DNA of 64,000 nucleotides, taken from positions 81,296 through 145,295 of the forward strand of contig CAVVFV010000003.1 of NCBI GenBank assembly GCA_963747695.1, given 5' to 3'. This stretch comes from Candidatus Falkowbacteria bacterium. GTDB lineage: Bacteria; Patescibacteriota; Patescibacteriia; Patescibacteriales; WJLG01. Position 1 is the stretch's first letter. Each line of letters begins with the position of its first letter. This document shows, piece by piece, positions 1-64,000 of the stretch. A model generated the notes under the pieces. That model was not told the origin of the DNA. It worked only from the letters and a program-made list of their open reading frames with translations, and did no database searches. Both the position numbers and the translations under genes were made by a program.

Positions 1-454
1 TTAGCTTGGCGGCAAATGCCGGATTTTTCTTGGCTAATTCAGCAAATAATTCTTGAGCTGTCATTTTCTCTTTTTCAGCGCGTACCGGCAAATCAGGTTT
101 GATTTCCGTCAGTTGATAATTTTCCACGACTGCTTCCAGATATTGGCCCGAACCGCCGACGATGATCGGCAGCTTGCCTCGTTCCAAAATATCTTCAAGC
201 GCGGCAAACGCCTGCTGCTGATATTCGGCGACACTGAATATTTCCCCGGGATCGGCCACATCAATCAAGTGATATTTCACATCTCCGTATTCGGCCAGGT
301 CTTTTCCCGAGCCGACGTCCAGACCGCGGTAAACCTGCCGCGAATCGGCGGAAACTATTTCACCATTAAATTCCCGCGCCAAATCCACGCCAAGCTTGGT
401 TTTGCCGGAAGCGGTTGTCCCTAATATTACGACAATTTTTAAATTTTTTTGCAT
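1..454 (-). CDS. miaA: tRNA dimethylallyltransferase, N-terminal part; the gene runs off the left window edge
   Basis: Not in the ORF track because no stop lies inside the window. My translation from the ATG at 454-452 gives MQKNLKIVVILGTTASGKTKLGVDLAREFNGEIVSADSRQVYRGLDVGSGK... The P-loop GTTASGKT plus SADSRQVYRGLDVGSGK is the MiaA signature. Confidence 0.85.
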   Translation of the reverse strand, partial: MQKNLKIVVILGTTASGKTKLGVDLAREFNGEIVSADSRQVYRGLDVGSGKDLAEYGDVKYHLIDVADPGEIFSVAEYQQQAFAALEDILERGKLPIIVGGSGQYLEAVVENYQLTEIKPDLPVRAEKEKMTAQELFAELAKKNPAFAAKL

Positions 455-536
455 AATTGACTAACTGGCGATCATAATGATAAACTGATTCGATATTACC
501 AGAATTAAACGTTCATTTCAAATAAGGAGAATAAAA

Positions 537-1265
537 ATGGATAATGATATTAATCCGGTCTTCAACTTCAAAACTGGTTCAATTTTTTTGAGCGATTTTC
601 CAGCCGTGGCTGGCATCACTCCGATCGCCGCCGGTGATTTCAGCAAAAACAGCGTTCACGATGAATTCATTCTGGATCATCAGCTGACCAATCAGCTGGG
701 CGGGCATTCCTACCATAAAATCTACGACGGGCAAAGCAACGCGATCGTTTTCAGCAACGACTGCGGCGCTTATCGCTACTGCGGGGCGCTGATCAGTTAT
801 CAGGAAACCTACGAGCCGGAAGTCCTCATTTGCACGACCGCTGATAGCGCGACGGTAGTACTCGCGACCGAAGACCATAAACTGATCGCAATCATCTACT
901 GCGGCGAAGATGAAACCGCGGATTGGATCGTACCTAAGACCATCGAGGTGATCCGGCGAAGATGTAAAATTGATCCGGGAGAAATTGTGGTTGGCCTGTT
1001 CCCGGGAATTTGCCACCGTTGTAACGGATCAGTCGATGAGTCCCATCGCGACGATCCGTTGCTTCGTTTAGATGAAGGGATCGATCTCAAGCGCATCATC
1101 CAGCGGCAATTATGGGATAGCAATATTGATTCGTTGAAGGTCAGATATTCCCATCTTTGCTCCTATGAATCAAAATTCAGAGTAGACGGCAAGCCGATCC
1201 TTTATTCAGCCCGAAGGAATGATCAGCAGCGAAACGCCGTCTTCATTTCCCGCATCCCCTTTTAA
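537..1265 (+). CDS. PgeF/YfiH (laccase-domain, DUF152)-like protein with substituted conserved Cys/His positions
   Basis: 242 aa. The overall pattern matches: TTADSATVVL resembles TADCxP, AIIYCGEDE sits at the HAGWRG position, GICHRCNG, and C-terminal LCSY...YSARRND...RNAVFI resembles CT...FSYRRD...GR. Similarity is judged by eye only. Confidence 0.4.
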   Translation: MDNDINPVFNFKTGSIFLSDFPAVAGITPIAAGDFSKNSVHDEFILDHQLTNQLGGHSYHKIYDGQSNAIVFSNDCGAYRYCGALISYQETYEPEVLICTTADSATVVLATEDHKLIAIIYCGEDETADWIVPKTIEVIRRRCKIDPGEIVVGLFPGICHRCNGSVDESHRDDPLLRLDEGIDLKRIIQRQLWDSNIDSLKVRYSHLCSYESKFRVDGKPILYSARRNDQQRNAVFISRIPF

Positions 1266-2593
1266 CGAAGGGGATTTTTTTTAACAAGTTTTCCGGTCAA
1301 ACCAAAATCTTTCGCTTCAAAAATCTTGACCTTGACGAATTCACCTTTAAGCTTATCAGCCGCCGAACCGAGGATCTTGACCGTGATGAATTGCTCGTTT
1401 TTGCCCAGCCACTCTCCGCGCTTATTCTTTTCGGTAACCAAGACCTGGATAACTTTATTTTTATAACGCTGATTATTTTTCCAAGCCGTTTTTTTTAGGA
1501 TTTCATTCAAAGCTTCCTCGCGGCGTTGTTTTTCGCGGGCCGATACGTTATCCGGCAATTTAGCCGCGGCGGTTCCCGGCCGCGGACTGAAACGCGCGAG
1601 ATAGACCATATCATATTTTGCCTGTCGCATCAGTTTTTCCGTGTTAGCGAATTGGGTTTTAGTTTCGCCGGGAAAGCCAACTATAATGTCGGTCGAAATT
1701 CCGATTGCCGGAAGCGCGGCTCTTAATTTTTTAATCAAGCTTAAATAATGCTTCACAGTGTATTTACGATTCATCGCCGCGAGTATCCGGTCGTCGCCCG
1801 ACTGCACCGGCAGATGGATCTGCCGGCAGATCTTGGAATTTTTTTTCATTACCGCGATCAACTCTCTACTCATATTCTTGGGATGCGAAGTGAAAAACCT
1901 AATCCAAAAATCCCCGGGCAATCTAGCAACGGCCGCCAAAATTTCCGGGAAATAAATATCCTCGCCGATTTTCTTCCTGGGAAAATATTTCAAATCGCTT
2001 TTACCGACGATCGCCGCGTAACTATTCACATTCTGGGCGATCAAAACAATTTCTTTATATCCTTGGGCGATAAAATTCTCGGCTTCTTTGATAATCGTCC
2101 CGGCCGAACGATAAACTTCCCGGCCGCGGGCATAAGGCACCACGCAATACGAACAAAAATTATCGCAGCCATTGCCGATCGGCACATAGGCGGAAAATTC
2201 CGATTCGGTCTTGGGAAAGATATCCAGATAATCGGCGGCGATGAATTTTTTATTTTTCAGGCCAAGTTCGCGGTCAAGCTCGGGCAAATTCTTGATCGGC
2301 AAAAAGATATCCACCACACCAGCTAATCTTCTTTTCACATCCGGCCTTTCCGAAAGGCAACCCGTCAGGACTATCTTGACGGCAGGATTTTTTTTCCTGA
2401 TCTCCGGAATCAAGCCGTAATTGCGATCTTCGGCTTTTTGGCGGATACCGCAGGTATTCAAAACCACCAAACCGGCCTTGGCGCGGTTCGGTTCGTAGCG
2501 GTAGCCGTAAGATTCCAGGTATCCAGCCACTCGTTCGCTATCGGAAATATTCATCTGACAGCCGATGGTGATGATATGATAAGATTTGGTCAT
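1262..2593 (-). CDS. miaB: tRNA-i6A37 methylthiotransferase (radical SAM)
   Basis: 443 aa. N-terminal YHIITIGCQMNISDSE, radical-SAM cluster motif GCDNFCSYCVVPYARGRE, and a C-terminal TRAM-like tail. Confidence 0.9.
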   Translation of the reverse strand: MTKSYHIITIGCQMNISDSERVAGYLESYGYRYEPNRAKAGLVVLNTCGIRQKAEDRNYGLIPEIRKKNPAVKIVLTGCLSERPDVKRRLAGVVDIFLPIKNLPELDRELGLKNKKFIAADYLDIFPKTESEFSAYVPIGNGCDNFCSYCVVPYARGREVYRSAGTIIKEAENFIAQGYKEIVLIAQNVNSYAAIVGKSDLKYFPRKKIGEDIYFPEILAAVARLPGDFWIRFFTSHPKNMSRELIAVMKKNSKICRQIHLPVQSGDDRILAAMNRKYTVKHYLSLIKKLRAALPAIGISTDIIVGFPGETKTQFANTEKLMRQAKYDMVYLARFSPRPGTAAAKLPDNVSAREKQRREEALNEILKKTAWKNNQRYKNKVIQVLVTEKNKRGEWLGKNEQFITVKILGSAADKLKGEFVKVKIFEAKDFGLTGKLVKKNPLR

Positions 2594-2729
2594 TAAATGA
2601 CAAATTACAAATGAAAAATTACAAATTATTTTATAATTATTTTCTCATTATGTCAATTTCCTGGTTAAACTTAAAATTCCACTGGGCGTGGAATAATACA
2701 TATTTCATAAAATCTGTAATCTGTAATTT

Positions 2730-3611
2730 TTAATTTTTAATTTTCCGGGTCATTTCCGCCAGCTCGTCGTCGCTGTAAAAATCAATGATGATCTTGCCGC
2801 CGCGGTTGGCGCGCTTGATCTCGGTTTTGGCGCCGAAGAAGGAACGGAAAGCGGCTTCGCGGGCAAGATCGGCCGGGTCATGCTTGATGCGCGATTCTTT
2901 GGTACCGCCGATCTTCCGTACCTGGCGGCTGGTTTCTCTGACTGTCCAATCGTTTTGCAAGATCTTCCGAAAGACATTCAGCTGCTTGGCCTCCGTATCA
3001 AGTCCTAAAAGATATATAGCATGGGCTTCGCTTAATTTTCCGACGGCCAAAGCAGCGCGGATTTCCGACGGCAATGACAGCAAACGCAGCGTATTAGAAA
3101 CTTGGGGGCGCGACTTCCCGACTTTTTTGGCCGTATCTTCCAGGCTCAAATTGAAATCATCCATCAGTTGGCGATAGGCGGCGGCGGTATCGATCGGATT
3201 TAGATCTTCACGCTGCAGATTTTCCACCAAGGCCACTTCCAACTTTTTCTGATGATCATAATCACGAACGATCACGGGAACTTTGTCCAGCCCGGCGACC
3301 TTGGCGGCGCGCAGGCGGCGTTCGCCGGCGATCAATTCATAACGGCTACCCTGCTTGGTAACGATCAACGGCTGAATGATCCCGTAAGTTTTTATCGAAT
3401 CAGCTAATTCGTTGATATCGATGTCGGAAAAACTTTTGCGCGGCTGCAGCGGGTTGGCCTCGATCTCTCCGGTCGCGATTTGCAATACCCCGTCGGCAGA
3501 CGCCACATTCGTCGCCGGCGCATAATATTCATCTTGCCTGATCACGCCGCTCGATTTTTCTTTTTTCGGCGGAATTAATGCTGATAATCCTCTGCCTAAA
3601 CCGTAAGCCAT
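2730..3611 (-). CDS. parB: Chromosome partitioning protein ParB/Spo0J
   Basis: N-terminal GLGRGLSALIP and a ParB box (IQPLIV...ELIAGERRLRAAK). It lies directly downstream of parA. Confidence 0.9.
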   Translation of the reverse strand: MAYGLGRGLSALIPPKKEKSSGVIRQDEYYAPATNVASADGVLQIATGEIEANPLQPRKSFSDIDINELADSIKTYGIIQPLIVTKQGSRYELIAGERRLRAAKVAGLDKVPVIVRDYDHQKKLEVALVENLQREDLNPIDTAAAYRQLMDDFNLSLEDTAKKVGKSRPQVSNTLRLLSLPSEIRAALAVGKLSEAHAIYLLGLDTEAKQLNVFRKILQNDWTVRETSRQVRKIGGTKESRIKHDPADLAREAAFRSFFGAKTEIKRANRGGKIIIDFYSDDELAEMTRKIKN

Positions 3612-3659
3612 ATGTTCAATTAAAAATTAAAAGTTAAAAATTAAAAATAATCCGAAATT

Positions 3660-4430
3660 TTACTGTTTGCATTCCAGGTCGATAATTTCCCGGGCCAATC
3701 GCTCGTAGGCGCGGCCGCCTTTGGAATTATGGTCGTAATGCAAGATCGAACGGCCGTAACTGGGCGCTTCGGCCAAGCGGACGCTTCTAGGAATTACTGA
3801 ACGAAAAACACGATTAGGGAAATATTGATAGAGTTCAGCCATCACCGAAGAAGATAATTTGTTGCGGGCGTCGAACATCGTGATCACGGCGCCCATGATC
3901 CCCAGACTCGGCTTCAAATTATTCTGCACCAGAGAAATCGTTTCCAATAATTGCCCCAAGCCTTCCAGCGCGTAATACTCGCTCTGCACCGGGATCAAAA
4001 CTTCATCGGCGGCCACCAGACTGTTGATCGTCAAAAGTCCCAGTGACGGCGGCGCGTCGATTATAATATAATCATATTCATTTTTTGTCAGTTCTAAAAG
4101 ATGCAACAAACGGAATTCCCGATTATCAAGATTAACCAGCTCGACCCCCGCGCCGGCCAAAGCCGGTGTCGACGGCGCCAGATGATATTTTTCCTGTTTG
4201 GTTTTTTTGATGATCTCAAAAATGGTTTTTTGCTCGGTCAAGGCTTCATAAAGACCGTGCTCCAATTCCTTCGGCTCGATGCCCAGCCCGGAAGTGGCAT
4301 TCCCCTGCGGATCGACGTCGACGAGTAAAACGTGCTTCCCGGCTTGCGCCAAATACGCCCCCAGATTAACCGCGGTGGTGGTCTTGCCTACTCCCCCTTT
4401 TTGGTTGACGACGGCGATTATTTTCCCCAT
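3660..4430 (-). CDS. parA: Chromosome partitioning ATPase ParA/Soj
   Basis: Deviant Walker A in KIIAVVNQKGGVGKTTTAVNLG. 256 aa, forming an operon with parB. Confidence 0.9.
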   Translation of the reverse strand: MGKIIAVVNQKGGVGKTTTAVNLGAYLAQAGKHVLLVDVDPQGNATSGLGIEPKELEHGLYEALTEQKTIFEIIKKTKQEKYHLAPSTPALAGAGVELVNLDNREFRLLHLLELTKNEYDYIIIDAPPSLGLLTINSLVAADEVLIPVQSEYYALEGLGQLLETISLVQNNLKPSLGIMGAVITMFDARNKLSSSVMAELYQYFPNRVFRSVIPRSVRLAEAPSYGRSILHYDHNSKGGRAYERLAREIIDLECKQ

Positions 4431-4524
4431 GAAGATTGGAATTTAGAATATGGAATATGGAATTTGGAATATAAATATATAGATATTATATATAATTTTA
4501 GAGCTTTTGACAAATAACAAAGAA

Positions 4525-4553
4525 TTGACAAGAGAAATAAGATTATATATAAT
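4525..4553 (+). promoter_or_regulatory. Sigma70-type promoter upstream of tRNA-Leu (TTGACA-17 nt-TATAAT)
   Basis: TTGACA at 4525-4530, a 17-nt spacer, then TATAAT at 4548-4553, read directly. tRNA-Leu starts about 85 nt downstream. Confidence 0.6.
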
Positions 4554-4636
4554 AAAAACATTGAAAAAGCTTGCTGGAAGCTTTTTATTTTAGGAAATTC
4601 TAAATTCCATTTTCCAAATTCCAGCTTCCGAGATCC

Positions 4637-4720
4637 GGGCGTGTGGCGGAACTGGCAGACGCGCACGACTCAAAATCGTGTGGAAGCAATTCCATGAGAG
4701 TTCGATTCTCTCCATGCCCA
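4637..4720 (+). tRNA. tRNA-Leu(CAA), class II with long variable arm; no encoded CCA
   Basis: Hand fold: acceptor GGGCGTG/CATGCCC, anticodon arm CACGA-CTCAAAA-TCGTG, variable hairpin GGAA-GCAA-TTCC, T arm GAGAG-TTCGATT-CTCTC. Confidence 0.9.
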
Positions 4721-4726
4721 CAAAAG

Positions 4727-4760
4727 AAAAAGACCGGCTCTTTTGGCCGGTCTTTTTATT
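4727..4760. terminator. Intrinsic terminator hairpin after tRNA-Leu, usable in both directions
   Basis: AGACCGGC (4731-4738) pairs with GCCGGTCT (4746-4753). It is flanked by an A-run on one side and a T-run on the other. Confidence 0.75.
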
Positions 4761-4874
4761 TTGGCTTTGGAGAATCGAACGTGAGGGGTTTGGGGAACGG
4801 CAGTTCCCCACCGTTTCCGAGGGATGGTATTGGAAGGGGTGGAAACCCCTTCCAAAGAGGAGCGCCAGCGACGA
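4761..4874 (-). repeat. GC-rich hairpin module (copy E1) inserted between tRNA-Leu and a duplicate of its 3' end
   Basis: 4761-4780 is an imperfect inverted copy of the tRNA-Leu T-loop/acceptor 3' strand. Hairpins sit at 4792-4809 and 4832-4853. The reverse complement aligns over about 90 nt with 37905-37985. Confidence 0.7.
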
Positions 4875-4899
4875 TTCGATTTCTCTCCATGCCCACAAA
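4875..4899 (+). repeat. Direct repeat of the tRNA-Leu 3' end (T loop to discriminator plus 4 nt)
   Basis: TTCGATTTCTCTCCATGCCCACAAA here versus TTCGATTCTCTCCATGCCCACAAA at 4701-4724; the only difference is one extra T. Confidence 0.85.
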
Positions 4900-4902
4900 T
4901 AA

Positions 4903-4930
4903 AAAACTTCGGCGTCTAGCCGGAGTTTTT
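4903..4930 (+). terminator. Second intrinsic terminator, after the duplicated tRNA-Leu 3' end
   Basis: CTTCGGC pairs with GCCGGAG around loop GTCTA, followed by a T-run. Confidence 0.6.
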
Positions 4931-4957
4931 TAAATAAATAGAAAAAAATTCATTGTC

Positions 4958-5995
4958 TCATCTGGCAGATCGCGCATTAATGATATCGCCGATAATAATA
5001 TTAGCGGTCATCGCCAAGGGAATCGCCAGCACCGTGCCGACGATGCCGGCCAATTCAAAGCCGATCAGCATCACCGCGATGATAATGATCGGATTCAAAC
5101 CGATAATCCGTCCCATCACTTGCGGCACGATGACATGGCCTTCCAGCCAGTGAGTGAGATAATAGAGGACTGCGACGGCGATCACCAGCACCGGCGCCTG
5201 GATGAAGGAAACCAACAGCGCTGGAATGGCCGAAATCAGCGGCCCAAGATAAGGAATAAACTCGGCGATCCCGGCGATCAGCGCCAGAACCAAGGCGTAT
5301 TTGACTCCGATGATCAGCAAACCGACGTAAACGATAGTGAAAACGATCAACGATAAGAGCAACTGGCCTCTTAACCATCTGCCCACGCCGCGTTCAATCC
5401 GATCGGACAGACTCAAAGCGTAAGGCTGATTCTCCGGCGGGACGACCGACCTGATCAATTTATTCAGCGCCCGATCTTCGACTAACATATAAAACGTCAA
5501 GACCATAATCAGGATAAATGACAGAATTCCGCCAAAAAAAGTCACCAGCGAAGAAAAAATCTTTCCCGCCGCTCCCTGCCAATTTGCTCCCAGCGAGTTT
5601 ACTTCATCGACCAGCGACGCGTTGGTCTGATTACTATCCGAGTAACCGTCCAAGAAAGACAGGCTGTTCGTCACCTTGGAAATATATTCCGGGGAATTCC
5701 TGGAAAATTCAACGACTTCCCGGGCAACCGGCGGCACAAACAGATAAACCGCCATGCCGATTAAAAAAATAACAATCAAATAAAGGATCGCTGCCGACAA
5801 AACGCGGGGAATTTTTCGCCGCTGCAACCAGTCAACCGCCGGCTGGATGGCGCTGGAGAGGAGAAAAGCGACGAAAAGAATAACTAAGACGCTTCTGACC
5901 ATAAATAAAAAATAAATCGCCGCCAAAACGACGATTATTTTTAAAATTCCCTGCCAGGAAATATTAATATTGATTACCTTTTTACTTTCTTCCAT
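4958..5995 (-). CDS. AI-2E family transporter (PerM/UPF0118-type permease)
   Basis: 345 aa with multiple TM segments. The conserved C-terminal block ...LIAGIAEFIPYLGPLISAIPALLV... is typical of the family. Confidence 0.75.
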   Translation of the reverse strand: MEESKKVININISWQGILKIIVVLAAIYFLFMVRSVLVILFVAFLLSSAIQPAVDWLQRRKIPRVLSAAILYLIVIFLIGMAVYLFVPPVAREVVEFSRNSPEYISKVTNSLSFLDGYSDSNQTNASLVDEVNSLGANWQGAAGKIFSSLVTFFGGILSFILIMVLTFYMLVEDRALNKLIRSVVPPENQPYALSLSDRIERGVGRWLRGQLLLSLIVFTIVYVGLLIIGVKYALVLALIAGIAEFIPYLGPLISAIPALLVSFIQAPVLVIAVAVLYYLTHWLEGHVIVPQVMGRIIGLNPIIIIAVMLIGFELAGIVGTVLAIPLAMTANIIIGDIINARSAR

Positions 5996-6084
5996 ATTTT
6001 TATAATCCGAATGTTATTAATCAATGTTTTCGTTTCGTAGTCGTTCGTAGTATTCGGGTATTTCGTAGGTTCGGATTATTTATC

Positions 6085-7587
6085 TTACTTGATGATAATC
6101 TTTATCCGATCAACCAAGCTTGGGGCCCTGGTAATGAACGGCGGCATAAATGTTAATTTCACGTCGGAAAATTTATCCAATCCCAGCAAATATTTTTTGA
6201 TCTGGTCCGCGGTCAAACCGACCAGCTTGGTTTTATCCACCGCATTATCGATTTCCGAGAGCGCCATCGTGCCCACGATCGGAACCTGTAAATTAGCCGT
6301 ACCGTTCTTAAAATCGCTGCCGGTTAAATTGTATTGAATCGAACTTTGGTCGAGTCCGACGAATTTTTCTCCGGCCGGAACCACGGAAACGAGGCGAGCT
6401 TGGGCCAGCTTCTGCACGTCGGCTGTCTGGAAAGCGACCACATCAACATTGGCGGTAAGCGCCAGATTGAAAGAATCAATTTTATCGCCGGCCTTGATCG
6501 AACTGGAAGCCACCAGAGAATCCTTGTCCACCTGGACGATCACTTTATCATAACCTTTGTAATTATCAGTAAATTGCTGATTAACCTGATTAACCAGCGA
6601 TTCTTTGATATCCTGGGTTGCTTTGGCAATATCTGAATTTTGCACGAATTTCTGGACATCGGATTGATAAACGAAAGCAGTCGTCGACTTGGCAAAAATC
6701 TTATCCTGCAGCCCGGCCCAGAGGCCCGGTATCGTAAAGGTGGTCGGGCCGATTGCCATGTCCGCACTTGGCTCATCGGTATAGATGTCCACGTCGGTCG
6801 AACCGCCGGCCGGAATGGTAACCTGATTCTTGATGCGGAATAATTTACCATCAGGCGTCAATAATCTGGTCGTCGCCACTAAAGTCTTATCCTGGCTGTA
6901 ATTATTGATAATACTGACCTTGCCCGTAACTTCCTGACCCAGAACATTGGCGCCGGTAGCCTGATAAATTTTTTGCGCCTTGACCGGAATTTGCTCAACC
7001 GTACCGATGATATCGGCGACGTTGTTCAGATTGGCAGAGGTCGTAGTTGGCGCCGCATTGGTCACGATCAGATTCAGCTGATCGCTGATCCGTTCGGTCT
7101 TGGGCGTCACTTCGACGGTTAAGCTGACGAGGAAAAAATAAAAAGCCGCCGCGATCAACGCCAGCGTCAAGATTATAAAAAAGATAGAGATGCGGCGATA
7201 AACGCCGACCGGCCGCGAGGCTGCTTCGGACTTGGGTTTTTTCTTTTCCTTGCCATGACGACGCGATGATTCCGCTTTAGTTTCTTCGAGACGGTGGCTG
7301 ACGCGATGAAAATAATCTTTCTCATGTTTTTTATTCTTTTTCCCGACTCCATTGGCTTTGACAGAAACAAGCTTGTCCTCCGTAGCTCCGCCCGGCGGAG
7401 CGAAGGAGGAATTTTCCTTTGCCTTAAACTCTCGTCCGACGACGCGCACCGACAATTTACTTTTTTTGGGAAGATTTTCCGCGGCAATTTCCTGCTCCGG
7501 TTCGGCTTTGGGTTCGGCAATCCGCCGTTTCACCGCCACGGACTTTATCTTTGTCGAAGTGATAGAATCATTTTTTTCGGAAGCCAT
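6085..7587 (-). CDS. Hypothetical single-pass membrane protein with a Lys-rich N-terminal tail, one TM segment and a large beta-rich ectodomain
   Basis: A 500-aa ORF with a clean frame. The TM segment is ISIFFIILTLALIAAAFYFFLV. I recognise no family motif. Confidence 0.55.
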   Translation of the reverse strand: MASEKNDSITSTKIKSVAVKRRIAEPKAEPEQEIAAENLPKKSKLSVRVVGREFKAKENSSFAPPGGATEDKLVSVKANGVGKKNKKHEKDYFHRVSHRLEETKAESSRRHGKEKKKPKSEAASRPVGVYRRISIFFIILTLALIAAAFYFFLVSLTVEVTPKTERISDQLNLIVTNAAPTTTSANLNNVADIIGTVEQIPVKAQKIYQATGANVLGQEVTGKVSIINNYSQDKTLVATTRLLTPDGKLFRIKNQVTIPAGGSTDVDIYTDEPSADMAIGPTTFTIPGLWAGLQDKIFAKSTTAFVYQSDVQKFVQNSDIAKATQDIKESLVNQVNQQFTDNYKGYDKVIVQVDKDSLVASSSIKAGDKIDSFNLALTANVDVVAFQTADVQKLAQARLVSVVPAGEKFVGLDQSSIQYNLTGSDFKNGTANLQVPIVGTMALSEIDNAVDKTKLVGLTADQIKKYLLGLDKFSDVKLTFMPPFITRAPSLVDRIKIIIK

Positions 7588-7720
7588 ATCTAGATCAATT
7601 AAAAATTAAAAATGAAAAATTAACAATCATTAATTAATCATTAGTTCCTCCTGCGTTTTTAATGATGATAAAAACTAAAACTTAGAAGTTAATATTTCTA
7701 TCGTTATTATACTATATTCC

Positions 7721-10700
7721 CTATTTCGCGTCTACAACCTCGATTGAGTCGGAGAATTCTTTTTTAATGGCGCCGACCAGATTGTCATCGTTCCGCACCC
7801 GAAAACCGGCCTGAAAGATCACCGGTTCGTTATTGCGCGTTATCTTGAAGTAAACCAGGCTCGGACCGGTCGCCCCGGCGAGCAGCTCTTTCAAATGGGC
7901 CGCTTCAGTCGGATCAAGCTCGCGTTTAAAGATTAATTTCAAGGGCGGCGGCTGGATCCGCGGCGGCGGTTCGGCCGGCTGGGCATTGGGACGATACATT
8001 CCGTTGCCATTGCCGTTATTGCCATAACCGTTGAATTGCCTTTTGGCCTGCACTTCGATCTTTTTAAAATCATCGATTGATTCAGCCAGCCTGTCCAACG
8101 ACAAGACGGCGGCTTTGTCCACCAGCAATTTCACTTCCTGATCCTTATCGGAAATTTTTCCCTGCACCAAGACGACTTTGCCCTCCTGCCAAAGTTCAAC
8201 GGTTGATTCGTAGAGATTGGGAAACACTAAAAGCTCGGTTGAAGCGACCGCGTCTTCGATCTTGACGAACAGCATCGGTTTATTGCTCCGAGTGATGATC
8301 TTCTTGATCAGCGTGATCACGCCGGCGGCGCGAACCGCGTCTTCGTTCAAGTGGGATGCCAGGCTGTTGATCGGAACGATCAGCTCTCCCAGTTGTTTCT
8401 TAAAATCGTTGAAAGGATGAGCGGAAAGATAAAGTCCCAACAGTTCTTTCTCCCAGGATAATTTTTCCTGTTGGCCGACAGTCGCCGACTTATCCAGCTT
8501 GATCCTCCCGGGCATATTGTTGGTGGAATTGCCGAAAAGGCTCGATTGTTTAGAATCCCGATTGCGGCTGACTTCTTTATTGTATTCCAGAAGTGCTTCC
8601 ATATTGGCCAAAAAGAGGCCGCGGTCGCCGAATTGGTCGAGCGCGCCGCATTTCGTCAGAGATTCCAGAGATTTTTTATTCAAATCCTTGTCCACGATCC
8701 TTTCCAAAAAATCAAAAATATCCCGATATTTGCCGTTAGCTTTCCGCTCTTCGATAATCACATCAACGATATGGCCGCCGACATTCTTAATCGCGTTCAA
8801 ACCGAAGCGGATGAATTCTGCGCTGCTATTTTCATCCTTGACCACGGTGAACGAAGCGAAAGATTCGTTGACGTCCGGCGAAAGAACTTTGATCCCCATA
8901 TTGCGGCATTCTTCGATCTCGATGGCGATGCGATCGATGTCCTGCTGGTCCGAGGTCAACAAGGCAGCCATAAATTCCGCCGGATAATGAGCCTTGAGAT
9001 AGGCCGTTTGATAGCTGGTCATCGCGTAACAAGCGGCATGCGCGCGGCAAAAACCGTAACCGGCGAACGGCTCGATGAAAGAGAAAACCTGCTCGCCCAA
9101 TTCTTTGGGCACGCCGTTCTTGACGCAACCGTCAACGAATTTTTCTTTCTGTTCGGCGAGCAGCTTAGCGATCTTCTTGCCCATCGCTTTGCGCAAAACA
9201 TCGGCCTGACCCATGGTGAAGCCGGCCAGATCGCGGGAAATCTGCATCACCTGCTCCTGATAAACCGCCACGCCATAAGTTTTGTCCAGGATCGGTTTCA
9301 ATTTAGGATGAAGATATTTTACTTTTTTGGTGCCGTGTTTGCCGGCGATATAATCAGGGATCCACTCCATCGGTCCGGGACGGTAGAGCGCGCCCATCGC
9401 GATGATATCTTCAAACACGGTCGGTTTGAGATCTTTCAAATACCGCTTCATCCCCGAAGATTCGAACTGGAAGACGCCGGTGGTTTCGCCGTCTTGAAAC
9501 AATTTATAAGTCAATTTATCATCCAGCGGCAGCTGATCCATTTTCAAGTCGACGCCCCGGGTCCGTTTGATGATCTTCAACGACGATTCGATGATGGTCA
9601 AGTTCTTCAAACCCAAAAAATCCATTTTCAATAAACCCAGATCCTCGATCGGATGCAGCGAATATTGCGAAACCACGGTCAGGTCGGAAGTCGAAGCATA
9701 TTGGATCGGTACGTATTCGGTCAGCGGCTCTTTGGTGATCAAAACTCCGCAGGCGTGCGTCGAGGCATGGCGGGCGACACCTTCCAAGCGCAGCGCGTAA
9801 TCGATTATTTTTTTGGCATCCGGTTCCTTGTCATAGAGATCCCGGAATTCTTTGATATTTTCCAGCGCTTCGGAAAGGTCGGTGAACATCGGGATGGCTT
9901 TGGCTAATTTATCGCAAAAATCATAAGGGATATCCAGTACGCGGCCGACATCGCGCATTGAAGCGCGGGCGGCGATCGTTCCAAAAGTGATGATCTGCGA
10001 AACATGATCCTTGCCGTATTTTCCCTCGACGTAGCGAATTACGGCGTCGCGGCCGGTGTCAGCGAAATCCGTATCGATATCAGGCATGGAGATGCGTTCC
10101 GGATTCAAGAATCTTTCGAAAAGGAGGTCATGGACGATCGGATCGATATTAGTGATACCTAAGAGATAACAAACCAGCGAACCGGCGCCGGAGCCGCGGC
10201 CGGGACCGACAATGATCCCCGAATCTTTGGCCCAATTGATAAAATCGGCCACGATCAGAAAATAAGACGGCCAACCCATTTTTTTTATTACCGATATTTC
10301 ATAATCCAGCCGTTCTTTTCTCACCTTGTCCATTTCTTCGTAAATTTTGCCGTAACGTTTCCGGCAACCCTCATGGGCCAGATGTTCGAGATAAGAAATT
10401 CCATCAAAACCATCCGGCACAGGAAAAAACGGCAGCAGAACCTGTCCGAGAGCGATTTCAACATTGCACATCTCCGCAATCTTTATTGTATTGGCAGCGG
10501 CTTCCGGAATATCTTTAAATGCAGCGATCATTTCCTCGTTAGAACGCAAGGAAAAATCCGTACCCATCATATTCATCCGGTCTTCATCCTCGACTTTCTT
10601 TTTATTCTGCAGGCAAAGCAAAATGTCCTGCGCTTCGGCGTCATCCTTGCGGAAATAATGGACGTCATTGGTAGCAACCAGCGGAACATTCAATTCCTGG

Positions 10701-11284
10701 GAAAAAGCGATCAAGGTTTTATTCAAGAAATCCTGGCCTTCCAGTTCGGGATGATCCTGGATTTCCAGATAAAAATTATCCTGACCGAAAAGTTCGTTGT
10801 ATTCCAAAATCCTTTTCTTGGCTTTTTCCATTTGTCCAGCTTCAATCAGATGCGGGATCTCGCCGCCCATGCAGGCGGTGCAGCCGATCAGCCCGTCGTG
10901 GTATTTTTCCAATAATTCCCAATCGATTCTCGGCTTGTAATAAAAACCTTCCAAGTGCGCGGCCGAAACCAGCTTGATCAGATTTTTATAGCCTTGGTTA
11001 TTTTTAGCAAGTAACAATAAATGATGATTGGCTCGATCTTCGACCGTTTCTTTGAACATCCGGCCGCGGGGCGCCAGATAGGTTTCCACGCCGATAATCG
11101 GTTTGATCCCCTCTTTCTTACATTTTTCATAAAACTCAATCACGCCGTACATCGTGCCGTGATCGGTGATGGCGATCGCCGGCGAACCTTGCTCTTTGGC
11201 ATACTTAACCATCTCGTCGATCTTGGTCAGACCGTCGAGTAAGGAATAATGAGTATGATTGTGGAGATGGACGAAACTCATCAA
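7721..11284 (-). CDS. dnaE: DNA polymerase III alpha subunit
   Basis: 1187 aa. PHP domain start FVHLHNHTHYSLLDG, polymerase core GSGAGSLVCYLLGITNIDP and PDIDTDF, then an OB fold. A C-terminal extension of about 110 aa follows a Gly/Asn/Pro-rich linker. Confidence 0.95.
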   Translation of the reverse strand: MMSFVHLHNHTHYSLLDGLTKIDEMVKYAKEQGSPAIAITDHGTMYGVIEFYEKCKKEGIKPIIGVETYLAPRGRMFKETVEDRANHHLLLLAKNNQGYKNLIKLVSAAHLEGFYYKPRIDWELLEKYHDGLIGCTACMGGEIPHLIEAGQMEKAKKRILEYNELFGQDNFYLEIQDHPELEGQDFLNKTLIAFSQELNVPLVATNDVHYFRKDDAEAQDILLCLQNKKKVEDEDRMNMMGTDFSLRSNEEMIAAFKDIPEAAANTIKIAEMCNVEIALGQVLLPFFPVPDGFDGISYLEHLAHEGCRKRYGKIYEEMDKVRKERLDYEISVIKKMGWPSYFLIVADFINWAKDSGIIVGPGRGSGAGSLVCYLLGITNIDPIVHDLLFERFLNPERISMPDIDTDFADTGRDAVIRYVEGKYGKDHVSQIITFGTIAARASMRDVGRVLDIPYDFCDKLAKAIPMFTDLSEALENIKEFRDLYDKEPDAKKIIDYALRLEGVARHASTHACGVLITKEPLTEYVPIQYASTSDLTVVSQYSLHPIEDLGLLKMDFLGLKNLTIIESSLKIIKRTRGVDLKMDQLPLDDKLTYKLFQDGETTGVFQFESSGMKRYLKDLKPTVFEDIIAMGALYRPGPMEWIPDYIAGKHGTKKVKYLHPKLKPILDKTYGVAVYQEQVMQISRDLAGFTMGQADVLRKAMGKKIAKLLAEQKEKFVDGCVKNGVPKELGEQVFSFIEPFAGYGFCRAHAACYAMTSYQTAYLKAHYPAEFMAALLTSDQQDIDRIAIEIEECRNMGIKVLSPDVNESFASFTVVKDENSSAEFIRFGLNAIKNVGGHIVDVIIEERKANGKYRDIFDFLERIVDKDLNKKSLESLTKCGALDQFGDRGLFLANMEALLEYNKEVSRNRDSKQSSLFGNSTNNMPGRIKLDKSATVGQQEKLSWEKELLGLYLSAHPFNDFKKQLGELIVPINSLASHLNEDAVRAAGVITLIKKIITRSNKPMLFVKIEDAVASTELLVFPNLYESTVELWQEGKVVLVQGKISDKDQEVKLLVDKAAVLSLDRLAESIDDFKKIEVQAKRQFNGYGNNGNGNGMYRPNAQPAEPPPRIQPPPLKLIFKRELDPTEAAHLKELLAGATGPSLVYFKITRNNEPVIFQAGFRVRNDDNLVGAIKKEFSDSIEVVDAK

Positions 11285-11320
11285 GTAGAAAGTAAAAAGT
11301 TAAAATTAAAAAGTAAAAAA

Positions 11321-11734
11321 TCAAGTTAAATTTTTATATTCCTGTTCATATTTATTAACTACTTCTAAAATCCACTTATGTCGGAGCTTATCAGTCATTG
11401 ATTCCAGCTCTTTAAGAGACAGCCATTTCGCATCCATAATTTCATTATTCGGAACATCTAAATTACCGCCAACTATCTTTCCGGCAAAAACATGTTTGGT
11501 AACACTCGCCTTCCAAACACCAACTTTTCCAGTTAACTTCACGAAATACCCCGTCTCTTCCTTAACTTCGCGCACTGCGGCCTCCTCAGGCGTTTCATCC
11601 GGTTCTAATTTACCGGCCGGGAAATTCCAAAGTCCATAAAATTTTTCTTTTTTTTCCTGAACGAATAAATACCGGTTATTTTTTTCCAAAATGGTGGCCG
11701 CTACTGTTAGAATCTTAACAATTTCTTCCGCCAT
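11321..11734 (-). CDS. NUDIX hydrolase
   Basis: Nudix box GKLEPDETPEEAAVREVKEETGY. Confidence 0.85.
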   Translation of the reverse strand: MAEEIVKILTVAATILEKNNRYLFVQEKKEKFYGLWNFPAGKLEPDETPEEAAVREVKEETGYFVKLTGKVGVWKASVTKHVFAGKIVGGNLDVPNNEIMDAKWLSLKELESMTDKLRHKWILEVVNKYEQEYKNLT

Positions 11735-11738
11735 ATAA

Positions 11739-12161
11739 TTATACGAAGTTTTTAAAGCTTTCTTCGTATTTCATCAACGCTTCCAGGATCCAGGGTCCAC
11801 GCAATTTACCGCGCATTGATTCGATCTCCTCAAAAGAAAACCATTGGGCATCCATAATTTCATCTTCGGGAAACTTTAAATCACCGTCGGTTATTTCCAC
11901 GGCATAGGCATGCTTAACCGCGTCTTCGACTTTGTCCTGAAAAATTCCCACCTTACCGATAATTTTAACCGTATAACCCGATTCTTCCTTTGCCTCGCGT
12001 TCCGCCGCTTCCTCCAATGTTTCGCCGACATCAACCCGTCCCGCAGGAAAATTCCAAAGACCGCGTGATGGCTCTCCCTTTTCTTGAACTAATAAATACC
12101 GATAATCCTTTTCCAAAATAGCCGCCGCTACCACCGGCACTTTGATTATTTCTTTCTCCAT
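11739..12161 (-). CDS. NUDIX hydrolase, tandem paralog; start probably at the internal MEKEII
   Basis: Nudix box GRVDVGETLEEAAEREAKEESGY. It is collinear with the downstream paralog along its whole length. Confidence 0.85.
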   Translation of the reverse strand: MEKEIIKVPVVAAAILEKDYRYLLVQEKGEPSRGLWNFPAGRVDVGETLEEAAEREAKEESGYTVKIIGKVGIFQDKVEDAVKHAYAVEITDGDLKFPEDEIMDAQWFSFEEIESMRGKLRGPWILEALMKYEESFKNFV

Positions 12162-12270
12162 ATTTTTATATTCTAATAAACACAAAAAATCTCACTTTAC
12201 ATTTTGAGATTTACATTTTGCACCTTGCAAACGCCTCCTTGTCAGATACATATTATCACAAAGAAAGAAT

Positions 12271-12303
12271 AAAAAAAAGCCGCCGGATCCGGCGGCTTTT
12301 AAA
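12271..12303. terminator. Perfectly palindromic terminator hairpin
   Basis: AAAAGCCGCCGGATCCGGCGGCTTTT. Confidence 0.75.
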
Positions 12304-12310
12304 GCTAAAA

Positions 12311-12601
12311 TTACAATTTAAATATCGCTTTCATCACGCTGGCCGCGTCGGCGCGCCTTTCCTTTTCCGCGTTTTTCATCCCCCTTTTGGCCAACTCGAC
12401 GACATCCGGCCTGTTCAAAATCGGCTTCAGGCCATAATGATCAATAAGGTCTTGCAAATCGGCAACATCGCCGTTTTTAACCTCGCGCAGAAAATGCTCC
12501 AAGCCGTTTTCATCCAAACCTGTTTCTTTGCCCATTTCGGCTGCGGCTCGCTGACTTTCGCTCTGTTCCGGTTTTTCTGGTAAGACTTCAAATGAAGGCA
12601 T
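12311..12601 (-). CDS. Hypothetical protein, 96 aa, acidic
   Basis: ORF followed by a terminator. No recognisable motif. Confidence 0.45.
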   Translation of the reverse strand: MPSFEVLPEKPEQSESQRAAAEMGKETGLDENGLEHFLREVKNGDVADLQDLIDHYGLKPILNRPDVVELAKRGMKNAEKERRADAASVMKAIFKL

Positions 12602-12616
12602 AAATTTAGGGTTATT

Positions 12617-12880
12617 TTATTGATTCAAATCGTTGCCGGTTACTGCATTCAGTCCGTTACTCATGATGTTTCCGTATTGACCGGATAAACTTTTGATCTG
12701 CGGCCAGAGCATGATCAAGCCGACTACGACGGGCGCGATGATCAAAACAATCACCAGCCACTGATAAATCTCAGCGCGGACGAAGTGATTCTTGATCCCC
12801 TTAACCATTATTTTCATTTCCGCCACATCCTCAGCTAATTTTTTTAAATCTTCATCCATAGATATTAAATAAAAATGCAA
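12617..12880 (-). CDS. Hypothetical small membrane protein, 87 aa, one TM segment
   Basis: The ORF has the hydrophobic segment WLVIVLIIAPVVVGLIMLW. Confidence 0.45.
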   Translation of the reverse strand: MHFYLISMDEDLKKLAEDVAEMKIMVKGIKNHFVRAEIYQWLVIVLIIAPVVVGLIMLWPQIKSLSGQYGNIMSNGLNAVTGNDLNQ

Positions 12881-12929
12881 ATCTCAAAATATAAAATTTT
12901 TCATTTTGAGATTTTAATTTTAAATTTAT

Positions 12930-13670
12930 TTATCCTCGTCCTTCACACTTCTTCACATATTCCCGCCCGATAGCCGCAAATTTTTCCATTTCTTTAGCGC
13001 TAAATCCTGGCTGGCCGCGCAAATTCATATCAATCAAAGCCGTATCGGATTTAAAATTCTGCAAAAACCATTTATCCGCGCCCCTGATCAATTCCCCCAT
13101 TTTGGCGAAAGATCCTTCGGTGACAAAACCAGGGACGCAAGTCGTTCGAAACTCGTAAGGCAGCCCGCTCGACATAATCAGTTTAACACTTTCCTTAATT
13201 TTATTGAAATCGAATTTGGTCCCGGTAGCGCGGTGGTAATCTTCCGGCGCGGCTTTCAGATCCATCGCCAGATAGTCGATCAGCTTATCGGCCAATAATT
13301 TTTTGAGCATCTCCGGATTGGTGCCGTTGGTATCGAGTTTTATTTTATAGCCCAAATCCCGAATCCGGCGGATAAAATCCGGCAAATCCGGGTGCAAGGT
13401 CGGCTCGCCGCCGGTGATAACCACGGCGTCCAATTTATTTTTTCGGCTTTCGAGGAAAAGAAAAAGACCATCCTCGTTTAACAGAGTATGATCTTTGTCT
13501 GTTCCTTTGCCTTGCGGCAAAGTATTTCCACTCCTATCCAAACCGGACAGGACAAGCATGGGATTATAGCAAAACGGGCATTGGAAGGTGCAACCTATCG
13601 TAAAAACCACTGCTGACAATTCGCCCGGGTAATCGATCAAGCTTAATTTTTCTAATCCACCGATTTTCAT
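12930..13670 (-). CDS. nrdG: Anaerobic ribonucleoside-triphosphate reductase activating protein (radical SAM)
   Basis: GCTFQCPFCYNP (CxxxCxxC) and ITGGEPTL. It is the last gene of the nrdR-nrdD operon. Confidence 0.9.
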   Translation of the reverse strand: MKIGGLEKLSLIDYPGELSAVVFTIGCTFQCPFCYNPMLVLSGLDRSGNTLPQGKGTDKDHTLLNEDGLFLFLESRKNKLDAVVITGGEPTLHPDLPDFIRRIRDLGYKIKLDTNGTNPEMLKKLLADKLIDYLAMDLKAAPEDYHRATGTKFDFNKIKESVKLIMSSGLPYEFRTTCVPGFVTEGSFAKMGELIRGADKWFLQNFKSDTALIDMNLRGQPGFSAKEMEKFAAIGREYVKKCEGRG

Positions 13671-13709
13671 AGCCTTAGCCGGTTAGAAACCAGCTAACCG
13701 ACCATGAAA

Positions 13710-13859
13710 TTAATTAAAATCCTTTTCGACCACGGAAAAAGTTTTCCGGTCGGCAAACTCGGCCTTCTTGCCCTTGTTCCAGTTCTTCACCGGCGTCAAC
13801 CAACCGACCACGCGGCTGTAAACGATGCATTCCTGTCTCTTGATTTTTGTCGGACTCAT
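13710..13859 (-). CDS. Stand-alone glycyl-radical peptide corresponding to the C-terminus of class III RNR NrdD (49 aa)
   Basis: Below the ORF-track size cutoff. My translation is MSPTKIKRQECIVYSRVVGWLTPVKNWNKGKKAEFADRKTFSVVEKDFN. YSRVVGW...NWNKGKK.EF..RK matches the NrdD glycyl-radical region (RVxGY type). AAGGAG sits 4 nt upstream of the ATG. Confidence 0.7.
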   Translation of the reverse strand: MSPTKIKRQECIVYSRVVGWLTPVKNWNKGKKAEFADRKTFSVVEKDFN

Positions 13860-14008
13860 ACTCCTTGAGTTAAGAGATAAGAAATAAGAGATAAGAAATT
13901 AATAGGATCTTCTATTAATTTTCTCATTCCAATTAGCTTAACCCTTTATTTTTATTTTAATTTTGTAAAAAAATTTTATCTCTAATCTCTGCTCTCTTAT
14001 CTCTTATC

Positions 14009-16153
14009 TTATGCTATGGCATTGATGATATCCCTTTCCTTGCCGCTATGGTTCGCTTCCTCAGCTTCGATTGCCACCGGTCGCGCCGTCATTTCTTCCC
14101 CTTTCGCTACGGCTACGGAGGACAAGTCCGCTGCCATTTCGCGATATCCCATTTCCTCGTCGCACTTGGGGCAGAATTTATGTTCGCCCGCCAGATAACC
14201 ATGCTTAGGACAGATGGAAAAAGTCGGCGTCAAAGTGAAATAAGGCAGATGATAACCGTAAACGATCTTCTTGATCAAACGCTTGGCCGCTTCCGGATCG
14301 TCGATTTTCTGGCCGAGAAAGCCGTGCAACACCGTGCCGCCGGTATATTTGGTCTGCAATTCATCCTGCAAGTCCAAGGCTTCAAAAATATCATTGGTAT
14401 AATTCACCGGCAAATGGGTGGAGTTGGTGTAATAAGGATCAGCCCCCTGTTTCACCGCCTCGTCGTTGGCCACGATGATGTTGGGATAGACTTCTTTGTC
14501 TTTTTTGGCAAAGCGATAAGTCGTGCCCTCGGCCGGCGTGGCTTCCAAATTGTATAAATTATTGGTTTCGTTCTGATAATTCTTCAGCTTCTCGCGCATA
14601 AAATCCAGAATCTCCAGGGCAAATGCTTTGCCTTCCGGCGAGGCGATATCCCGCTTCATAAAATTCAAGAGCGACTCGTTCATCCCGTTGATGCCAATGG
14701 TGGAAAAATGATTCTGCCAAAATTTACCGAATCTTTCCCTGATCTCGGATAGATAAAATTTAGAATAAGGATAAAGCCCGTCTTCGGTAAATCTTTCCAA
14801 AATCTTCCTTTTGATTTCCAAACTTTCCTTGGCCAGATCCATCAGATGGCCCAAGCGCATTTTGTAATCTTCTTTGTCCTTGGCTAAGAAACCGACTCGG
14901 GCCAGATTAATGGTCACCACGCCGATCGAACCGGTCAAAGGGTTGGCGCCGAACAATCCGCCGCCGCGCTTTCTTAATTCACGGTTATCCAATCTTAGCC
15001 GGCAGCACATACTGCGGGCGTCTTCCGGCTTCATATCCGAATTAACGAAATTGGAGAAATAAGGAATACCATATTTGGCGGTCATCTCCCAAACTCCCTT
15101 GAGCGAGGGACGATCCCATTCAAAATTCCGGTCAATATTATAAGTTGGGATGGGAAAAGAAAACATCCGGTGTTTGGAATCGCCGTCCAGCATTATTTCG
15201 GTGAAGGTTTCGTTGAAAATATCGATCTCCGGTTGAAAATCCTTGTACTTTTCCGGCATAATTTTGCCGCCGATCACCACGCATTCCTCGGCCAAAGTGC
15301 CGATCGGTTTGACGTCCAGGGTAACATTGGTGAACGGAGTCTGAAAACCGACGCGGGTCGGCACATTCATATTGAAAACGAATTCCTGTAAAGCTTGGCG
15401 GACTTCTTTCTTGGTCAGGTTGTCATATCTGATGAACGGCGCCAGATAAGTATCAAAATTGGAAACCGCGCAAGCGCCGGCCAGTTCGCCCTGCATCGTA
15501 TAAAGGAAATTCACTAATTGCCCCAAGGCGCTGCGAAAATGCTTGGCCGGTCCGGATTGCGTCTTCTCATCGACACCGGCGAAGCCTCTGACTAACAAGT
15601 CTTTCAAATTCCAACCGGCGCAATAGGAGGCCAGCATGCCCAAATCATGGATATGCAAATCAGCATTGATATGCGCATCTCTGATTTCAATCGGATATAA
15701 TTTATTCAGCCAATATTTGGCGGAAATGGAAGAAGCCAGATAATTATTCAAACCCTGGACGGAAAAACTCATATTGCTGTTCTCTTTAAGGCGCCAATCA
15801 GCCCGGCCCAGATAATCTTCCATTAATTTTTCGTCGTTGGTCTTGGCGTTGAGATCACGCAACTGGCGGTGCTGGTCGCGATAAAGTATAAAAGCTTTGG
15901 CCAAAGGAATCTGTTTGCTCTCAATCAGGGTCTCCTCGACCATATCCTGGATCTCTTCGACGGCCGGAATACTGCGGGCATGGAATTTCCTGGACAATTT
16001 ATCGACCACCTGGTTGGTCAGCTTTTCCGCCAAATCAGGGTCGTTGCTTCCCACCGATTCCTGCGCCTTTTTGATGGCGGCGGTGATCTTTTCCCGGTTA
16101 AAATCGACGATCTCACCCGAGCGCTTACGAATTTGCGAAATAATGTTTGGCAT
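14009..16153 (-). CDS. nrdD: Anaerobic ribonucleoside-triphosphate reductase, large fragment lacking the glycyl-radical motif
   Basis: 714 aa with an N-terminal ATP-cone, class III core blocks (MCCRLRLD, GVVTINL) and a C-terminal Zn ribbon CPKHG...CPKCD. It then continues with a non-canonical 45-aa tail and a stop. No RVxGY motif lies in this ORF. Confidence 0.9.
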   Translation of the reverse strand: MPNIISQIRKRSGEIVDFNREKITAAIKKAQESVGSNDPDLAEKLTNQVVDKLSRKFHARSIPAVEEIQDMVEETLIESKQIPLAKAFILYRDQHRQLRDLNAKTNDEKLMEDYLGRADWRLKENSNMSFSVQGLNNYLASSISAKYWLNKLYPIEIRDAHINADLHIHDLGMLASYCAGWNLKDLLVRGFAGVDEKTQSGPAKHFRSALGQLVNFLYTMQGELAGACAVSNFDTYLAPFIRYDNLTKKEVRQALQEFVFNMNVPTRVGFQTPFTNVTLDVKPIGTLAEECVVIGGKIMPEKYKDFQPEIDIFNETFTEIMLDGDSKHRMFSFPIPTYNIDRNFEWDRPSLKGVWEMTAKYGIPYFSNFVNSDMKPEDARSMCCRLRLDNRELRKRGGGLFGANPLTGSIGVVTINLARVGFLAKDKEDYKMRLGHLMDLAKESLEIKRKILERFTEDGLYPYSKFYLSEIRERFGKFWQNHFSTIGINGMNESLLNFMKRDIASPEGKAFALEILDFMREKLKNYQNETNNLYNLEATPAEGTTYRFAKKDKEVYPNIIVANDEAVKQGADPYYTNSTHLPVNYTNDIFEALDLQDELQTKYTGGTVLHGFLGQKIDDPEAAKRLIKKIVYGYHLPYFTLTPTFSICPKHGYLAGEHKFCPKCDEEMGYREMAADLSSVAVAKGEEMTARPVAIEAEEANHSGKERDIINAIA

Positions 16154-16218
16154 AACGGCAAGTTAGAAGGAAGAAGTTAGAAGTAAGAAAATTTTTCCGA
16201 TTTCTCACTTCTGACTTC

Positions 16219-16689
16219 TTACTTCTTACTTTTCTTTTTATCCTCTAAAATTTTATTTAAAGTTTCTTTAAAATCCTTGGCATTATTAAACGATTCGTAT
16301 ACTGAAGCGAAACGGATGTAAGCGACCACATCGGTCTCCTTCAAGTGTTTCATAACGATCTCCCCGATCTCTGCCGACGTTACTTCGTTCTTTTTCAGCT
16401 GTTGGATATCGCGTTCGATATTGTGGACCAATTTTTTGAAATCATCTTCGCTAACCGGCCTTTTCTCCAAAGCTTTTTTCAAGCCGGAAACCAATTTGTC
16501 GCGGCTATAAGCTTCTTTTTGGCCATCACGCTTGACAACTGTCAAATCCAAAATTTCCATTTCCTCAAAAGTCGAGAAACGAAAGCCGCATTTCTCGCAT
16601 TCGCGTCGCCGGCGGATCGAAAGTCCGTCGGAAGCCACCCGTGAATCGATAACTTTGGTATCTTCGTAATAACAAATGGGACAGATCAT
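16219..16689 (-). CDS. nrdR: Transcriptional repressor NrdR
   Basis: Zn ribbon MICPICYYEDTKVIDSR...CEKCGFRFSTFE followed by an ATP-cone. Confidence 0.95.
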   Translation of the reverse strand: MICPICYYEDTKVIDSRVASDGLSIRRRRECEKCGFRFSTFEEMEILDLTVVKRDGQKEAYSRDKLVSGLKKALEKRPVSEDDFKKLVHNIERDIQQLKKNEVTSAEIGEIVMKHLKETDVVAYIRFASVYESFNNAKDFKETLNKILEDKKKSKK

Positions 16690-16871
16690 AGAATATGATG
16701 CGAATCTACGAATTAATACTAATGCCGCGAAAACCGCGAATAATTTATGCGCTCATCCGCAAGTTGATCAATTCACATTTTTTGCGGCATTCGCGCTCAT
16801 TTGCGGATTCGCGTCATAACTTAGTGGGGAAATTGACTTTAGCTACTAATTGTGTCTTAATTATGGTTCAA

Positions 16872-16887
16872 ACCCCATATCTTGTGG
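16872..16887. promoter_or_regulatory. Candidate NrdR box upstream of nrdR
   Basis: The minus strand reads CCACAAGATATGGGGT, matching 12 of 16 positions of the acaCwAtATaTwGtgt palindrome as I recall it. A TATAAT on the minus strand lies about 10 nt upstream of it. Confidence 0.3.
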
Positions 16888-16982
16888 TATCTAATTATAT
16901 TATACACCTATCAAAAAGCATCGTCAAACCCCCTTCCCCACCCGGATTTATACAAAAATTAGCCCCATAGTTCGACTAAAAA

Positions 16983-17052
16983 TTATCCACAGGCTGAGTC
17001 GTTTCCATAATTATTATTTTTTAGTTTTCTGGATAAAAATTTCTGTGGATAA
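16983..17052. promoter_or_regulatory. Cluster of DnaA boxes: two perfect and one with a single mismatch
   Basis: TTATCCACA at 16983-16991, TGTGGATAA at 17044-17052 (inverted), and TCTGGATAA at 17028-17036. An AT-rich tract lies between them. Confidence 0.55.
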
Positions 17053-17064
17053 GTAGAAAAAACT

Positions 17065-17132
17065 CCGGACCGGGTCGGTCGGGAGCATGGTGAGAGGCAA
17101 AAATTTGCTCCCCGCTCGTCGAGTCGTTCCGG
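17065..17132 (+). repeat. GC-rich hairpin block in the 5' region of the 17199 gene; possible partial member of the tRNA-linked module family
   Basis: GGGAGCA pairs with TGCTCCC. CGCTCGTCGAGTCGTTCC resembles CGCTCGTC...TCGTTCC at 37679-37708. Confidence 0.3.
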
Positions 17133-17198
17133 TTGATTGAATTATACCGGCCTTTGTACTATAATACCCCTATAATTGTTTTAAAAAATATCTGCATT

Positions 17199-18605
17199 AT
17201 GAAAAGAACGACCAATATCGCCATCTGGCTGATTTCCTTAACTATTATTTTCGGCGTGGCCAAGATTTCGTTCGCCCAGGATATCAACCCCGACTTTGAT
17301 CCGAACTATATCATCAGCGACGCGGAAATTTTTAATTATAATTCGATGGATGCCACGGACATCCAGAATTTTCTGCAGGCCAAGGGCAGCTATCTGTCCG
17401 CTTACACCGTGACCAATCCGACTGGCGTTTGTGAAACCGCCGCTCAAGCCATCTATGAAGTCTGTCAGGCCAACAAGATCAGCCCGCGTTTCGTCCTGGT
17501 GCTCTTGCAAAAAGAACAAGGCTTGATTGAAGATCCCAATCCGTCCCCGGCGAGCCTAGATTGGGCCACCGGCTATGGCTGTCCTGACGGCGGCGGCTGC
17601 AATCCGCGCTGGCAAGGTTTTTGGAAACAGATCAACAGCGCGACGCTCCAATTCTACGATTATATGGTAAATCCGCTCGAATATGCTTATCGGGCCGGTG
17701 CCACTTATACCTTTCAAAATTCCTGTTCGGCTTACAACAATCCCCCTTCCTCGATGATCACGCCTTACAATCTGGCTACGGCTGCTTTATACAATTACAC
17801 GCCGCACGTTTTTAACGGCAATTATAATTTTTACATCCTCTGGCAAAAATATTTCGCCCGCAACTACCCGGACGGGTCGCTACTCCAGATCAAGGACCAA
17901 AAAACAGTCTGGCTGATCCAGGATGGCAAGAAACGGCCCTTCGCCTCGATGAGCGTTTTGGCCTCGAGATTCGACACCAATCAGATCATTACGGTCGAAA
18001 AAGCCGATCTGGATAAATTCGGCACCAGCACGCCGATCAAATTCGCTAATTATTCATTGGTCCGCTCCCCGCACGGCACGGTTTATCTTTTGGTCGATGA
18101 CGAAAAGCGAGGTTTCACCTCCAAGGCCGTCTTTAAAAAATTCGGCTATAACCCGGCGGAAGTTGTCGCCGCGGGCTGGACTGATCTCGATTCTTATCCT
18201 GAAGGCGCGCCGCTATCCGCCACCTCCACTTATCCAACCGGCGCTTTATTGCAGGACGTAAAGACCGGCGGCGTCTATTGGGTCTATGACGGCAAAAAGG
18301 CCGCTATCGGGGATCGTGGCCTGCTCGCGTCGAGCAAATTCAAGAACAAAAAAATCATCAAATCCAACGCGGCGGAATTGGCGCAATACCCAACCACCGA
18401 CCCGATACTTTTTGGCGATGGCACGCTTTTGAGTTCACCATCCTCGCCGGCCATTTATCTCATTTATGAAGGCAAAAAAAGGCCGTTTATGTCCTCGGAT
18501 CTGCTCGCGAAACTTGGCTACAAACTTTCCAATGTCATCAAAGTCTCGCCGCAATTCCTGGCCAATTATGACAACGGCGAGGTGATAAAAGAAAACAACT
18601 TCTAA
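17199..18605 (+). CDS. Secreted protein with four C-terminal repeats of about 55 aa; hypothetical, possibly cell-wall associated
   Basis: Signal peptide MKRTTNIAIWLISLTIIFGVAKISFAQD. The repeats are WLIQDGKKRPFASMSVLASRF, YLLVDDEKRGFTSKAVFKKFGY, YWVYDGKKAAIGDRGLL and YLIYEGKKRPFMSSDLLAKLGY. Confidence 0.6.
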   Translation: MKRTTNIAIWLISLTIIFGVAKISFAQDINPDFDPNYIISDAEIFNYNSMDATDIQNFLQAKGSYLSAYTVTNPTGVCETAAQAIYEVCQANKISPRFVLVLLQKEQGLIEDPNPSPASLDWATGYGCPDGGGCNPRWQGFWKQINSATLQFYDYMVNPLEYAYRAGATYTFQNSCSAYNNPPSSMITPYNLATAALYNYTPHVFNGNYNFYILWQKYFARNYPDGSLLQIKDQKTVWLIQDGKKRPFASMSVLASRFDTNQIITVEKADLDKFGTSTPIKFANYSLVRSPHGTVYLLVDDEKRGFTSKAVFKKFGYNPAEVVAAGWTDLDSYPEGAPLSATSTYPTGALLQDVKTGGVYWVYDGKKAAIGDRGLLASSKFKNKKIIKSNAAELAQYPTTDPILFGDGTLLSSPSSPAIYLIYEGKKRPFMSSDLLAKLGYKLSNVIKVSPQFLANYDNGEVIKENNF

Positions 18606-18725
18606 AATGATACGAATACTGCGAATTATTCGCTAATACTACAAACTCCACGAAACGAATTTAAAATTCGTTAAAATGTTCGCGGTATTCGCGAAAAATT
18701 TGTAGTATTCGCATCATATTATTTT

Positions 18726-19523
18726 ATGTCGCTCAAACTCGCCGCTATCATTCCCCATCCGCCAATATTAATCCCTTCCATCGGCAAGGAAAATATTTTG
18801 CGTCTGGAAAAAACCAAGAACTCCTACAGCAAAATCGAGGAAGCGCTGATAACGGAAAAAATCGAGACGATCGTCATCATCTCTTCTCACGGACCGATCA
18901 GACAGGATGTCTGGAGCATCGATTTGGCGCCCGAGTATGAGATAAATTTTGAGGAATTCGGCGACTTTTCCACCAAGCTCAAACTGGACGGCGATCTGGA
19001 ACTGGCGCAAAACATCCGGGAAAGTCTGATCGAAAATGATAACGTCCAGGCAATCTCCGCCCCGATCCTTGACCACGGCTGCGGCGTGCCGCTTTACTCA
19101 CTACTTCTCAATCAAAAAAATATCGAAATCGTCCCGATCTATATTTCCGGAGCGAATCTTACCGAGCATTTTAATTTAGGCAAAATGATTGCGGCGAAGA
19201 TCAAGAAGGGCCGGAAAAAAATCGCCGTTTTGGCTTCCGGCGACCTGGCGCATACTTTGGAAAAGAAATCGCCGGGCGGATTTTCTTCCCGCGCCGCCAA
19301 GTTCGACCAAAAAATTATTGAATTGCTGCAAAACAAGGCGGCGGATGAATTCCTCGCGCTCGACGAGAATCTGATCGCCGAAGTCAAGCCGTGCGGACTT
19401 AGGGCGATCGCCCTGCTTTGGGGAATCCTCGGCAACGGCGGTTATGATATCGATTCGACCGCCTATGAATCCCCTTTCGGCGTCGGCTATCTGTCAATGA
19501 TTCTAAAACCTATCACAAACTAA
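18726..19523 (+). CDS. Class III extradiol dioxygenase / LigB-Memo superfamily protein
   Basis: 265 aa. N-terminal AAIIPHPPILIP and VIISSHGP resemble LigB-type catalytic subunits. Assigned by eye. Confidence 0.5.
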   Translation: MSLKLAAIIPHPPILIPSIGKENILRLEKTKNSYSKIEEALITEKIETIVIISSHGPIRQDVWSIDLAPEYEINFEEFGDFSTKLKLDGDLELAQNIRESLIENDNVQAISAPILDHGCGVPLYSLLLNQKNIEIVPIYISGANLTEHFNLGKMIAAKIKKGRKKIAVLASGDLAHTLEKKSPGGFSSRAAKFDQKIIELLQNKAADEFLALDENLIAEVKPCGLRAIALLWGILGNGGYDIDSTAYESPFGVGYLSMILKPITN

Positions 19524-19548
19524 AAACCGCCATCCGGCGGCTTTTTTA
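19522..19548. terminator. Terminator hairpin
   Basis: AAAACCGCC-ATCC-GGCGGCTTTTTT. Confidence 0.7.
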
Positions 19549-19578
19549 AATCAATTGGATCTTTTTTTACTTTCAACT

Positions 19579-19878
19579 TTATAACTTTTTACTTCTTTTC
19601 CCTTCTTCGCTGACAACTTTAAGGAAATATTTCCATTGCTCGCCGCTCTTACATAATTCCTTGGTGTCATTCAGGCATCTTTCCACGAATTCGACCGGAT
19701 AATCGCGGCAGATCTTGAAGATCGAAGCGCGCTTGAAATTCGGCACGCCTAATTCCGCCACTACCCGCAAAGCTAAATCCTGCCACGGATAAGCCGGCGG
19801 TTTTTTAACTTGGCGCCCCTTTTTCTGGATGAATATCGACCCCAGACTCTCAAATTCACCCTTTGGTACGTTTTCCAT
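19579..19878 (-). CDS. Hypothetical protein, 99 aa
   Basis: Clean ORF with no recognised motif. Confidence 0.45.
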   Translation of the reverse strand: MENVPKGEFESLGSIFIQKKGRQVKKPPAYPWQDLALRVVAELGVPNFKRASIFKICRDYPVEFVERCLNDTKELCKSGEQWKYFLKVVSEEGKRSKKL

Positions 19879-19973
19879 AATATTTGCCTTTTAGTTCATA
19901 TAATACTATAATATTTCAATAAAGATTGCAACAAAATTTTTACTTTTTACTTATTACTTTTTACTTTTTTGCG

Positions 19974-20501
19974 ATGGCTAAAGTTTTACAAATATTAACC
20001 CTGCCTGATGAAATACTGCGGAAAAAATCCGCAGTGATCGGCGAAGATCGGATTACCGCCAAGGAATTCGAAGAGCTTTGCGATGATCTGGGCGAAACGA
20101 TGATCAAAAAAGAGGGGGTGGGGTTGGCCGCGCCGCAAATCGGCCGGAATGTCCGACTGATCGTGGTTAATACCAAGAACGGCCCGGTTTTTTTATTCAA
20201 TCCCAAAATCATCAAAAAATCCTGGATCAGAGAATGGGATGAAGAGGGCTGCCTGTCCGTGCCGCTCGTCTTCGGCGATGTCCGGCGCCATAAAAAAATA
20301 ACCTGCGTCTTTTGCAACCGGCAGGGAAAAAATAGTAAAATTAAAGCTGCCGGATTCCTGGCCCGGGTTATCCAGCACGAGATCGATCACTTAGACGGCA
20401 TCTTATTCGTCGATAAGGCCAAGAATTTACACAAAATCGACGAGGCTGACGAAGAATCAGAAGTAATCCCGCCAAAGACGGGACAAGGAAGCAAAAAGTA
20501 A
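19974..20501 (+). CDS. def: Peptide deformylase
   Basis: GVGLAAPQIG, EGCLS and HEIDHLDG motifs. The start is set at MAKVLQILTLPDEILR. Confidence 0.92.
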   Translation: MAKVLQILTLPDEILRKKSAVIGEDRITAKEFEELCDDLGETMIKKEGVGLAAPQIGRNVRLIVVNTKNGPVFLFNPKIIKKSWIREWDEEGCLSVPLVFGDVRRHKKITCVFCNRQGKNSKIKAAGFLARVIQHEIDHLDGILFVDKAKNLHKIDEADEESEVIPPKTGQGSKK

Positions 20502-20519
20502 AAACAGCTCCCCTTCTTT

Positions 20520-21152
20520 TCAAGGAGGGGTTTGGGGGTGGTTATTTTTTTTTACCTGATAGATCCAATAAAATATTCCGGCTAAGACAGCCAGGATGAT
20601 AAGAACTTCGACAATCATTTTAAAATTTTCCGCGATCAATTCGATCTGCGTGCCCAGATAATATCCGCCGAGCGCCAAAACCGAAACCCAGATGGCCGAA
20701 CCCAGAAAAGTATAAAAGACGAACTTGCCGAAATTCATCTTGGAAAATCCGGCCGGAATCGAAATCAAGTGGCGCACTACGGGCAAGAGGCGGCCGAAAA
20801 AAACCGAAACCGATCCGTATCTTAAGAAAAATTTCTCAGCTTTTTCCACCTTTTCCGGAGTTATCCGCAAAAATTTGGCAATGGCGTGGTCAGCCAGGAT
20901 CAAAATCACCGCCCGGCCCAAGATCCAGGAAAGCCAGTAGCAGACTATCGCGCCGAGCAAACTGCCGATGACTCCGGCAATGATCACTAAAGATAAATTC
21001 ATTTCCCCGCGGGCCGCCAAAATTCCCGCCGGCGGAATCACCAGCTCGGACGGCACTGGAATCACCGAACTTTCCATCGCCATTAAAAAAAATATCCCCT
21101 GATAACCGAGGTGGCCGAAAATCTGCAATAAATTATCGATAAAATTCATCAT
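20520..21152 (-). CDS. DedA/SNARE-associated (VTT domain) membrane protein
   Basis: GYQGIFFLMAMESSVIPVPSELVIPPAG and FGRLLPVVRHLISIPAG blocks, multi-TM. Confidence 0.8.
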   Translation of the reverse strand: MMNFIDNLLQIFGHLGYQGIFFLMAMESSVIPVPSELVIPPAGILAARGEMNLSLVIIAGVIGSLLGAIVCYWLSWILGRAVILILADHAIAKFLRITPEKVEKAEKFFLRYGSVSVFFGRLLPVVRHLISIPAGFSKMNFGKFVFYTFLGSAIWVSVLALGGYYLGTQIELIAENFKMIVEVLIILAVLAGIFYWIYQVKKNNHPQTPP

Positions 21153-21312
21153 ATAATTAATTATAGAGACAATCTCGACAAGTGGCAATCGCCACTTTTG
21201 TCATCCTGAGCGCCGCGCGAGGGATCTATTTCGAAAAGTTTCGATATTCAACAAAAAATCCTATTAAAGTAATTCGCGTTCTACCGAATTGATTCCTCGC
21301 CAGATGCTCGGA

Positions 21313-22281
21313 ATGGCAAACAATAATATGAAAAATAAATTAAAAATAATCTTTGTTGGTACGCCGGATTTTGCCGTCCCGACTTTAAAAGCGCTGATTG
21401 CCGACGCTGATTTTGAGATTGCCGCGGTTATCACTCAGGAGGATAAGCCGGTGGGCCGCAAACAAACGCTGACTCCCCCGTCCGTCAAAATAATCGCTCT
21501 GAAAAATAATATTATAGTTTGGCAGCCGGCAAAGATCAAGGATATTAAAAATGAAATTGCGGCGCTAAAACCCGATTTTATCGTGGTGATCGCTTACGGC
21601 CAGATCATCCCCCAATCAATCTTAGATATTCCCAAGTATGGCTGCATTAACATCCATGCCTCGCTCTTGCCCCGCTGGCGCGGCGCGGCGGTGATCCAAG
21701 CGCCAATCTTAGCCGGCGACACCGAAACCGGCGTGACGATTATGAAAATGGATAAAGGCTTGGACACCGGGCCGATCATCGCCCAGATGAAAGTCAATAT
21801 CCTGAAGAATGAAACAGCCGAAACATTGCATGACGAACTGGCTAAATTGGGTGCTCAAATGCTGCCGGAAACTCTAAAGGCTTTTGCTCGCGGCGAGATG
21901 GAAATCAAACCGCAGGATGAAAAACTTGTTACTTACGCTCGTGAACTGAAAAAAGAAGACGGCCGTATCAATTGGGCTAAACCGGCAATAGAGATTGAAC
22001 GGATGGTGCGCGCTTATACTCCCTGGCCGGGAACTTATACGGAATTAAAAGATAAAAAAGAAAAAAGAAAAAATATAAAGATTTTAGAAGTTGTGAATAA
22101 TGATTTGCCGATTAATAAATTTAAAACTGGAGAAATATTTTTGGATAATGGAAAAATTGCGGTGCAGTGCGGCGACGGCGCATTAGTGATAAAAAGGTTA
22201 CAGTTGGAAGGTGGAAAACCATTAACCGCTGACGAATTTCTGCGCGGCCATGCCGATTTCATCGGCTCGATCATCAAATAA
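21313..22281 (+). CDS. fmt: Methionyl-tRNA formyltransferase
   Basis: IIFVGTPDFAVPTL and NIHASLLPRWRGAAVIQ. The start could be 21313 or 21328. Confidence 0.92.
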   Translation: MANNNMKNKLKIIFVGTPDFAVPTLKALIADADFEIAAVITQEDKPVGRKQTLTPPSVKIIALKNNIIVWQPAKIKDIKNEIAALKPDFIVVIAYGQIIPQSILDIPKYGCINIHASLLPRWRGAAVIQAPILAGDTETGVTIMKMDKGLDTGPIIAQMKVNILKNETAETLHDELAKLGAQMLPETLKAFARGEMEIKPQDEKLVTYARELKKEDGRINWAKPAIEIERMVRAYTPWPGTYTELKDKKEKRKNIKILEVVNNDLPINKFKTGEIFLDNGKIAVQCGDGALVIKRLQLEGGKPLTADEFLRGHADFIGSIIK

Positions 22282-22331
22282 AAAAAGGCACCCACTAAAG
22301 ATGCCTTTGTCGACGAATCGACGATTCTTTT

Positions 22332-22571
22332 CTACATACCAGCCGCTCTCATGTTCTTGAAAAAACTTCTGATATTTTTCGGACGCCAGGCAAAAAAGAT
22401 GCCTGTAGGGCGAAAAGAGCTAAAATAAAGAGCGATGACCAAAACCACGATCGGCCAGGTTTCAATGCTGGCGATGAAAAAATGCGCTACATAAATGACT
22501 GCCAGCGGAATGGCGACATCGCTTGCCATGCACAAGAACTGAATTACATATTTCATCCATCTCATCTTCAC
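22332..22571 (-). CDS. Hypothetical small membrane protein, 79 aa
   Basis: ORF with two hydrophobic segments. Confidence 0.4.
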   Translation of the reverse strand: MKMRWMKYVIQFLCMASDVAIPLAVIYVAHFFIASIETWPIVVLVIALYFSSFRPTGIFFAWRPKNIRSFFKNMRAAGM

Positions 22572-22758
22572 CTCCTCGGTTGAAATTTACTATATTTTAT
22601 AATACCGAGGAAAAAAAGTAAACAATTACGGGATTGACTGATTGATATATTTAGTTTATACTATTTACAAATCCAATTCGGATTTTATTTTATTTTTTCA
22701 GCCAGAGGCTGATCCGCCTTGGGCGGAAATTCTTAATTCTTAATTTGTAATTGATTTA

Positions 22759-22830
22759 GGTCCCTTCGTCTAACGGTTAGGACATCAGGTTCTCATCCTG
22801 AAAATAGGGGTTCGATTCCCCTAGGGACTA
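22759..22830 (+). tRNA. tRNA-Glu(CTC)
   Basis: Hand fold: acceptor GGTCCCT/AGGGACT, anticodon arm TCAGG-TTCTCAT-CCTGA, T arm AGGGG-TTCGATT-CCCCT. Confidence 0.9.
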
Positions 22831-22836
22831 CTAATT

Positions 22837-22865
22837 TAAAAACTCGGCCTTTCGCCGAGTTTTTA
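22837..22865 (+). terminator. Terminator after tRNA-Glu
   Basis: AAAAACTCGGC-CTTTC-GCCGAGTTTTT. Confidence 0.75.
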
Positions 22866-22870
22866 AATTA

Positions 22871-23034
22871 GTCATCTTCTATATTGGGAGTCGAACTGGT
22901 TGCGCGCGAGATATGAGCGCCGACGGAAGGAGGCGCGAATAATCGAGCGACGCTGACCATTCGGGGAATGGTCAGCGGGCAACCCCGGACAAGAGAGGCC
23001 GCCGCTTTTCCGGCGGCGGCCGAACACGACGACA
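22871..23034 (-). repeat. GC-rich hairpin module (copy E3) between tRNA-Glu and a duplicate of its 3' end
   Basis: Hairpins at 22952-22976 and 22998-23020. The reverse complement reads GCCGCCGGAAAAGCGGCGGCCTCTCTTGTCCGGGGT, versus GCCGCCGGAATGCGGCTCGCTCCCTTGTCCAGGGT at 37755-37789. A T-loop-like GGAGTCGAAC sits at 22888-22897. Confidence 0.65.
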
Positions 23035-23048
23035 CCCCTAGGGACTAC
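23035..23048 (+). repeat. Direct repeat of the tRNA-Glu 3' end
   Basis: CCCCTAGGGACTAC is identical to 22818-22831. Confidence 0.8.
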
Positions 23049-23056
23049 GGATAAAT

Positions 23057-23088
23057 AAAAATACTGACTTAATATGGTCAGTATTTTT
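23057..23088 (+). terminator. Second terminator, after the duplicated tRNA-Glu end
   Basis: ATACTGAC pairs with GTCAGTAT, followed by a T-run. Confidence 0.6.
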
Positions 23089-23114
23089 ATTTATATAAAC
23101 TTATTCTTAATACA

Positions 23115-23921
23115 CTATTCTGTAAACACAAAAGAATTGGCAATGCCTGAATCAAAACAATTGTCATGAGGATAATCGGGTGGGTAAAGACCGATCTGAC
23201 ATTCCTGACCAGTGTTCCAAAAAGCAATCTCTTTTTTTGACGGACTATATTTTAGGTAATAACTATAAAGCGCCGCACGACATTGCGACGAAATCATGTC
23301 TCCGCCATCACCTATTATATTAACATTGTAAGTCGTGGAAGAAGTAGAAACTTTAGATAATGAATATTTACAGGTCTTACCATATTCTTGCTGAATAAAA
23401 GATGCAAGTTCTTTTTCGCTACTAACCTTTTTTATTTCAATCCTCCACGTTACATTATTATAATCAGCGTCATATTGTGATTTTTCCAAATCTGAAGAAT
23501 AACCATCTGGCCTTAGAAGAAAAAGGTTGTTTTGTTGACCAACTTTATAGTTTAAAAAAACCTGATTATTTGTTGATGATGCTGGCACGCCAGAATTATA
23601 ACCACCCCAGTTGGCCTTTTCCGGATACCTGAAAGAAAAGCCATATTCAATATTTTTGTAATCAAGCCATTTAACAGTAGAAGTGGTAATTTTCCCAACG
23701 GCTATATCGTTGAGGATTAAATCCTCTGGCGAAGTTGTTGCGGAAATAGCGCTGGTCGACGTGGAAACCGTGGTCGTGGACTGAGTGGAAATTACGGCCG
23801 CCAAAATTCCTTTTTTTTCAGAATAAACAACCTTTAATTGTTCATATTTAACAAAAAGAATCATGCCAATTATTACGACGACCACGGAACAAAGACTTAA
23901 TAAAATTGCTTTTTTTCTCAT
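23115..23921 (-). CDS. Hypothetical membrane-anchored or secreted protein
   Basis: The start is probably MRKKAILLSLCSVVVVIIGMILF. It has a Ser/Thr-rich linker and is visibly AT-richer than its neighbours. Confidence 0.5.
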   Translation of the reverse strand: MRKKAILLSLCSVVVVIIGMILFVKYEQLKVVYSEKKGILAAVISTQSTTTVSTSTSAISATTSPEDLILNDIAVGKITTSTVKWLDYKNIEYGFSFRYPEKANWGGYNSGVPASSTNNQVFLNYKVGQQNNLFLLRPDGYSSDLEKSQYDADYNNVTWRIEIKKVSSEKELASFIQQEYGKTCKYSLSKVSTSSTTYNVNIIGDGGDMISSQCRAALYSYYLKYSPSKKEIAFWNTGQECQIGLYPPDYPHDNCFDSGIANSFVFTE

Positions 23922-23997
23922 AATATGTAAATTATTTAAATTTAAAGAATTGGAATGGCGCTTATTAATAAGCGCCATTCCAAACAATTGACTGCTA

Positions 23998-24663
23998 TCA
24001 TTGAATCTGATAAACCGAAAATCCTAATTGTGGCAATGCTTGTGTCGCGGTGGCATGGGATTTGAAGGCTGCATATGTTATTTTATGAACCCTCACCGTA
24101 TTATCATAATTATAATTGCAATCAATCCATGTCATAGTATCTTTCACATCGCCAAAACCATACATTATATCGCTGACAAGGATTGCAGTATGCGGGCCAG
24201 GCACGCCGGCAGCATTAGTCCACCAAATTTGCAGAATATTTCCAGGCAACATATACGGCATTGTTCCCGAGTTCCAGCTGTATTTTTTTACGACTTGATT
24301 GTTAAAGCAATCCGCGCTCAGCCATGAATGATAGTCGGGATTGCCTCCATTCGAACAAGTATTAGCGCCGATCGTAATCCCGCTAGCCGGCAAAACAACA
24401 TATGATTGCACCCACTGTTTGCATTGTAAATTAATTGACGAGTAATTATTGCCAACCATGGTTTGCGCGACAGTAAGAATCTTCGCATTTTTTTGCGTTT
24501 GCGACAAGGCATTCCAAACTTGTAAAGTTGGTGTTATTGTGCAAGTGGTAGCGACTGACGCGAGCGGCTGAACAGACTGTTCCTTGCTGCTATTCACGGG
24601 ATTATTACTGCATCCCAAAATAGCAGCCGACAAAACAAGAACAAGGCAAAGATACTTTTTCAT
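23998..24663 (-). CDS. Lipoprotein with a possible CHAP/NlpC-P60-like Cys-His peptidase core
   Basis: Lipobox LSAAILGC. QCKQWVQSYV and PGPHTAILVSD resemble the CHAP Cys and His blocks. Weak call made by eye. Confidence 0.4.
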   Translation of the reverse strand: MKKYLCLVLVLSAAILGCSNNPVNSSKEQSVQPLASVATTCTITPTLQVWNALSQTQKNAKILTVAQTMVGNNYSSINLQCKQWVQSYVVLPASGITIGANTCSNGGNPDYHSWLSADCFNNQVVKKYSWNSGTMPYMLPGNILQIWWTNAAGVPGPHTAILVSDIMYGFGDVKDTMTWIDCNYNYDNTVRVHKITYAAFKSHATATQALPQLGFSVYQIQ

Positions 24664-24902
24664 AACCAGCCCTTCTGTTGTTGAATTGATGGTTCATTGA
24701 TTTGATAACAGTAACTAATTTTGAAAAGGACGATCGCAAAAGAACCGATGTTAACTGGAATTTATCTTCACTCCAACCCCCTTGTTAAGATTATACGGTT
24801 TATTGACGACTATTAATAGAGTAGCAAAAAAAAAATGATTTACGTCAAATTTTTTAATAATTTAGGCCTAAAATTTTGCGGCAGCCAATGTCTTCATTTC
24901 TG

Positions 24903-24957
24903 AATATCCGGGCAAGAGTGAAGCGGGATTCCGCCGCCGCGCGGAAATCGCTGCTTG
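24903..24957 (+). repeat. Partial copy (E4) of the GC-rich module core plus hairpin
   Basis: ATCCGGGCAAGAGTG followed by a GC hairpin containing ATTCCG. Compare CCCCGGACAAGAGAG plus hairpin at 22983-23020, and the reverse complement of 37755-37789. Confidence 0.4.
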
Positions 24958-25023
24958 ACCTTTTACGAAAAATTTAGTAATTTTAGATGAAGTGTTCTTT
25001 TCCAAACCAAAGGGGTGCCAATT

Positions 25024-26070
25024 ATGCCGAAAATAAATGAAATACATCCAGCGGGTTTGTTTTCCACGATCAACCTCACTTATGGTTGTAATTTATGCTG
25101 CTCCTGGTGCTATGTTCCGCCGATCAGAAACGCCGAAGTTATGGACCGCGACACGTTAGGCGATATCCTAAGTCTGCTCAAAGAGTTAAAAGTTCATCGC
25201 GTGATCCTTTCCGGCGGCGAACCAACCAAACGTGCGGAAGATTTCCTCGCTGCTGTCAAACAGTGTCGGAGTTTCGGAATGAGAGTATTTGCTAATACTA
25301 ACGGTTTGGCCTTTGCCGATCGGAATTTTTTGGCTGAAGCGTTGAACAGCGGCCTGTCCACAATCCATCTCTCCTTAAAGGGGGTGAATCAGATTGACTT
25401 CCGTAACAACACCGGCTTCAATCTGTTCGACCGGCAAAAAACAGCCGTAAAAAATATCTTATCCTCAAACCGTTGCTCGCTGTTTGCCAACCTCACTTTG
25501 AATCGCTATTTCATCAAAGGCTTTGGCGAAGCGATCGAAATGGTCAATCGCTGGGGCATCAAAAGCCTGACGATCGGCGTCGCTTTGCCGGCCGAAACGG
25601 AATTCGGCGCGGCTGACGATCAAATACCTGCCCCAAAAGAGGTGGCTGACTTTGTCGAGCATCGCTTAGGAGCAATTTCCTTCGGCGATCTCGATTACAC
25701 TTTCCGTTTCACCTTGCCTTTATGTCTTTTTGACCGGAGCAAAATCGGCCAACTGCTGTCAAGAAGCGCTTTCGTGACGAATTGTTTTTTACGCGAGGGA
25801 ACTGACTTGGTGTTTGATCCGCAGGGAGGACTTATTCCCTGCAACCATCTCTCGCGGCAGGCGCTCGGCTACATTGGCCGAGATTTTTCCACCGCCGCGG
25901 AATATCACGCATTTTTAAGTCGCGATGATATTGCCGCCCGGTTAAATCATCTCCGAGCCGGTCCTGACGAAGATTGCCGATCATGCGAATGGGTCAATCG
26001 TTGCTGCCGAAGTTGTCCGGCCTTGACCTCGCAATTGGCGCATAATTCCGATATTCATCCCGAAAAATAA
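25024..26070 (+). CDS. Radical SAM enzyme with a C-terminal SPASM domain
   Basis: CNLCCSWC gives CX3CX2C. SGGEPT is present. C-terminal CFLREGTDLVFDPQGGLIPC (G-x4-C) and CRSCEWVNRCCRSC (CX2CX5CX3C) are present. An SD sequence, AAAGGGG, sits before the ATG at 25024. Confidence 0.8.
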   Translation: MPKINEIHPAGLFSTINLTYGCNLCCSWCYVPPIRNAEVMDRDTLGDILSLLKELKVHRVILSGGEPTKRAEDFLAAVKQCRSFGMRVFANTNGLAFADRNFLAEALNSGLSTIHLSLKGVNQIDFRNNTGFNLFDRQKTAVKNILSSNRCSLFANLTLNRYFIKGFGEAIEMVNRWGIKSLTIGVALPAETEFGAADDQIPAPKEVADFVEHRLGAISFGDLDYTFRFTLPLCLFDRSKIGQLLSRSAFVTNCFLREGTDLVFDPQGGLIPCNHLSRQALGYIGRDFSTAAEYHAFLSRDDIAARLNHLRAGPDEDCRSCEWVNRCCRSCPALTSQLAHNSDIHPEK

Positions 26071-26194
26071 AGGAATGACATGATCAAAAACCCGGCTTTT
26101 CTAAAAGTCGGGTTTTAAAATTCATTCGTTAATGAGAAAAAAATCTGCAAAATGACCTGTATTTATGTGATATTGACAAAATTTTGATTAATCA

Positions 26195-26223
26195 TTGACA
26201 GCCTTAATTCTTTGTGCTATACT
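26195..26223 (+). promoter_or_regulatory. Promoter of the cold-shock gene (TTGACA-17 nt-TATACT), giving a 5' UTR of about 110 nt
   Basis: TTGACA at 26195-26200 and TATACT at 26218-26223, read directly. Confidence 0.6.
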
Positions 26224-26343
26224 TCTAGTGTTAGGTAAAAACTGACCGTTCTCCGCAAAAGGGAGAATGAAGATAGCGCGTAAGGAAAGCAAGTCGAATT
26301 TCCGGCGCTAAAACTAAATTAACAAACTTGATTTCTACATTAC

Positions 26344-26541
26344 ATGCAAGGAACCATCAAAAAGTTGACTGACAGAAACTTTGGCTTCATCACCCCTGCC
26401 GACGGCAGCAAAGATCTGTTTTTCCATGCTTCGAGCTTGGAAGGAGTCGATTTCAGCGAGTTGAGAGAAGGTGACGCCGTCACTTTCGAAATCGGCGAGA
26501 CCCCGAAAGGTCCGGCCGCGGCTCAAGTTAGAAAAGCTTAA
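26344..26541 (+). CDS. cspA: Cold-shock domain protein
   Basis: 65 aa. NFGFITP (RNP-1-like) and DLFFHAS (RNP-2-like). Confidence 0.92.
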   Translation: MQGTIKKLTDRNFGFITPADGSKDLFFHASSLEGVDFSELREGDAVTFEIGETPKGPAAAQVRKA

Positions 26542-26557
26542 TACCTTTTTTAAATAG

Positions 26558-26600
26558 AAAAAAACATCCAGCTTCTCATTAGGGGCTGGATGTTTTTTTA
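26558..26600 (+). terminator. Terminator after csp
   Basis: CATCCAGC (26565-26572) pairs with GCTGGATG (26585-26592), followed by T7. Confidence 0.75.
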
Positions 26601-26652
26601 ATGGCGTAGGCGGGCAATATTTTGCGCGCTGATAAATTACTCGGCCGTAATC

Positions 26653-26674
26653 GGAACGCAAAGTATTGCGTTCC
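26653..26674. repeat. Hairpin repeat GGAACGCAA-N4-TTGCGTTCC, copy 1 of 3
   Basis: GGAACGCAAAGTATTGCGTTCC. Near-identical copies sit at 29073-29093 and 29165-29186. Confidence 0.8.
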
Positions 26675-26684
26675 TACGTATTTT

Positions 26685-28994
26685 TTATCTGGTTGCTCCG
26701 GAGTAAGCGATCGCGGCGACCGTATTCCAATCATTCGCCGAGGTTGGCACTCTGGAGAAAATGCCTTTGAAAATATTGATACTTGCGGTCTCGCTTTTTA
26801 AATTACGGTTCGCCGCCTGTTGCATCAAGCCGTAAGCCATGATCGTAACCGCGGCATTATCATGAGCATTGCTCATATCCGGCGCGCGCAGATATACTTT
26901 CTGGAATTGCTGCTCGGCCCAGGCGATCGAGCTTGAACTGGTTTGTCCCGGCCAGCGGCCATTGGCGATCTTCACCACATCGGTGAAATCCGTTTGGGTG
27001 GTTGGCAAGCGAGCGAAGGCGGATTTGAAGGAATTCACCACTGCCGCTCTTTGTCCGGCCCCCAACTTTAGCGTATTGGAATCAACTCCGTAAGTGATAA
27101 AACTGTTGATATTACTAAGCGTAGATGAAGATACCGACGCAACATTCTGCGTCAAACTTTGCAGATATTTGATCTGGGCGGCTTGCTCGGCGATCGTATT
27201 CTTCATTTCGTTCAATTGCGCCAAAAGCGAATCGATTGAACCGCTGTATAATTGGCTGGCATTGTCATTGATGGATATTACTGTCGCTGCCGGAGTTACC
27301 GGCGCGGCTGTCGTGGCGGGGCTCGCCGTTACGGCACCGGTAGCGCAAAATTCATCATAATAAGAATCAAAAGTTCCATCGTTGATGCATTGTTCCTGGA
27401 AACGGGAATTGCAGGTGTAATTGTAATAATTAGCCGTATCCAGATTTACTTCCTGCAGATAGCCATTTACCAAACGACCCGGTCCGAAACTGGTCAATTG
27501 CGGATAATTCTGGCCGACCGGCTGACCGGTGGCGCAATCTCTGATCACGCGGAAAAGGATCAGCCCGCTTTTCACCGCAGACGGATCAGTCACCTGATGA
27601 TTCAGATAATCGGCGCCATAAGTGGAACTGATCAGGCTCTTGATGTCCTGCCCGGCGGATAAAACCGGTTCGCTTTCCGATTGCGGCTTGGATGAGTCGT
27701 TGATATAATTCACACTAAAATCTTGGGAATTATAAACGGTCTGACTATCCAAAGAAACCTCTTTTATAGTTAGCGAATTAAGGCCCGATGATAAGCTGGT
27801 CACATTAGAGTTATTCAATAAATAAACGTGAACGGTTTGACTAGGGGACAAATTATACTGCTCAGTTTGTCCGGCCGTGGATTGGAGAGGCTTGTTGGTC
27901 GTGTTATCCCAAACCGAAAGAAAAAAGGAAACTGAACCGACGCCTGAATTAACCAAATCAAACTGCGGTTGGTTATCAATCGATTTGAAATTATTCACCG
28001 ACAAGTGAACGCCTTGTGTTATTTGCTCGTATGACTGGGAAAGAAAGCTGGCGTTAACATGCGTCGGGCCGGTCAGCTGGATAGTGCAAACTTGATTAGT
28101 CATCTCCGCATTGGTGACGCCGCATCCCGTCCACGATCCGAATACCGAGTCGGCCGCCGGTGCAGCGGTCAGAATTACTGTCGTACCGATGTTATATTCT
28201 CCGCTACAAGTAGTGCCGCAATTGATCGTATTTCCGTTATCGGTCACTGTCCCTGAACCAGCCGGAGTCGATCCCATTCCCACTCCAGTTTTTGTAATAC
28301 TCAATGTCGCTAATATTTGGCTGCCCACGCCGGCAGTTTGCCCCCAGATATTCGCGCTCTTAACTACAATGCCATTAGCATCCTTCGCGTTGACATAAAT
28401 AAGATAGGAGGTGGAGGGATTTAAGCCCGTCAAAACAACGCTATGATTAGTCGTTAAGGCGTCAGTCCCCTGCCATGACCAAGAAGTATCACTGCTTGCC
28501 TTGTAATAAACAATACTGTCGGTATCAACATTAGTAACCCAGGCGACAGTCAAACTACTAGAACTTACGGTAGAATCTGGAACACCCAAATTGGAAATGA
28601 TAATGCTGGCCAACGGCTGATTATAGACGGAAAGGTTAGTCAGTTTGGTTTCGCTAGTGATATTCTGGCCATCGGCTGTGGTGCAGACGGCGCGATAATA
28701 GTAGTCGGAATTCGCGGCCAGATTCGTCAATTGTGCCGAAAAATAAAAGATTCCGTTGCTTCCTGTCGTCCCCGATGAAATCAATTGGCCGTTTACACTG
28801 GACGCGCTACTGAAATCCGAACCAACGCTGTATTGGAGGATGCAAGTGGAGGTTGCGTTGACGTTCCAAAAAATATTGCCGGCATTGTCGGCATTATTAT
28901 TAATGGAAATGCTTAATGTAGTCGCGTGAGTTTGGGGAACGCTTAAAATCAGAGCCAGGGCCAAAACAAACAAAAATAATAATGTTTTTTTCAT
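26685..28994 (-). CDS. Large secreted protein (769 aa) with Ig/FN3-like beta-rich repeats; hypothetical
   Basis: Signal peptide MKKTLLFLFVLALALILSVPQTHA, with Ser/Thr/Asn-rich beta-type sequence. The gene is bracketed by the hairpin repeat family. Confidence 0.6.
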   Translation of the reverse strand: MKKTLLFLFVLALALILSVPQTHATTLSISINNNADNAGNIFWNVNATSTCILQYSVGSDFSSASSVNGQLISSGTTGSNGIFYFSAQLTNLAANSDYYYRAVCTTADGQNITSETKLTNLSVYNQPLASIIISNLGVPDSTVSSSSLTVAWVTNVDTDSIVYYKASSDTSWSWQGTDALTTNHSVVLTGLNPSTSYLIYVNAKDANGIVVKSANIWGQTAGVGSQILATLSITKTGVGMGSTPAGSGTVTDNGNTINCGTTCSGEYNIGTTVILTAAPAADSVFGSWTGCGVTNAEMTNQVCTIQLTGPTHVNASFLSQSYEQITQGVHLSVNNFKSIDNQPQFDLVNSGVGSVSFFLSVWDNTTNKPLQSTAGQTEQYNLSPSQTVHVYLLNNSNVTSLSSGLNSLTIKEVSLDSQTVYNSQDFSVNYINDSSKPQSESEPVLSAGQDIKSLISSTYGADYLNHQVTDPSAVKSGLILFRVIRDCATGQPVGQNYPQLTSFGPGRLVNGYLQEVNLDTANYYNYTCNSRFQEQCINDGTFDSYYDEFCATGAVTASPATTAAPVTPAATVISINDNASQLYSGSIDSLLAQLNEMKNTIAEQAAQIKYLQSLTQNVASVSSSTLSNINSFITYGVDSNTLKLGAGQRAAVVNSFKSAFARLPTTQTDFTDVVKIANGRWPGQTSSSSIAWAEQQFQKVYLRAPDMSNAHDNAAVTIMAYGLMQQAANRNLKSETASINIFKGIFSRVPTSANDWNTVAAIAYSGATR

Positions 28995-29072
28995 TTTTTT
29001 GTTATTTAATTATTAATTATTAGCTATTTATATTTTACCACCTTCGCCCCTCAACTCCAACTTTCGTCCATT

Positions 29073-29093
29073 GAACGCAAGGTATTGCGTTCC
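29073..29093. repeat. Hairpin repeat, copy 2
   Basis: GAACGCAAGGTATTGCGTTCC. Confidence 0.8.
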
Positions 29094-29164
29094 TACCAAG
29101 CGGTAATTTTTTTACGCCATAGGCACGCAATATTTTGCGTGCTTTTAAATTTTAGTCCGCGATT

Positions 29165-29186
29165 GGAACGCAAGGTATTGCGTTCC
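29165..29186. repeat. Hairpin repeat, copy 3
   Basis: GGAACGCAAGGTATTGCGTTCC. Confidence 0.8.
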
Positions 29187-29198
29187 TACGGGGCTTTC

Positions 29199-31112
29199 TT
29201 ACTTTACTATATTATTCAACTGAATGACAGTCCCCTTTCCGGAAGCCGTCGGATCGTCTTTAAGATTGGCGTTGATGTCGGACAGGCCGCCGGAAATTTG
29301 CGCACCGGTGAAAGCGTCGGTCGCGCTATATTGAATATTGGAAATCAAGGTCGGAACCTTGCCAAGATCGGCGGCGGTCGGAATCAGCTCCACTTCAAAT
29401 CCGGCGCGATAATTTCCGCCGCTCGCGGCCACATCATCAACCGTCCAGATGACCTTGCGGCTGATCTGGCCGAATTGGACGTCGCCTGATAAAACCGTTT
29501 TCTGATTTGTCCAGCCGATCTCGGCCGGCAGATCCGCCGTGACCGTCAAATTCTTCAATTCATTGCCGGAGTTATCGATCTCCCAGAAAATCCAATAATT
29601 TGTAGGGACGTCCACCACCGGCGGCAGCGGCCCGACGCCCAACTGATCGCCCTGGGCGCTGTAATAAAGTCCTTTGGCAACGACTTGTAAATCGGACGAG
29701 AATTTAATTTTCGGACTGAACATTTGATATTCGGCTTGCCGGCCATTAACCTGATAATTAACATCGGCGATTATCCCGGTTTGCTGATTGACGCTAGTCG
29801 TCTGGCGCGACAGCACGGCGGAAAAATCGATTTCACCGGTTTGTCCCGGCGCCAGATCGCCCACTGCCACGGTATTACCGCTTATTTTATACTGACTCGA
29901 TGAGGCAAGCGTTAAATTCTTGAGGATGACGGAATTATCGGCCGGCACGATTGAAATACTGGTATTGTCGGCGGCGGTAGTTTCTTTATTGATAAAATTC
30001 AATTTATAATTGACTGTTTCTTCGGAGTTGATGACATTCTTATCAGCCGCAATGGCGACGCCGAAGGTCGGCACGGTCACGTTGAGATTGGAGTCGGCGG
30101 TCGTTTGCTTAAGCTGCTGCCCATCCAAATTCAAATCGACTGCCAACTCAGCCGGGAATGTTCCGGCGGCGGCGCTTACCGCGGCTTCATACTGGATCGG
30201 CAAACTTTGACCGGCCTTCAAACCGTTGACGATGATAACGCCATTGACCAGATCCGCTTGATCGGCGGAGATGCTTTTCAAGCTGATCGCGCTATTGGTA
30301 AACGCCAAATCGATCTCGCCGGGTACGTCGGAGAGGCCGTTATTTTTCAAATTAATATTTCCGGCAAAATCAAGATTTTGATAGACCTGTTTCGGGGCAT
30401 CGAAGCTGACGCTCAAAACAGAGGACCCCAGCGGATAGACATAAGACCCCAGCGTATTGGCGGACCGGCCGTTCTCCTGGTAATTCAAGGAGTAAGTGAG
30501 CGTCTGTTGCGAGCCGACCGCGCCAAAGGGAGCGCCGCTGACTTTAACTTTACCGTTGGCGCCGCGGGGCAGATCGCCGATCGCGAAAGTATTGGTTTGA
30601 TCGGACCAGATATTCTGCGGACTGACGGAATTGAGAGCGAAATTTTTCGGAAAAACCAGGGAGATCGTTGCCGCTTTGATATCGACCTTGCCATTGTTCT
30701 TATATTGGATGGTAAAAGATTCATTCTGGCCGCTCGTCACGGCGCCCGGATCAATTGTGGTGGAGAGATCGATCTGCGCTTTGGGCTGCAAGGTATAGAA
30801 ATACAAAAAAGTTCCGGCCAAACCGAGGATCAGCAGGACAAAAAAGATGTCAGCGACCAGATGGAATTTGCTGTCCCGATAGAATCTCTCGTGCCGTTTT
30901 TTCAGGTGATGCTTGATCGGCTGGGCCATCACATTGAGCGTGCCGATGATGATGTTGCCGCTTTTTTTGAGATCAAGTTTTCCTTTGGCCAGCTCAATCG
31001 CTTCGTCTTTTTCGCTTTCCAAAAGCTCCTCCACCGGCTCGAGCACTTCGGTCTCGATCATCGGCAGATTTTCGCCGTTCTTCGTCATATTTTGCTTATT
31101 TTCGTTCTCCAT
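29199..31112 (-). CDS. Membrane-anchored protein (637 aa) with a large beta-rich ectodomain; hypothetical
   Basis: Acidic N-terminus, TM segment LVADIFFVLLILGLAGTFLYFY, then repetitive beta-type sequence. Confidence 0.55.
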   Translation of the reverse strand: MENENKQNMTKNGENLPMIETEVLEPVEELLESEKDEAIELAKGKLDLKKSGNIIIGTLNVMAQPIKHHLKKRHERFYRDSKFHLVADIFFVLLILGLAGTFLYFYTLQPKAQIDLSTTIDPGAVTSGQNESFTIQYKNNGKVDIKAATISLVFPKNFALNSVSPQNIWSDQTNTFAIGDLPRGANGKVKVSGAPFGAVGSQQTLTYSLNYQENGRSANTLGSYVYPLGSSVLSVSFDAPKQVYQNLDFAGNINLKNNGLSDVPGEIDLAFTNSAISLKSISADQADLVNGVIIVNGLKAGQSLPIQYEAAVSAAAGTFPAELAVDLNLDGQQLKQTTADSNLNVTVPTFGVAIAADKNVINSEETVNYKLNFINKETTAADNTSISIVPADNSVILKNLTLASSSQYKISGNTVAVGDLAPGQTGEIDFSAVLSRQTTSVNQQTGIIADVNYQVNGRQAEYQMFSPKIKFSSDLQVVAKGLYYSAQGDQLGVGPLPPVVDVPTNYWIFWEIDNSGNELKNLTVTADLPAEIGWTNQKTVLSGDVQFGQISRKVIWTVDDVAASGGNYRAGFEVELIPTAADLGKVPTLISNIQYSATDAFTGAQISGGLSDINANLKDDPTASGKGTVIQLNNIVK

Positions 31113-31166
31113 ATGGTTAAGATTAATTATATATCTAATTAATGATTTAAGCTATTAAGGACAAAC

Positions 31167-31205
31167 ATTCTTAATTCTTAATTCTTAATTCTTAATTCTT
31201 AATTC
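31167..31205. repeat. Tandem heptamer repeat (ATTCTTA), about 5.5 copies
   Basis: Read directly. It runs into the stop codon of the 31204-33342 gene. A shorter copy lies at 22728-22744. Confidence 0.85.
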
Positions 31206-33342
31206 AATATGCCGTATTCCCCGCTAAAATTTCATCCTTGCCGTCATGATTGATATCGGCCGCGACGACGGTGATGCCGGCGGTGGCTGTCTTATCATAG
31301 GCTAAGAATTGTGAAATCAATTTGCCGTATTTGTCCCAAACCCGGACTTGCGGTTGAGCTCCCGGACCGGCGCCGGTGATAATTTGCCGATCACTCGTCC
31401 CGTTAACATTTCCCACGGTGACCGAAACACCCGAGCGGGAATTCTGATCATAAGCGAAAAATCCGCCCAGAACTTTGCCGTTGCCGTTGAAGATCCGCAC
31501 TTGCGGACCGCCGCCGACACCGGCTCCGGTGAATATTTCATCTTTGCCGTCATTGTTATAATCGATCGCCGCCACATTTACGCCGCCGCGAAAATTCCGG
31601 TCATAGGCGAAAAAACCGCCGGAGAGCAGTCGGCCGTCGGCGCTAAAGATCCGAACTTGCGGACCGCCGCCTTTCCCGGCGCCGATCACCAATTCTTTCT
31701 GGCCGTTGCCTTGCAAATCGGCGATCGCCAAAGAAATGTCGCCTTTAAAGACTCCATTAAACGGTTTAAAGCTGGTAAGCACTTTGGTGCCGCGATAAAT
31801 CGTGATCGTCCCGTTGCTGTTTACCAGAGTTTCATCGATCTTGTCGTTGTCAATGTCGGCCGAAATTATCTGCGCGCCGCCGGGGTAGCGGCTGTCATAA
31901 GCGAAAAATCCGTTGCGGAGCTGGTTGCCTGATTGATCAAAAACGCGGAAGAACTCGCCATTTTTGAAGACCGCGTCGGTGATGATATTTTCCGTCGTGT
32001 TCCCCGAAGCAACCGGCTGAGCCGCGGCCGGCGGACTGGCCGGTGCCGGAGCGGCCGAGGCGGAAGGAATTTTCCGGCTCGAGAGATCGCCCAGTAAAAT
32101 TACCGCGTCATCGGCGGCAATGCTTACCAAATTTACTCTAGAACCGTTATTGATATTCGGATCTTGCGTGCCGCTTAATTTATTGAAAACTTCATCGGTG
32201 AAAACATAATTTTGCGTCTGATCGGTCGAATTGACGACCACGATACCATTAGTAAAATCGCGCCGCCACAAGCCTTTTTTAAAAGTCACATTATTCTTAT
32301 CCAAAATATTGATCGGCGCCGACACGGCGGTTCCTAAATCAGTAGAATATTCGTCATACCACCATGTTTGTCCGTGATTATTGACGCCGTAATCGAAAGA
32401 AAAGCTGCCGTCTCCCAACAGCGCCGACCCCAGGGAAAAACGCATTTTATGATAATCATCGATCCCCCAAGTATTATTGGTATTGGAATTGATGATGCCG
32501 ACGTAAGGATTGAGAAAATTTTTGCTATCAGCGTAAGTTTTCATCGAACCGGCCCAGGTGCCGTCCGCCTCCCAAGGCGCGGGAAAACTTTCCAGCATAA
32601 TGCCGTTAAGATACGGTTGATAAGACGGGTCGTGCCGGCTGTTGGCCACAATCAGATATTTATTTCCCAAAAGCGCCTGCGTCTTGGCGAGCATTTTTAT
32701 ATTTCCGGCCGCCCAAGCTTGATCCAGAACCGCGGCGCTGTCGGCTTTGCCGTCATTATTGCTGTCTAAATTACCGCTATTGAACCAGGAAATATTCGGC
32801 CAAACGTTATCATAAAAAACTCCGTCCCAAAGTCCGGTGGACATTACTTGGTCGTTGATGAATTGCGGCAACAGATCATTCCAGCGTTGGCCGGCCGGAG
32901 ACAAACCCGCGCCGTCAGTGATATTGAGTACTCTGGTCTGCGGCCAAAAAGAAGTAAAGTTACCGCTCTTGTCTTTCAGCCACCAGGACGGATTGATTTC
33001 GCCTTGCAGCTGGTTGCGCAATTTCGCAAAACTGGGATCCTCGGGCTTAGTGAATATCTCTTCCGAGGTGATATAAGCCAAAATAATTATCTTCGGGTTC
33101 AACTGGCGGATTTTTTTCAAATTAGCCAGGCTGTTATGCTGCACCTCCATATCCAAAACCAGAACATCCCACTTCGCCAGATTATTCACTTCCGTATCCG
33201 GAATAGACCAGTTCAAATAATAATTAGCCAACCGCGGATAATCGGTCTTGACCGTACCGGTATAAGCCGAACCGCACCAAGGCCAAACCAGAAGGCCGGC
33301 TACCGCGAATAAAAAACAAATTTTAGTGATATTATTCTTCAT
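31204..33342 (-). CDS. Secreted protein with an N-terminal putative glycoside-hydrolase-like domain and C-terminal FG-GAP/VCBS-type repeats
   Basis: It has a signal peptide and at least five repeats of the form FFAYDxxxRGGVNVAAIDxNNDGKDEI...GAGxGGGPQVRIF. The N-terminal domain call is weak. Confidence 0.6.
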   Translation of the reverse strand: MKNNITKICFLFAVAGLLVWPWCGSAYTGTVKTDYPRLANYYLNWSIPDTEVNNLAKWDVLVLDMEVQHNSLANLKKIRQLNPKIIILAYITSEEIFTKPEDPSFAKLRNQLQGEINPSWWLKDKSGNFTSFWPQTRVLNITDGAGLSPAGQRWNDLLPQFINDQVMSTGLWDGVFYDNVWPNISWFNSGNLDSNNDGKADSAAVLDQAWAAGNIKMLAKTQALLGNKYLIVANSRHDPSYQPYLNGIMLESFPAPWEADGTWAGSMKTYADSKNFLNPYVGIINSNTNNTWGIDDYHKMRFSLGSALLGDGSFSFDYGVNNHGQTWWYDEYSTDLGTAVSAPINILDKNNVTFKKGLWRRDFTNGIVVVNSTDQTQNYVFTDEVFNKLSGTQDPNINNGSRVNLVSIAADDAVILLGDLSSRKIPSASAAPAPASPPAAAQPVASGNTTENIITDAVFKNGEFFRVFDQSGNQLRNGFFAYDSRYPGGAQIISADIDNDKIDETLVNSNGTITIYRGTKVLTSFKPFNGVFKGDISLAIADLQGNGQKELVIGAGKGGGPQVRIFSADGRLLSGGFFAYDRNFRGGVNVAAIDYNNDGKDEIFTGAGVGGGPQVRIFNGNGKVLGGFFAYDQNSRSGVSVTVGNVNGTSDRQIITGAGPGAQPQVRVWDKYGKLISQFLAYDKTATAGITVVAADINHDGKDEILAGNTAY

Positions 33343-33491
33343 TATTAGCCCAGTTCATCAATAATTAAATTCCTTAGATTATAGGATTTTTTATGATTAT
33401 TGTCAATGCCAAAACGCAATAACAAAGAGCATGGAACAGAGAATATTTGTTTTGTATTTTTTGCTCTATGTTCCATGATCCTAGTTCTTGG

Positions 33492-34811
33492 TTAGCGGCA
33501 AATATTGTCCGCTTGACAAACAGTCGGCAGATAACAAGAACGGTTAGGACAACAAGCCGCGCCTTGGTAGCCGCAGGAAATCCGCTGGATAAAATCCTGG
33601 GTCGCGATGATATAGCCGTTGACGTAAGCGACGCCGATCCCCGATTCAGTAAAAGAAGATTGTAAAATATTGGCGCGATGGCCCGGGCTATTCATCCAGC
33701 CCAAAACGATATCGGAAGCCATTTCATCATTGCTCGTATAGGAAATGCCCGTCACATTGACGGTCGCTTCAGCGGCCAGCTCGGCGGCTCTTTTAACCAG
33801 CTCAGAGCTGATCAGATTAAGTTTATCCTGGGTGCTGATATTTGATTCCAAGCTCGCCTTCAGCGCGTCATTGGCGCTTTGCACCGCGGCATCGCAGCTG
33901 TCGATCGAACTTTGATCGGCCGCGCTCGAGTTGGTCGTGAAAACGATTTCCTTGCCGCCTTGCATGGCGATATTCTCCCCGGAATCGGCAAAGTAATCGA
34001 TGCCACGGGCCTTTAACCGGTCATCTTCATAAAGGCCAAAGACTAATCCTTCGTGATGGATCATAAAATAATCGCAGACTTTGTTGAGCGAGGTCAGCGG
34101 CAGATTTTCCCGAGCCAGATCCTGGCTGTGTTCCCGGGCCACTGCCGAAATATCGGGATTCCAGACTAGGGCAGTCAAGCCATTTTTGGCGCGCTCGGCA
34201 TTGACCAGGTTGTTTATTTTTTGTTCAAGATAACTCAAGTCATAAGGCGAGGCAGCGGTAAGAGGATTTGAAGCCGGCGGCAATACCGTCTGGCTTCCGG
34301 CGGCAGGCGGCAGAAAAGAAGGTGCGATATTAATTTGCGCCAGATTGGCATTGGAAATCCCCAAACCTAATTTTCTGATTACCGCGTTTATTCCGTCGAC
34401 CGTCAATAAATAATATCTGGTGCCATCAACCGGATTCACATACCAAGCCTGACCGTGGTCTTGGACTTGTAAAAAAATCTTTCCTTTGGCGGCGGCGATA
34501 AAATTCAACTGGCTTTGATTGGTAATCTTGGCCGTCGAACCGGCCAGCGGAATCCTCGCCAGATTGGCATTAGTGATCCCGATGCCGACTTGCCTGATCA
34601 CGGCAAACGGATCATCCAGCGGATAACGCTGATGATTCGCCGGATTGACATACCAGGCTTCTCCCCTATCCTGCACGGCCAAAATAATCCGTCCGGACAG
34701 ATGATTCGCCAGCGCCGAGTTAGCCGCCGCTTGCACCGGAATGACCGAATAAAAACAAAAAACCACCAATATCGCTACGGCTATTCTTTTCCCGCGTAAA
34801 ATCTTATTCAT
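33492..34811 (-). CDS. Secreted CAP/SCP (PR-1-like) domain protein with N-terminal duplicated repeats and a Cys-rich tail
   Basis: NAERAKNGL...AREHSQDLA, GENIA, GWMNSPGHRANIL and GIGVAY. The tail reads CGYQGAACCPNRSCYLPTVCQADNICR. Confidence 0.75.
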   Translation of the reverse strand: MNKILRGKRIAVAILVVFCFYSVIPVQAAANSALANHLSGRIILAVQDRGEAWYVNPANHQRYPLDDPFAVIRQVGIGITNANLARIPLAGSTAKITNQSQLNFIAAAKGKIFLQVQDHGQAWYVNPVDGTRYYLLTVDGINAVIRKLGLGISNANLAQINIAPSFLPPAAGSQTVLPPASNPLTAASPYDLSYLEQKINNLVNAERAKNGLTALVWNPDISAVAREHSQDLARENLPLTSLNKVCDYFMIHHEGLVFGLYEDDRLKARGIDYFADSGENIAMQGGKEIVFTTNSSAADQSSIDSCDAAVQSANDALKASLESNISTQDKLNLISSELVKRAAELAAEATVNVTGISYTSNDEMASDIVLGWMNSPGHRANILQSSFTESGIGVAYVNGYIIATQDFIQRISCGYQGAACCPNRSCYLPTVCQADNICR

Positions 34812-34823
34812 TGTAATATTATA

Positions 34824-36146
34824 TCACGAAGCTTTAATTTTGATTACCTGGCCAATCAGGCTTGACCCGCCATTACGCGCCGAGATGACTTGCTCCGGAT
34901 CAAAATAAACATCAAAATAATATTCAGTCTTTCCTTTCATTTTTTTTCCCTTTAATTTACCGGTGCGCGATGAGCGATTGTGTTCAACCACGACTTCTAA
35001 AATTTTTCCTCGAAATTTTTTGGCATATGCCGCGGTCAGCTCATCGCTCAATTTTCTTAGAATTTCCGATCGGCTTTTAATTTCCGGCGGATCAACTCGG
35101 CCGGGCAATTTGGCCGCGGCGGTCAGAGCATGGGGAGAAAAAGAAAAAACATGCAGCCGGCTGAATTTGATTCTCTTGATGAAATTTTCCGTTTGCTTAA
35201 AATCTTGTTTAGACTCTCCGGGGAAACCGACGATCACATCGGTGCTGATGGCGATGTCCGGCATTTTTAAGCGTAGTTTTTTTATTTTCGCGGCGAAATA
35301 TTTCAAATCATATGGCCGTTTCATTAAGCGCAAAATCTTATCGCAACCGGATTGCAGCGGAATATGCAAATGCCGGCACAGCTTCTTTTCGCCCGCCATC
35401 AAACTGATCAATTCATCGCTGACTTCAGTAATCTCAATAGAACTCAAGCGAAGGCGTGCCAAATCTTTTATTTTTACCAATTGCCGCAATAATTTCTCCA
35501 ACGTCGCTCCCCTCTCCCGATCTTTTTTATTCACGTTATTAATGCCAAAAAGTCCCAGATGAATTCCGCACAAAATTATTTCGCGATAACCTTTTTTAAC
35601 CGCGGCCTCGGCTTCGGCGATTATTTCTCCCGTCGAGCGGCTCTGCAATTTTCCCCTGGTGAAAGGGATGACGCAATAAGAACAAAATTGCTCGCAGCCG
35701 TCCTGTACTTTTAAAAAATACCTTGATCGGTTTTGATTATCGTTCGAGATGCTAAAACCATCTTCGCCTGCTAGCCGCGTTTCGTATTTCGTATTTGGTA
35801 TTTCGTACTTGGTATATTTTTTTATTTCATTTATCAACCCATCAAAATTTTTACTCTCCCAAATCAAATCTACGCCTAATTCTTTTTGGTTAATTTTTTT
35901 ATCGTCTGCTCGCGGCCAGCAGCCGGTGAGAATTATTTTAGCGCCGGGATTCTCCGCCCTGGCTTTATTGATCATCCACTTATTCTTGCTGATGGCGCCG
36001 GCGGTCACGGCACAAGTATTGATGATGGCCAGGTTCGCTCCATTTTTCGCTAAAATAAAACCGGCGGATTTTAGCAATCCGCCTAACTCGCCGCCGTCAT
36101 ATTGATTGACCTTGCAGCCTAAACTGTAAATCTTAAAACTGCGCAT
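34824..36146 (-). CDS. mtaB: tRNA methylthiotransferase, MtaB-like (radical SAM)
   Basis: KIYSLGCKVNQYD at the N-terminus, radical SAM motif GCEQFCSYCVIPFTRG, and a TRAM-like C-terminus. Confidence 0.8.
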   Translation of the reverse strand: MRSFKIYSLGCKVNQYDGGELGGLLKSAGFILAKNGANLAIINTCAVTAGAISKNKWMINKARAENPGAKIILTGCWPRADDKKINQKELGVDLIWESKNFDGLINEIKKYTKYEIPNTKYETRLAGEDGFSISNDNQNRSRYFLKVQDGCEQFCSYCVIPFTRGKLQSRSTGEIIAEAEAAVKKGYREIILCGIHLGLFGINNVNKKDRERGATLEKLLRQLVKIKDLARLRLSSIEITEVSDELISLMAGEKKLCRHLHIPLQSGCDKILRLMKRPYDLKYFAAKIKKLRLKMPDIAISTDVIVGFPGESKQDFKQTENFIKRIKFSRLHVFSFSPHALTAAAKLPGRVDPPEIKSRSEILRKLSDELTAAYAKKFRGKILEVVVEHNRSSRTGKLKGKKMKGKTEYYFDVYFDPEQVISARNGGSSLIGQVIKIKAS

Positions 36147-36148
36147 GA

Positions 36149-36220
36149 GCCGGCGAAGGGACTTGAACCCCCGACCTCCGCTTTACAAAAGCATTGCTCT
36201 ACCACTGAGCTACGCCGGCC
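36149..36220 (-). tRNA. tRNA-Thr(TGT)
   Basis: The reverse complement folds as GCCGGCG-TA-GCTC-AGTGGTA-GAGC-A-ATGCT-TTTGTAA-AGCGG-AGGTC-GGGGG-TTCAAGT-CCCTT-CGCCGGC-T. It ends 2 nt before the mtaB start codon. Confidence 0.88.
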
Positions 36221-36311
36221 TCGTACAACCATATTATCCTATATTTATCTTTTTTTCAATGAAAAAGCCGCTCGTATTTACCAAGCGGCTTTGCTGCGAC
36301 AAATCCTTTCG

Positions 36312-37547
36312 TCAATAATTACCGCACAACCCGGCCCGACTCTGTTGTCTGGCTAAACCAGCGGCGATATTGAGATATCCTTGAGAGTCACGGTGATCGA
36401 AATTACCGATCTTTTCCATCGACGCCCGGTCAGCGCTATAAAGCGATGTCGGTGAAGCCACGCGCAGCAATCTCATGTTCCCTTTATAAAGCTCAAAGGA
36501 AACCGAACCGCTGATATCTTTGGCCACGCTGGTGATATAACCGACGAGCTCTTTGCAATACGGAGCGAAGAATTCGCCGCGGTAGATCGCTTCGCCGAAT
36601 TCCGCCGATATCCGATCGAAAACTCGCCGGCGGTCGCGATCCAAAACCAGCTCTATCAATTTTGCGTAGGTCCGGCAGAGAATTGACAGTCCGGGCGATT
36701 CGTAAACTCCTCGCGACTTGATCCCGACCCGGCGATTTTCCACCACGTCGATGCCGATCCCGATACCATGCTGGCCGCCAATCGAATTCAGGGCCAAGAA
36801 AATGTCGAGTGGCTCGCGATGGTTAAGATAATGGACCGGACGACCCTCTTCAAAACCAATCGTGATCTCCGTCCCCTTGTCGGGTGCCGCCTGGGGAGAA
36901 TTTCCCATTAGAAACCGGACAAAATCGGTCGGCGTATTCAAATCCTCCAGCTTGTCCGCTTCATGGGTCAAGCCCAACAGGTTGGAGTCAGTCGAATACA
37001 GTTTTTCCAGAGTCGCCAAAACTTTCAGCCCTTTGGCCTGACAGTAGGCGATCATTTCTTTCCGTCCGCCAAAGTCCTTGAGAAATGCCTGATCCCGCCA
37101 CGGAGCATAAATTTGGAGTTCCGGAGCCAAGTGATAGACGCCAATTTCGAAACGGACTTGGTCGTTGCCTCTTCCGGTCGCGCCATGAGTGACAATTTCT
37201 ATTCCGCGTTGTTTGATTTCAGGAAGCGCCGCCTTGATCAAAGCCATGCGGGCGATGCCGGTCGTATTGAGATAACCGCCCTCATACGCGCCTTGGCCTT
37301 GAACAACCAGCAGACCGTATTCGGCCAGCAGCTTCTTCGCATCGACGAGGATCGCTTCCTCGGCGCCCGCCGCTATCATCCGGCGAACCACATCGCTCAT
37401 GTCGGTTTCTTCGGGTTGGCCCAAATCGCCGATCAAAGTCGTGACTTTCGCGCCGCGTTCTTTCAGCCAGCTGACCATCGTCGTGCTGTCCAAGCCGCCG
37501 GACACAAACGAGGCAACTCTTACGCCGTTCAAATCATAAACATTCAT
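36312..37547 (-). CDS. argG: Argininosuccinate synthase
   Basis: PP-loop SFVSGGLDSTT and HGATGRGNDQVRFE. The start is set at MNVYDL. Confidence 0.9.
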   Translation of the reverse strand: MNVYDLNGVRVASFVSGGLDSTTMVSWLKERGAKVTTLIGDLGQPEETDMSDVVRRMIAAGAEEAILVDAKKLLAEYGLLVVQGQGAYEGGYLNTTGIARMALIKAALPEIKQRGIEIVTHGATGRGNDQVRFEIGVYHLAPELQIYAPWRDQAFLKDFGGRKEMIAYCQAKGLKVLATLEKLYSTDSNLLGLTHEADKLEDLNTPTDFVRFLMGNSPQAAPDKGTEITIGFEEGRPVHYLNHREPLDIFLALNSIGGQHGIGIGIDVVENRRVGIKSRGVYESPGLSILCRTYAKLIELVLDRDRRRVFDRISAEFGEAIYRGEFFAPYCKELVGYITSVAKDISGSVSFELYKGNMRLLRVASPTSLYSADRASMEKIGNFDHRDSQGYLNIAAGLARQQSRAGLCGNY

Positions 37548-37663
37548 ACGATTCCTCCGCTTCCATTGGATTGGGTTTATTATTAAAAAATGTGCTTTCC
37601 ACACCAAACATTAACCAGATAAATTATCATAATTAGCACTATTTTGTCAAATGATTTTCTTTC

Positions 37664-38003
37664 GCCATGGGCGGCCGACGCTCGTCCCGCCGCGGCGGGA
37701 TCGTTCCCTCGCGAACTTTGTCTTGCTTCCAACCAGCACACACCTCGGTCACTCGCCGCCGGAATGCGGCTCGCTCCCTTGTCCAGGGTCAGCACCAACG
37801 TGCCCCGGCACGTTGGCGATCGCTCAGCTGTTCGCCGCTCGTTCCCTCGCGGCTCTCGCTTCGCTCCTGACCAGCGCACAAAAATTTGAAGCTTCGCTTT
37901 GTAAGGGGCCTCCGCCCCTTCCAATACCATCCCCCGAAAACAGTGGGAAACTTACGTTTCCCAAACCCTTCCTAGTTCAAATCTTGTTGGGACCCGCGCA
38001 CCA
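37664..38003 (+). repeat. Composite GC-rich structured module (copy E2, the longest), ending in an inverted copy of the tRNA-Lys 3' end
   Basis: The region is open in several frames on both strands and clearly GC-richer than its flanks. Hairpins sit at 37755-37770, 37795-37816, 37903-37920 and 37945-37962. 37975-38003 equals the tRNA-Lys T-loop-to-CCA sequence with a 5-nt insertion. Confidence 0.7.
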
Positions 38004-38038
38004 ATAAAAAATACCGCTTTTGCGGTATTTTTTATTGG
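38001..38038. terminator. Perfect 17-bp palindromic terminator shared by tRNA-Lys and module E2
   Basis: CCAATAAAAAATACCGC-TTTT-GCGGTATTTTTTATTGG. Confidence 0.75.
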
Positions 38039-38111
38039 TGCGCCCAACAAGATTTGAACTTGTGACCTTCTCCTTAAAAGGGAGCTGCTCTACCAGCTGA
38101 GCTATGGGCGC
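38036..38111 (-). tRNA. tRNA-Lys(TTT) with encoded CCA
   Basis: The reverse complement folds as GCGCCCA-TA-GCTC-AGCTGGTA-GAGC-A-GCTCC-CTTTTAA-GGAGA-AGGTC-ACAAG-TTCAAAT-CTTGT-TGGGCGC-A-CCA. Confidence 0.9.
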
Positions 38112-38149
38112 GAACTTATTGATCAGATTTTACTTTTCTTATATTTTCA

Positions 38150-38226
38150 AGCGACACTACTCTACCCGCCTCGCTGAAGGCGGACCAGCTGCTTACCCCG
38201 CCCTTTTGGCGGGGAGCTATGGGCGC
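38150..38226 (-). pseudogene. Decayed copy of the tRNA-Lys 5' part, interrupted by two GC hairpins
   Basis: GAGCTATGGGCGC at 38214-38226 is identical to 38099-38111. The minus strand reads GCGCCCATAGCTC-[CCCCGCC..GGCGGGG]-..AGCTGGT-[CCGCC..GGCGG]-GTAGAG. No anticodon arm or T arm follows. Confidence 0.6.
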
Positions 38227-38299
38227 TCGACGATTTTAGATTGGCGATTTTCGATTTACGATTAAGTTTACTTGTTATTAATAATAACAAAAAAGGCGG

Positions 38300-38686
38300 A
38301 AAATAAAAACGCCTGCACCAGGCACGTTTTATTTAAGAAAATCATAACAAATAACCGGCAACTTGACAAGTGGGCGGGTAAAATTAAAGCCCGCGCGCAA
38401 TTACGCAATAAATGAAAAGGAACCCGGTAGAGTAAGGGTTCCTTGACGTAGAGATGATGAATTGGCAAAAGAGCGATTGTGATGAAGGTGCGAATTTTGA
38501 AAAAAACGAGCGAGGAAAAAGCGGCTCATCAGACACTTTAAAGAATGGAACAGAAAAATACGAACAATAACTGAAACGGAAACGGATCAGCGCAATACAA
38601 GGAACTGAACTGATCCAGCCTTAATACTCGAACTACCGCTCAACCCCTCGCTCGTTCAAAAAAGGTGCGCCGGATGAAGTGTCTAT
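38300..38686 (-). ncRNA. Candidate structured non-coding RNA or long tRNA-Lys leader, family unknown
   Basis: A promoter lies at 38687-38715. A long-range helix pairs GAACGAGCGAGG (38645-38656) with CCTCGCTCGTT (38506-38516), followed by a U-run. Further hairpins sit at 38419-38442 and 38598-38626. A terminal terminator lies at 38309-38335. There is no credible ORF. Confidence 0.45.
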
Positions 38687-38715
38687 ATTATACCTCGGTC
38701 GACCGATTAGTTCAA
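38687..38715 (-). promoter_or_regulatory. Near-consensus promoter (TTGAAC-17 nt-TATAAT) overlapping the msrA stop codon
   Basis: The minus strand reads cTTGAACtaatcggtcgaccgaggTATAATatagac. Confidence 0.6.
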
Positions 38716-39284
38716 GAAGATCGGGTTTCCGGTTTAACATCGTCCGCAAAATGCTCCTTCAATTTGGCTATTTTAGGCGCGATTACGGCTTCAGAATAGG
38801 AATCGTCCGGATGGCGATCATAATAATTCAGGTGATAGTTTTCCGCCGGATAAAAGTTAGTGAATGGTTCGATGGTTGTAACGACCGGCGTTTGATATTT
38901 GCCGCTCGCGGCCAATTCGTCGCGCGATTTTTCCGCCGCGACTTTCTGTTCGTCATTATGATAAAAAATAACCGAGCGATACTGCGTGCCGACATCGTTC
39001 CCCTGCCTGTTCAAAGTCGTCGGATCAATTGAAGCCCAAAATATTTTTAAAAGTTTTTCATAAGGAGTAATGGCCGGATCAAAAGTTATCTGGGTCGATT
39101 CGGCATGGCCGGTCTTACCTGAACTGACTTCCTCATAAGAAGGATCGGCAATCCGTCCGCCGGCATAGCCCGGCATTACTGTCAGCACTCCTTTTAATCT
39201 TTTAAATAGCGCTTCGGTGCACCAAAAACATCCTCCGGCAAAAGTTGCAATTTGTAAATTATTTTGGGACATAAATTTTACCAA
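38712..39284 (-). CDS. msrA: Peptide methionine sulfoxide reductase A
   Basis: ATFAGGCFWCTEALF active-site motif. 190 aa. Confidence 0.92.
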   Translation of the reverse strand: MVKFMSQNNLQIATFAGGCFWCTEALFKRLKGVLTVMPGYAGGRIADPSYEEVSSGKTGHAESTQITFDPAITPYEKLLKIFWASIDPTTLNRQGNDVGTQYRSVIFYHNDEQKVAAEKSRDELAASGKYQTPVVTTIEPFTNFYPAENYHLNYYDRHPDDSYSEAVIAPKIAKLKEHFADDVKPETRSS

Positions 39285-39359
39285 TTAATATTTAATTATT
39301 ATAATTGACTAAAATTATCGAGCAAGGTATCTTGAAATTGGATTAGTTAATCGAAATGT

Positions 39360-40067
39360 ATGAAATTTTCTATTGTTATTCCGGTTTTCAATGAGGCGGA
39401 AAATATTACCGCGGCGATGAACGCGCTCTTGATCCAAACAGTCGGGAGAAATAATTTCGAGATCATCGTCGTCGACAATAATTCCACCGATGCTAGCTTT
39501 GTCATCGCCGAACGTTCCGGCGCCGATCTGGTGATCAAGGAGACCAGACAGGGCACGAACATGGCGAGACAGGCCGGCCTGGCCGTAGCTAAAGGCGAAA
39601 TCATCGCCTTTTTGGATATGGATTGCGTGCCGCCGCCCGGCTGGTTGGCCAAAATGGAAAGCGATCTGGCTGATCCAAGCATTGCGGCGGTTTCCGGCCC
39701 GTTCGATTATGAATTTACCGGAGTGAAAAAATATCTGGAAATAATTTACACTAACTTTATGCTGCCCAACATCTCGGCGGTCCTGAAATTATTATTCGGA
39801 AAAAAATCCGGCGTGCTCATCGGCGGAAACTTTGCCGCCCGCCGCAGCACTTTTACCGCCATCGGCGGCCTGCCCGATCTTGATTTTTGGGGAGACGATG
39901 CGGCTATTGCCATGCTGATTTCGCGCCGGGTCGGCCCGGTCCGCTTTGATCCCAAGTTGCGCGTTAAAAGTTCGCCGCGGCGCTTTGCCCGAGTCGGATT
40001 CTTAAAGTTGGTCGTGCAGTACGAAGTGGAATATTTTAAAACTTTTTTTTCTAAAAAGTATGATTAG
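39360..40067 (+). CDS. Family 2 glycosyltransferase
   Basis: KFSIVIPVFNEAENI, VVDNNSTD and FLDMDC motifs. Confidence 0.85.
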   Translation: MKFSIVIPVFNEAENITAAMNALLIQTVGRNNFEIIVVDNNSTDASFVIAERSGADLVIKETRQGTNMARQAGLAVAKGEIIAFLDMDCVPPPGWLAKMESDLADPSIAAVSGPFDYEFTGVKKYLEIIYTNFMLPNISAVLKLLFGKKSGVLIGGNFAARRSTFTAIGGLPDLDFWGDDAAIAMLISRRVGPVRFDPKLRVKSSPRRFARVGFLKLVVQYEVEYFKTFFSKKYD

Positions 40068-40074
40068 TGATTTT

Positions 40075-40680
40075 TCATTCCTTCTCGATCTTATTAGCTA
40101 GTCCGGCCGTCAATCTCTGATATATTATATAGATGAGAAAAATCAATAAGACCAGAATCCAGATAAAATACTGGCTATCGGCCAATAACCCGCTCAAGGC
40201 CCGATAGGCGCGACCGGAAAAATAGCCGATGGCCAATAAGACAAGTACTTTGGGAACGCCGATCGACAACGACGCTCTGATGAACTTTCTGATCGAGATG
40301 CGCGATGAGCCGATCGTCAGCAGGCCGGGAATGGGCAGCAAGGGAGAAAGCTTAACTAAAAGCATCGCCTTGCCCAGATGATTTTGCAAAAGATTTTCCA
40401 GCTTGGCGAAACGCCGATCGTTCAAGCCGAATTTATGGCCATGGCTTTTGATCCAGGTATTGCGGCTGGCATAACCGATAGTATAATAGATGAGATCGTT
40501 GGCTAAATCCGCACTCAACGCCAAAACTAAAATGAGCAAAGGATTGAAATATCCCAAAGCCACCGCAACTCCGCCGGCGATCGCCACTGAAACTCCTTCG
40601 ACAAAAACGGCCGCAAAGAAAAGCAGGTAGCCGTGCGAAATCACCCAATGCACCAATAAAATAAAAAAATGGCTATGCAT
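40075..40680 (-). CDS. DedA/VTT-like membrane protein
   Basis: 201 aa, multi-TM. The VFVEG... and LVKLSPLLPIPGLLTIGSSRISIRKF blocks resemble DedA. Confidence 0.55.
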   Translation of the reverse strand: MHSHFFILLVHWVISHGYLLFFAAVFVEGVSVAIAGGVAVALGYFNPLLILVLALSADLANDLIYYTIGYASRNTWIKSHGHKFGLNDRRFAKLENLLQNHLGKAMLLVKLSPLLPIPGLLTIGSSRISIRKFIRASLSIGVPKVLVLLAIGYFSGRAYRALSGLLADSQYFIWILVLLIFLIYIIYQRLTAGLANKIEKE

Positions 40681-40739
40681 AACTTTATCTATTGATACTG
40701 CGTAATAACTAAAACTTTTTAATTTTTTAAATGTGATTT

Positions 40740-41450
40740 ATGAAGCTTTCCGTGGTCATCCCGGCCTACAATGAAGCAAGTACCATCGCCAGCGCGATTA
40801 AAGCTCTTCTGGCTCAAACGACGGCGAAAAATGATTTTGAAATCATCGTCGTCGACAATAACTCCGCCGATGATACCGCCGCAATCGCCACGGCGGCCGG
40901 CGCCGATTTGGTGATTGCCGAAAAAAAACAAGGTTCAAATATGGCCCGTCAGGCCGGATTAAATAAAGCTCGGGGTGAAATTATCGCCTTTCTGGATTCC
41001 GACTCGATTCCGCCGCCGAATTGGCTGGAATCAATCGCCAATGACCTTGGCACGAAAGACTGCGCTGCAGTTTCCGGCCCCTATGATTACGGTTTCACCG
41101 GCTGGCAAAAATTTTTAGATTTGCTTTATACCAGATTCGTCATGTCCAGGATTCCGCCTTGTTTGAAATTATTCTTCGGGAAAAATACCGGGATGATTAT
41201 CGGCGGAAATTTCGCCGCCCGGCGCACGGTCCTGGCGGCCATCGGCGGCCTGCCCGCTCTTGATTATTGGCAGGGCGATGACGCCGCCATCGCGACGCTA
41301 ATCGCTCGGAAGGCCGGACCGATCCTCTTTGACACTAAACTTATCGTTAAAACTTCTCCCCGCCGCTTTGAAAAAACCGGCTTCTTACGCCAGAACCTCA
41401 AATACATGGCGGTCTATTTAAAAATATATTTTGACCGAGAATACTCTTAA
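40740..41450 (+). CDS. Family 2 glycosyltransferase, paralog of 39360-40067
   Basis: KLSVVIPAYNEASTI, VVDNNSADD and FLDSDS. It is collinear with the first copy over its whole length. Confidence 0.85.
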   Translation: MKLSVVIPAYNEASTIASAIKALLAQTTAKNDFEIIVVDNNSADDTAAIATAAGADLVIAEKKQGSNMARQAGLNKARGEIIAFLDSDSIPPPNWLESIANDLGTKDCAAVSGPYDYGFTGWQKFLDLLYTRFVMSRIPPCLKLFFGKNTGMIIGGNFAARRTVLAAIGGLPALDYWQGDDAAIATLIARKAGPILFDTKLIVKTSPRRFEKTGFLRQNLKYMAVYLKIYFDREYS

Positions 41451-42262
41451 CCCTCGCTTTTTAAAGTCATTACCACCGGATCATGATCGGACAACGGCGG
41501 TTCCAAGACGACCGGGCGGTGATCTTTAACCGTCATCCCCCATTGTTCAAAACCGCGGGCAAAAATATAATCGAGCCGGTGGGAAAAAGGCACGCGATTC
41601 GGCCACATATCGACGAACTGATTATCCTTCCGGTAAGTCGGGATGCTGAAGAGAAATTCTTCGCGCTCCGGAATATTGAACTTATTTTCAGAAAGCATTG
41701 CGGCGAAAGGTTCTTTGCCCAAGATATCGTGCTGATTGAAATCACCGCACAAAATAACCGGCTCGTCGCTCGATTTCAAACGGCTCATTATTTTCCGCAA
41801 TTGCTTAAAGCGAAATTTCTTGCCCCAAAAAATCCAGGAATGCAGATGCGTATCGACCACGCGTAATTTTCCCCGGGGGGTTTCCAAAATAGCCTCCAGG
41901 AAACCTTTGTGACCCATCATTTCGGTCAGCGAATAGTTTAAACGCCAAAAAGGAAAAAAATTCTCTTCCTTAACGGGAAAGCGGGAAAAGATCATCAAGC
42001 CGCCGCAAAAATTGGATAAACCCTTCAACCAACGTTTTTGCGAGCGATATTCGCCGAACGCGCAAAAATAATCCGGGCTCAGCTGTTCCCTCAAAAAACG
42101 CTGATTATCCGCGTCCCAAGTTTCCTGCAAACAAATGATATCGGCGTTTTGCGCTTTCAGATATTCAGCGACTTTAGCAATCCTGGCTTTCCGTTCTTTA
42201 TTAAACCAAAGTGGCAGATCCCAAACATTGAAAGTAATTATCTTCAAATCTTGCATATTCAT
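41447..42262 (-). CDS. Endonuclease/exonuclease/phosphatase (EEP) family protein
   Basis: ITFNVWDLP, ADIICLQETW, GDFN and LSDHDPV. Confidence 0.8.
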   Translation of the reverse strand: MNMQDLKIITFNVWDLPLWFNKERKARIAKVAEYLKAQNADIICLQETWDADNQRFLREQLSPDYFCAFGEYRSQKRWLKGLSNFCGGLMIFSRFPVKEENFFPFWRLNYSLTEMMGHKGFLEAILETPRGKLRVVDTHLHSWIFWGKKFRFKQLRKIMSRLKSSDEPVILCGDFNQHDILGKEPFAAMLSENKFNIPEREEFLFSIPTYRKDNQFVDMWPNRVPFSHRLDYIFARGFEQWGMTVKDHRPVVLEPPLSDHDPVVMTLKSEG

Positions 42263-42413
42263 AGTAGTAATTCTATATCTTTGGGTGAAAAAAAGCCACC
42301 ATCACCGTAGATCATGGAACATAGAACATGGAGCATGGAGCAAAAATTAATGATTTATGATCCATGATCCGATAATCTATGCTCTGATCGCAAAATTATG
42401 TTATAATAATGCC

Positions 42414-43382
42414 ATGCCAATTATTGAAACGAGGGATCTAACCAAAAAATACGGCGAACTCACGGCCGTTAACAAACTTAATCTTTCCATCGAGGAAGGA
42501 GAAATTTTCGGTTTGCTCGGCCCGAACGGCGCCGGCAAATCAACCACCCTGATGATGCTGGCGACTCTGATCCCTCCCACGTCCGGCACCGCCAAGGTCA
42601 ACGGTTTTGATATCGTCAAACAAAAAGACAAAGTTCGCGGTTCGATCGGGATGGTTTTCCAGGATCCTTCCAGCGACGACACGCTGACCGGTTATGAAAA
42701 TTTGAAACTCCACGGGATGTTGTATAATATTCCGCCGGTTCAACGCGAAGAAAGGATTAAGGAAGTTCTCGAACTCGTGGAATTGACCGCCCGCAAAGAC
42801 GAACTGGTCAAAAATTATTCCGGCGGCATGCGCAGGCGCTTGGAATTGGGGCGAGGCTTGATGCATTATCCGAAAGTCTTATTTCTTGACGAGCCGACGC
42901 TTGGTCTTGATCCGCAAACCCGCGACCATCTCTGGAGCTATATTATGGAGCTGGCTCGGAAGATGAATATCAGCGTCATCATCACTACTCATTATATGGA
43001 AGAAGCGGATATGCTTTGCGACCGGGTCGCCATCATTGATGCCGGCAAGATCGTGGCGCTGGATGCACCGGCCAAGCTTAAAGAAGTAATCGGCGGCGAC
43101 GTCGTCACCATCAAGATCAAGGAACCGAATCTGGAGGCAGTAAAGCGATTGCCTTATGTTTCTAAATCAAGCCTGAAAAACGATATTGTGTCTCTGACGG
43201 TGGCCAACGCTAACGAGCATCTGGCGGAAATTTTGCAGCTGATCGGCAAAGTCGATTCAGTCGAAGTTCACATCCCAACCTTAAGCGACGTCTTTTTGTA
43301 TTATACCGGCCGGGAAATCCGTGAAGACACGCCCGAAGGCGGCTGGGCCAATCGAGTCATTAACTTTCGGTCAAAACATTAA
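42414..43382 (+). CDS. ABC transporter ATP-binding protein (ABC-2/DrrA type)
   Basis: Walker A GPNGAGKST, signature YSGGMRRRL, Walker B LFLDEPTLGLD. Confidence 0.9.
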   Translation: MPIIETRDLTKKYGELTAVNKLNLSIEEGEIFGLLGPNGAGKSTTLMMLATLIPPTSGTAKVNGFDIVKQKDKVRGSIGMVFQDPSSDDTLTGYENLKLHGMLYNIPPVQREERIKEVLELVELTARKDELVKNYSGGMRRRLELGRGLMHYPKVLFLDEPTLGLDPQTRDHLWSYIMELARKMNISVIITTHYMEEADMLCDRVAIIDAGKIVALDAPAKLKEVIGGDVVTIKIKEPNLEAVKRLPYVSKSSLKNDIVSLTVANANEHLAEILQLIGKVDSVEVHIPTLSDVFLYYTGREIREDTPEGGWANRVINFRSKH

Positions 43383-43385
43383 AAA

Positions 43386-43474
43386 AATATCCAATATCAA
43401 ATAATCAATATTTTTAAAAAATATTTAAATATTAAAATATTTTTTGGATATTTGTTATTTGATATCGGATATTT
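43386..43474. repeat. AT-rich palindromic spacer with the ATATCCAATATCAAATAA theme, copy 1
   Basis: AATATCCAATATCAAATAATCAATA ... TTGGATATTTGTTATTTGATATCGGATATT. The same words recur at 45640-45734. Confidence 0.75.
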
Positions 43475-43487
43475 GTGAATATTTAAT

Positions 43488-44261
43488 ATGAATAGTGAAT
43501 TACGCGGCATCCTGGCCATCTGGTATCGGGAACTGAAAGTATTTCAACGGGAAAAATCCCGTTTGGTCGGCGCGATCGTCACGCCGGTGCTTTGGCTTTT
43601 AATTTTCGGCGGCGGCTTGGGTTCGGCCGTTTCGATCACCGGCTTGAATTATCAGGCTTTTATTTTCCCGGGAATTCTCGCCCAATCAGTTTTGTTTTCC
43701 TCGATCTTCTTCGGCATCTATATCGTCTGGGATAAAAAAATTGATTTTCTTAAAGAAGTTTTGGTTTCGCCGGTTTCGCGCACTTCGATCTTTCTCGGTA
43801 AAGTCGTGGGCGGCGCCACTGATTCGATGATCCAGTGCGCGATCTTACTGATCATCGGCTGGATTTTTGGTTATTTCAATGTCATTCCCGGGTTGCATCT
43901 CACTATTTTTTCTTTTATTTTTTCGCTGTTTACCGTTGCGTTCATGACCACGGCCTTGGTCAGCGTCGGCTTGATCATCGGTTCGCAGATGGAAAGTTTC
44001 GAAGGGTTCCAATTGGTTTCCAGCTTCCTGCTTTTCCCGCTTTTCTTTTTGTCCGGCGCCCTGTTTCCGATCAATCGCTTGCCGGCTTGGATCGCGCCGT
44101 TCACTTTCATTAATCCGATCACTTACGGCGTCGATGCGCTACGTAATATTATTTTAGGTGTTGCGCAATATCACCTGCTGACCGATTTCGGCGTGCTGGT
44201 CGGTTTCGCCGTCCTCACTATCATCGTCGGCACTTTCGCTTTTGAAAAAATGAAATTGTAA
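43488..44261 (+). CDS. ABC-2 type transporter permease
   Basis: 257 aa with six predicted TM segments, immediately after the ATPase. Confidence 0.85.
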   Translation: MNSELRGILAIWYRELKVFQREKSRLVGAIVTPVLWLLIFGGGLGSAVSITGLNYQAFIFPGILAQSVLFSSIFFGIYIVWDKKIDFLKEVLVSPVSRTSIFLGKVVGGATDSMIQCAILLIIGWIFGYFNVIPGLHLTIFSFIFSLFTVAFMTTALVSVGLIIGSQMESFEGFQLVSSFLLFPLFFLSGALFPINRLPAWIAPFTFINPITYGVDALRNIILGVAQYHLLTDFGVLVGFAVLTIIVGTFAFEKMKL

Positions 44262-44274
44262 TCCCGATTTTACG

Positions 44275-44313
44275 TAAAAAAATAGCGATGTCCAATGCGA
44301 CATCGCTTTTTTG
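44275..44313. terminator. Terminator hairpin
   Basis: AGCGATGTC-CAATGC-GACATCGCT, followed by T6. Confidence 0.75.
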
Positions 44314-44338
44314 AATTCAATGACCGGTGAAACACCGA

Positions 44339-44758
44339 TCAATCGCAATCCATCATTCTCTGGACTTGCCGCCGCGACCGGTCAATCCTTTCCATCCCTT
44401 GGTTCACTCCTTGCGCAAGGGATGCTTTTCTCTGCTCGAGGAATTCGGGATCGGCAATCGTTTTCTGAAGTTTCCTTTTTGCCAGCCAGCCGATCTCCTG
44501 CTGCAGAGCTTCAATCACTGCTTTAATCTTTTCGTCCTCGCCGTTTACCCCATAGGTGCGGCAGGCAATCTTCATCTCTATTTCCAGCCGCATCAGAAAG
44601 CTGAACATCGTGTGCTCGGCTTCGCTTTCCATCTCGCTCGCAAAACTCATTTTGAAAGACGTTTTTGCGCCGCTTCCTTCAAGCGCTCCGCCTTGGCGGT
44701 CGATGATTTTCAATACTTTGGCGGTTAGTTTTTTCCACAAGCCATCGCTGATATTCAC
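44339..44758 (-). CDS. Hypothetical protein (139 aa, GTG start), divergent from lexA
   Basis: An SD sequence, AAAAGGGGG, sits 6 nt before the GTG. The protein is helical and charged, with no recognised motif. Confidence 0.5.
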   Translation of the reverse strand: MNISDGLWKKLTAKVLKIIDRQGGALEGSGAKTSFKMSFASEMESEAEHTMFSFLMRLEIEMKIACRTYGVNGEDEKIKAVIEALQQEIGWLAKRKLQKTIADPEFLEQRKASLAQGVNQGMERIDRSRRQVQRMMDCD

Positions 44759-44893
44759 GATAAACCCCCTTTTAAAGAGCGATCTTATTTTAATTTTTAT
44801 ATTCTCAACTGACGATATCCTGCTTTTTTACCATATTTTTATCTTGTCGTCAATGATAATCTTACCGTCCGACTTATCAACAGCTTGGCCATC

Positions 44894-44923
44894 TTGACTA
44901 TTGAACGTTCGTTCAACTATACT
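44894..44923 (+). promoter_or_regulatory. lexA promoter (TTGACT-18 nt-TATACT) with an embedded LexA (Cheo-type) box
   Basis: GAACGTTCGTTC at 44903-44914 fits GAAC-N4-GTTC and lies between the -35 and -10 elements. Confidence 0.7.
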
Positions 44924-44924
44924 T

Positions 44925-45012
44925 GAGGGGGAAACCCTTGGTCGGGTTTCCCCCTCAATACTCCCCCTTCCAAGGTGGCTCGTGGCGCGGAATGAATCCG
45001 CCGCCACTCACC
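44925..45012 (+). repeat. Two GC-rich hairpins in the lexA 5' UTR; possible partial member of the module family
   Basis: A 13-bp perfect stem pairs GAGGGGGAAACCC with GGGTTTCCCCCTC. The following CAATACTCCCCC resembles CCAATACCATCCC at 37921-37933. A second hairpin has a GGAATGAATCC centre. Confidence 0.35.
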
Positions 45013-45068
45013 ATTTTTCGCAACCCACGGCGCATTAAAAAATTAATATAAATTTATACCAATCATCC

Positions 45069-45635
45069 ATGAATAAAAATTATCTGCGCAAAATTTCTAA
45101 ATTCTTCCACGACCGCCGGCGCATGCCGAGTTATCAGGAAATAATGGCTGCTTGCGGTTTCAAATCCAAGAACGCCGCTTATTATCTGGTTAATAAACTG
45201 ATCGGACAAGGCTTGCTCAAAAAAGATCGCACTGGAAAATTAATTCCTCTGGCGGCTTTTTTTGCCATACCGATTTTGGGCACGGTCGAAGCCGGTTTCC
45301 CTTCTCCGGCCGAAGAAGAGACGACTGACCTCTTAAGCCTGGATGAATATCTGATTGAAAACAAAGAAGCGACTTTCATCTTGAAAGTTTCCGGCGAATC
45401 GATGATTGATGCCGGCATTATGCCCGGCGATATGGTTCTGGTGGAGCGCGGCCGCGATCCCCGCGACGGCGACATTGTCATCGCCGAAGTGGACAATGCC
45501 TGGACGATGAAATATTTCCGCAAAAAAGGGAATAAGATAATTCTGGAACCGGCCAACAAAAAATTCCCGCCGATCGTCCCCAAAAGCGACCTTCGCGTCG
45601 CGGCGGTCGTCCGGTCGGTGATACGGAAATATTAA
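45069..45635 (+). CDS. lexA: LexA repressor (S24 peptidase)
   Basis: N-terminal winged-helix region, followed by VSGESMIDAGIMPGDMVLVER and a later Lys in TMKYF. Confidence 0.9.
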   Translation: MNKNYLRKISKFFHDRRRMPSYQEIMAACGFKSKNAAYYLVNKLIGQGLLKKDRTGKLIPLAAFFAIPILGTVEAGFPSPAEEETTDLLSLDEYLIENKEATFILKVSGESMIDAGIMPGDMVLVERGRDPRDGDIVIAEVDNAWTMKYFRKKGNKIILEPANKKFPPIVPKSDLRVAAVVRSVIRKY

Positions 45636-45639
45636 AACA

Positions 45640-45734
45640 AATATCCAATATCAAATAACCAATACTCAAAACAATATTAAAATATTTTAATATTAAATTA
45701 TTTTTTGGTTATTTGATATTTTTTATTGGTTATT
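45640..45734. repeat. AT-rich palindromic spacer with the ATATCCAATATCAAATAA theme, copy 2
   Basis: AAATATCCAATATCAAATAACCAATA ... TTGGTTATTTGATATTTTTTATTGGTTAT. Confidence 0.75.
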
Positions 45735-45741
45735 TTCTGCT

Positions 45742-47058
45742 ATGCCTTTTGGAACTCATCCTTTATCATCTTTCCCTCGCGCCATTCTGCATATCGATGG
45801 CGATGCTTTTTTCGCTTCCTGCGAACAATCCAGAGATCCGAAGTTGCGCGGCAAGCCGGTCATAACCGGCGCTGAACGCGGTATTGCCGCCTCGATGAGT
45901 TATGAGGCCAAAGCCTGCGGCGTCACCCGAGCGATGCGATTATCGGAAATCAAGCGGATCTGCCCGGGCGCGATAATCTTGCCTTCCGATTATGAAACTT
46001 ATAGCATCTTATCGCAGCGGCTTTATGATATTGTCCGCCGCTACACGCCCGAAGTAGAAGAATATTCAATCGATGAGTGTTTCGCCGACTTAACCGGGAT
46101 GCGCCGCACTTTGCGGATGTCTTATCCCTCTATCGCCGAAAAGATCAAAGATGATCTGGCCCGCGAACTGGGTTTTACTTTTTCCATGGGATTGGCGCCC
46201 AATAAAGTGGTGGCAAAAATCGGTTCCAAATGGAACAAACCCAACGGCCTGACTGTCATTCCGGCCCGAGACATCCCGAATTTTACCGGTAAGCTGCCGG
46301 TGAAAAAAGTTTGGGGTATTGGTCCCTCAACCACGGCTTTTTTAAATAAATTCGGCATCCGCACCGCGCTGGATTTTTCCATGAAAGATGAATCTTGGGT
46401 AAACCAATATTTAAGCAAACCATTCCAGGAAATCTGGCGCGAACTTAACGGCGAAGCGGTTTACGCACTCAATCTGGAGACTAAAGAAAGCTATGCTTCA
46501 ATCCAGAAAGTAAAAACCTTCACTCCCCCATCGCGCGATCGCGATTTTGTCTTTTCCCAGCTGGGAAAAAATATTGAAAACGCCTGCATCAAAGCCCGAC
46601 GCTATAAATTGGCCGCGGAAAAAATCTATTTTTTCCTCCGCACCCAGGATTTCCACGACCGCGGGATGGAAATTAAATTTTCCCGCCCCACTTTTTTCCC
46701 TCACGAGATAATCAAAGCGGTGGACGAAAATTTCAATCAGATTTTCCGGAAAAATACTTTATACCGTTCCACCGGCATCACGTTGATCAATCTGGTCGAC
46801 AGCGAAATCAAACAGCCGGATCTTTTCGGCGTCACCGCCAAGATTGAAAAGGTCACCCGGGTTTATGAGGCAATCGATGACATTAGAGCTAAATACGGCA
46901 AACACACTACGTATCTGGGCGCCAGTTTCTTCGCGCAAAATTTTTCCCAGCATCAAGGCGAGCGTGGCAAAGCTGCCGAGCGCAAGCATAATCTTTTCAA
47001 AGGCGAAACCGCCCGCCGCCGTCTGGAAATCCCGATGTTTCTGGGCAACGTTAATTGA
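45742..47058 (+). CDS. dinB: Y-family DNA polymerase IV
   Basis: ILHIDGDAFFASCEQ and SIDECFADLTG. 438 aa, immediately after lexA. Confidence 0.9.
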   Translation: MPFGTHPLSSFPRAILHIDGDAFFASCEQSRDPKLRGKPVITGAERGIAASMSYEAKACGVTRAMRLSEIKRICPGAIILPSDYETYSILSQRLYDIVRRYTPEVEEYSIDECFADLTGMRRTLRMSYPSIAEKIKDDLARELGFTFSMGLAPNKVVAKIGSKWNKPNGLTVIPARDIPNFTGKLPVKKVWGIGPSTTAFLNKFGIRTALDFSMKDESWVNQYLSKPFQEIWRELNGEAVYALNLETKESYASIQKVKTFTPPSRDRDFVFSQLGKNIENACIKARRYKLAAEKIYFFLRTQDFHDRGMEIKFSRPTFFPHEIIKAVDENFNQIFRKNTLYRSTGITLINLVDSEIKQPDLFGVTAKIEKVTRVYEAIDDIRAKYGKHTTYLGASFFAQNFSQHQGERGKAAERKHNLFKGETARRRLEIPMFLGNVN

Positions 47059-47091
47059 TAAAAATAAGCGATTAAACTATCATATAGCTAT

Positions 47092-47589
47092 ATGCGCCAA
47101 CCGATCAGAAAAGCCGATAAATATTTGCTAGGGAAACCAGATCCAAAGATGACTCAAGCCAAATTCAACGAATTAACGGCTGATTTGGAGCGGATGAAAA
47201 AAATCCGGCCGCCGTTAGCCGCTGAAGTGAAGCGGCTGGCCGCCATGGGTGATTTTTCCGAAAATGCCGCCTACCAGATCGCCAAAGGCCGTTTAAGAGG
47301 ATTGAATCAAGCGATGCTTGATGTCGAAGACCAGCTGGCGCACGCGGAAATAATTTCACCCAATCAGAATAAAAATATTGTCACCTTGGGCGGTTCAGTT
47401 ACAGTTGAAAATAACGGCCGGAAAAAAACTTTCCAGATTCTCGGCTCGACGGAAACTAATCCGGCAGGAGGAATCATTTCCGCTTCTTCTCCGCTCGGCG
47501 CGGCACTGCTCGGTAAAAAAATCGGCGAAACGGTAAGCGTCAAGCTGGCCAATAAAATAGTCGAGTATAAAATAATAAAAATTGAATAA
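47092..47589 (+). CDS. greA: Transcription elongation factor GreA
   Basis: N-terminal coiled-coil with GDFSENAAY, followed by a C-terminal FKBP-like domain. Confidence 0.9.
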   Translation: MRQPIRKADKYLLGKPDPKMTQAKFNELTADLERMKKIRPPLAAEVKRLAAMGDFSENAAYQIAKGRLRGLNQAMLDVEDQLAHAEIISPNQNKNIVTLGGSVTVENNGRKKTFQILGSTETNPAGGIISASSPLGAALLGKKIGETVSVKLANKIVEYKIIKIE

Positions 47590-47610
47590 ACCCATTCCTT
47601 CTTTTAACTA

Positions 47611-47650
47611 AAAACCCCGTTCGCCAATCAAGGGAACGGGGGTCGTTTAT
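47611..47650. terminator. Bidirectional terminator between greA and the convergent gene
   Basis: CCCCGTTC (47615-47622) pairs with GAACGGGG (47634-47641). Confidence 0.7.
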
Positions 47651-47651
47651 T

Positions 47652-48656
47652 TCAGGCGGCTTGGGACAATGTTTCGCAAAATCGGCTGGGAAAACGGTAA
47701 ACATTGTTATAATCGGCTGAACTTGGATACATCTTTCGGAGGTCGGTGTTCTTTATCTGGGAGAGCAGTTCGTCGTATTCCTTGTTGCTCTTAACCTGGT
47801 TACAGGATACCAAGCGGGAATAGATCGAGTGCGAATAAAACCATCTGTTCCCGACTTTCGCGTAGATCTCTCTCCTTTCTTCCATCATTTTTTCCCGGAG
47901 TGCCGGGGTGGCAAGGTCCTTGATATCCAGAAAATCGGAGCAAACGCCTTTGACCTTTCCGCCGAAGGGAGCTTCGTCGGCTTCCCAAATCGAAACGCGC
48001 GAATAGGGTCTTTTCTTGGGGACGACTTCGGCCGGCGGTTTAGCCGGCTGGACATTGCCACTTGCCTTCCTTAAGGCGGTCAGTTCCAGCTCTTGCGCTG
48101 ACAATTTCTCCCGCAACGACTCGATCTCGTTCTCAAAATTGAGAGCAGCTTCTCTGGTTACAGCCAATTCCGCATAAAGGGCGGCTAATTTTTTCCGCAA
48201 GATGCCGGATTCATTTTCGGAATCGGCGGAATTTTTTTTCTTATTTCCCGCCGGCGAACTTTTTGCCAGCGAGTCAATCCGTTGCTCGAGAAAATCGATC
48301 AGCTTGCCCTGTTTTTCGCGTTCGTCACGGCGCTCTTGCTCGCTTTTGGCAAGAGCATGCCGCATCTTGGTAAGCTCCTTGCGCAGCGGCGCGCCCTCCA
48401 GACGCCGGTACTTGTTAAAATGCTCCGTCGGCGGAGTGAAAAAGGTCGAATTATACCTTTCTTTATTCGCGTTATACACTGTGAGATCCCGGGGCCAGAG
48501 GTGAAGATCCTCGGGAGGGACAAAAGCGAGCAAGCTCAAGTACGCCGGCTCTCCCTGCGAAAGATCAATATTATTCTGCTGGGCCAGGGCATGGGCTAAC
48601 CGCCACAACTTCCGAAACGGGTGCTTCGTGTAAATATGGGCTTCCTGCATAGTCAT
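47652..48656 (-). CDS. Hypothetical protein with a central coiled-coil (334 aa)
   Basis: Clean ORF. The central region is a heptad-like charged segment. No recognised motif. Confidence 0.5.
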   Translation of the reverse strand: MTMQEAHIYTKHPFRKLWRLAHALAQQNNIDLSQGEPAYLSLLAFVPPEDLHLWPRDLTVYNANKERYNSTFFTPPTEHFNKYRRLEGAPLRKELTKMRHALAKSEQERRDEREKQGKLIDFLEQRIDSLAKSSPAGNKKKNSADSENESGILRKKLAALYAELAVTREAALNFENEIESLREKLSAQELELTALRKASGNVQPAKPPAEVVPKKRPYSRVSIWEADEAPFGGKVKGVCSDFLDIKDLATPALREKMMEERREIYAKVGNRWFYSHSIYSRLVSCNQVKSNKEYDELLSQIKNTDLRKMYPSSADYNNVYRFPSRFCETLSQAA

Positions 48657-48804
48657 CCTCCTTGGGATAAAAATTTGTGAAAGAACCAGATCAACAAAAC
48701 ATCTTAATAGTTTTACATAAAATTGTCAAACGATATAAAGGCGGCTTTCAATTTAAAAAACCGGGCAAATAGCCCGGAATTTGCCGGCAATGATCAAGAT
48801 TGAT

Positions 48805-50721
48805 TTATTCTTTTAATTCGACGCCGGATTTTTTAATGGCAAATGAGGGTTTGGTCAATTTGAGATGCAAAGTGAAGAGTCGCAGGGAATTAAACATCGG
48901 AAAAAAATCAGTGATGAAATTGTAAGCCGAAGCGCCGACCGGACTTAGGATGTTAGCAAAAACGAGAGAAAATCCGATCACGTTGGCAATCCCCCAGATC
49001 CAAAAATCTTGCCGCGATACCTGTGTAGTATATTTTCCCAACTCGATCATTTCCGGCAATTCGGAAAGATCATCCTTCATCAAAGCGACATCGGCCGCTT
49101 CGATGGCGGCATCGGAACCGATCGCACCCATCGCTACGCCGATATCGGCTAAAGAAATCGCCGCTGCGTCGTTGACCCCGTCCCCGACCATAATGGTCTT
49201 GAATTTTTTGCTTAAAGATTTCTTGATAAAATCCAATTTATCCTGAGGCAAAAGATTGGCGTGATATTCCTTGATTCCTAATTGTCGGGAAATGCGCGCC
49301 GCCACGCGGTTGTTGTCGCCGGTAAGCATAATGACTTTCTTGATGCCCAACTCATAAAGCCGCTTGACCACTTGATCGGTCCCCGGACGAATGATATCGG
49401 CCAAGGCAATGAATCCGACCGGCCGGCCGTTATACCCAACCGCCACCAGCGTATAGCCCTTGCCTTCTTCGCGGGCAATGATTTTCTTTTGTTCCTCAGA
49501 GAATTGGACGTTTTCTTTTTCCAAAAAGGAAACCTTGCCGCAAACGATCTTCTCGTCTTTACCGCCGACTTCAATCCCCTGGCTGGTCGATTCCTTAAAA
49601 ATATCCGGCTGGGTTATTTTTATGCCGCGGAATTTCAGATATTCTAAAATTGATTTGGCGATCGGATGGCTGGAAATGACTTCCGCTTTGCCGGCGTAAG
49701 ACAATAATTGCTGCTCGGTAAACCCCGGGAAGACCAGCAGATCCTCGGCCTTGAGACGCCCTTCAGTGACTGTACCAGTCTTGTCCAAGAGGACTTGCTT
49801 GACGTTGGTCAATCCTTCCAAGAATTCCCCGCCTTTGATGATTACGCCGCGCCTGGCCGCATATCCGACCGAAGCGAGAAATGCGAGCGGCACGGCCACG
49901 GCAATGTCATCGGCGCAAGCAACCAGCAGCAATGATAAAACCAGATTAAAATTACGCGTGAACAATAAAACCAAAATCGCGCCGCCGATCGTCAGGACGA
50001 TGTACCAGGTGGCAAAAATTTCCGCCGTCGTTCGGATCTTGGATTTATTTTTTTGCGATTCCTCCACCATTTTGACGATCTTCTCCAGCGTCGTATCGCG
50101 ACCGACCTTATCCGCCTTCACCGTTAAAGAACCGGCGACATTAAGCGTCGAGCTGTAAACGGAATCGCCGATCTTTTTGGCCACCGGTACGGATTCGCCG
50201 GTCAACGACGATTGATCGACATCAGCTTCGCCCTGAGTCACGGTGCCGTCGACGGAAATCCGTTCGCCCGCTTCAATAATGACCTGATCGCCGACTCTGA
50301 TTCGCTCGGTTTTAATTTTGATGATCTTGCCATTACGCTTAACCCGCGCTTTTTCCGGACGCAATTTTAGCAAACTTTGCAAAGCGGAGCGCGCTTTATT
50401 TTCCGTATAATCGCCGAAAATTCTGGCCGAAGTCAACATCAGGTTGATGAAGACTACCGAAGTCCATTCGCCGGCGATCATCGCGGCGATCAAAGCGATG
50501 CTGGCTAACAGATCAACCGAAATCTGACGCTTGTTGATCGAACGGATCGCGCTGATCAAAACCGGCACCAGACCGGCAAAAGAAGCAATAATAAAAACAA
50601 CGTATAGGTCGGCAGCCGATACGAAGCGTAAATAATAAACGATCAGCAAAATCAACAAAATGACGGCGAAAATCCGGTCAAAATATGATTCGATTTTTTT
50701 CATCAGCATGAATTTAAACAC
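48805..50721 (-). CDS. P-type ATPase, heavy-metal (P1B)-like architecture without an N-terminal metal-binding domain
   Basis: DKTGTVTEG, MLTGDN and GDGVNDAAA. VACADD occupies the position where P1B pumps carry CPC. Confidence 0.8.
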   Translation of the reverse strand: MFKFMLMKKIESYFDRIFAVILLILLIVYYLRFVSAADLYVVFIIASFAGLVPVLISAIRSINKRQISVDLLASIALIAAMIAGEWTSVVFINLMLTSARIFGDYTENKARSALQSLLKLRPEKARVKRNGKIIKIKTERIRVGDQVIIEAGERISVDGTVTQGEADVDQSSLTGESVPVAKKIGDSVYSSTLNVAGSLTVKADKVGRDTTLEKIVKMVEESQKNKSKIRTTAEIFATWYIVLTIGGAILVLLFTRNFNLVLSLLLVACADDIAVAVPLAFLASVGYAARRGVIIKGGEFLEGLTNVKQVLLDKTGTVTEGRLKAEDLLVFPGFTEQQLLSYAGKAEVISSHPIAKSILEYLKFRGIKITQPDIFKESTSQGIEVGGKDEKIVCGKVSFLEKENVQFSEEQKKIIAREEGKGYTLVAVGYNGRPVGFIALADIIRPGTDQVVKRLYELGIKKVIMLTGDNNRVAARISRQLGIKEYHANLLPQDKLDFIKKSLSKKFKTIMVGDGVNDAAAISLADIGVAMGAIGSDAAIEAADVALMKDDLSELPEMIELGKYTTQVSRQDFWIWGIANVIGFSLVFANILSPVGASAYNFITDFFPMFNSLRLFTLHLKLTKPSFAIKKSGVELKE

Positions 50722-50792
50722 GAAAATGGCATTGGTGATGATGCCCCTCGCTTGACGCCCGGTCCTTAACCATATCTTAAAATCAAAAACGA

Positions 50793-51323
50793 TTACCTGA
50801 TCCCTGAATCGAAATTTATTTCGATCGCAGTGTAGCCCCCGGCTTTAACTATAACTGCTTGGGTAATCCCGCGCGGATATACGTTCGCGCTCTGCGGAAC
50901 CAAAAGATACGTTCCGGCCAACAGATTTACTTTGAATTTACCGTCGGCTCCGGTATTAAAACTAGTTACCTCGCTTGATCCGTCGGCTGTTTTGACAATG
51001 ATCAAAGCCGGAAAAGGCCGCGGAGCGCAATTGGGATCTGGCGGAATTCTTTCCACCGGGCAAGTCGGGCCAATCAAACTCGTCCCCATGATACCGGTTC
51101 CGCTGGCAGGTTCAGGTGGCGTAGGCGTGGTAGTCGCGACTGGTTTTATCGGACAGGCAGAAAATTCACAGTTTGGTCCGACTCGGCCGACGTAACTTCC
51201 GTCCGGGCACAGCTTAGCTTCCAGTGTGCAGGCGGTCGGTTTTACCGGCACGCTCCTAGCGGGCAAATATATTTGACAGCCGGAAAGAAAAATCACCAGC
51301 AATATTAACGACGAATATTTCAT
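50793..51323 (-). CDS. Lipoprotein, hypothetical
   Basis: Lipobox FLSGC. C-terminal beta-sandwich-like segment GKFKVNLLAGTYLLVPQ. Confidence 0.5.
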   Translation of the reverse strand: MKYSSLILLVIFLSGCQIYLPARSVPVKPTACTLEAKLCPDGSYVGRVGPNCEFSACPIKPVATTTPTPPEPASGTGIMGTSLIGPTCPVERIPPDPNCAPRPFPALIIVKTADGSSEVTSFNTGADGKFKVNLLAGTYLLVPQSANVYPRGITQAVIVKAGGYTAIEINFDSGIR

Positions 51324-51326
51324 ATT

Positions 51327-51908
51327 TTATTTTTGCTGCTCGTACTTGCCCATCAGCACCGCTTCATCGATGATGTGCCCGGTCATGGATTTAAGCAAAG
51401 TCTTAACGTTTGATCCCGCGGGCAGATTCAATTTTTCGTCCAAAGCATAAAGACGATAATAATAATGGTGCGTACCGGATGGCGGGCAAGGCAAGACATA
51501 TTTATTAGTCCCGGACGAATTGACGCCGGCCATCGCTTGCGGCGGCAATTTTTTGGCATCGATCGCGGTAACCGATGGATTGATATTCCAAACCAAAAAA
51601 TGAGTAAAAACTCCGGCCGGCGCGTCCGGGTCATCGACGACGAGGGTAAGCGTTACCGTGCTGGTCGGCACATTGGCAACCTGTAAAAGGGGCGCTCTCC
51701 CCGCGCCCGGGCAAGACAGATCGGCAGGCATAAAATCGCCGTTAACAAAATCCGGGCTGGTCATCATCATATAAATTTTGCTGGCAACGATTGGCGTGTC
51801 CGTGCCTTCGAAACTTTGATAAACAACCTGCGGCTTCGGCGCCGCGGTCGCGCAACCGGTTAGCGCCAGAATTGCCAAAATTAGAATAACTTTTTTTATC
51901 ATCATCAA
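51327..51908 (-). CDS. YbhB/YbcL (PEBP, Raf-kinase-inhibitor-like) family protein, secreted or lipoprotein
   Basis: VDDPDAPAGVFTHFLVWNI and PCPPSGTHHYYYRLYAL. Lipobox LTGC. Confidence 0.85.
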   Translation of the reverse strand: MMMIKKVILILAILALTGCATAAPKPQVVYQSFEGTDTPIVASKIYMMMTSPDFVNGDFMPADLSCPGAGRAPLLQVANVPTSTVTLTLVVDDPDAPAGVFTHFLVWNINPSVTAIDAKKLPPQAMAGVNSSGTNKYVLPCPPSGTHHYYYRLYALDEKLNLPAGSNVKTLLKSMTGHIIDEAVLMGKYEQQK

Positions 51909-51953
51909 GACATTATCACCGATTTGATCGGGCTAGCCATCAAATAATCTTAT

Positions 51954-53960
51954 TTAGAGCTGAACAAAAAAATGGCTGCCTTGGTTTTCCGCCGATTCGA
52001 ACCAGATATCGCCCCCCATCTTTTGAATAAATATCTTGACCATATACAACCCCAATCCGGTGCCGGGAATTTTTTTATCCGTGACATTTTCCGCCCGATA
52101 AAAACGGGTAAAAATCTTATCCTGTTGATCGCGGGGAATGCCATAACCGGTATCAGCGACGATCAACAGACAGGCGTCTTTGGCTAACTTCCGGTTACCG
52201 AAAGTTTCGCCGGCTTTCGCCCGGACCAATTCCACGGTGATCTTGCCGTTCTCGGGAGTATATTTAATGGCGTTGGAGAGCAGATTATCCACGATCAATT
52301 TGAAAAGATTGGGGTCGGCATTGATCGCGCACATTCCGCGATCGAATTTTTCCTCCGCCTGTATTTTTTTCTCATCGAGTTTGACTTTGAATTGCTCCTT
52401 GATGATCTCGGTGATCAGCGGACCGACATTGACGGGCATCGATTGCACCGGATTGATGCCATATTCGATTTTCGAGACGTTCAAAAAATCCGTGATCAGA
52501 TCGGAAATTTGCCGGTTAGCCTGATAAACCTCATCAATCATCGCCCGTTCGTCGCTCGAAAGTTTCGCGCCGTATTTTTCCAGGAACATTTCGATCCGCC
52601 AGCCGATCGCCGTGGAAGGACTGCGCAATTGATGCGAAGCGAATGAGACAAATTCGCTTTTCGCCTGATCGATTTCCACGTCGGCGGAAATATCGCGGAA
52701 AACATCGATCGCACCGGAAATCAAACCGTTGATCATTACCGGCGCAACCGTGATCGCCAAAGGAATTTTTTTGTCGCCGACCGCGTAATAATAAGGTTCG
52801 CTGACAGAAGAGGATATTGTTTTACCGCTGATCAGCGCCGCTTGCAGAGGCCGGTCTTTTTTCAATAAAGCCTTGCCGTCGGCGGCAAAAATCGACCAGA
52901 GTTTGAAAACTGACTTGCCGATCGCCTTTTCCGCCCTGATCCCGGACATCTTTTCCGCTGAATGATTAAAGAGTATCACCACTCCTTGTCGGTCGGTGGC
53001 GACTACGCCGACGCCGATACTATTGAGCAGGGCATCATCCAGAGCTTTGGCCTGGCTGACCGCCTGCTGATTTTTTTCTCTTTCGTTTTCCAATCCGTCA
53101 ATCACCAAAGCGTAATTCAGAACGAAAAATTCGAAGAGCAGGATATTTAAAGCTAAGATCAAGGCGATCCCCAATTGAAAATCAAAAAAACCGGCAATCA
53201 CCATCCGGTCGCCGATATAGGCTAGAATTACCGGTACGATCAAGGTTAAGGCAGCCAACTGACGGGCCAGCAGACCCCCGCCGCTTTGACTCATTAAAAT
53301 ATTCGTCAAACCGACATTCGGCCGCAAAAAAAGAATCGCCAAAGATAAAATAATGAAGTTAACCACGCCATGCAAAGCCAGCGGACTGAAAAAAATAAAC
53401 GAGGAGGAAAACGATGAATTAAACAAAAAAGCCAGCAGCATGAACAAAGCAAAGCTGCCGGTGATCAAGGCCAAATATTGCGCCAGCCGATGACCGAAAC
53501 CTTTGAAATCCAAGATAAAAATCGCCAGGCCGAACAGAATGAAATTAATCGCCGTGATCGGCGGCATCCGGCTGGGCGGCGTAAACTTGCCTAATTTGGC
53601 GGCAAACAAGATCCGGTCAACGGGAATATTTATCCCGAAAATATCGAGCAATTTCAGCGCGGACAAAACGATGATCAGTCCGGCCAGAAAAAAAGATATC
53701 CGGCGGGCCAGGACGGAAGAAAAAAAATAGGCGGCGCCAACGCTCAAACCGCAAAGGATAAAGATGATCGCGGCCAGAGGATTCATCGGTACCAATCCCA
53801 GAACCAGCGTTTGCAGTCTGGTGATATCATATTGCCAGCCGATCAAAACTAAAACTCCGATTAGGCTGACGAAGATCCCTCCGATCAAAGCTGACAATCG
53901 CAATCTTCCCGCCAAGCGCAAGCCGACGCCCAGCCGGCGATTATTTTTTTCTTCAGGCAT
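51954..53960 (-). CDS. Sensor histidine kinase with a multi-TM N-terminal domain, PAS, HisKA and HATPase domains
   Basis: H-box FASHQLRSP, N box NLLSNAIKY, and G boxes DTGYGI and GTGLGL. No response regulator gene is adjacent. Confidence 0.85.
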   Translation of the reverse strand: MPEEKNNRRLGVGLRLAGRLRLSALIGGIFVSLIGVLVLIGWQYDITRLQTLVLGLVPMNPLAAIIFILCGLSVGAAYFFSSVLARRISFFLAGLIIVLSALKLLDIFGINIPVDRILFAAKLGKFTPPSRMPPITAINFILFGLAIFILDFKGFGHRLAQYLALITGSFALFMLLAFLFNSSFSSSFIFFSPLALHGVVNFIILSLAILFLRPNVGLTNILMSQSGGGLLARQLAALTLIVPVILAYIGDRMVIAGFFDFQLGIALILALNILLFEFFVLNYALVIDGLENEREKNQQAVSQAKALDDALLNSIGVGVVATDRQGVVILFNHSAEKMSGIRAEKAIGKSVFKLWSIFAADGKALLKKDRPLQAALISGKTISSSVSEPYYYAVGDKKIPLAITVAPVMINGLISGAIDVFRDISADVEIDQAKSEFVSFASHQLRSPSTAIGWRIEMFLEKYGAKLSSDERAMIDEVYQANRQISDLITDFLNVSKIEYGINPVQSMPVNVGPLITEIIKEQFKVKLDEKKIQAEEKFDRGMCAINADPNLFKLIVDNLLSNAIKYTPENGKITVELVRAKAGETFGNRKLAKDACLLIVADTGYGIPRDQQDKIFTRFYRAENVTDKKIPGTGLGLYMVKIFIQKMGGDIWFESAENQGSHFFVQL

Positions 53961-53977
53961 ATCTTTAGATTAATCAG

Positions 53978-54391
53978 TCACGACAACCCGTGCTGATGGA
54001 AACATTCGATATATTCCTGATCAGAATGATTGATATGATGAATCCACCAAAAATTAATGAAATCGGACAGCTCGGAAATGGTTTGCGCTTTTTGTTCTCC
54101 GTAATAATTATCTCTAAGTTCCTCAATTTTCCGGCGATAATCATCATGCTCCTTGATGTGCGGTTCGGTCTGATCGTAATCAAATTCCCGAAAATATATT
54201 TCTTCGTTGGTGAAATGATAATGCGCGTAATCAGTCAACTCTTGCAGAATGCTGAGCAGCTCCAGGTCGGAATAATCTCCGGCCGAGATCAGCCGCGAAA
54301 TCCGGTTGATGATCTCGATTATTTTCTGATGCTGCTCATCAAGCTCCTTGACACCTACCGAAAACTTATCCTCCCATTTTATTTCCGGCAT
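53978..54391 (-). CDS. Bacteriohemerythrin
   Basis: WEDKFSVGVKELDEQHQK, HFTNEE and WWIHHINHSDQEY. Confidence 0.85.
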   Translation of the reverse strand: MPEIKWEDKFSVGVKELDEQHQKIIEIINRISRLISAGDYSDLELLSILQELTDYAHYHFTNEEIYFREFDYDQTEPHIKEHDDYRRKIEELRDNYYGEQKAQTISELSDFINFWWIHHINHSDQEYIECFHQHGLS

Positions 54392-54438
54392 ATAATTTAA
54401 TTATTTAATAAATATATAAAGTCGCTTTCGCTATTTGG

Positions 54439-54852
54439 TTAAAATAATCCGTGATCATGGAAACATTGCGTATATTCCTTATCCGAATGATTGATATGCC
54501 AAACCCACCAGCCATTTAGGAAATCCGCCAGATCAACGAGAACTTCTTTCTTCTTGCCGTCTCCATAATTATCTTTCAGCTCCTTGACCCGGGCGCGATA
54601 ATCATTGTGCGTTTCGATATGGCTTTCGGTTTTGGGATAATCAAACTCGCGGAAATATCTTTCTTCGGTGGTAAAATGATAGTCGGCGTAATCAACCAGT
54701 TCATTCAAGATATTGGAAACCGCCGCGTCGTTAAAATTCTTATTTTCCACCATGGCAAACAATCGATTGATGATATCGATCATTTTCTGGTGCTGGCCGT
54801 CGATTTCCTTAACGCCGACGGAATAAGTCTTGTCCCAGACAATTAGAGGCAT
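54439..54852 (-). CDS. Bacteriohemerythrin, tandem paralog
   Basis: WDKTYSVGVKEIDGQHQK, HFTTEE and WWVWHINHSDKEY. Confidence 0.85.
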   Translation of the reverse strand: MPLIVWDKTYSVGVKEIDGQHQKMIDIINRLFAMVENKNFNDAAVSNILNELVDYADYHFTTEERYFREFDYPKTESHIETHNDYRARVKELKDNYGDGKKKEVLVDLADFLNGWWVWHINHSDKEYTQCFHDHGLF

Positions 54853-54945
54853 AAATTATAGATATTAAACTGAATTATTAATCATTAATTATAGCATTTT
54901 CCCGCTTGACCGTCCAAAATGCAAAAAGCCGGGAAGCGGCTGATT

Positions 54946-55653
54946 TTACCTTTTTCCCCAGGCTTTCATAACCGAATGATAATTGCGCAGAGCGATTTTT
55001 TTATCAAATTCATTCATTTCTTCAAGCATTGTCCCCTGTTCGGCGGCGGAAAAATATCCCATCGACTCGGGAAAGAATATTTCGTCTTCGCTTTTAATAT
55101 GGCGCGGATAAAGTTCGATCAAAAACTTCAGCGCTTTGATTATTTCCGCCGAGCGCTCTGAGCTTTCCCCGGCCGCGGCGGCAGCGGCCATGGCTTTAAC
55201 CGTCTCTCGCGCCGCCTGATGCTCGCTCACCAATTGATCAAGCAGCTCCCGCTCGTCAGCTTTGATTTCTTTGGCCTTTAGTTCGCGGAATAAAATATCT
55301 TCTTCTTTGCCATGATGGAATAAATCGGCATAATTATGAAAAAAATCAGCGGCCTGGATCAAAAACTCCCCATCCACCGGCAAACCTTGTTCGATTTTCG
55401 CAACCTCTTTGACTAGCACTGGAACAATCTTCTCGATCAGCCGATGTTCGATCATCAGCAAGCCGATCGGTTCCATCGGCCGGGCGGTCGGCTGATCGAT
55501 CTTTTCGAATCGATCTTGACGAGCGCCGCAAACCGGGCAAACCCAATCTAAGGGCAAATCAGTAAATTTTGTCCCGGGTTTGATGCCGCGGGTAGGGTCT
55601 CCTTTTTCTTCATTGTAGATATAGCTGCAAGGTTGGCAGCGGAAAAGCGCCAT
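54946..55653 (-). CDS. Rubredoxin-domain / hemerythrin-like (HHE cation-binding) fusion protein
   Basis: N-terminal CQPCSYIY...CPVCG is rubredoxin-type. It is followed by helical His/Glu-rich blocks [20 protein letters not shown] and [11 protein letters not shown]. Confidence 0.7.
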
Positions 55654-55718
55654 AATTTTGAATAATTGATTGCTTAATGCTAAAATGTTAAAAGACTAAT
55701 CAAGTTAATTTTAATCTT

Positions 55719-55904
55719 ATGTCAAAAATTGTCGTTGATCGTGAAAAGTGCCAAGGTTTCGGCGTCTGCGTTTCGATCTGTCCCGAAGTCTTCCAATTGG
55801 ACAAAGACGGTAAATCCACCGTCATCAAACAGGATTGCCAGAATTGTGATTGCCAGCGCGCCGCCAATAGCTGCCCGACTCTGGCCATTTCCATCGAGGA
55901 ATAA
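55719..55904 (+). CDS. Small single-cluster ferredoxin
   Basis: 61 aa. DREKCQGFGVCVSICPEVFQLDKDG...ANSCP. Confidence 0.8.
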   Translation: MSKIVVDREKCQGFGVCVSICPEVFQLDKDGKSTVIKQDCQNCDCQRAANSCPTLAISIEE

Positions 55905-55907
55905 ATA

Positions 55908-56732
55908 TTATTCCCGCATCAATTCATCAAAGGTCGGTTCTTCGACTTGATAGAAAATGCCCAGCGGAATTTTTGGCGAGCTGACATCGGAATAATCCCA
56001 TTCTCTAGCCTTGGCCAGCGCGGCTGACTTATCCGACGGATTATGCTGTTCGTCCAAATGATAAACGCTGTTGCGATAATATTCGTAGGTGTTGAAAAAA
56101 GTAAAACACGGCTGCAAAACTTCCACAAAAGAAAAGCCCTGATGCGTCACGGCTTTTTTTATTATTTCGCGCAAAAATTCCGCGTCGCCGGCAAACCCGC
56201 GGGCGACGAAAGTCGCGCCGGTGATGATCATTAATTCGAGCGGATTGAACGGCTTGTCCAACGAACCGTCGGGAGTCGATTTACCTCTGAATTTCTGCGG
56301 CGAAGTCGGCGAGACTTGGCCGGTGGTTAGCGCGTAAACGCGATTATCATGGATGATCGAAGTGATATTGATATTCCGCTTGGCCGCAAACAGCAGATGA
56401 TCAATCCCCTCCCCATAGGAATCGCCATCGCCGGCCAGGGCGACGACGGTTAATTCCGGGCGGGCAATTTTTATTCCGGTCGCCGGAGCCACGGAACGGC
56501 CATGCAGAGAATAAAAAGAATTTACCTTTAGATAATCGGCGATCTTGCCGTGGCAGCCGATGCCGGTCGTCACCGCCAGATTTTCCCGTTTGACTTTTCC
56601 TTCATTGATCAATTCGGCAAAAGCTTTTTTTACGGCGATCTCGATCCCGAAATTGCCGCAGCCCGGGCACCAGGTGTTCGGACAGGCGGTGCTTAAATCG
56701 GCCACCGCCACGTTTGTTTTAACCGCTTCCAT
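55908..56732 (-). CDS. 2-oxoacid:ferredoxin oxidoreductase, beta (TPP-binding) subunit
   Basis: WCPGCGNFGI and GDGDSYGEGIDH. Confidence 0.9.
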   Translation of the reverse strand: MEAVKTNVAVADLSTACPNTWCPGCGNFGIEIAVKKAFAELINEGKVKRENLAVTTGIGCHGKIADYLKVNSFYSLHGRSVAPATGIKIARPELTVVALAGDGDSYGEGIDHLLFAAKRNINITSIIHDNRVYALTTGQVSPTSPQKFRGKSTPDGSLDKPFNPLELMIITGATFVARGFAGDAEFLREIIKKAVTHQGFSFVEVLQPCFTFFNTYEYYRNSVYHLDEQHNPSDKSAALAKAREWDYSDVSSPKIPLGIFYQVEEPTFDELMRE

Positions 56733-56747
56733 ATTTTTAGAGTTTAA

Positions 56748-58406
56748 TTATAAATATTGTTTGATTTTTTCCGCCAATTCCTTGACCGTGAACGGCCGGC
56801 CGTCATATTTTAATATTTTGGCGTCAATCTTGAAACCCGCCGCCTCTACCAAACCGCACAACTGACCGGTGCTATTACACTCAACACCGATAATTTTCTT
56901 AGCGCCTTTCAATTTTTCCTTTAGCTCCCCAACCGGCAGCGGATGAACGACCAGCGGCTGCACCACCCGGCAGCCCAATCTCGCGGCCGCCTCAACCACG
57001 CTGCCTTTAGTCGACCCCCAAACCAAGAGAACAACTTCGCTTTTTTCATCGCCGTAAGTTTTAACCGTTTGGCGTTTTTTTAATTCTGCCTCGATGGTTG
57101 CCGCTTTTTTTCTCCTTTTTTCGACATTCTTCACCGTCCATTCCCCTTCCTCGGTGGTGATACCGTCTTCGTCATGCTCATAGCTGTCGGATTTAACGAC
57201 CGCACCGGCTTGGCCAGGGAAAGCCAGCGGCGAAATACCATCATCAGTTAAGAGATAACGGCGGTACTCCCCTGCTTTATCCCAAAGTTTGATTGGCCTG
57301 ATCTCGCCGGCGATTTTGTCTGGATCAGTTGAAAAAGTGCTTTCACACAAATGTTTATCGCCCAAAATGATCACCGGAATCTGAAATTGCCAGGCCAAAT
57401 TCTGCGCGTCGCGGGCGGCTTCGATCGCTTCTTCAGTATCGCCCGGAGCGATCAGGATCCGGGGAAATTCACCGTGGCCGGCATACAAAGCGAATAATAA
57501 TTCACCCTGGCCGGTATAAGTCGGCAAACCGGTTGCCGGACCCGGGCGCATACCCAGAATTATCACCAGGGGAATTTCCGCTTGACCCGCCAAGCTCAAA
57601 TGCTCGACCATCAAGGCAAATCCCCCGCCCGAAGTTGCGACCATCGAGCGTTTGCCGGCATAAGCCGCGCCTTCGGCCATCCCGATCACGCCGATTTCAT
57701 TTTCCGCATGCACCACGCTTAAATTATATTTCTGTTGATTTTCCGCCAGATAATGCAGAATGGCGGTGACCGGAGTCATCGGGTAAGCCGCATAAAATTC
57801 CAGCCCGCCCTTTACCGCGCCGATCGCCATGGCTTCGTTGCCAGTCATCAATTGCGCAGGCGCTTTATCCAGTCGGTTAAGCGCAAATTTTTTCCCCGAA
57901 CTCGCCGCCAGATCATAAGCTTCACGGGCGATCGCCAAGTTCTCGTCCACTTTCTTATTGAGAGAATTCCTGATGACTTTTTCCACCAGGGAAAAATCAA
58001 CGCCTAAAACCGCGGCTAATACTCCCAACACCGCCGTATTGCGGACAATCGGCGGCAAATTGCTCTTTTTAACCATCGCCGTCAGCGCAAAACCGGCTCC
58101 GTCGGCTTTTACCGTGTCAGAATCGAAAATGACCAAGGAATTTTCTTTGAGGTGAGAAGAATGACGGCTGATCGTATTCTGGTCCATCGCGATCAGAATA
58201 TCGATTTGATCTTCGTGAGCCAGGATCTTTTCGGAAGCCGCGCGGATGATGGAAAAATTATGGCCGCCGCGGATAATCGAGGGATAATCCTCATAAACGA
58301 AAATCCAATAACCGAATTCGTTCAGCAGGCCGGCAATACTGGCTCCCGCCTGCCGTACCCCGTCTCCGGCTTTACCGCCGATCAGAATCGAACATTCATT
58401 AAGCAT
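56748..58406 (-). CDS. 2-oxoacid:ferredoxin oxidoreductase, fused gamma-alpha subunit
   Basis: 552 aa. N-terminal gamma-like IGGKAGDGV, followed by the alpha domain YPMTPVT. Adjacent to the beta subunit. Confidence 0.9.
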   Translation of the reverse strand: MLNECSILIGGKAGDGVRQAGASIAGLLNEFGYWIFVYEDYPSIIRGGHNFSIIRAASEKILAHEDQIDILIAMDQNTISRHSSHLKENSLVIFDSDTVKADGAGFALTAMVKKSNLPPIVRNTAVLGVLAAVLGVDFSLVEKVIRNSLNKKVDENLAIAREAYDLAASSGKKFALNRLDKAPAQLMTGNEAMAIGAVKGGLEFYAAYPMTPVTAILHYLAENQQKYNLSVVHAENEIGVIGMAEGAAYAGKRSMVATSGGGFALMVEHLSLAGQAEIPLVIILGMRPGPATGLPTYTGQGELLFALYAGHGEFPRILIAPGDTEEAIEAARDAQNLAWQFQIPVIILGDKHLCESTFSTDPDKIAGEIRPIKLWDKAGEYRRYLLTDDGISPLAFPGQAGAVVKSDSYEHDEDGITTEEGEWTVKNVEKRRKKAATIEAELKKRQTVKTYGDEKSEVVLLVWGSTKGSVVEAAARLGCRVVQPLVVHPLPVGELKEKLKGAKKIIGVECNSTGQLCGLVEAAGFKIDAKILKYDGRPFTVKELAEKIKQYL

Positions 58407-58520
58407 AAAATTTAATAATAATTTATGAACGATTATTTATGCTTCAATTATATCATTTCCTCATAATTAACAAAAATCCCGACTTGCATCGGGATTTTAA
58501 ATAACTGAAAAAAATATCGA

Positions 58521-59003
58521 TTACGGAGCGACGACGAACCAGACGCCGTTGAAATTCTGACCGGTGGTATCGCCGGGTTTGATATCCTTTGACCAATAAT
58601 ACAAAGGTAAACCCTGATAAGTTATCTGACTGGTGCCATCGGCGCGGGTAATCGTGCCGAGCGTGCCGCTAAGACCGCTGCCGGCCTTCAAGGTCATACC
58701 GGCCGTTAACAAATAAGGCGGCCAAAGTGTTGCGCATTGCCCGGCGCAATTGCTGACGCCGATCTTATCATTGTTGAATTTATAAAGCGTCAGGCCATTG
58801 GCGGCGACCAGATAATCGCCCAAGGAGGCGTTATTGGCAACTGTTACGGTCGCAGTCGACGGCTGCACCGTTTGTGATGTGCTCGGGGTTTGCGTCAGGT
58901 AGGCGTTTTTGTTTTGCGCCATCATCCACCACCAATACCAGCCGATCAGCACGATTACAATTACGAGAAGCACAACCAGCCAGATGGTTGTTGATTTCTT
59001 CAT
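58521..59003 (-). CDS. Secreted repeat protein of the COG4315 / Y-x-[FWY]-x-x-D lipoprotein type
   Basis: TM or signal segment at the N-terminus. GLTLYKFNNDK...C...C...WPP and GLPLYYWSKDIKPGD. Confidence 0.7.
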   Translation of the reverse strand: MKKSTTIWLVVLLVIVIVLIGWYWWWMMAQNKNAYLTQTPSTSQTVQPSTATVTVANNASLGDYLVAANGLTLYKFNNDKIGVSNCAGQCATLWPPYLLTAGMTLKAGSGLSGTLGTITRADGTSQITYQGLPLYYWSKDIKPGDTTGQNFNGVWFVVAP

Positions 59004-59098
59004 AACGTTTGAAGTTAGTTAATTAAGCTTGCTTGTATTATATCAAAATTGAATTTGCTTGAAAATGCCGAACAAAAACGAATTTATCGCGCCTATTT

Positions 59099-59725
59099 TC
59101 AAGTGCGCGGATCATTTTTTTGCCATTCCTTGAACCGGTTGGCTTTCCGCTCCATCCGATCCGGCGGGCGGATCAGATGCAGATTTTTTTTCGGCGCCAC
59201 CGGAAAATGGCGGACATCGTCGATCGCCCCGGCTAGTTCGAATAAATTTTCCTCGTCAGTGATCCATTTTTTTCCGAATCTTTTCAGATTGATCGGCTTG
59301 GAATAACTGCGCAAAGTCTTCCGATGCGTCCGGTCGTGCAGATATTCATGGAAATAGGACATCGCCAACTCGCGCGGCGACCGATAAACCGGATCGCGCC
59401 AACGCAAGCCGACATGATTGGTCTTGCTGATCGCCCCCCAATAACCGTTTATTTTATACAAGGCGATAACATGATCGGCATCGCCGCCCGTGGCCTTAAA
59501 ATCCATCACCAGCGGTTCCCGACCATTCAGCCAAAAGGCGGTAGCGGCCAAAAGCGCCCCTTCGATGCAATGCATCTTCTTGGTTTTTAAAACTACCCGC
59601 GGCGACATGCAAGTGTCGCCGTTCTTTTCCCAATTCCGCGGAAATGTATCCAAAAAATCCTGAATTTTGACCGGCGTATTCAATTTTTTCAAAATCGTGA
59701 TTTCTTTTTTAGATAATCCGAACAT
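59099..59725 (-). CDS. Hypothetical protein with a possible Cys/His (papain- or transglutaminase-like) core
   Basis: MHCIEGALLAA and DADHVIALY. Weak call. Confidence 0.4.
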   Translation of the reverse strand: MFGLSKKEITILKKLNTPVKIQDFLDTFPRNWEKNGDTCMSPRVVLKTKKMHCIEGALLAATAFWLNGREPLVMDFKATGGDADHVIALYKINGYWGAISKTNHVGLRWRDPVYRSPRELAMSYFHEYLHDRTHRKTLRSYSKPINLKRFGKKWITDEENLFELAGAIDDVRHFPVAPKKNLHLIRPPDRMERKANRFKEWQKNDPRT

Positions 59726-59728
59726 TTC

Positions 59729-60034
59729 TTAGCTTTGAATGAATAAGCAAACTCCTTTGACCAACTGATAAAGCAAAACGAGCGTACAAAAATTCTGAAC
59801 TAAAATCAAGGGAATGCCGAAATAAAAATACCACTTGCGGGTTTTGTGATGGAAAGTGAACATGCCCAGATAAATTCCCAGCCCGCCGAAAAAAATCGCC
59901 AGGAAAAACAACGCCCCCTCGCTTATCCGCCATTGGCCGCTCTCGGAAAAATTCTTATCCAACAGCATGATGATAAAAGACAGGAGATTGATCAGGCCGA
60001 GAAAAATCAAAAAATAAATAATAATTGTATTCAT
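59729..60034 (-). CDS. DUF1294 family membrane protein
   Basis: MLLDKNFSESGQWRISEGALFFLAIFFGGLGIYLGMFTFHHKTRKWYF. Confidence 0.75.
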   Translation of the reverse strand: MNTIIIYFLIFLGLINLLSFIIMLLDKNFSESGQWRISEGALFFLAIFFGGLGIYLGMFTFHHKTRKWYFYFGIPLILVQNFCTLVLLYQLVKGVCLFIQS

Positions 60035-60115
60035 GCCTTCATTTTAGCATAAAACAAAACCGCAGTCTTCCGGCTAAGCCTGCGGCGATAAAAAATTTTA
60101 TCTTCGATTCTTTGT

Positions 60116-60298
60116 CTAACTCTTCCGGGAAAGCAGAAATATGTTAGCCGAAAGCAGAATGATCAGGCCAAACAAAACTACCGCCTGGACAGTGGCGATG
60201 CCTTTGAATCCTTCTTCCATACCGTTGTATAGAATCCAGAGAATATAAACTATATTTCCCGCGATCACCGCACCGCGAAAAAATTTAAAAATCGTCAT
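60116..60298 (-). CDS. Hypothetical small membrane protein, 60 aa
   Basis: Two hydrophobic helices. Short ORF. Confidence 0.35.
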   Translation of the reverse strand: MTIFKFFRGAVIAGNIVYILWILYNGMEEGFKGIATVQAVVLFGLIILLSANIFLLSRKS

Positions 60299-60336
60299 GC
60301 CGACTGATTAACAATTATTATTAATGGTTCGAATTT

Positions 60337-60657
60337 TTATTTGGCAACTTCAACCGGTTCTTTCTTTTTATCCAGTTTATCCAGGCCGATCAATTTCACG
60401 CCGAAATAAACCACCAGCGCGACGACAATGAAATCAATGCCGACACTGATCAGATCCCCGTAAAGAATCTGAGCCGAACCAACATTGATTGCCGCCGTAT
60501 TCAAACCTTTAGCCGCTCCCAAAGCGAGCCCCAAGAGCGGATTGATGATATCCGTGACCAGCGCCGTCACCACTTTGGCAATCGCGCCGCCCAGGATAAA
60601 ACCCACTGCCAGGCCGACTACGCCTTGTTCGCGGATGAAATTAAAAAATCCTTTCAT
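60337..60657 (-). CDS. mscL: Large-conductance mechanosensitive channel
   Basis: FIREQGVVGLAVGFILGGAIAKVVTALVTDIINPLLG. Confidence 0.85.
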   Translation of the reverse strand: MKGFFNFIREQGVVGLAVGFILGGAIAKVVTALVTDIINPLLGLALGAAKGLNTAAINVGSAQILYGDLISVGIDFIVVALVVYFGVKLIGLDKLDKKKEPVEVAK

Positions 60658-60720
60658 ATTTTTAATTTAATGAATAAAATAAAATTTTGCGCCAGCCGGC
60701 GGAAGAATGGTTTACCCGGC

Positions 60721-61107
60721 CTAAAATTTGAACCGGTCGGCAAACTTGCCGATCACCGGCAAGGGTTCTTCTTTGCCGTTGGCGGCGTTGACGATGCCGA
60801 TAATCAGCAAAATAAGCGTTCCCAAATTGAGCAGCGTGTCGATCACCGACCAGAAAAAGAACGGGATGATCCGATTAACCACCGCGATAATGACGCCGGC
60901 GATGAATAAAACCAACCCTTGTTTGACGTGGTATTTCACGAAGGGATCCTTTTTGGAATCGCCGGTCAAAAGCGGAACAAAAAAAATGATATAGGCGATG
61001 ATCGCCATTGCCGTGTTTCTCTTTCCGCCGCCGGCAGTTTCGTTGGCGGCGGGCGGCGTCGCTGGCGCGGCCGGTGCGTTTTGTCCCGTCGGATTGTTTT
61101 GATCCAT
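60721..61107 (-). CDS. DUF4870-like membrane protein
   Basis: AIIAYIIFFVPLLTGDSKKDPFVKYHVKQGLVLFI. The start is probably MDQNNPTG. Confidence 0.6.
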   Translation of the reverse strand: MDQNNPTGQNAPAAPATPPAANETAGGGKRNTAMAIIAYIIFFVPLLTGDSKKDPFVKYHVKQGLVLFIAGVIIAVVNRIIPFFFWSVIDTLLNLGTLILLIIGIVNAANGKEEPLPVIGKFADRFKF

Positions 61108-61157
61108 AGAAATTAGGTTAGAATTAGTTATTAAAAATATCAATTTTAGCCCGCCGA

Positions 61158-61940
61158 TCAATGAAAAAAACAGAATAATTTCTCGCCGGGCGATGCTGGC
61201 TTCAGATTTACGTCGTCGATCAAATCAAGATGAGCGTAAACTTCCTTGATCCTTTGATATAAACAATAGTCATGAAAATTACCTTGCCGGTCGAAGTAGT
61301 CGGTGAAAACAAACCAGTCATAGCGTAGCTCAAAATAATCCTGATTTTTAAAAGCCAAAAATTCGTCAGACAAATATTTATGGCCCTCGCCCTGGCAATA
61401 ATAAGCGGGATTTTCCAGATGGTTTTGGGCGTGCGTCAGTTCATGCACCAGAATACCGGCCAAAAAATAAGGCATGCCGTCAGCCACCGACTGGGGTTTG
61501 AAATAAACCGTGCCCGGACTATTTTTTTTCGAACACCGGTTGGCGATATTATCGTAGCAGGCGTCATCGCCGCCGCAATATTGCGCGGCCCCGGCAGCGG
61601 AAACGGTAATTTTAATCTTATTGGCGATGGCATACTGCGCCAGATAGCTGAACTTCGGATCTTGCTCGATCAGATAAAATTCGGGAAGCAGCTGCGGGTC
61701 GACCAAAGCCGCGACTTCTTTAGTAGGCGGCGGAATTTCTTTGGGCACCGCCATCGCGCGATGGTTAATCAAATAAACCGTTTCGTCAACCCAATCTTTG
61801 GGATTCCAAACAAAGGCGAAATTATCAATCGAGATCAGAAAAAAATAGCAAACTAAAACCACGATAACCAAAATAATTATCCGCCGCCAAATCCTTCTTT
61901 TCGGCCGCTCTGACGCGGGAAATATTTTATTCTCGGACAT
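61158..61940 (-). CDS. Membrane-anchored hypothetical protein with an HExxH motif; putative metallopeptidase
   Basis: N-terminal TM segment. ILVHELTHAQNH. Confidence 0.45.
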   Translation of the reverse strand: MSENKIFPASERPKRRIWRRIIILVIVVLVCYFFLISIDNFAFVWNPKDWVDETVYLINHRAMAVPKEIPPPTKEVAALVDPQLLPEFYLIEQDPKFSYLAQYAIANKIKITVSAAGAAQYCGGDDACYDNIANRCSKKNSPGTVYFKPQSVADGMPYFLAGILVHELTHAQNHLENPAYYCQGEGHKYLSDEFLAFKNQDYFELRYDWFVFTDYFDRQGNFHDYCLYQRIKEVYAHLDLIDDVNLKPASPGEKLFCFFH

Positions 61941-61962
61941 AAAGTGCTAATGCTTTTTAGGA

Positions 61963-63801
61963 TCAAGGGCAGACAGTCACATTTTCGGCATCCATACAAG
62001 CTGCCGAACATTTTGATTGATCAGATAAGCCTTTTTCCCAATTGCCGATACAGATATTTGAGCAATCGGCTTTTTTTAAAAGATCATCTAAATTCCCGCA
62101 GGCGCTAATGCAAGCACCATATGTTTTACCGTTATCATTTTCGGTGGCACAACCAGCATTACATTTTGCGTATGCAGATTGTTTTGTCTGCGCGCAAGTC
62201 GGAACCGGCGGCTTAGGCGTTGGCGGCTTAGGCGTTGGCTGGACAATGGTGATCGGGGTTTTAACTGGAGTTTTTTTAACCGGTGTCGGAGTCAGAGGCA
62301 TGGTTTCATAACCGCTGCCATACAGATATCCCATCGGATTAAGTTCTATCCCCTTGTTTTGATCAGGGATACTAAGACGATCGACAATTCCATTTTCCAT
62401 ATAAGCAAGCAAATTACCGGGGATTGCAAGAATAGCCTTACCTTGCTCACAAAATTCTGTTGGCGCGAGCCCGTATTTGCAGACTTTATTAAAGATATCC
62501 GCTGCTTGAGAAAGATTTTCGGTGATTGGTACCCCCGCAATATGATCTATCAAATTCTTAATTTCGCCCACTGCCCCATAACCGCCGAGAACTGTATTCC
62601 AAATACCGGGTAAAGAAGACGCGTCAGGCATTTTATCATTAACCAAAAGATCGGTGGCCACCGAATAAACGACGGCGCAACCAATCTGCGCTTCAATACT
62701 CAAACCGCCAGTGGCAATCCCCAAAACGACGCTGCCAGCCGCTACCCAAAAATTTTGATCATACCTCAACTTATCATACAGCGCCCCGCCGAGCAGTTCG
62801 GCCTGTTCTGAAAGACTTTCATCACGGAGGCAATTTACCTCAAGACCCAAAATCGTATCCGCGGTTCCTCCTAAATCTGGAATGCTTTGACAGTCAGTAC
62901 CGGCTGCTTCGGCCGCCGGGATAAGCGAGGATACGCTTTTTTTAACCGCAAACAAGCCGTGCTCCTCGGCTGAACCAAGATAACCGGAAAAAAGGGCATC
63001 AAGCCAGGCAATCTTTGCGGCATCCAAAACCGCCGTACCGCCATCGGTGGTTGTTAATTTAACGGACGCTTGGGGATTTTTTATATGCCCGTCCAAAGCC
63101 GAGAGCAAGTCTTCCATTCCCTTCTCTGATTTAGCCAGCGAAGCAACAAGCTCCGTGCTGCTGGCCGGCGTATTAGTTTGGGCATTCTTCAGGCTTTCTA
63201 TGGCCGCAACCACGAACGCCCGCGTAATCGTCCCAGCCGGCAGATTAACGGCGTCAGCGCGATTCATTACGCTCGGAGTTGCCGGCGCTGATACCTGAAT
63301 TCCGGCGATCTCGTTCGATGTTTTAACATCCAATTTCTCCCCGTCTTTTTTTACTTGAATAACCTTAAGCGAAACAATATCAGCTTGAAACTTTCCCGAA
63401 TCCTTATTATATTTAAACGGCGGAACCGCCGCAACCACCGACGTAGACGTAACGCTTAAAGCAGGAATCGTGATAATTTCCTGTTCTTGGGAGGTAAAAA
63501 TAATTGAAGTAGCCGCGTCGGGATCAAGATTTCTCCCATCGATTTCCAGGATATCAAAAGGGGCAAGGCTTAGCTTATCTATCTTAATAGAAATGTTTTC
63601 ACTGGGAACTTCATTGATAGTCGATGATGCTTCCGTCGAGGATGCCTCTGTCGAAGATGCCTCTTTTGAAGCTTCTTTAGATAGCATCGGCGCGTTTTTT
63701 ACCGGCTCGGGCGATTTATTCCGCAATAAAAACATCCCTCCAATACCCAACACGATAACCAAAATTGCAATGATCCATATCGCTGGTTTTATGTTTTTCA
63801 T
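61963..63801 (-). CDS. Secreted or anchored hypothetical protein (612 aa) with an EASST repeat and a Cys-rich C-terminus
   Basis: N-terminal TM segment, (EASST)x3, and a Pro/Thr/Lys linker followed by a 14-Cys tail. Confidence 0.55.
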   Translation of the reverse strand: MKNIKPAIWIIAILVIVLGIGGMFLLRNKSPEPVKNAPMLSKEASKEASSTEASSTEASSTINEVPSENISIKIDKLSLAPFDILEIDGRNLDPDAATSIIFTSQEQEIITIPALSVTSTSVVAAVPPFKYNKDSGKFQADIVSLKVIQVKKDGEKLDVKTSNEIAGIQVSAPATPSVMNRADAVNLPAGTITRAFVVAAIESLKNAQTNTPASSTELVASLAKSEKGMEDLLSALDGHIKNPQASVKLTTTDGGTAVLDAAKIAWLDALFSGYLGSAEEHGLFAVKKSVSSLIPAAEAAGTDCQSIPDLGGTADTILGLEVNCLRDESLSEQAELLGGALYDKLRYDQNFWVAAGSVVLGIATGGLSIEAQIGCAVVYSVATDLLVNDKMPDASSLPGIWNTVLGGYGAVGEIKNLIDHIAGVPITENLSQAADIFNKVCKYGLAPTEFCEQGKAILAIPGNLLAYMENGIVDRLSIPDQNKGIELNPMGYLYGSGYETMPLTPTPVKKTPVKTPITIVQPTPKPPTPKPPVPTCAQTKQSAYAKCNAGCATENDNGKTYGACISACGNLDDLLKKADCSNICIGNWEKGLSDQSKCSAACMDAENVTVCP

Positions 63802-63810
63802 ATTTTTTTG

Positions 63811-64000
63811 TTATTTACAATTAAGATTTTGACAGGCGGCTTTAATCGCGGCATCGGTAGTTTGCTTGCAAATCGAGCAGGGATCGATAGTCGTCGTATT
63901 GGTCGGAATAGATTTCATCATCTGATCAAAATCCGTAAACTTAACTCCGGCAGGCAGATCAAATTTAGAATTATCAACCGACCAATTATGGCAATCAAAA
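63811..64000 (-). CDS. C-terminal fragment of a hypothetical Cys-containing secreted protein; the gene runs off the right window edge
   Basis: My translation is ...FDCHNWSVDNSKFDLPAGVKFTDFDQMMKSIPTNTTTIDPCSICKQTTDAAIKAACQNLNCK, with the stop at 63811-63813. Confidence 0.4.
   Translation of the reverse strand, partial: FDCHNWSVDNSKFDLPAGVKFTDFDQMMKSIPTNTTTIDPCSICKQTTDAAIKAACQNLNCK

Follow-up and report, generated by a model that had tools for sequence, protein, structure and literature searches.

How does a tRNA gene come to be hemmed in by a long palindrome, a GC-rich block without protein-like pattern and a hairpin-interrupted relic of its own 5' end? The question is raised by the tRNA-Lys gene in a 64,000-nt stretch of DNA from a Candidatus Falkowbacteria bacterium (assembly GCA_963747695.1, contig CAVVFV010000003.1, positions 81,296–145,295; hereafter the window). 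A preliminary description of this DNA proposed that small GC-rich hairpins and larger modules had repeatedly been inserted into or copied around the gene. Having followed up that proposal computationally, we lean towards the view that non-autonomous selfish elements insert into the T-loop between nt 53 and 54, restore the tRNA and displace its old segment, and that the region would consist of their scars.

The tRNA-Lys gene ends in a palindrome that contains an inverted copy of its 3' end

The intact tRNA-Lys(UUU) gene, with its CCA encoded, lies on the minus strand at 38036–38111. ARAGORN and Rfam (RF00005) agreed with the earlier description on this gene, assigning it the anticodon TTT and a tRNA-model score of 72.1 bits against a threshold of 29 (match 38039–38111). 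At its end, a repeat search and the sequence itself revealed a perfect palindrome (37996–38043, without strand) whose 22-nt arms, 37996–38017 and 38022–38043, enclose a 4-nt loop. The longest inverted-repeat arm in 60 shuffles was 12 nt, and the palindrome first described at this position is clearly present. It is made up of the last 8 nt of tRNA-Lys, an A/T-flanked hairpin with a GC core (hereafter term1) and the mirror image of both. A second perfect pair of arms, 18 nt long (37974–37991 and 38043–38060), is separated from the first only by ACCCG (37992–37996) in the left arm. The repeat search thereby recovered, as two arm pairs, the inverted T-loop-to-CCA copy with a 5-nt insertion that had been noted before: an inverted copy (inv) of tRNA-Lys nt 53–76 at 37974–38003 on the plus strand, comprising the T-loop, the 3' strands of the T-stem and acceptor stem and the CCA, with ACCCG as a 5-nt bulge.

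By eye, term1 reads ACCGC-TTTT-GCGGT between runs of six A and six T. We read it, from this GC core (ACCGC/GCGGT) and the A and T runs, as a putative bidirectional terminator. A consensus terminator scan did not list the central palindrome, probably because the A and T runs pair and lengthen the stem. In the orthologous locus L029, the homologous hairpin carries changes that are mirrored in both arms. At tRNA-Lys the terminator-like hairpin precedes the inverted copy. When a read-through transcript was folded (–118 kcal/mol, z = –10), a long hairpin took up the T arm and the 3' strand of the acceptor stem; sequestration of the tRNA 3' end in such a transcript is therefore plausible on thermodynamic grounds.

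Palindromes and repeats are prone to misassembly, and the whole arrangement could have been a chimera. An independent Logan contig (ERR11748453, L001) is 100% identical to the window over 32312–38099, a span that covers the GC-rich block, the palindrome and most of tRNA-Lys (64 nt), with the 5' fragment at 38150–38226 falling outside it. This contig stops at 38099, the start of a 13-nt repeat described below. Given its identity across palindrome and block, and a layout that recurs in at least six independent assemblies from different samples, we regard a chimera as extremely improbable.

The GC-rich block is a stack of decayed and intact cores

GC content reaches 0.61–0.69 over 37650–37900, compared with 0.32–0.44 in the flanks and a window mean of 0.465. 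The open reading frames across this block (118, 115 and 81 aa) had no Pfam match, in keeping with the earlier remark that it shows no protein-like pattern, and a known gene or RNA family, which would have contradicted that description, was looked for in Rfam and Pfam without a match. What had been described as a 340-nt module is real and GC-rich but is not a single unit: it is a stack of three pieces, namely core A, a full decayed core B and a partial decayed core B, together with a displaced tRNA 3' end that has decayed.

Core A (37897–37973, plus strand), recognized through an 85% copy at 4857–4786, consists of hairpin 1, the C-rich linker CCAATACCATCCCCCGAAAAC and hairpin 2. It scored 99.6 bits with covariance model R1, and its DNA fold (z = –3.2) forms both hairpins while the flanks make a closing stem. 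Beside it, the repeat search found a decayed displaced copy of tRNA-Lys nt 54–76 (37871–37891, plus strand, reverse complement), in which the T-loop 7-mer ATTTGAA is intact and the extra base typical of the A family stands between nt 60 and 61; its register equals that of other A copies by eye, whereas a MAFFT alignment loses register in this segment. The full core B (B1; 37743–37870, plus strand) aligns with the tRNA-Glu core B described below and with the core B of L025. Its second hairpin (CCAACGTGCC/GGCACGTTGG) is unlike that of other copies in sequence, yet a hairpin is present there in every copy. The partial core B (B2; 37664–37742, plus strand), a 3' half recognized by internal repeats and alignment, may be the oldest layer and adjoins the –35 box of an argG promoter-like site (37650–37623, minus strand). 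B1 (z = –1.3) and B2 (z = –0.45) fold no better than shuffles. L029 has no GC-rich stretch and retains just half of core A.

The same layout recurs at other tRNA genes

One layout is common to tRNA-Lys, tRNA-Leu and tRNA-Glu, three of the window's four tRNA genes, and to several tRNA genes of related Patescibacteria. An intact tRNA is followed by a long A/T-flanked terminator palindrome, an inverted T-loop with some of the 3' end, a conserved core rich in hairpins that lies on the other strand and, last, the 3' end once more as a displaced direct copy. The inverted 3' half at tRNA-Lys is thus present as first described, not as a stray copy but as a constant part of the element layout. At tRNA-Leu(caa) (4637–4721) the element (4722–4900, plus strand) was identified as a copy of core A with orthologous elements in L040 and L041; term1 is followed by inv (GGAGAATCGAAC, 4769–4780), core A (4781–4857), GTCGCTGGCGCTCC (reverse complement), the displaced 3' end (4873–4897) and a second terminator. 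At tRNA-Glu(ctc) (22759–22831) the element (22832–23048, plus strand), aligned with other core B copies, runs from term1 through inv (GGGAGTCGAAC, 22886–22896) and core B (22897–23034) to the displaced 3' end CCCCTAGGGACTAC (23035–23048). Besides tRNA-Lys, core A stands beside tRNA-Leu, Ser and Arg genes and core B beside tRNA-Glu. Our sample is limited in size, comprising nine full A copies, one partial A copy and four B copies. Scanning a genome collection with an 18-mer of core A gave 23 matches, 22 of them due to chance and one, L012, genuine; a degenerate 21-mer found four loci in metagenomes, three genuine (L025, L027 and L028) and one by chance (L026). The core A covariance model detected no further copies across 203 kb of related loci.

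The inverted T-loop piece lies 44–52 nt past the 3' end of tRNA-Leu, Ser(tga), Arg(ccg) and Arg(gcg), and 45 nt past that of Lys; at Glu it has one mismatch and lies at 57 nt. The displaced copy begins at about +160 (about +180 if the core has a 20-nt hairpin insert) at Leu, Ser(tga), Arg(ccg) and Arg(gcg) and at +204 at Glu, while that at Lys is too decayed for the exact-match scan. As in tRNA-integrating elements, the tRNA 3' segment occurs as a direct repeat, about 13–23 nt long and ending at the tRNA 3' end; the repeat is exact at Leu, Glu, Ser and Arg and decayed at Lys. Such repeats, together with a restored tRNA and stacking, are by analogy the classic signature of tRNA integration, and the elements might be collapsed attL/attR ends of integrase-carrying islands or prophages that have lost their genes, not a dedicated miniature element; a restriction-modification cassette does lie alongside the solo core in L012. 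Independent deletions, however, would not yield a spacing that is constant (+44–52, +160) across tRNAs and genomes, and the same core occurs at at least five tRNA species, when an integrase normally has a single target. No phage gene and no tyrosine or serine integrase was found in or near the elements, whose neighbors in about 280 kb of related DNA belong to housekeeping Pfam families, and the cores had no Pfam, phage, plasmid or viral-contig match. We consider collapsed islands quite unlikely.

The T-loop 7-mer of both flanks tracks the local tRNA (TTCAAAT at Lys, TTCGAAT at Ser, TTCGATT at Arg and Leu), and the element ends therefore derive from the target. One-sided bulges (ACCCG, ACCCTG, CT) are confined to the inverted arm, and every A-type displaced copy has the extra base. 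Structure is maintained within the cores (DNA fold z from –3.2 to –6.4): hairpin 2 varies by paired changes (GGGGAAC/GTTCCCC, GGGAAAC/GTTTCCC, GGGAACC/GGTTCCC and AGGGGAAA/TTTCCCCT); hairpin 1 shows an exchange of T-A for C-G and, in L040 and L041, a loss of 2 bp that affects both strands; the closing stem has G-T pairs on the core strand only.

Flanks that always match the local tRNA, and terminator changes mirrored in both arms, could also come about without any mobile element, through local fold-back or template-switch replication errors at a palindromic terminator, with the GC-rich cores growing in place; the order antisense, core, sense, terminator, antisense is what two template switches between inverted repeats would be expected to produce. 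Against this, cores of 77–137 nt are homologous across unrelated tRNA loci and genomes (94–95% identity), and therefore spread rather than being born on the spot, and the constant extra base in each A-type displaced copy suggests shared ancestry or a shared mechanism. A purely local origin is in our judgment very unlikely.

Relatives carry empty sites, an allele relic and retained copies

Related genomes contain both empty and filled alleles, as with tRNA-integrating elements. The tRNA-Glu genes of L033, L034 and L035 have the identical 3' end and no core B, making them empty sites. The tRNA-Arg(gcg) site is filled in L028 and empty in L027, where the gene context differs, so that this pair is not a clean empty-site comparison. 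The displaced tRNA-Leu copy of L041 preserves CCCAC in its T-stem, the allele of the working tRNA-Leu in L039, while the working tRNA-Leu of L041 and its inverted copy have CTCTC. The Leu core of the window shares 94–95.5% identity with cores of L025 and L027, two distant genomes (a shared ABC ATPase is 47% identical in amino acids), and the orthologous Leu cores of L040 and L041 are clearly more diverged from it. Similarity among cores does not track the relatedness of genomes, which we count in favor of mobility.

At the same time, elements have been retained at orthologous loci across deep splits, at Leu (the window, L040 and L041), Lys (the window and L029) and Arg(ccg) (L027 and L028). 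Such retention with preserved structure also fits a host or cis-RNA function and counts against a selfish scar. Core and flanks would then be a functional host RNA element of one of two kinds. A small RNA convergent to the tRNA would end at the shared terminator, with a 5' end antisense to the tRNA 3' end and a 3' end mimicking it; alternatively, in a 3'-trailer switch within read-through transcripts, the inverted copy would have two possible partners: pairing with the tRNA 3' end would block maturation, and pairing with the displaced copy would free that end. The paired changes in the hairpins, the conserved C-rich linker, the persistence at orthologous loci and the tolerance of G-T pairs on the core strand only would all suit such an RNA, as would the L012 core, which has its own terminator and no tRNA, the highly stable read-through fold that absorbs the T arm and symmetric A/T-flanked palindromic terminators able to stop transcription from either side. 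Yet at Leu and Glu there is no room for a core-strand promoter, because the second terminator directly abuts the displaced copy, and a promoter scan found no promoter-like site upstream of the Lys core A. The empty tRNA-Glu sites of sister genomes, the decayed B copies at Lys, the halved core A of L029 and the lack of an Rfam family match likewise speak against a host function, which we consider unlikely.

The inverted arm at Lys is harder to accommodate. It matches the tRNA at 26 of 26 positions in an old element, an identity that suggests selection or homogenization and not neutral decay, and that counts against reading the region as neutral scars.

A displaced 5' fragment flanks the other side of tRNA-Lys

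Upstream of the gene, repeat search, collinearity and fold defined a displaced tRNA-Lys 5' fragment, collinear with nt 1–24 (38160–38226, minus strand). Its order is nt 1–13 (38214–38226), GC hairpin 1 plus TAAGC (38191–38214, the hairpin itself at 38196–38214 with TAAGC after it), AGCTGGT corresponding to nt 14–20 (38184–38190), GC hairpin 2 (38166–38183) and GTAGAG (38160–38165), of which GT repeats nt 19–20 and AGAG is nt 21–24. Excising both hairpins leaves GCGCCCATAGCTC/AGCTGGT/GTAGAG, with GT doubled around the second hairpin. The exact 13-nt repeat GAGCTATGGGCGC (38099–38111 and 38214–38226) is borderline alone (shuffle maximum 12); combined with the collinearity over nt 1–24, it bears out the pseudo 5' half with two GC hairpins reported initially. 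An AT-rich spacer of 48 nt (38112–38159, minus strand), delimited from the sequence, separates the fragment from the intact tRNA.

Comparable fragments occur in relatives. In L027, tRNA-Ser nt 1–14 are followed by a GC double hairpin, nt 15–21, an 86-aa GIY-YIG ORF and the intact tRNA. The tRNA-Glu genes of L035 and L037 have a like 5' layout, with a small GIY-YIG ORF between fragment and intact tRNA; in L037, the tRNA-Glu fragments contain a 30-nt double hairpin at position 35/36, and tRNA-Thr is broken after nt 24, the same break point as in the Lys fragment. The endonuclease ORF was found between fragment and intact gene on the 5' side of these tRNA-Ser and tRNA-Glu genes, never at the 3' A/B elements. 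A tblastn search for a GIY-YIG homolog in the window gave no match, and only the 48-nt spacer occupies that place at Lys. GC-rich hairpins, single or double, interrupt the tRNA relics and also occur scattered elsewhere. Cores A and B at other tRNAs, unfilled orthologous sites and hairpin-split 5' fragments in relatives together sustain the original proposal that modules and hairpins were repeatedly inserted or copied near tRNA-Lys.

A model of repeated insertion at nt 53/54

The insertion reading that we favor takes as given the layout, its recurrence at several tRNAs, presence and absence in relatives, the stacking and the allele relic. On this model the unit, in the direction of the tRNA, would consist of nt 54–76, a bidirectional terminator, inverted nt 76 to 53, the core and the displaced resident nt 54–76. 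The palindrome of about 85 nt would correspond to the new nt 54–76, the terminator and the inverted copy. Three successive insertions would have built the GC-rich block, the newest (A) beside the tRNA and the older B1 and B2 further out, decayed and with their own palindromes lost; an age gradient is proposed because core A scores 99.6 bits with R1 while B1 and B2 fold like shuffles. On the 5' side, an earlier event would have pushed out nt 1–24, leaving a gap that is filled by a GIY-YIG gene in relatives and by the 48-nt spacer here, and GC mini-hairpins would later have landed in the D-loop of the dead 5' fragment. The elements presumably lack a host function and may be moved in trans; the agent would be a site-specific recombinase that uses a folded hairpin resembling the T-arm duplex as its substrate, or else repair triggered by an endonuclease. 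A further point weighs against the model: an element that brought its new 3' end to another tRNA would make a mismatched tRNA, probably lethal, yet near-identical cores stand at Leu, Ser and Arg.

A more far-reaching idea, possible but doubtful, is that cores A and B represent a new class of tiny, structure-defined non-autonomous mobile elements that enter a wide variety of tRNA genes, both arms being rebuilt from the target tRNA at each insertion at 53/54. The arms could be rebuilt if the terminator hairpin primed fold-back or template-switch copying, or if a folded hairpin mimicking the T-arm duplex served as the site of recombination. Such a mechanism, if true, would target tRNAs generally and never break a tRNA, unlike integrases, transposases and introns.

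Discussion

If confirmed, these elements would explain a recurrent oddity of Patescibacteria, the GC-rich, ORF-like non-coding blocks and tRNA fragments near tRNA genes, which mislead gene callers and assemblers. They would also mean that the tRNA genes of these reduced genomes are repeatedly attacked by selfish elements that remain harmless through tRNA restoration. Near-identical cores with matching flanks at Leu, Ser, Arg and Lys suggest an insertion mechanism in which the universal T-loop is recognized and the remainder is copied from the target; if real, this kind of target choice would be new. The search target is well defined: an ORF-carrying copy should reveal the enzyme. Among the copies that we examined, none bore an ORF or was tied to a recombinase, endonuclease or reverse transcriptase.

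Rfam at gathering thresholds found only tRNAs in the whole window, and permissive E-values over 37500–38450 and 22650–23110 added only sub-threshold noise. Several further candidates were set aside. A tmRNA-like, Y-RNA-like or other tRNA-like RNA gene has no Rfam support and no T-arm stem. We saw no domain V-like features of a group II intron fragment by eye, and no group II introns are reported in Patescibacteria (PMC13011429). A TnpB/IscB guide RNA would come with a nuclease gene, a constant adjacent motif or a promoter, none of which is present. As for an IS110 bridge RNA, the core is two plain hairpins without internal loops, and IS110 insertion leaves its target unrestored; no tnpB or IS110 gene adjoins any copy, the sole IS110-type gene, in L037, not being beside a core. 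The junctions do not fit an IS200/IS605 or IS91 element, and a retroviral-type primer-binding site is contradicted by wrong geometry and the lack of a reverse transcriptase.

The published literature yielded nothing relevant beyond group I introns in Patescibacteria tRNA genes, for which position 35/36 in the anticodon loop is a site (PMC13011429); the terms 'T-loop', 'duplicat' and 'pseudogene' are absent from the main text of that paper, and the element family seems to be undescribed. The two systems share a phylum and tRNA genes as hotspots of selfish elements, and the L037 double hairpin sits at 35/36. Unlike tRNAs with group I introns, the Lys, Leu and Glu tRNAs are continuous and the elements lie downstream; group I intron models of Rfam had no match at permissive E-values (E ≤ 10 and E ≤ 1) in searches of 37500–38450 and 22650–23110.

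Closer parallels exist with tRNA-integrating islands and CIMEs, in which, as here, the insert lies between direct repeats that run from T-loop to 3' end, the tRNA gene is restored, relatives differ in presence, and fresh insertions adjoin the working tRNA, so that older ones lie further away. The elements differ from them in being about 110–220 nt long and gene-less, with no integrase seen, in using one core with conserved hairpins for at least six tRNA species, and in carrying in every copy an extra inverted T-arm copy that is palindromic with the tRNA end.

Folded single-strand recombination sites are known from integron attC and from the attP(+) hairpin of CTX phage, which is used by XerCD. 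Our elements resemble these in keeping structure more than sequence, in being imperfect palindromes with one-sided bulges (ACCCG, ACCCTG, CT, an extra T), in having a junction at a GTT/AAC triplet (G53|T54 T55) and in a layout expected from a single strand exchange on a hairpin (in order, target-left, one hairpin arm, the remainder of the element, the second arm, the loop and target-right). Unlike attC, their T-loop (GTTCRAW) does not fit the core site GTTRRRY, no recombinase was found, the junction lies beside the core with no integrase-defined R box, and insertion is into a tRNA gene rather than attI or dif.

Homing endonuclease cassettes offer another comparison. In Allomyces mitochondria, an endonuclease insertion in atp6 reportedly arrives with a copy of the host gene end and displaces the resident end, and GC-rich double-hairpin elements are found near free-standing homing endonuclease genes. 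Similarly, we see a gene-end relic beside a working gene with a foreign end (the L041 allele relic), small GIY-YIG ORFs that in relatives separate a tRNA fragment from the intact tRNA, and GC hairpins in relics. The differences are a bacterial host, tRNA targets, 3' A/B copies in which no endonuclease gene was seen and an inverted T-arm copy without counterpart.

Finally, like MITEs and REP/REPIN sequences, the elements are short, non-coding, multi-copy and hairpin-forming, with inverted ends. In contrast to these, their inverted ends copy the adjacent tRNA and their insertion is tied to a single tRNA position; and where MITEs carry terminal inverted repeats of their own and duplicate a short target stretch of fixed length, the repeat that flanks our elements is a segment of about 22 nt that extends to the tRNA 3' end.

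The tRNA-Lys gene ends within a long palindrome

ARAGORN and Rfam confirmed the tRNA-Lys(UUU) gene, with an encoded CCA, at 38036-38111 on the minus strand. The preliminary description had placed a palindrome at its end, and a repeat finder returned perfect 22-nt arms there (37996-38017 and 38022-38043), together with further perfect 18-nt arms (37974-37991 and 38043-38060). Because these arm pairs are broken only by ACCCG, the 5-nt insertion already noticed in the inverted tRNA copy, here in the left arm, the T-loop-to-CCA part of the gene lies inside a palindrome of ~87 nt centred on an A/T-flanked GC hairpin. Sixty shuffles gave no inverted-repeat arm longer than 12 nt. An assembly artefact, such as a chimera joined at this palindrome, is a very unlikely rival to a biological origin; an independent Logan contig is identical across 32312-38099.

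The GC-rich module described to the left also held up, with 61-69% GC at 37650-37900 against 32-44% in the flanks. Its open frames, said to lack a protein-like pattern, contained no Pfam or NCBIfam domain, and 37664-37975 matched no Rfam family.

An RNA reading from tRNA-Lys through a displaced direct copy of its nt 54-76 (DR) was predicted to fold at -118 kcal/mol (z = -10), a long hairpin supplanting the T arm and the acceptor 3' strand; the read-through RNA of the tRNA-Leu locus folded alike. Sequestration of the tRNA-Lys 3' end by read-through would be physically reasonable. Promoter-like sites at the locus were limited to that of argG and one upstream of the pseudo 5' half, a hairpin-interrupted second copy of the 5' part of the tRNA. 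A site TTGTCA-17-TATGAT (with TG) runs directly into a terminator-like hairpin (38309-38369, minus strand), both kept in the related contig L029. Beside it, 38380-38700 (plus strand) is strongly purine-rich, with AT skew up to 0.64; it contains no convincing gene, only short minus-strand mechanical ORFs of 50-66 aa, and could be a non-coding RNA or leader.

The same layout recurs at other tRNA genes

The arrangement is not unique to tRNA-Lys. Self-BLAST of the window returned an 85% copy of 37897-37968 directly downstream of tRNA-Leu(caa), in equivalent orientation, and tRNA-Glu(ctc) has the same arrangement around a different GC-rich core; tRNA-Thr, which abuts a gene, is the only tRNA gene in the window without it. 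Read in the tRNA direction, the layout consists of the tRNA, a long symmetric terminator-like palindrome (term1), the T-loop and a variable share of the 3' end in inverted orientation (inv), a core on the opposite strand, the DR, and sequence native to the locus, often with a second terminator. The complete element at tRNA-Leu (4722-4900) combines a core of family A with a second terminator and a displaced tRNA 3' end that is an exact copy, and that at tRNA-Glu (22832-23048) has a core of family B. Within the tRNA-Glu element, CGAC stands in place of the CGAT of the tRNA in the inverted T-loop copy and in the displaced one, so that the two arms are more like each other than either is like the tRNA.

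Scanning public collections by pattern turned up core A in one Patescibacteria MAG (L012) and, in metagenome contigs, at tRNA-Ser(tga), tRNA-Arg(ccg) (twice) and tRNA-Arg(gcg). Offsets were nearly constant: inv starts at +44 to +52 and the DR at +160 to +164, or ~+180 in two copies on contig L028 that carry a 20-nt GC hairpin inside hairpin 1. The L012 copy (300-750) is a solo core with its own terminator and no tRNA within 8 kb, adjoining further GC hairpins and a Vsr/HNH/cytosine-methylase cassette (749-3262). The tRNA that supplied its flanks had the T-stem GTCGG/CCGAC, and where other copies have a single extra base this one has an insert of 9 nt.

In both flanks the T-loop 7-mer follows the adjacent tRNA. 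Followed along the core strand, the left flank covers nt 76 down to 54 and the right one begins at G53, which sets the junction at 53/54. The two L028 copies share their hairpin insert and have terminators whose few differences are mirrored in both arms; despite these near-identical terminators, their flanks match two different tRNA-Arg genes. The tRNA-Arg(gcg) beside an A element in L028 (872-944) has an acceptor-stem mismatch, A3-C70, where the element-free tRNA-Arg(gcg) of L027 has A3-T70; a 3' part foreign to the gene would fit.

Two further, less likely rivals concern the nature of these elements. One is that they are collapsed classical islands; no integrase, transposase or reverse transcriptase lies near them, and viral, phage and plasmid collections gave no match. 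The other is that they are functional RNAs; at tRNA-Leu and tRNA-Glu a core-strand promoter would have no space, since the DR is directly adjoined by the second terminator. No Rfam family matched them.

Stacked pieces and related loci point to repeated insertion

The module at tRNA-Lys resolved into stacked pieces. Core A (37897-37973) comprises an 11-bp hairpin, a conserved linker CCAATACCATCCCCCGAAAAC and a 7-8-bp hairpin. A decayed DR to its left (37871-37891) keeps the T-loop 7-mer and, like every A-type DR, has an extra base between nt 60 and 61. Next come B1 (37743-37870), which aligns with the tRNA-Glu core and with a copy in L025 flanked by tRNA-Ser(gct)-derived pieces, and B2 (37664-37742), a repeat of the core B 3' half. 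We read a GTCGCT...CGCNCC segment as probably common to cores A and B, at opposite ends. Both B copies folded no better than shuffles. The order B2, B1, A, with the newest adjoining the tRNA, is consistent with serial insertion into a site that every event restores; one would expect palindromes between the layers, but these are absent and were presumably deleted.

Comparison with related tRNA-Lys loci, as the preliminary description had proposed, agreed with its suggestion that modules were repeatedly inserted or copied around this gene, as did the stacked cores, the same cores at other tRNAs and core-free relatives. At the orthologous locus in L029, where synteny is preserved and ArgG is 67% identical, the terminator is homologous, the inverted T-loop has decayed, and core A is represented by its 3' half alone; core B and the pseudo 5' half are absent. 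Between dnaB and tRNA-Lys, L029 also has ~1.5 kb (8215-9700) with several GC hairpins and only tiny called ORFs. At the tRNA-Glu locus beside Fmt, the tRNA 3' end is identical in three assemblies of related genomes, all of which lack a core there.

The element is also present at the orthologous tRNA-Leu loci of L040 and L041, where its core has diverged (A2) and paired changes preserve the two hairpins, and term1 is unrelated in sequence among the window, L040 and L041. The L041 DR has the T-stem allele CCCAC, that of the working tRNA-Leu in L039, whereas the working L041 tRNA-Leu and its inverted copy have CTCTC. The DR is thus a relic of the resident allele, and the current tRNA 3' part and the inverted copy arrived together. 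Local fold-back duplication, in which the inverted copy would arise in place, is a less likely rival here. Cores in L025 and L027, apparently distant metagenome organisms (a shared ATPase is only 47% identical), are 94-95.5% identical to the window's tRNA-Leu core, which is far less similar to its orthologues in L040 and L041; core similarity therefore does not track genome relatedness.

The pseudo 5' half has coding counterparts

The 13-nt repeat of the tRNA-Lys 5' end proved exact. Without its two hairpins, the pseudo 5' half is collinear with nt 1-24, except for GT flanking the second hairpin on both sides. In L027 (3305-3739), tRNA-Ser(gct) nt 1-14, a 50-nt GC double hairpin, nt 15-21 and an 86-aa GIY-YIG ORF (3385-3645) precede an intact tRNA-Ser, an arrangement in which the pseudo 5' half has its coding counterpart. 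GIY-YIG ORFs also sit between tRNA-Glu fragments and an intact tRNA-Glu in L035 and L037. The L037 locus (11690-12420, minus strand) has three successive tRNA-Glu pieces (nt 1-22 with two hairpins; nt 1-42; and nt 29-76, the last two sharing a 30-nt insert at 35/36) around the ORF and a complete, different tRNA-Glu, and looks like a gene replaced repeatedly. Elsewhere in L037 (18520-18800, minus strand), a cassette carrying a complete new tRNA-Thr interrupts an old tRNA-Thr after nt 24; the cassette is bounded by perfect 14-bp inverted repeats (TCCCGCACCTTTTT and AAAAAGGTGCGGGA) and is followed by the old 3' part, nt 37-76; an IS110-type transposase gene (19235-20464, minus strand) lies ~450 nt upstream. 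The window fragment breaks at the same point, with a spacer of merely 48 nt and no detectable GIY-YIG gene in the window. We read it as a fossil of such a GIY-YIG or cassette-type event.

Several hairpin loops contain GC mini-hairpins, among them the D-loop of the pseudo 5' half. A CCTGCC...GGCAGG hairpin is common to that D-loop, the L028 cores (within hairpin 1) and a tRNA-Leu fragment of L039 (within its T-loop). This fragment (11520-11585), 15 nt past tRNA-Leu, is a T-arm copy with a CCTGCCTGCCGGCAGG hairpin, of the family in the L028 cores, in its T-loop; a 114-aa ORF after it (11141-11485, minus strand) had no Pfam or NCBIfam match. A ~30-nt GC double hairpin, CAGCCNNNGGCTGA plus TCCGCC..GGCGGA, occurs at 22699-22727 in the window, at 15757-15785, ~11740-11770 and ~12130-12160 in L037, and at 8292-8320 in L039. 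Either it stands free between TTAATTCTTT and AAATTCTTAA-like flanks or it occupies position 35/36 of a tRNA-Glu anticodon loop; it resembles a small mobile element.

A possible mechanism and comparison with known elements

On balance, we lean towards non-autonomous selfish insertions at T-loop position 53/54 that leave a working tRNA. Judging from geometry, a single strand exchange between a tRNA gene and a folded hairpin (nt 54-76, terminator and inverted copy) would yield the layout; the junction would lie at a GTT triplet at the stem base, and one-sided bulges would mark the strand. The main alternative route would be endonuclease-triggered repair with co-conversion, which fits the L041 allele relic and the GIY-YIG genes of relatives.

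Group I introns within Patescibacteria tRNA genes have been described (PMC13011429), and nothing resembling these downstream elements came up in the accessible literature. We rated them as a kind of tRNA-targeting, target-restoring selfish DNA. They differ from known selfish DNA of this type in being tiny, in their conserved structure, in their inverted T-arm copy and in the many tRNA species used.

Follow-up and report, generated by a model that had tools for sequence, protein, structure and literature searches.

Introduction

The closest described counterparts of the DNA modules analysed here come from several different systems. P4-type tyrosine integrases integrate into tRNA genes, and both their insertions and CIME-like att-flanked remnants leave the tRNA intact, with the insert lying between direct copies of the tRNA tail and the site present or absent between relatives; the T-loop sublocation is reportedly classic for these enzymes. 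REP/BIME-REPIN elements are short, GC-rich, extragenic, hairpin-forming, mosaic and non-coding, with palindrome-preserving substitutions; they have no link to tRNA genes, reach hundreds of copies per genome and are mobilised by RAYT. Bacterial MITEs (Correia/CREE, RUP, ERIC and the Rickettsia palindromic elements) are non-autonomous, structured, interspersed and variably present, and carry their own terminal inverted repeats with target duplications of 2-10 bp. The attC sites of integrons have the boxes RYYYAAC...GTTRRRY, with GTTRRRY as the core-site consensus. Fungal mitochondrial GC clusters, or double-hairpin elements, are GC-rich hairpin modules in an AT-rich background that have no coding capacity, insert into the flanks of RNA genes and nest in hairpins. 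Template-switch mutagenesis produces inverted triplications (DUP-TRP/INV-DUP), in which a sequence is repeated as sense-antisense-sense around a pre-existing palindrome. CPR bacteria (Patescibacteria) have tiny genomes that are generally regarded as poor in mobile DNA.

Here we describe an insert, E2, from a 64,000-nt stretch of DNA of a Candidatus Falkowbacteria bacterium (the window). E2 consists of stacked, small, non-coding, hairpin-rich DNA modules of a kind that lies directly 3' of tRNA genes in some Patescibacteria. These modules match no catalogued family.

Architecture of the tRNA-linked units

The link to tRNA genes made in the initial annotation of the window was confirmed, with an insert present at three of its four tRNA genes. 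Each unit has as its 5' neighbour an intact tRNA gene together with the palindromic terminator of that gene, and is bracketed by copies of its own tRNA's segment from the T-loop to the 3' end, inverted on one side (B') and direct on the other (C). In the orientation of the tRNA the order is the tRNA, whose 3' part is termed A, then the palindromic terminator, B', the module, C and often a second terminator. The tRNA tail is triplicated as sense-antisense-sense in each unit; a first hairpin, of A with B', has the terminator at its tip, and a second, of B' with C, has the module at its tip. The end of B' always falls at the T-loop boundary, position 53/54, and C starts at T54 and has one extra T after the T-loop. 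All M1-type copies of C (see below) have this extra T and an A replacing G53. Units measure 110-220 bp, inserts 110-340 bp and the multi-hairpin modules 80-140 nt, while the target-derived repeats comprise inverted arms of 12-36 nt and direct repeats of 14-27 nt, the latter spanning the T-loop to a few bases beyond the tRNA end and leaving the tRNA intact. The arms differ from copy to copy, each matching its local tRNA. A strong intrinsic terminator (hairpin plus T-run) separates tRNA from module in every copy; when A plus the first terminator (term1) and C plus the second (term2) were compared as candidates for the native tail, the two terminators were found to be much diverged.

The interiors belong to two families, M1 (in E1 and the tRNA-proximal part of E2) and M2 (in E3 and the middle of E2), and E2 is a composite because it has M1 next to the tRNA and M2 in its middle. 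The sequence GTTCGATTC at module ends is the tRNA T-loop, and the ends GTTCGATTC / GTTCAAATC, which had been taken as conserved, are T-loop copies of the adjacent tRNA. Neither this identity nor the bracketing by tRNA tails formed part of the earlier reading, and both alter the interpretation of the region.

Comparison with described systems

The modules share with P4-type integration and its remnants the three traits given above, and a tRNA 3' segment is directly repeated with the tRNA regenerated. They differ in their small size, in having no integrase or other recombinase gene nearby, in the third, inverted copy of the tail, in the occurrence of one interior family at many tRNA identities and in the 1-nt insertion common to the C copies. 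The REP/BIME elements of which the initial annotation had been reminded offer an analogy of style, from their short, GC-rich, extragenic form to their palindrome-preserving substitutions. The modules are instead few in copy, multi-hairpin and bracketed by target-derived repeats, whereas REPs are not linked to tRNA genes; the roughly 60 window ORFs scanned include neither RAYT nor TnpA, and many tRNA-independent copies were not found in the 64 kb. The likeness to MITEs includes presence/absence polymorphism (seen in L094/L095, L105 and L077), but the modules have arms and direct repeats derived from the local target rather than identical inverted repeats encoded by the element.

A further analogy may be drawn with attC sites. 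The bracketed module would be an imperfectly palindromic stretch, about 60-140 nt long, with ...AAC and GTT... at its limits. The extra T in C would be extrahelical in its stem, its tip is structured and variable, its fold is strand-specific, and crossover would be expected at G|TT, the start of B' and C. The sequence ATCGAAC...GTTCGAT agrees with the attC boxes at 6/7 positions on each side, with one bulged T in C; the T-loop GTTCGAW misfits GTTRRRY at position 4. No intI gene, attI site or gene cassettes were present in the window or the examined loci, and we treat the resemblance as a lead, not a test. With fungal mitochondrial GC clusters the modules share all of the features named above, and differ in lineage, in sequence and in the tRNA-tail triplication, which the clusters do not have. 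The sense-antisense-sense order around the terminator palindrome, with arms that remain complementary through paired changes, also resembles the products of template switching. Template switching is a process of mutation rather than an element, and leaves an interior conserved at 95% across genomes unexplained.

The E2 composite at tRNA-Lys

The region proposed initially proved to be real but was drawn too short, and its parts are as follows.

~37663-38003: E2 composite, a stack of at least two modules (M1 proximal to the tRNA, followed by M2 and a fragment)
38036..38111, minus strand: intact tRNA-Lys(UUU) gene with encoded CCA, the anchor of E2 (ARAGORN; Rfam tRNA, 72.1 bits)
38004..38035, no strand assigned: term1, a perfect palindromic, bidirectional terminator-like hairpin, ATAAAAAATACCGC TTTT GCGGTATTTTTTAT (read from the sequence)
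37975..38003, plus strand: B, an inverted copy of tRNA-Lys from T-loop to CCA, GTTCAAATCTTGTTGGG[ACCCG]CGCACCA, facing the tRNA across term1 (read from the sequence)
37897..37974, plus strand: M1 core (72 nt at 85% identity to E1; covariance model R1, 98.8 bits)
37874..37890, plus strand: C' of M1, copied from the 3' end of tRNA-Lys in antisense and decayed (direct-copy score 12.5; alignment by eye)
37753..37865, plus strand: M2 unit (local alignments to E3 and to the M2 of L047 exceed 500/500 shuffles)
37663..37737, plus strand: distal end, a putative decayed further copy of the tRNA-Lys 3' end (37720-37737) and a putative partial third unit
37623..37650, minus strand: promoter-like site of the argininosuccinate synthase gene, TTGACA-16-GATAAT (gene assigned by Pfam)
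38160..38226, minus strand: tRNA-Lys positions 1 to ~24, a 5' fragment that two GC-rich hairpins interrupt

Term1 is the centre of a long palindrome made up of the tRNA 3' end and its inverted copy B, the inverted-copy score of which is 25.5 against a background of 6-9. The M1 core consists of hairpin 1 (~37902-37923), the linker CCAATACCATCCCCCGAAAAC and hairpin 2 (37945-37962), and when both strands were folded the better fold was on the opposite, tRNA-sense strand. C' (GCGCACAAAAATTTGAA compared with GCGCCCAACAAGATTTGAA) pairs with B and closes M1. In M2, a hairpin GCCGCCGGAATGCGGC (37755-37770) is followed by the block CTCCCTTGTCCAGGGT, a second hairpin (37796-37815) and the block GGCGATCGCTCAGCTGTTCGC. 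The putative third unit repeats the 13-nt TCGTTCCCTCGCG, at 37701 and 37839. By eye, the distal end appears to contain a tRNA-tail copy and part of this unit, and the promoter-like site of the argininosuccinate synthase gene forms the outer boundary of the composite. The tRNA-Lys 5' fragment lies 48 nt upstream of the intact gene, with a 13-nt exact repeat, GAGCTATGGGCGC.

Both originally quoted sequences, that of 37900-37985 and that of E1 in reverse complement, occur exactly in the window, and the similarity of E1 to E2 was recovered by BLAST (4786-4857 against 37968-37897; 72 nt, 84.7% identity, E=3.5e-10). The paired substitutions are likewise present, as GGGGC/GCCCC against GGGGT/ACCCC in hairpin 1 and GGGAAAC/GTTTCCC against GGGGAAC/GTTCCCC in hairpin 2, with a third variant of the latter, GGGAACC/GGTTCCC, in L011. 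The similarity of E2 to E3 was not detected by BLAST at E<=1; Smith-Waterman alignment of E2 (37655-37865) with the reverse complement of E3 extended it over about 100 nt, with a score of 41 against 20.1 +/- 2.9 for shuffles, none of 500 of which scored as high. A third member of M2, L047 735-880, aligns with the two copies of the window at scores of 42 and 65. Hairpins with C-rich loops are present at both proposed positions (37796-37815 and 22952-22976), and the suggestion of a mosaic composition holds, M1 and M2 being joined in E2 according to BLAST and the shuffle-tested alignments.

E1, E3 and related sequences in the window

4637..4721, plus strand: tRNA-Leu(CAA), the anchor of E1 (ARAGORN, Rfam)
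4722..4900, plus strand: E1 unit (19-nt exact direct repeat, 4706-4724 / 4881-4899; model R1, 134 bits)
22759..22831, plus strand: tRNA-Glu(CUC), the anchor of E3 (ARAGORN, Rfam)
22832..23048, plus strand: E3 unit (14-nt direct repeat; M2 alignments; orthologous site empty in L105)
44923..44973, plus strand: related single module (hairpin, then AATACTCCCCC) in the lexA leader, no tRNA nearby

E1 is made up of term1 (4722-4765), B' (GGAGAATCGAAC, 4769-4780), M1 (4781-4875) and C (TTCGATTTCTCTCCATGCCCACAAA, 4876-4900), followed by a second terminator at ~4900-4935, and its fold on the plus strand has z=-4.7. The corresponding parts of E3 are term1 (22832-22872), B' (GGGAGTCGAAC, 22887-22897), M2 (22898-23034) and C (CCCCTAGGGACTAC, 23035-23048), with a second terminator at ~23052-23097; the trailer after C (AAATAAAAA) is similar to the trailer of the empty site in L105. 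A search of the 64 kb with covariance model R1 returned two M1 copies only, both adjacent to tRNA genes. Three shorter look-alikes away from tRNA genes had also been proposed. The one in the lexA leader stood, with 90% identity over 51 nt to L025 2608-2658, a 17-mer, CCCCTCAATACTCCCCC, in common with the M1 variant of L091 and a weak match to model R1 (E=3.4); with respect to the adjacent gene, it is oriented oppositely to its homologue in L025. The other two, 24903-24957 and 17065-17132, gave no match by BLAST or covariance model.

Folding and strand

Across the copies 91.8% of cells are paired, and seven pairs have changed on both sides. Such covariation was at first read as selection on RNA or single-stranded DNA structure. 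Hairpin pairs are indeed kept through changes, but covariation in the closing helix results from the copying of the local tRNA into the arms and not from selection on pairing, and because there are only eight copies (effective number 1.05) the hairpin covariation fits RNA selection and DNA palindrome maintenance alike. The tRNA-sense strand folds better than its opposite by 4.9-12.8 kcal/mol in 7/7 copies tested. A middle helix of 8 bp with 3-4 G.U pairs forms on the tRNA-sense strand only, is 95% paired across copies and has one-sided changes that keep the pairing. The orientation of M1 relative to the tRNA is identical in 9/9 copies. Module orientation follows the tRNA; control by replication was rejected on the grounds that GC skew has one sign over the whole window, although each strand has anchoring tRNAs.

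Searches for known families and enzymes

In agreement with the initial annotation, which had recognised no known family, only the four tRNAs in the entire window passed the gathering threshold of Rfam 15, and at the three loci permissive scanning gave sub-threshold terminator-like noise; tmRNA, RNase P, SRP, 6S, riboswitches, ribozymes, group I/II introns, YrlA and other families all fell below threshold. ARAGORN placed no tRNA or tmRNA gene inside E1, E2 or E3, the T-loop-like ends of which are partial copies of the neighbouring tRNA. Comparison of the roughly 60 window ORFs with Pfam and NCBIfam identified no recombinase, transposase, RAYT (Y1 HUH transposase, PF01797), TnpA/TnpB or reverse transcriptase, and tyrosine and serine recombinases were absent from the called or scanned neighbours in the window and at the L025, L091, L094 and L096 loci. 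E2 gave no blastn match to INPHARED phages or PLSDB plasmids, and four exact-pattern scans of IMG/VR gave chance matches only; the viral, phage and plasmid collections searched contained no autonomous relative. Scanning of the E2 region, to which the promoter search was confined, revealed no promoter-like site on either strand.

Several other candidates were considered and rejected. A group I intron does not fit the uninterrupted tRNAs, and the Rfam scans gave no Intron_gpI match; known group I introns in Patescibacteria tRNAs sit in the anticodon loop, at position 35/36, and interrupt the gene (PMC13011429). A retron ncRNA, in which the inverted repeats a1/a2 flank msr-msd beside a reverse transcriptase gene, would have the closing helix seen here, yet no reverse transcriptase gene is found among the scanned window ORFs. 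For elements derived from IS200/IS605 (PATE, omega-RNA) there was no Pfam match to TnpA or TnpB/IscB and no Rfam match. Reverse transcription primed by tRNA, with C' as the primer-binding site, was rejected because trailer bases of the genome and the terminator, rather than CCA, are part of the copies, and an invertible segment, with B' and C as inversion sites, because the M1 copies all have the same orientation to the tRNA.

Occurrence and turnover among genomes

The same architecture is found at ten tRNA loci in at least six genomes, namely Leu, Glu, Lys, Ser(UGA), Arg(CCG) twice, Arg(GCG), Leu in L091, Leu in L096 and Lys in L025. Inverted-copy scores are 13-25.5 at 10/10 loci, against 6-9.5 for empty or unrelated tRNAs. 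Direct-copy scores are 12.5-24 at most of the ten, the exceptions being L083b, where C has only 14 nt, and L025 and L096, which are without a scored direct copy; the direct repeat is 19 nt long at Leu and 14 nt at Glu, and reaches 19-24 score units at Ser and Arg.

Related genomes differ by gain and loss of units, which also nest and stack. The orthologous tRNA-Leu site is empty in L094/L095 (ParA 84% identical), as is the orthologous tRNA-Glu site in L105 (fmt 82% identical; tRNA identical), while tRNA-Arg(GCG) is empty in L077 and filled in L083, and the syntenic tRNA-Lys of L025 has a truncated copy. Both L083 copies hold the same 20-nt hairpin nested within the loop of hairpin 1, and E2 itself provides the case of stacking. 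Some copies (L025, L096 and L083a) are decayed by GC-to-AT changes or truncated, with the tRNA unaffected. Interior similarity across genomes and tRNA species far exceeds what orthology would predict. The interior of E1 is 96% identical to the L047 copy, at a Ser tRNA, and 95% to the L077 copy, at an Arg tRNA, but only 63% to the orthologous copy in L091, whose proteins are 55-90% identical to those of the window; the arms of E1 and L091 are identical despite their diverged interiors.

A scan of 185,579 species genomes with an 18-mer yielded 22 chance matches and one true copy (L011). One of the chance matches, in L003, an Acidobacteria MAG, lies right after a tRNA-Val and before a gene annotated like a P4-type integrase. 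As its strand is opposite to that of the tRNA and the similarity extends no further, it was judged a coincidence. In the more distant ArgG relatives L086, L087 and L089 the synteny is absent and there is no tRNA.

Origin of the modules

The reading we prefer, with a probability of roughly 0.55, is that the modules are non-autonomous DNA-level insertion elements tied to the 3' ends of tRNA genes and form a Patescibacteria-specific family. Placement at the T-loop boundary would be due either to a trans-acting site-specific recombinase, using the same sublocation from T-loop to 3' end as P4-type integrases, or to replication template switching at the terminator palindrome. Interiors would then be exchanged between copies by homologous recombination, imperfect palindromes would be corrected so that the arms go on matching the local tRNA, and stacking could arise because C retains a T-loop target; the stem covariation would for the most part reflect maintenance of hairpins or palindromes. 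Several points stand against insertion elements. The copy number is low, with two M1 copies in 64 kb, and neither a mobilising gene nor an autonomous relative came to light in the ORFs and collections searched; the likeness of L083a to L083b could come from gene conversion between neighbours rather than transposition. The recombinase version predicts an element-derived A, and with it chimeric tRNAs on movement between tRNA species, a problem that arm correction may answer. It is possible, if rather doubtful, that the modules constitute an undescribed class, tRNA-gene-targeting miniature elements of CPR whose insertion rebuilds the inverted and direct copies of the target tail at every site. 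By one route the folded B'-module-C would serve as an attC-like single-stranded recombination site with crossover at G53|T54 of the T-loop, and by the other, fold-back synthesis would be primed by the terminator hairpin.

Two observations sit uneasily with insertion elements, the identical arms of E1 and L091, which could mean selection rather than neutrality, and the G.U-containing middle helix confined to the tRNA-sense strand, which an RNA function would predict. As functional structured RNAs the modules would be 3' extensions of the tRNA transcript, made by read-through of the first terminator, in which the module may be held at the tip of the B'/C helix with C as a spare tRNA tail; the RNA might serve in the 3' processing or the stability of the tRNA, or might divert, as a sponge or decoy, enzymes recognising T-loop and acceptor end, and gain and loss would be turnover of a dispensable accessory RNA. 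The consistent folding advantage of that strand, the z-score of E1, the arms and hairpin layout kept by E1 and L091 at 63% interior identity and the second terminators of E1 and E3 are all consistent with this. We nevertheless think it unlikely, given the strong terminator between tRNA and module in every copy, the absence of promoter-like sites from the scanned E2 region, the opposed orientations of the lexA-leader module and its L025 homologue, and the decay or truncation in L025, L096 and L083a without consequence for the tRNA. A co-transcribed B' would, moreover, form a duplex of up to ~45 bp with the 3' half of the tRNA, and the covariation comes from about four effectively independent sequences. 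Direct repeats of 14-27 bp flanking the insert beside an intact tRNA, together with the post-C trailer of E3 that resembles the empty-site trailer of L105, would suit scars or satellites of integrase integration into tRNA genes, an origin that we consider improbable. In this reading A would be the element-borne replacement tail (attL) and C the displaced native tail (attR), and the modules would be arm-region remnants of larger islands or phages after internal deletion. Units of 110-220 bp have no integrase gene or fragment beside any of the ten loci and match nothing in the collections of viruses, phages and plasmids. The inverted copy B' is foreign to att scars, the C of L083b has only 14 nt, and the extra T and the A for G53 shared by M1-type copies of C would be absent from a displaced native tail. 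The same interior occurs at six tRNA identities with arms that each match their own tRNA, so that six integrase specificities would be needed. That the module encodes a small protein is very improbable indeed. ORFs at 37651-38007 (plus strand) and 4590-4898 (minus strand) overlap it, and the frame anchored at CTTTG is open in 7/8 copies; these two long ORFs, however, use different module frames, that in E1 continues through the tRNA in antisense, neither has a Pfam match, and substitutions fall in complementary pairs. The frame-breaking 20-nt and 1-nt indels between copies argue strongly against coding, in line with the initial annotation, and L091 has a stop in the one frame that most copies keep open.

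In this small-genomed group, modules accompany three of the four tRNA genes of the window, and in relatives they are gained, lost, stacked and apparently exchanged between genomes. If targeting of the T-loop boundary without an encoded enzyme is correct, it points to an unrecognised host or trans-acting recombination activity or, alternatively, to a replication-based building and moving of structured DNA, and the elements would be a ready marker of horizontal exchange among uncultured CPR lineages. An undescribed class would use the most conserved genomic sequence as a universal landing pad and spread between distant Patescibacteria, while an RNA function would define a new class of tRNA-linked structured RNA. 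Where they overlap modules, spurious ORFs of 80-120 aa can, like the partial tRNA copies, mislead gene callers, tRNA counts and predictors of att sites or prophages in CPR MAGs.

Architecture of the tRNA-linked inserts

The inserts behind tRNA-Leu(CAA), tRNA-Lys(UUU) and tRNA-Glu(CUC) (E1, E2 and E3) belong to a Patescibacteria family of non-coding modules that is tied to tRNA gene 3' ends and lies within a triplication of the tRNA tail. The initial annotation had aligned the three inserts by eye; the sequences it quoted match the window, and its observation is confirmed and extended here. Searched against the window by BLAST with short words, the three loci gave the E1/E2 similarity (4786-4857 against 37968-37897, 72 nt, 84.7% identity, E=3.5e-10), and the paired substitutions claimed for both hairpins are genuine. 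The E2/E3 similarity was absent from the BLAST output at E<=1; gapped local alignment of 37655-37865 with the reverse complement of E3 extended over ~100 nt, with a score of 41 against 20.1 +/- 2.9 for shuffles, 0/500 of which reached 41. Chance similarity between the inserts is effectively excluded.

Every insert in the window is bounded by copies of the adjoining tRNA's own tail, as read directly in the sequence:

4706-4724 (within the tRNA) and 4881-4899: exact 19-mer direct repeat of tRNA-Leu, TTCTCTCCATGCCCACAAA
22818-22831 and 23035-23048: direct repeat of tRNA-Glu, CCCCTAGGGACTAC
37975-38003, + strand: inverted tail copy of tRNA-Lys, GTTCAAATCTTGTTGGG[ACCCG]CGCACCA

Each tRNA-Leu 19-mer has its own hairpin and T-run behind it. 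The tRNA-Lys copy is the inverted T-loop-to-CCA segment, with a perfect palindromic terminator between it and the gene, and E1 and E3 too have the T-loop copied in inverted orientation (GGAGAATCGAAC and GGGAGTCGAAC), after the first terminator and before the module. The GTTCGATTC / GTTCAAATC end of the E1/E2 alignment is therefore the neighbouring tRNA's T-loop. Taken along the strand that converges with the tRNA, the parts of a unit are:

part 1: C', the direct copy, in antisense: a few trailer bases, then the 3' end of the local tRNA as far as the T-loop
part 2: TCGTCGCTGNCGCTCCT
part 3: CTTTGGAAGGGG, hairpin 1, CCCCTTCCAATACCATCCC
part 4: hairpin 2, AAACCCCTC
part 5: B, the inverted copy, a sense copy of T-loop and tail
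part 6: palindromic terminator
part 7: intact tRNA, antisense

C' pairs with B, which places the module at the tip of a hairpin with tRNA-derived arms; the tRNA tail and B form a second hairpin with the terminator at its tip, and a terminator separates each module from its tRNA. In all copies of M1, the interior family of E1 and of the tRNA-proximal part of E2, B starts at G53 and the direct copy (C on the tRNA-sense strand) at T54, with an A replacing the G before C and one extra T behind the T-loop, whatever the tRNA. A scripted census gave inverted-copy scores of 13-25.5 at tRNA loci with an element and 6.5-9.5 at those without; direct-copy scores were 12.5-24 at most of the former and 7-7.5 at the latter. 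One copy (L083b) retains a C of merely 14 nt, and no scored direct copy is left in L025 or L096.

The second interior family, M2, comprises E3, the E2 segment 37753-37865 and, on another contig, an orphan copy (L047 735-880). All of them contain the block GCGAATAATCGAGCGACGC, as well as ACCCYGGRCAAGRGAG with a GCCGCCG hairpin behind it. The orphan has tRNA-Ser(GCU) tail copies on both sides and an apparent decayed tRNA 3' end in front. Since both M1 and M2 are present in it, E2 is a composite, and the mosaic noticed by the initial annotation is the stacking of units within it. Outward from the tRNA its order is:

tRNA-Lys, terminator, B' (the inverted copy), M1
37874-37890: decayed C
37753-37865: M2
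37720-37737: further decayed tail copy, then a partial third unit (both by eye)
37623-37650: promoter-like site of the argininosuccinate synthase gene, the outer limit

The lexA leader (44923-44973) carries a hairpin followed by AATACTCCCCCTTCCAA, just behind a LexA-box-like GAACGTTCGTTC (~44905-44916). It is 90% identical to L025 2608-2658, where the orientation to the next gene is opposite, and appears to be a relative of M1 that is dispersed and independent of tRNAs.

Copies in relatives

When one genome per species was scanned for an exact 18-mer, the matches included one true copy, in a Patescibacteria MAG (L011), the others being due to chance; a 19-nt degenerate pattern found four copies at three further loci on metagenome contigs (L047, L077 and, twice, L083), of the same anatomy and adjoining tRNA-Ser(UGA), tRNA-Arg(CCG) and tRNA-Arg(GCG). 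A covariance model of M1 built from eight copies (R1) detected no M1 copy in the window beyond the known ones and recovered a truncated copy behind the syntenic tRNA-Lys of L025 (E=0.0012). A third GC-rich hairpin family, GGGCGGGCAAAAAGGAAGGGGTTGGGGGGAA.GAATTTTTGCCCGCCC, lies near M1 or M2 copies on two different Patescibacteria contigs (L011 ~655-715, L047 ~495-545). The exact M1 19-mer CCCCTTCCAATACCATCCC also occurs in an Acidobacteria MAG (L003, 1566-1665), 3 nt behind tRNA-Val, upstream of what reads as a P4-type integrase gene and in the orientation opposite to the Patescibacteria copies; there is no similarity to M1 beyond the 19-mer, and the match, though odd, is probably due to chance.

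Orthologous loci were located via ParA and fmt homologues:

Leu(CAA), between AI-2E transporter and ParA, window: filled
Leu(CAA), L091 (ParA 88%): filled, arms identical, M1 variant diverged
Leu(CAA), L096 (ParA 79%): filled by a decayed insert of another type
Leu(CAA), L094/L095 (ParA 84%): empty, tRNA and one terminator
Glu(CUC): filled in the window (M2); empty in L105 (fmt 82%, identical tRNA)
Arg(GCG): filled in L083; empty in L077
Lys(UUU): filled in the window (M1, M2 and fragment); truncated copy in L025

Modules are thus variably present at orthologous sites, and their interiors do not follow orthology. The E1 interior is 96% identical to that of L047 and 95% to that of L077, at other tRNAs on other contigs, but only 63% identical to the orthologous copy in L091, although L091 proteins are 55-90% identical to those of the window and the sole L077 matches 27-42%. 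The two L083 copies stand 260 nt apart at different Arg tRNAs, the arms of each matching its own tRNA, and have in common a similar terminator and, nested within the hairpin 1 loop, a hairpin of 20 nt; they arose either by copying, with the arms re-templated, or by gene conversion from one neighbour to the other.

Structure, coding capacity and origin

Owing to the hairpins, either strand folds more stably than shuffled sequence. In 7/7 copies tested the tRNA-sense strand was the more stable by 4.9-12.8 kcal/mol (for E1, -59.1 kcal/mol with z=-4.7 on this strand and -47.4 kcal/mol with z=-2.2 on the other), and a four-helix model on the tRNA-sense strand paired 91.8% of cells, compared with 45-62% when partners were slid, with both sides changed in 7 pairs. 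Its 8-bp middle helix, ACCGUUUC/GGGAUGGU, is 95% paired and contains three or four G.U pairs, so that it cannot form on the opposite strand. This strand is where the modules would act under the main rival reading, an RNA function, which we consider possible but well short of even odds; no promoter-like site was predicted on either strand of the E2 region. RNAalifold favours an alternative extension of hairpin 2 over the same bases as the middle helix, and the effective sequence number of R1 is 1.05, so the covariation is only suggestive. The initial annotation was right that the modules are structured; covariation in the closing helix is a by-product of local-tRNA copying.

ARAGORN and Rfam identified four tRNA genes and nothing else in the window, and permissive Rfam scans of the three insert loci returned only sub-threshold noise around terminators; the modules match no known family and are uncatalogued. 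Full-text literature searches turned up no description of such tRNA-tail-flanked elements. Group I introns reported in Patescibacteria tRNAs are placed in the anticodon loop (PMC13011429). ORFs over E1 and E2 had no Pfam match and read the module in different frames (that of E1 extends through the tRNA antisense), 20-nt and 1-nt indels distinguish copies, and the sole widely open frame has a stop in L091; on these grounds the inserts are non-coding, as first proposed, and a protein-coding module is highly improbable.

The initial annotation's reading as non-coding, structured and uncatalogued sequence stands. What it missed is decisive: units framed by tRNA tails, gained and lost as insertions or deletions, point to miniature mobile or integrative elements rather than to a REP/BIME-like repeat. 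We favour non-autonomous DNA-level insertion elements, at a probability of roughly 55%. Placement at the G53/T54 boundary would be by a trans-acting site-specific recombinase or, alternatively, by template switching at the terminator palindrome. Recombination between copies may then swap their interiors, with the unit arms corrected against the functional tRNA. P4-type integrases use the T-loop sublocation of tRNA genes. The direct repeats of the modules match it, and the folded B'-module-C may resemble an integron attC site. Simple att scars of larger islands would likewise leave direct repeats, but would explain neither the inverted copy nor the shared extra T, and fit poorly with six tRNA identities and with the failure to find an integrase; we regard such scars as doubtful. 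Among ~60 window ORFs scanned, all housekeeping or unknown, there was no integrase, transposase, RAYT, TnpA/TnpB or reverse transcriptase, so that the RAYT, TnpA-type or recombinase gene initially suggested as a companion did not appear. Gene neighbours at the other loci are likewise ordinary, and searches of IMG/VR, of INPHARED phages and of PLSDB plasmids gave no match to the elements.

Surroundings of the tRNA genes

The 5' part of tRNA-Lys (positions 1 to ~24) recurs as a fragment at 38160-38226 (- strand), 48 nt upstream of the intact gene, with two GC-rich hairpins, CCCGCCAAAAGGGCGGGG and CCGCCTTCAGCGAGGCGG, in its D-arm; tRNA genes here thus also bear partial 5' duplications colonised by hairpins. 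L096 (2762-2814) carries, upstream of tRNA-Leu, a second copy of the gene's first 15 nt, with the hairpin TCCGCCTTGGGCGGA and 23 nt between the copies. The same 15-nt hairpin stands upstream of tRNA-Glu in the window (22713-22727); the orthologous Glu locus of L105 is hairpin-free and lacks it. The gap between tRNA-Lys and the msrA-like gene (38112-38711) is an unusually long non-coding stretch of ~600 nt with several hairpins and no Rfam match at the gathering threshold. In the streamlined genome of L025, ~1.5 kb of non-coding sequence (8216-9700) separates dnaB from tRNA-Lys; part of it (~9470-9570) is GC-rich and structured and contains a terminator.

Short tandem repeats rich in AT turn up several times in the window, upstream of tRNA genes as well as at other places: AATTCTT repeats upstream of tRNA-Glu (22728-22745) and again at 31167-31204, and GGAATAT-type repeats that flank the tRNA-Leu promoter region (4437-4470, 4595-4623). 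GC skew is negative over almost all of 1-64000 and slightly positive only at 24-28 kb, which makes the minus strand the leading strand; most genes lie on it, fitting this assignment. The parA and parB genes are at 2.7-4.4 kb, and tRNA-Leu and tRNA-Glu are head-on to replication.
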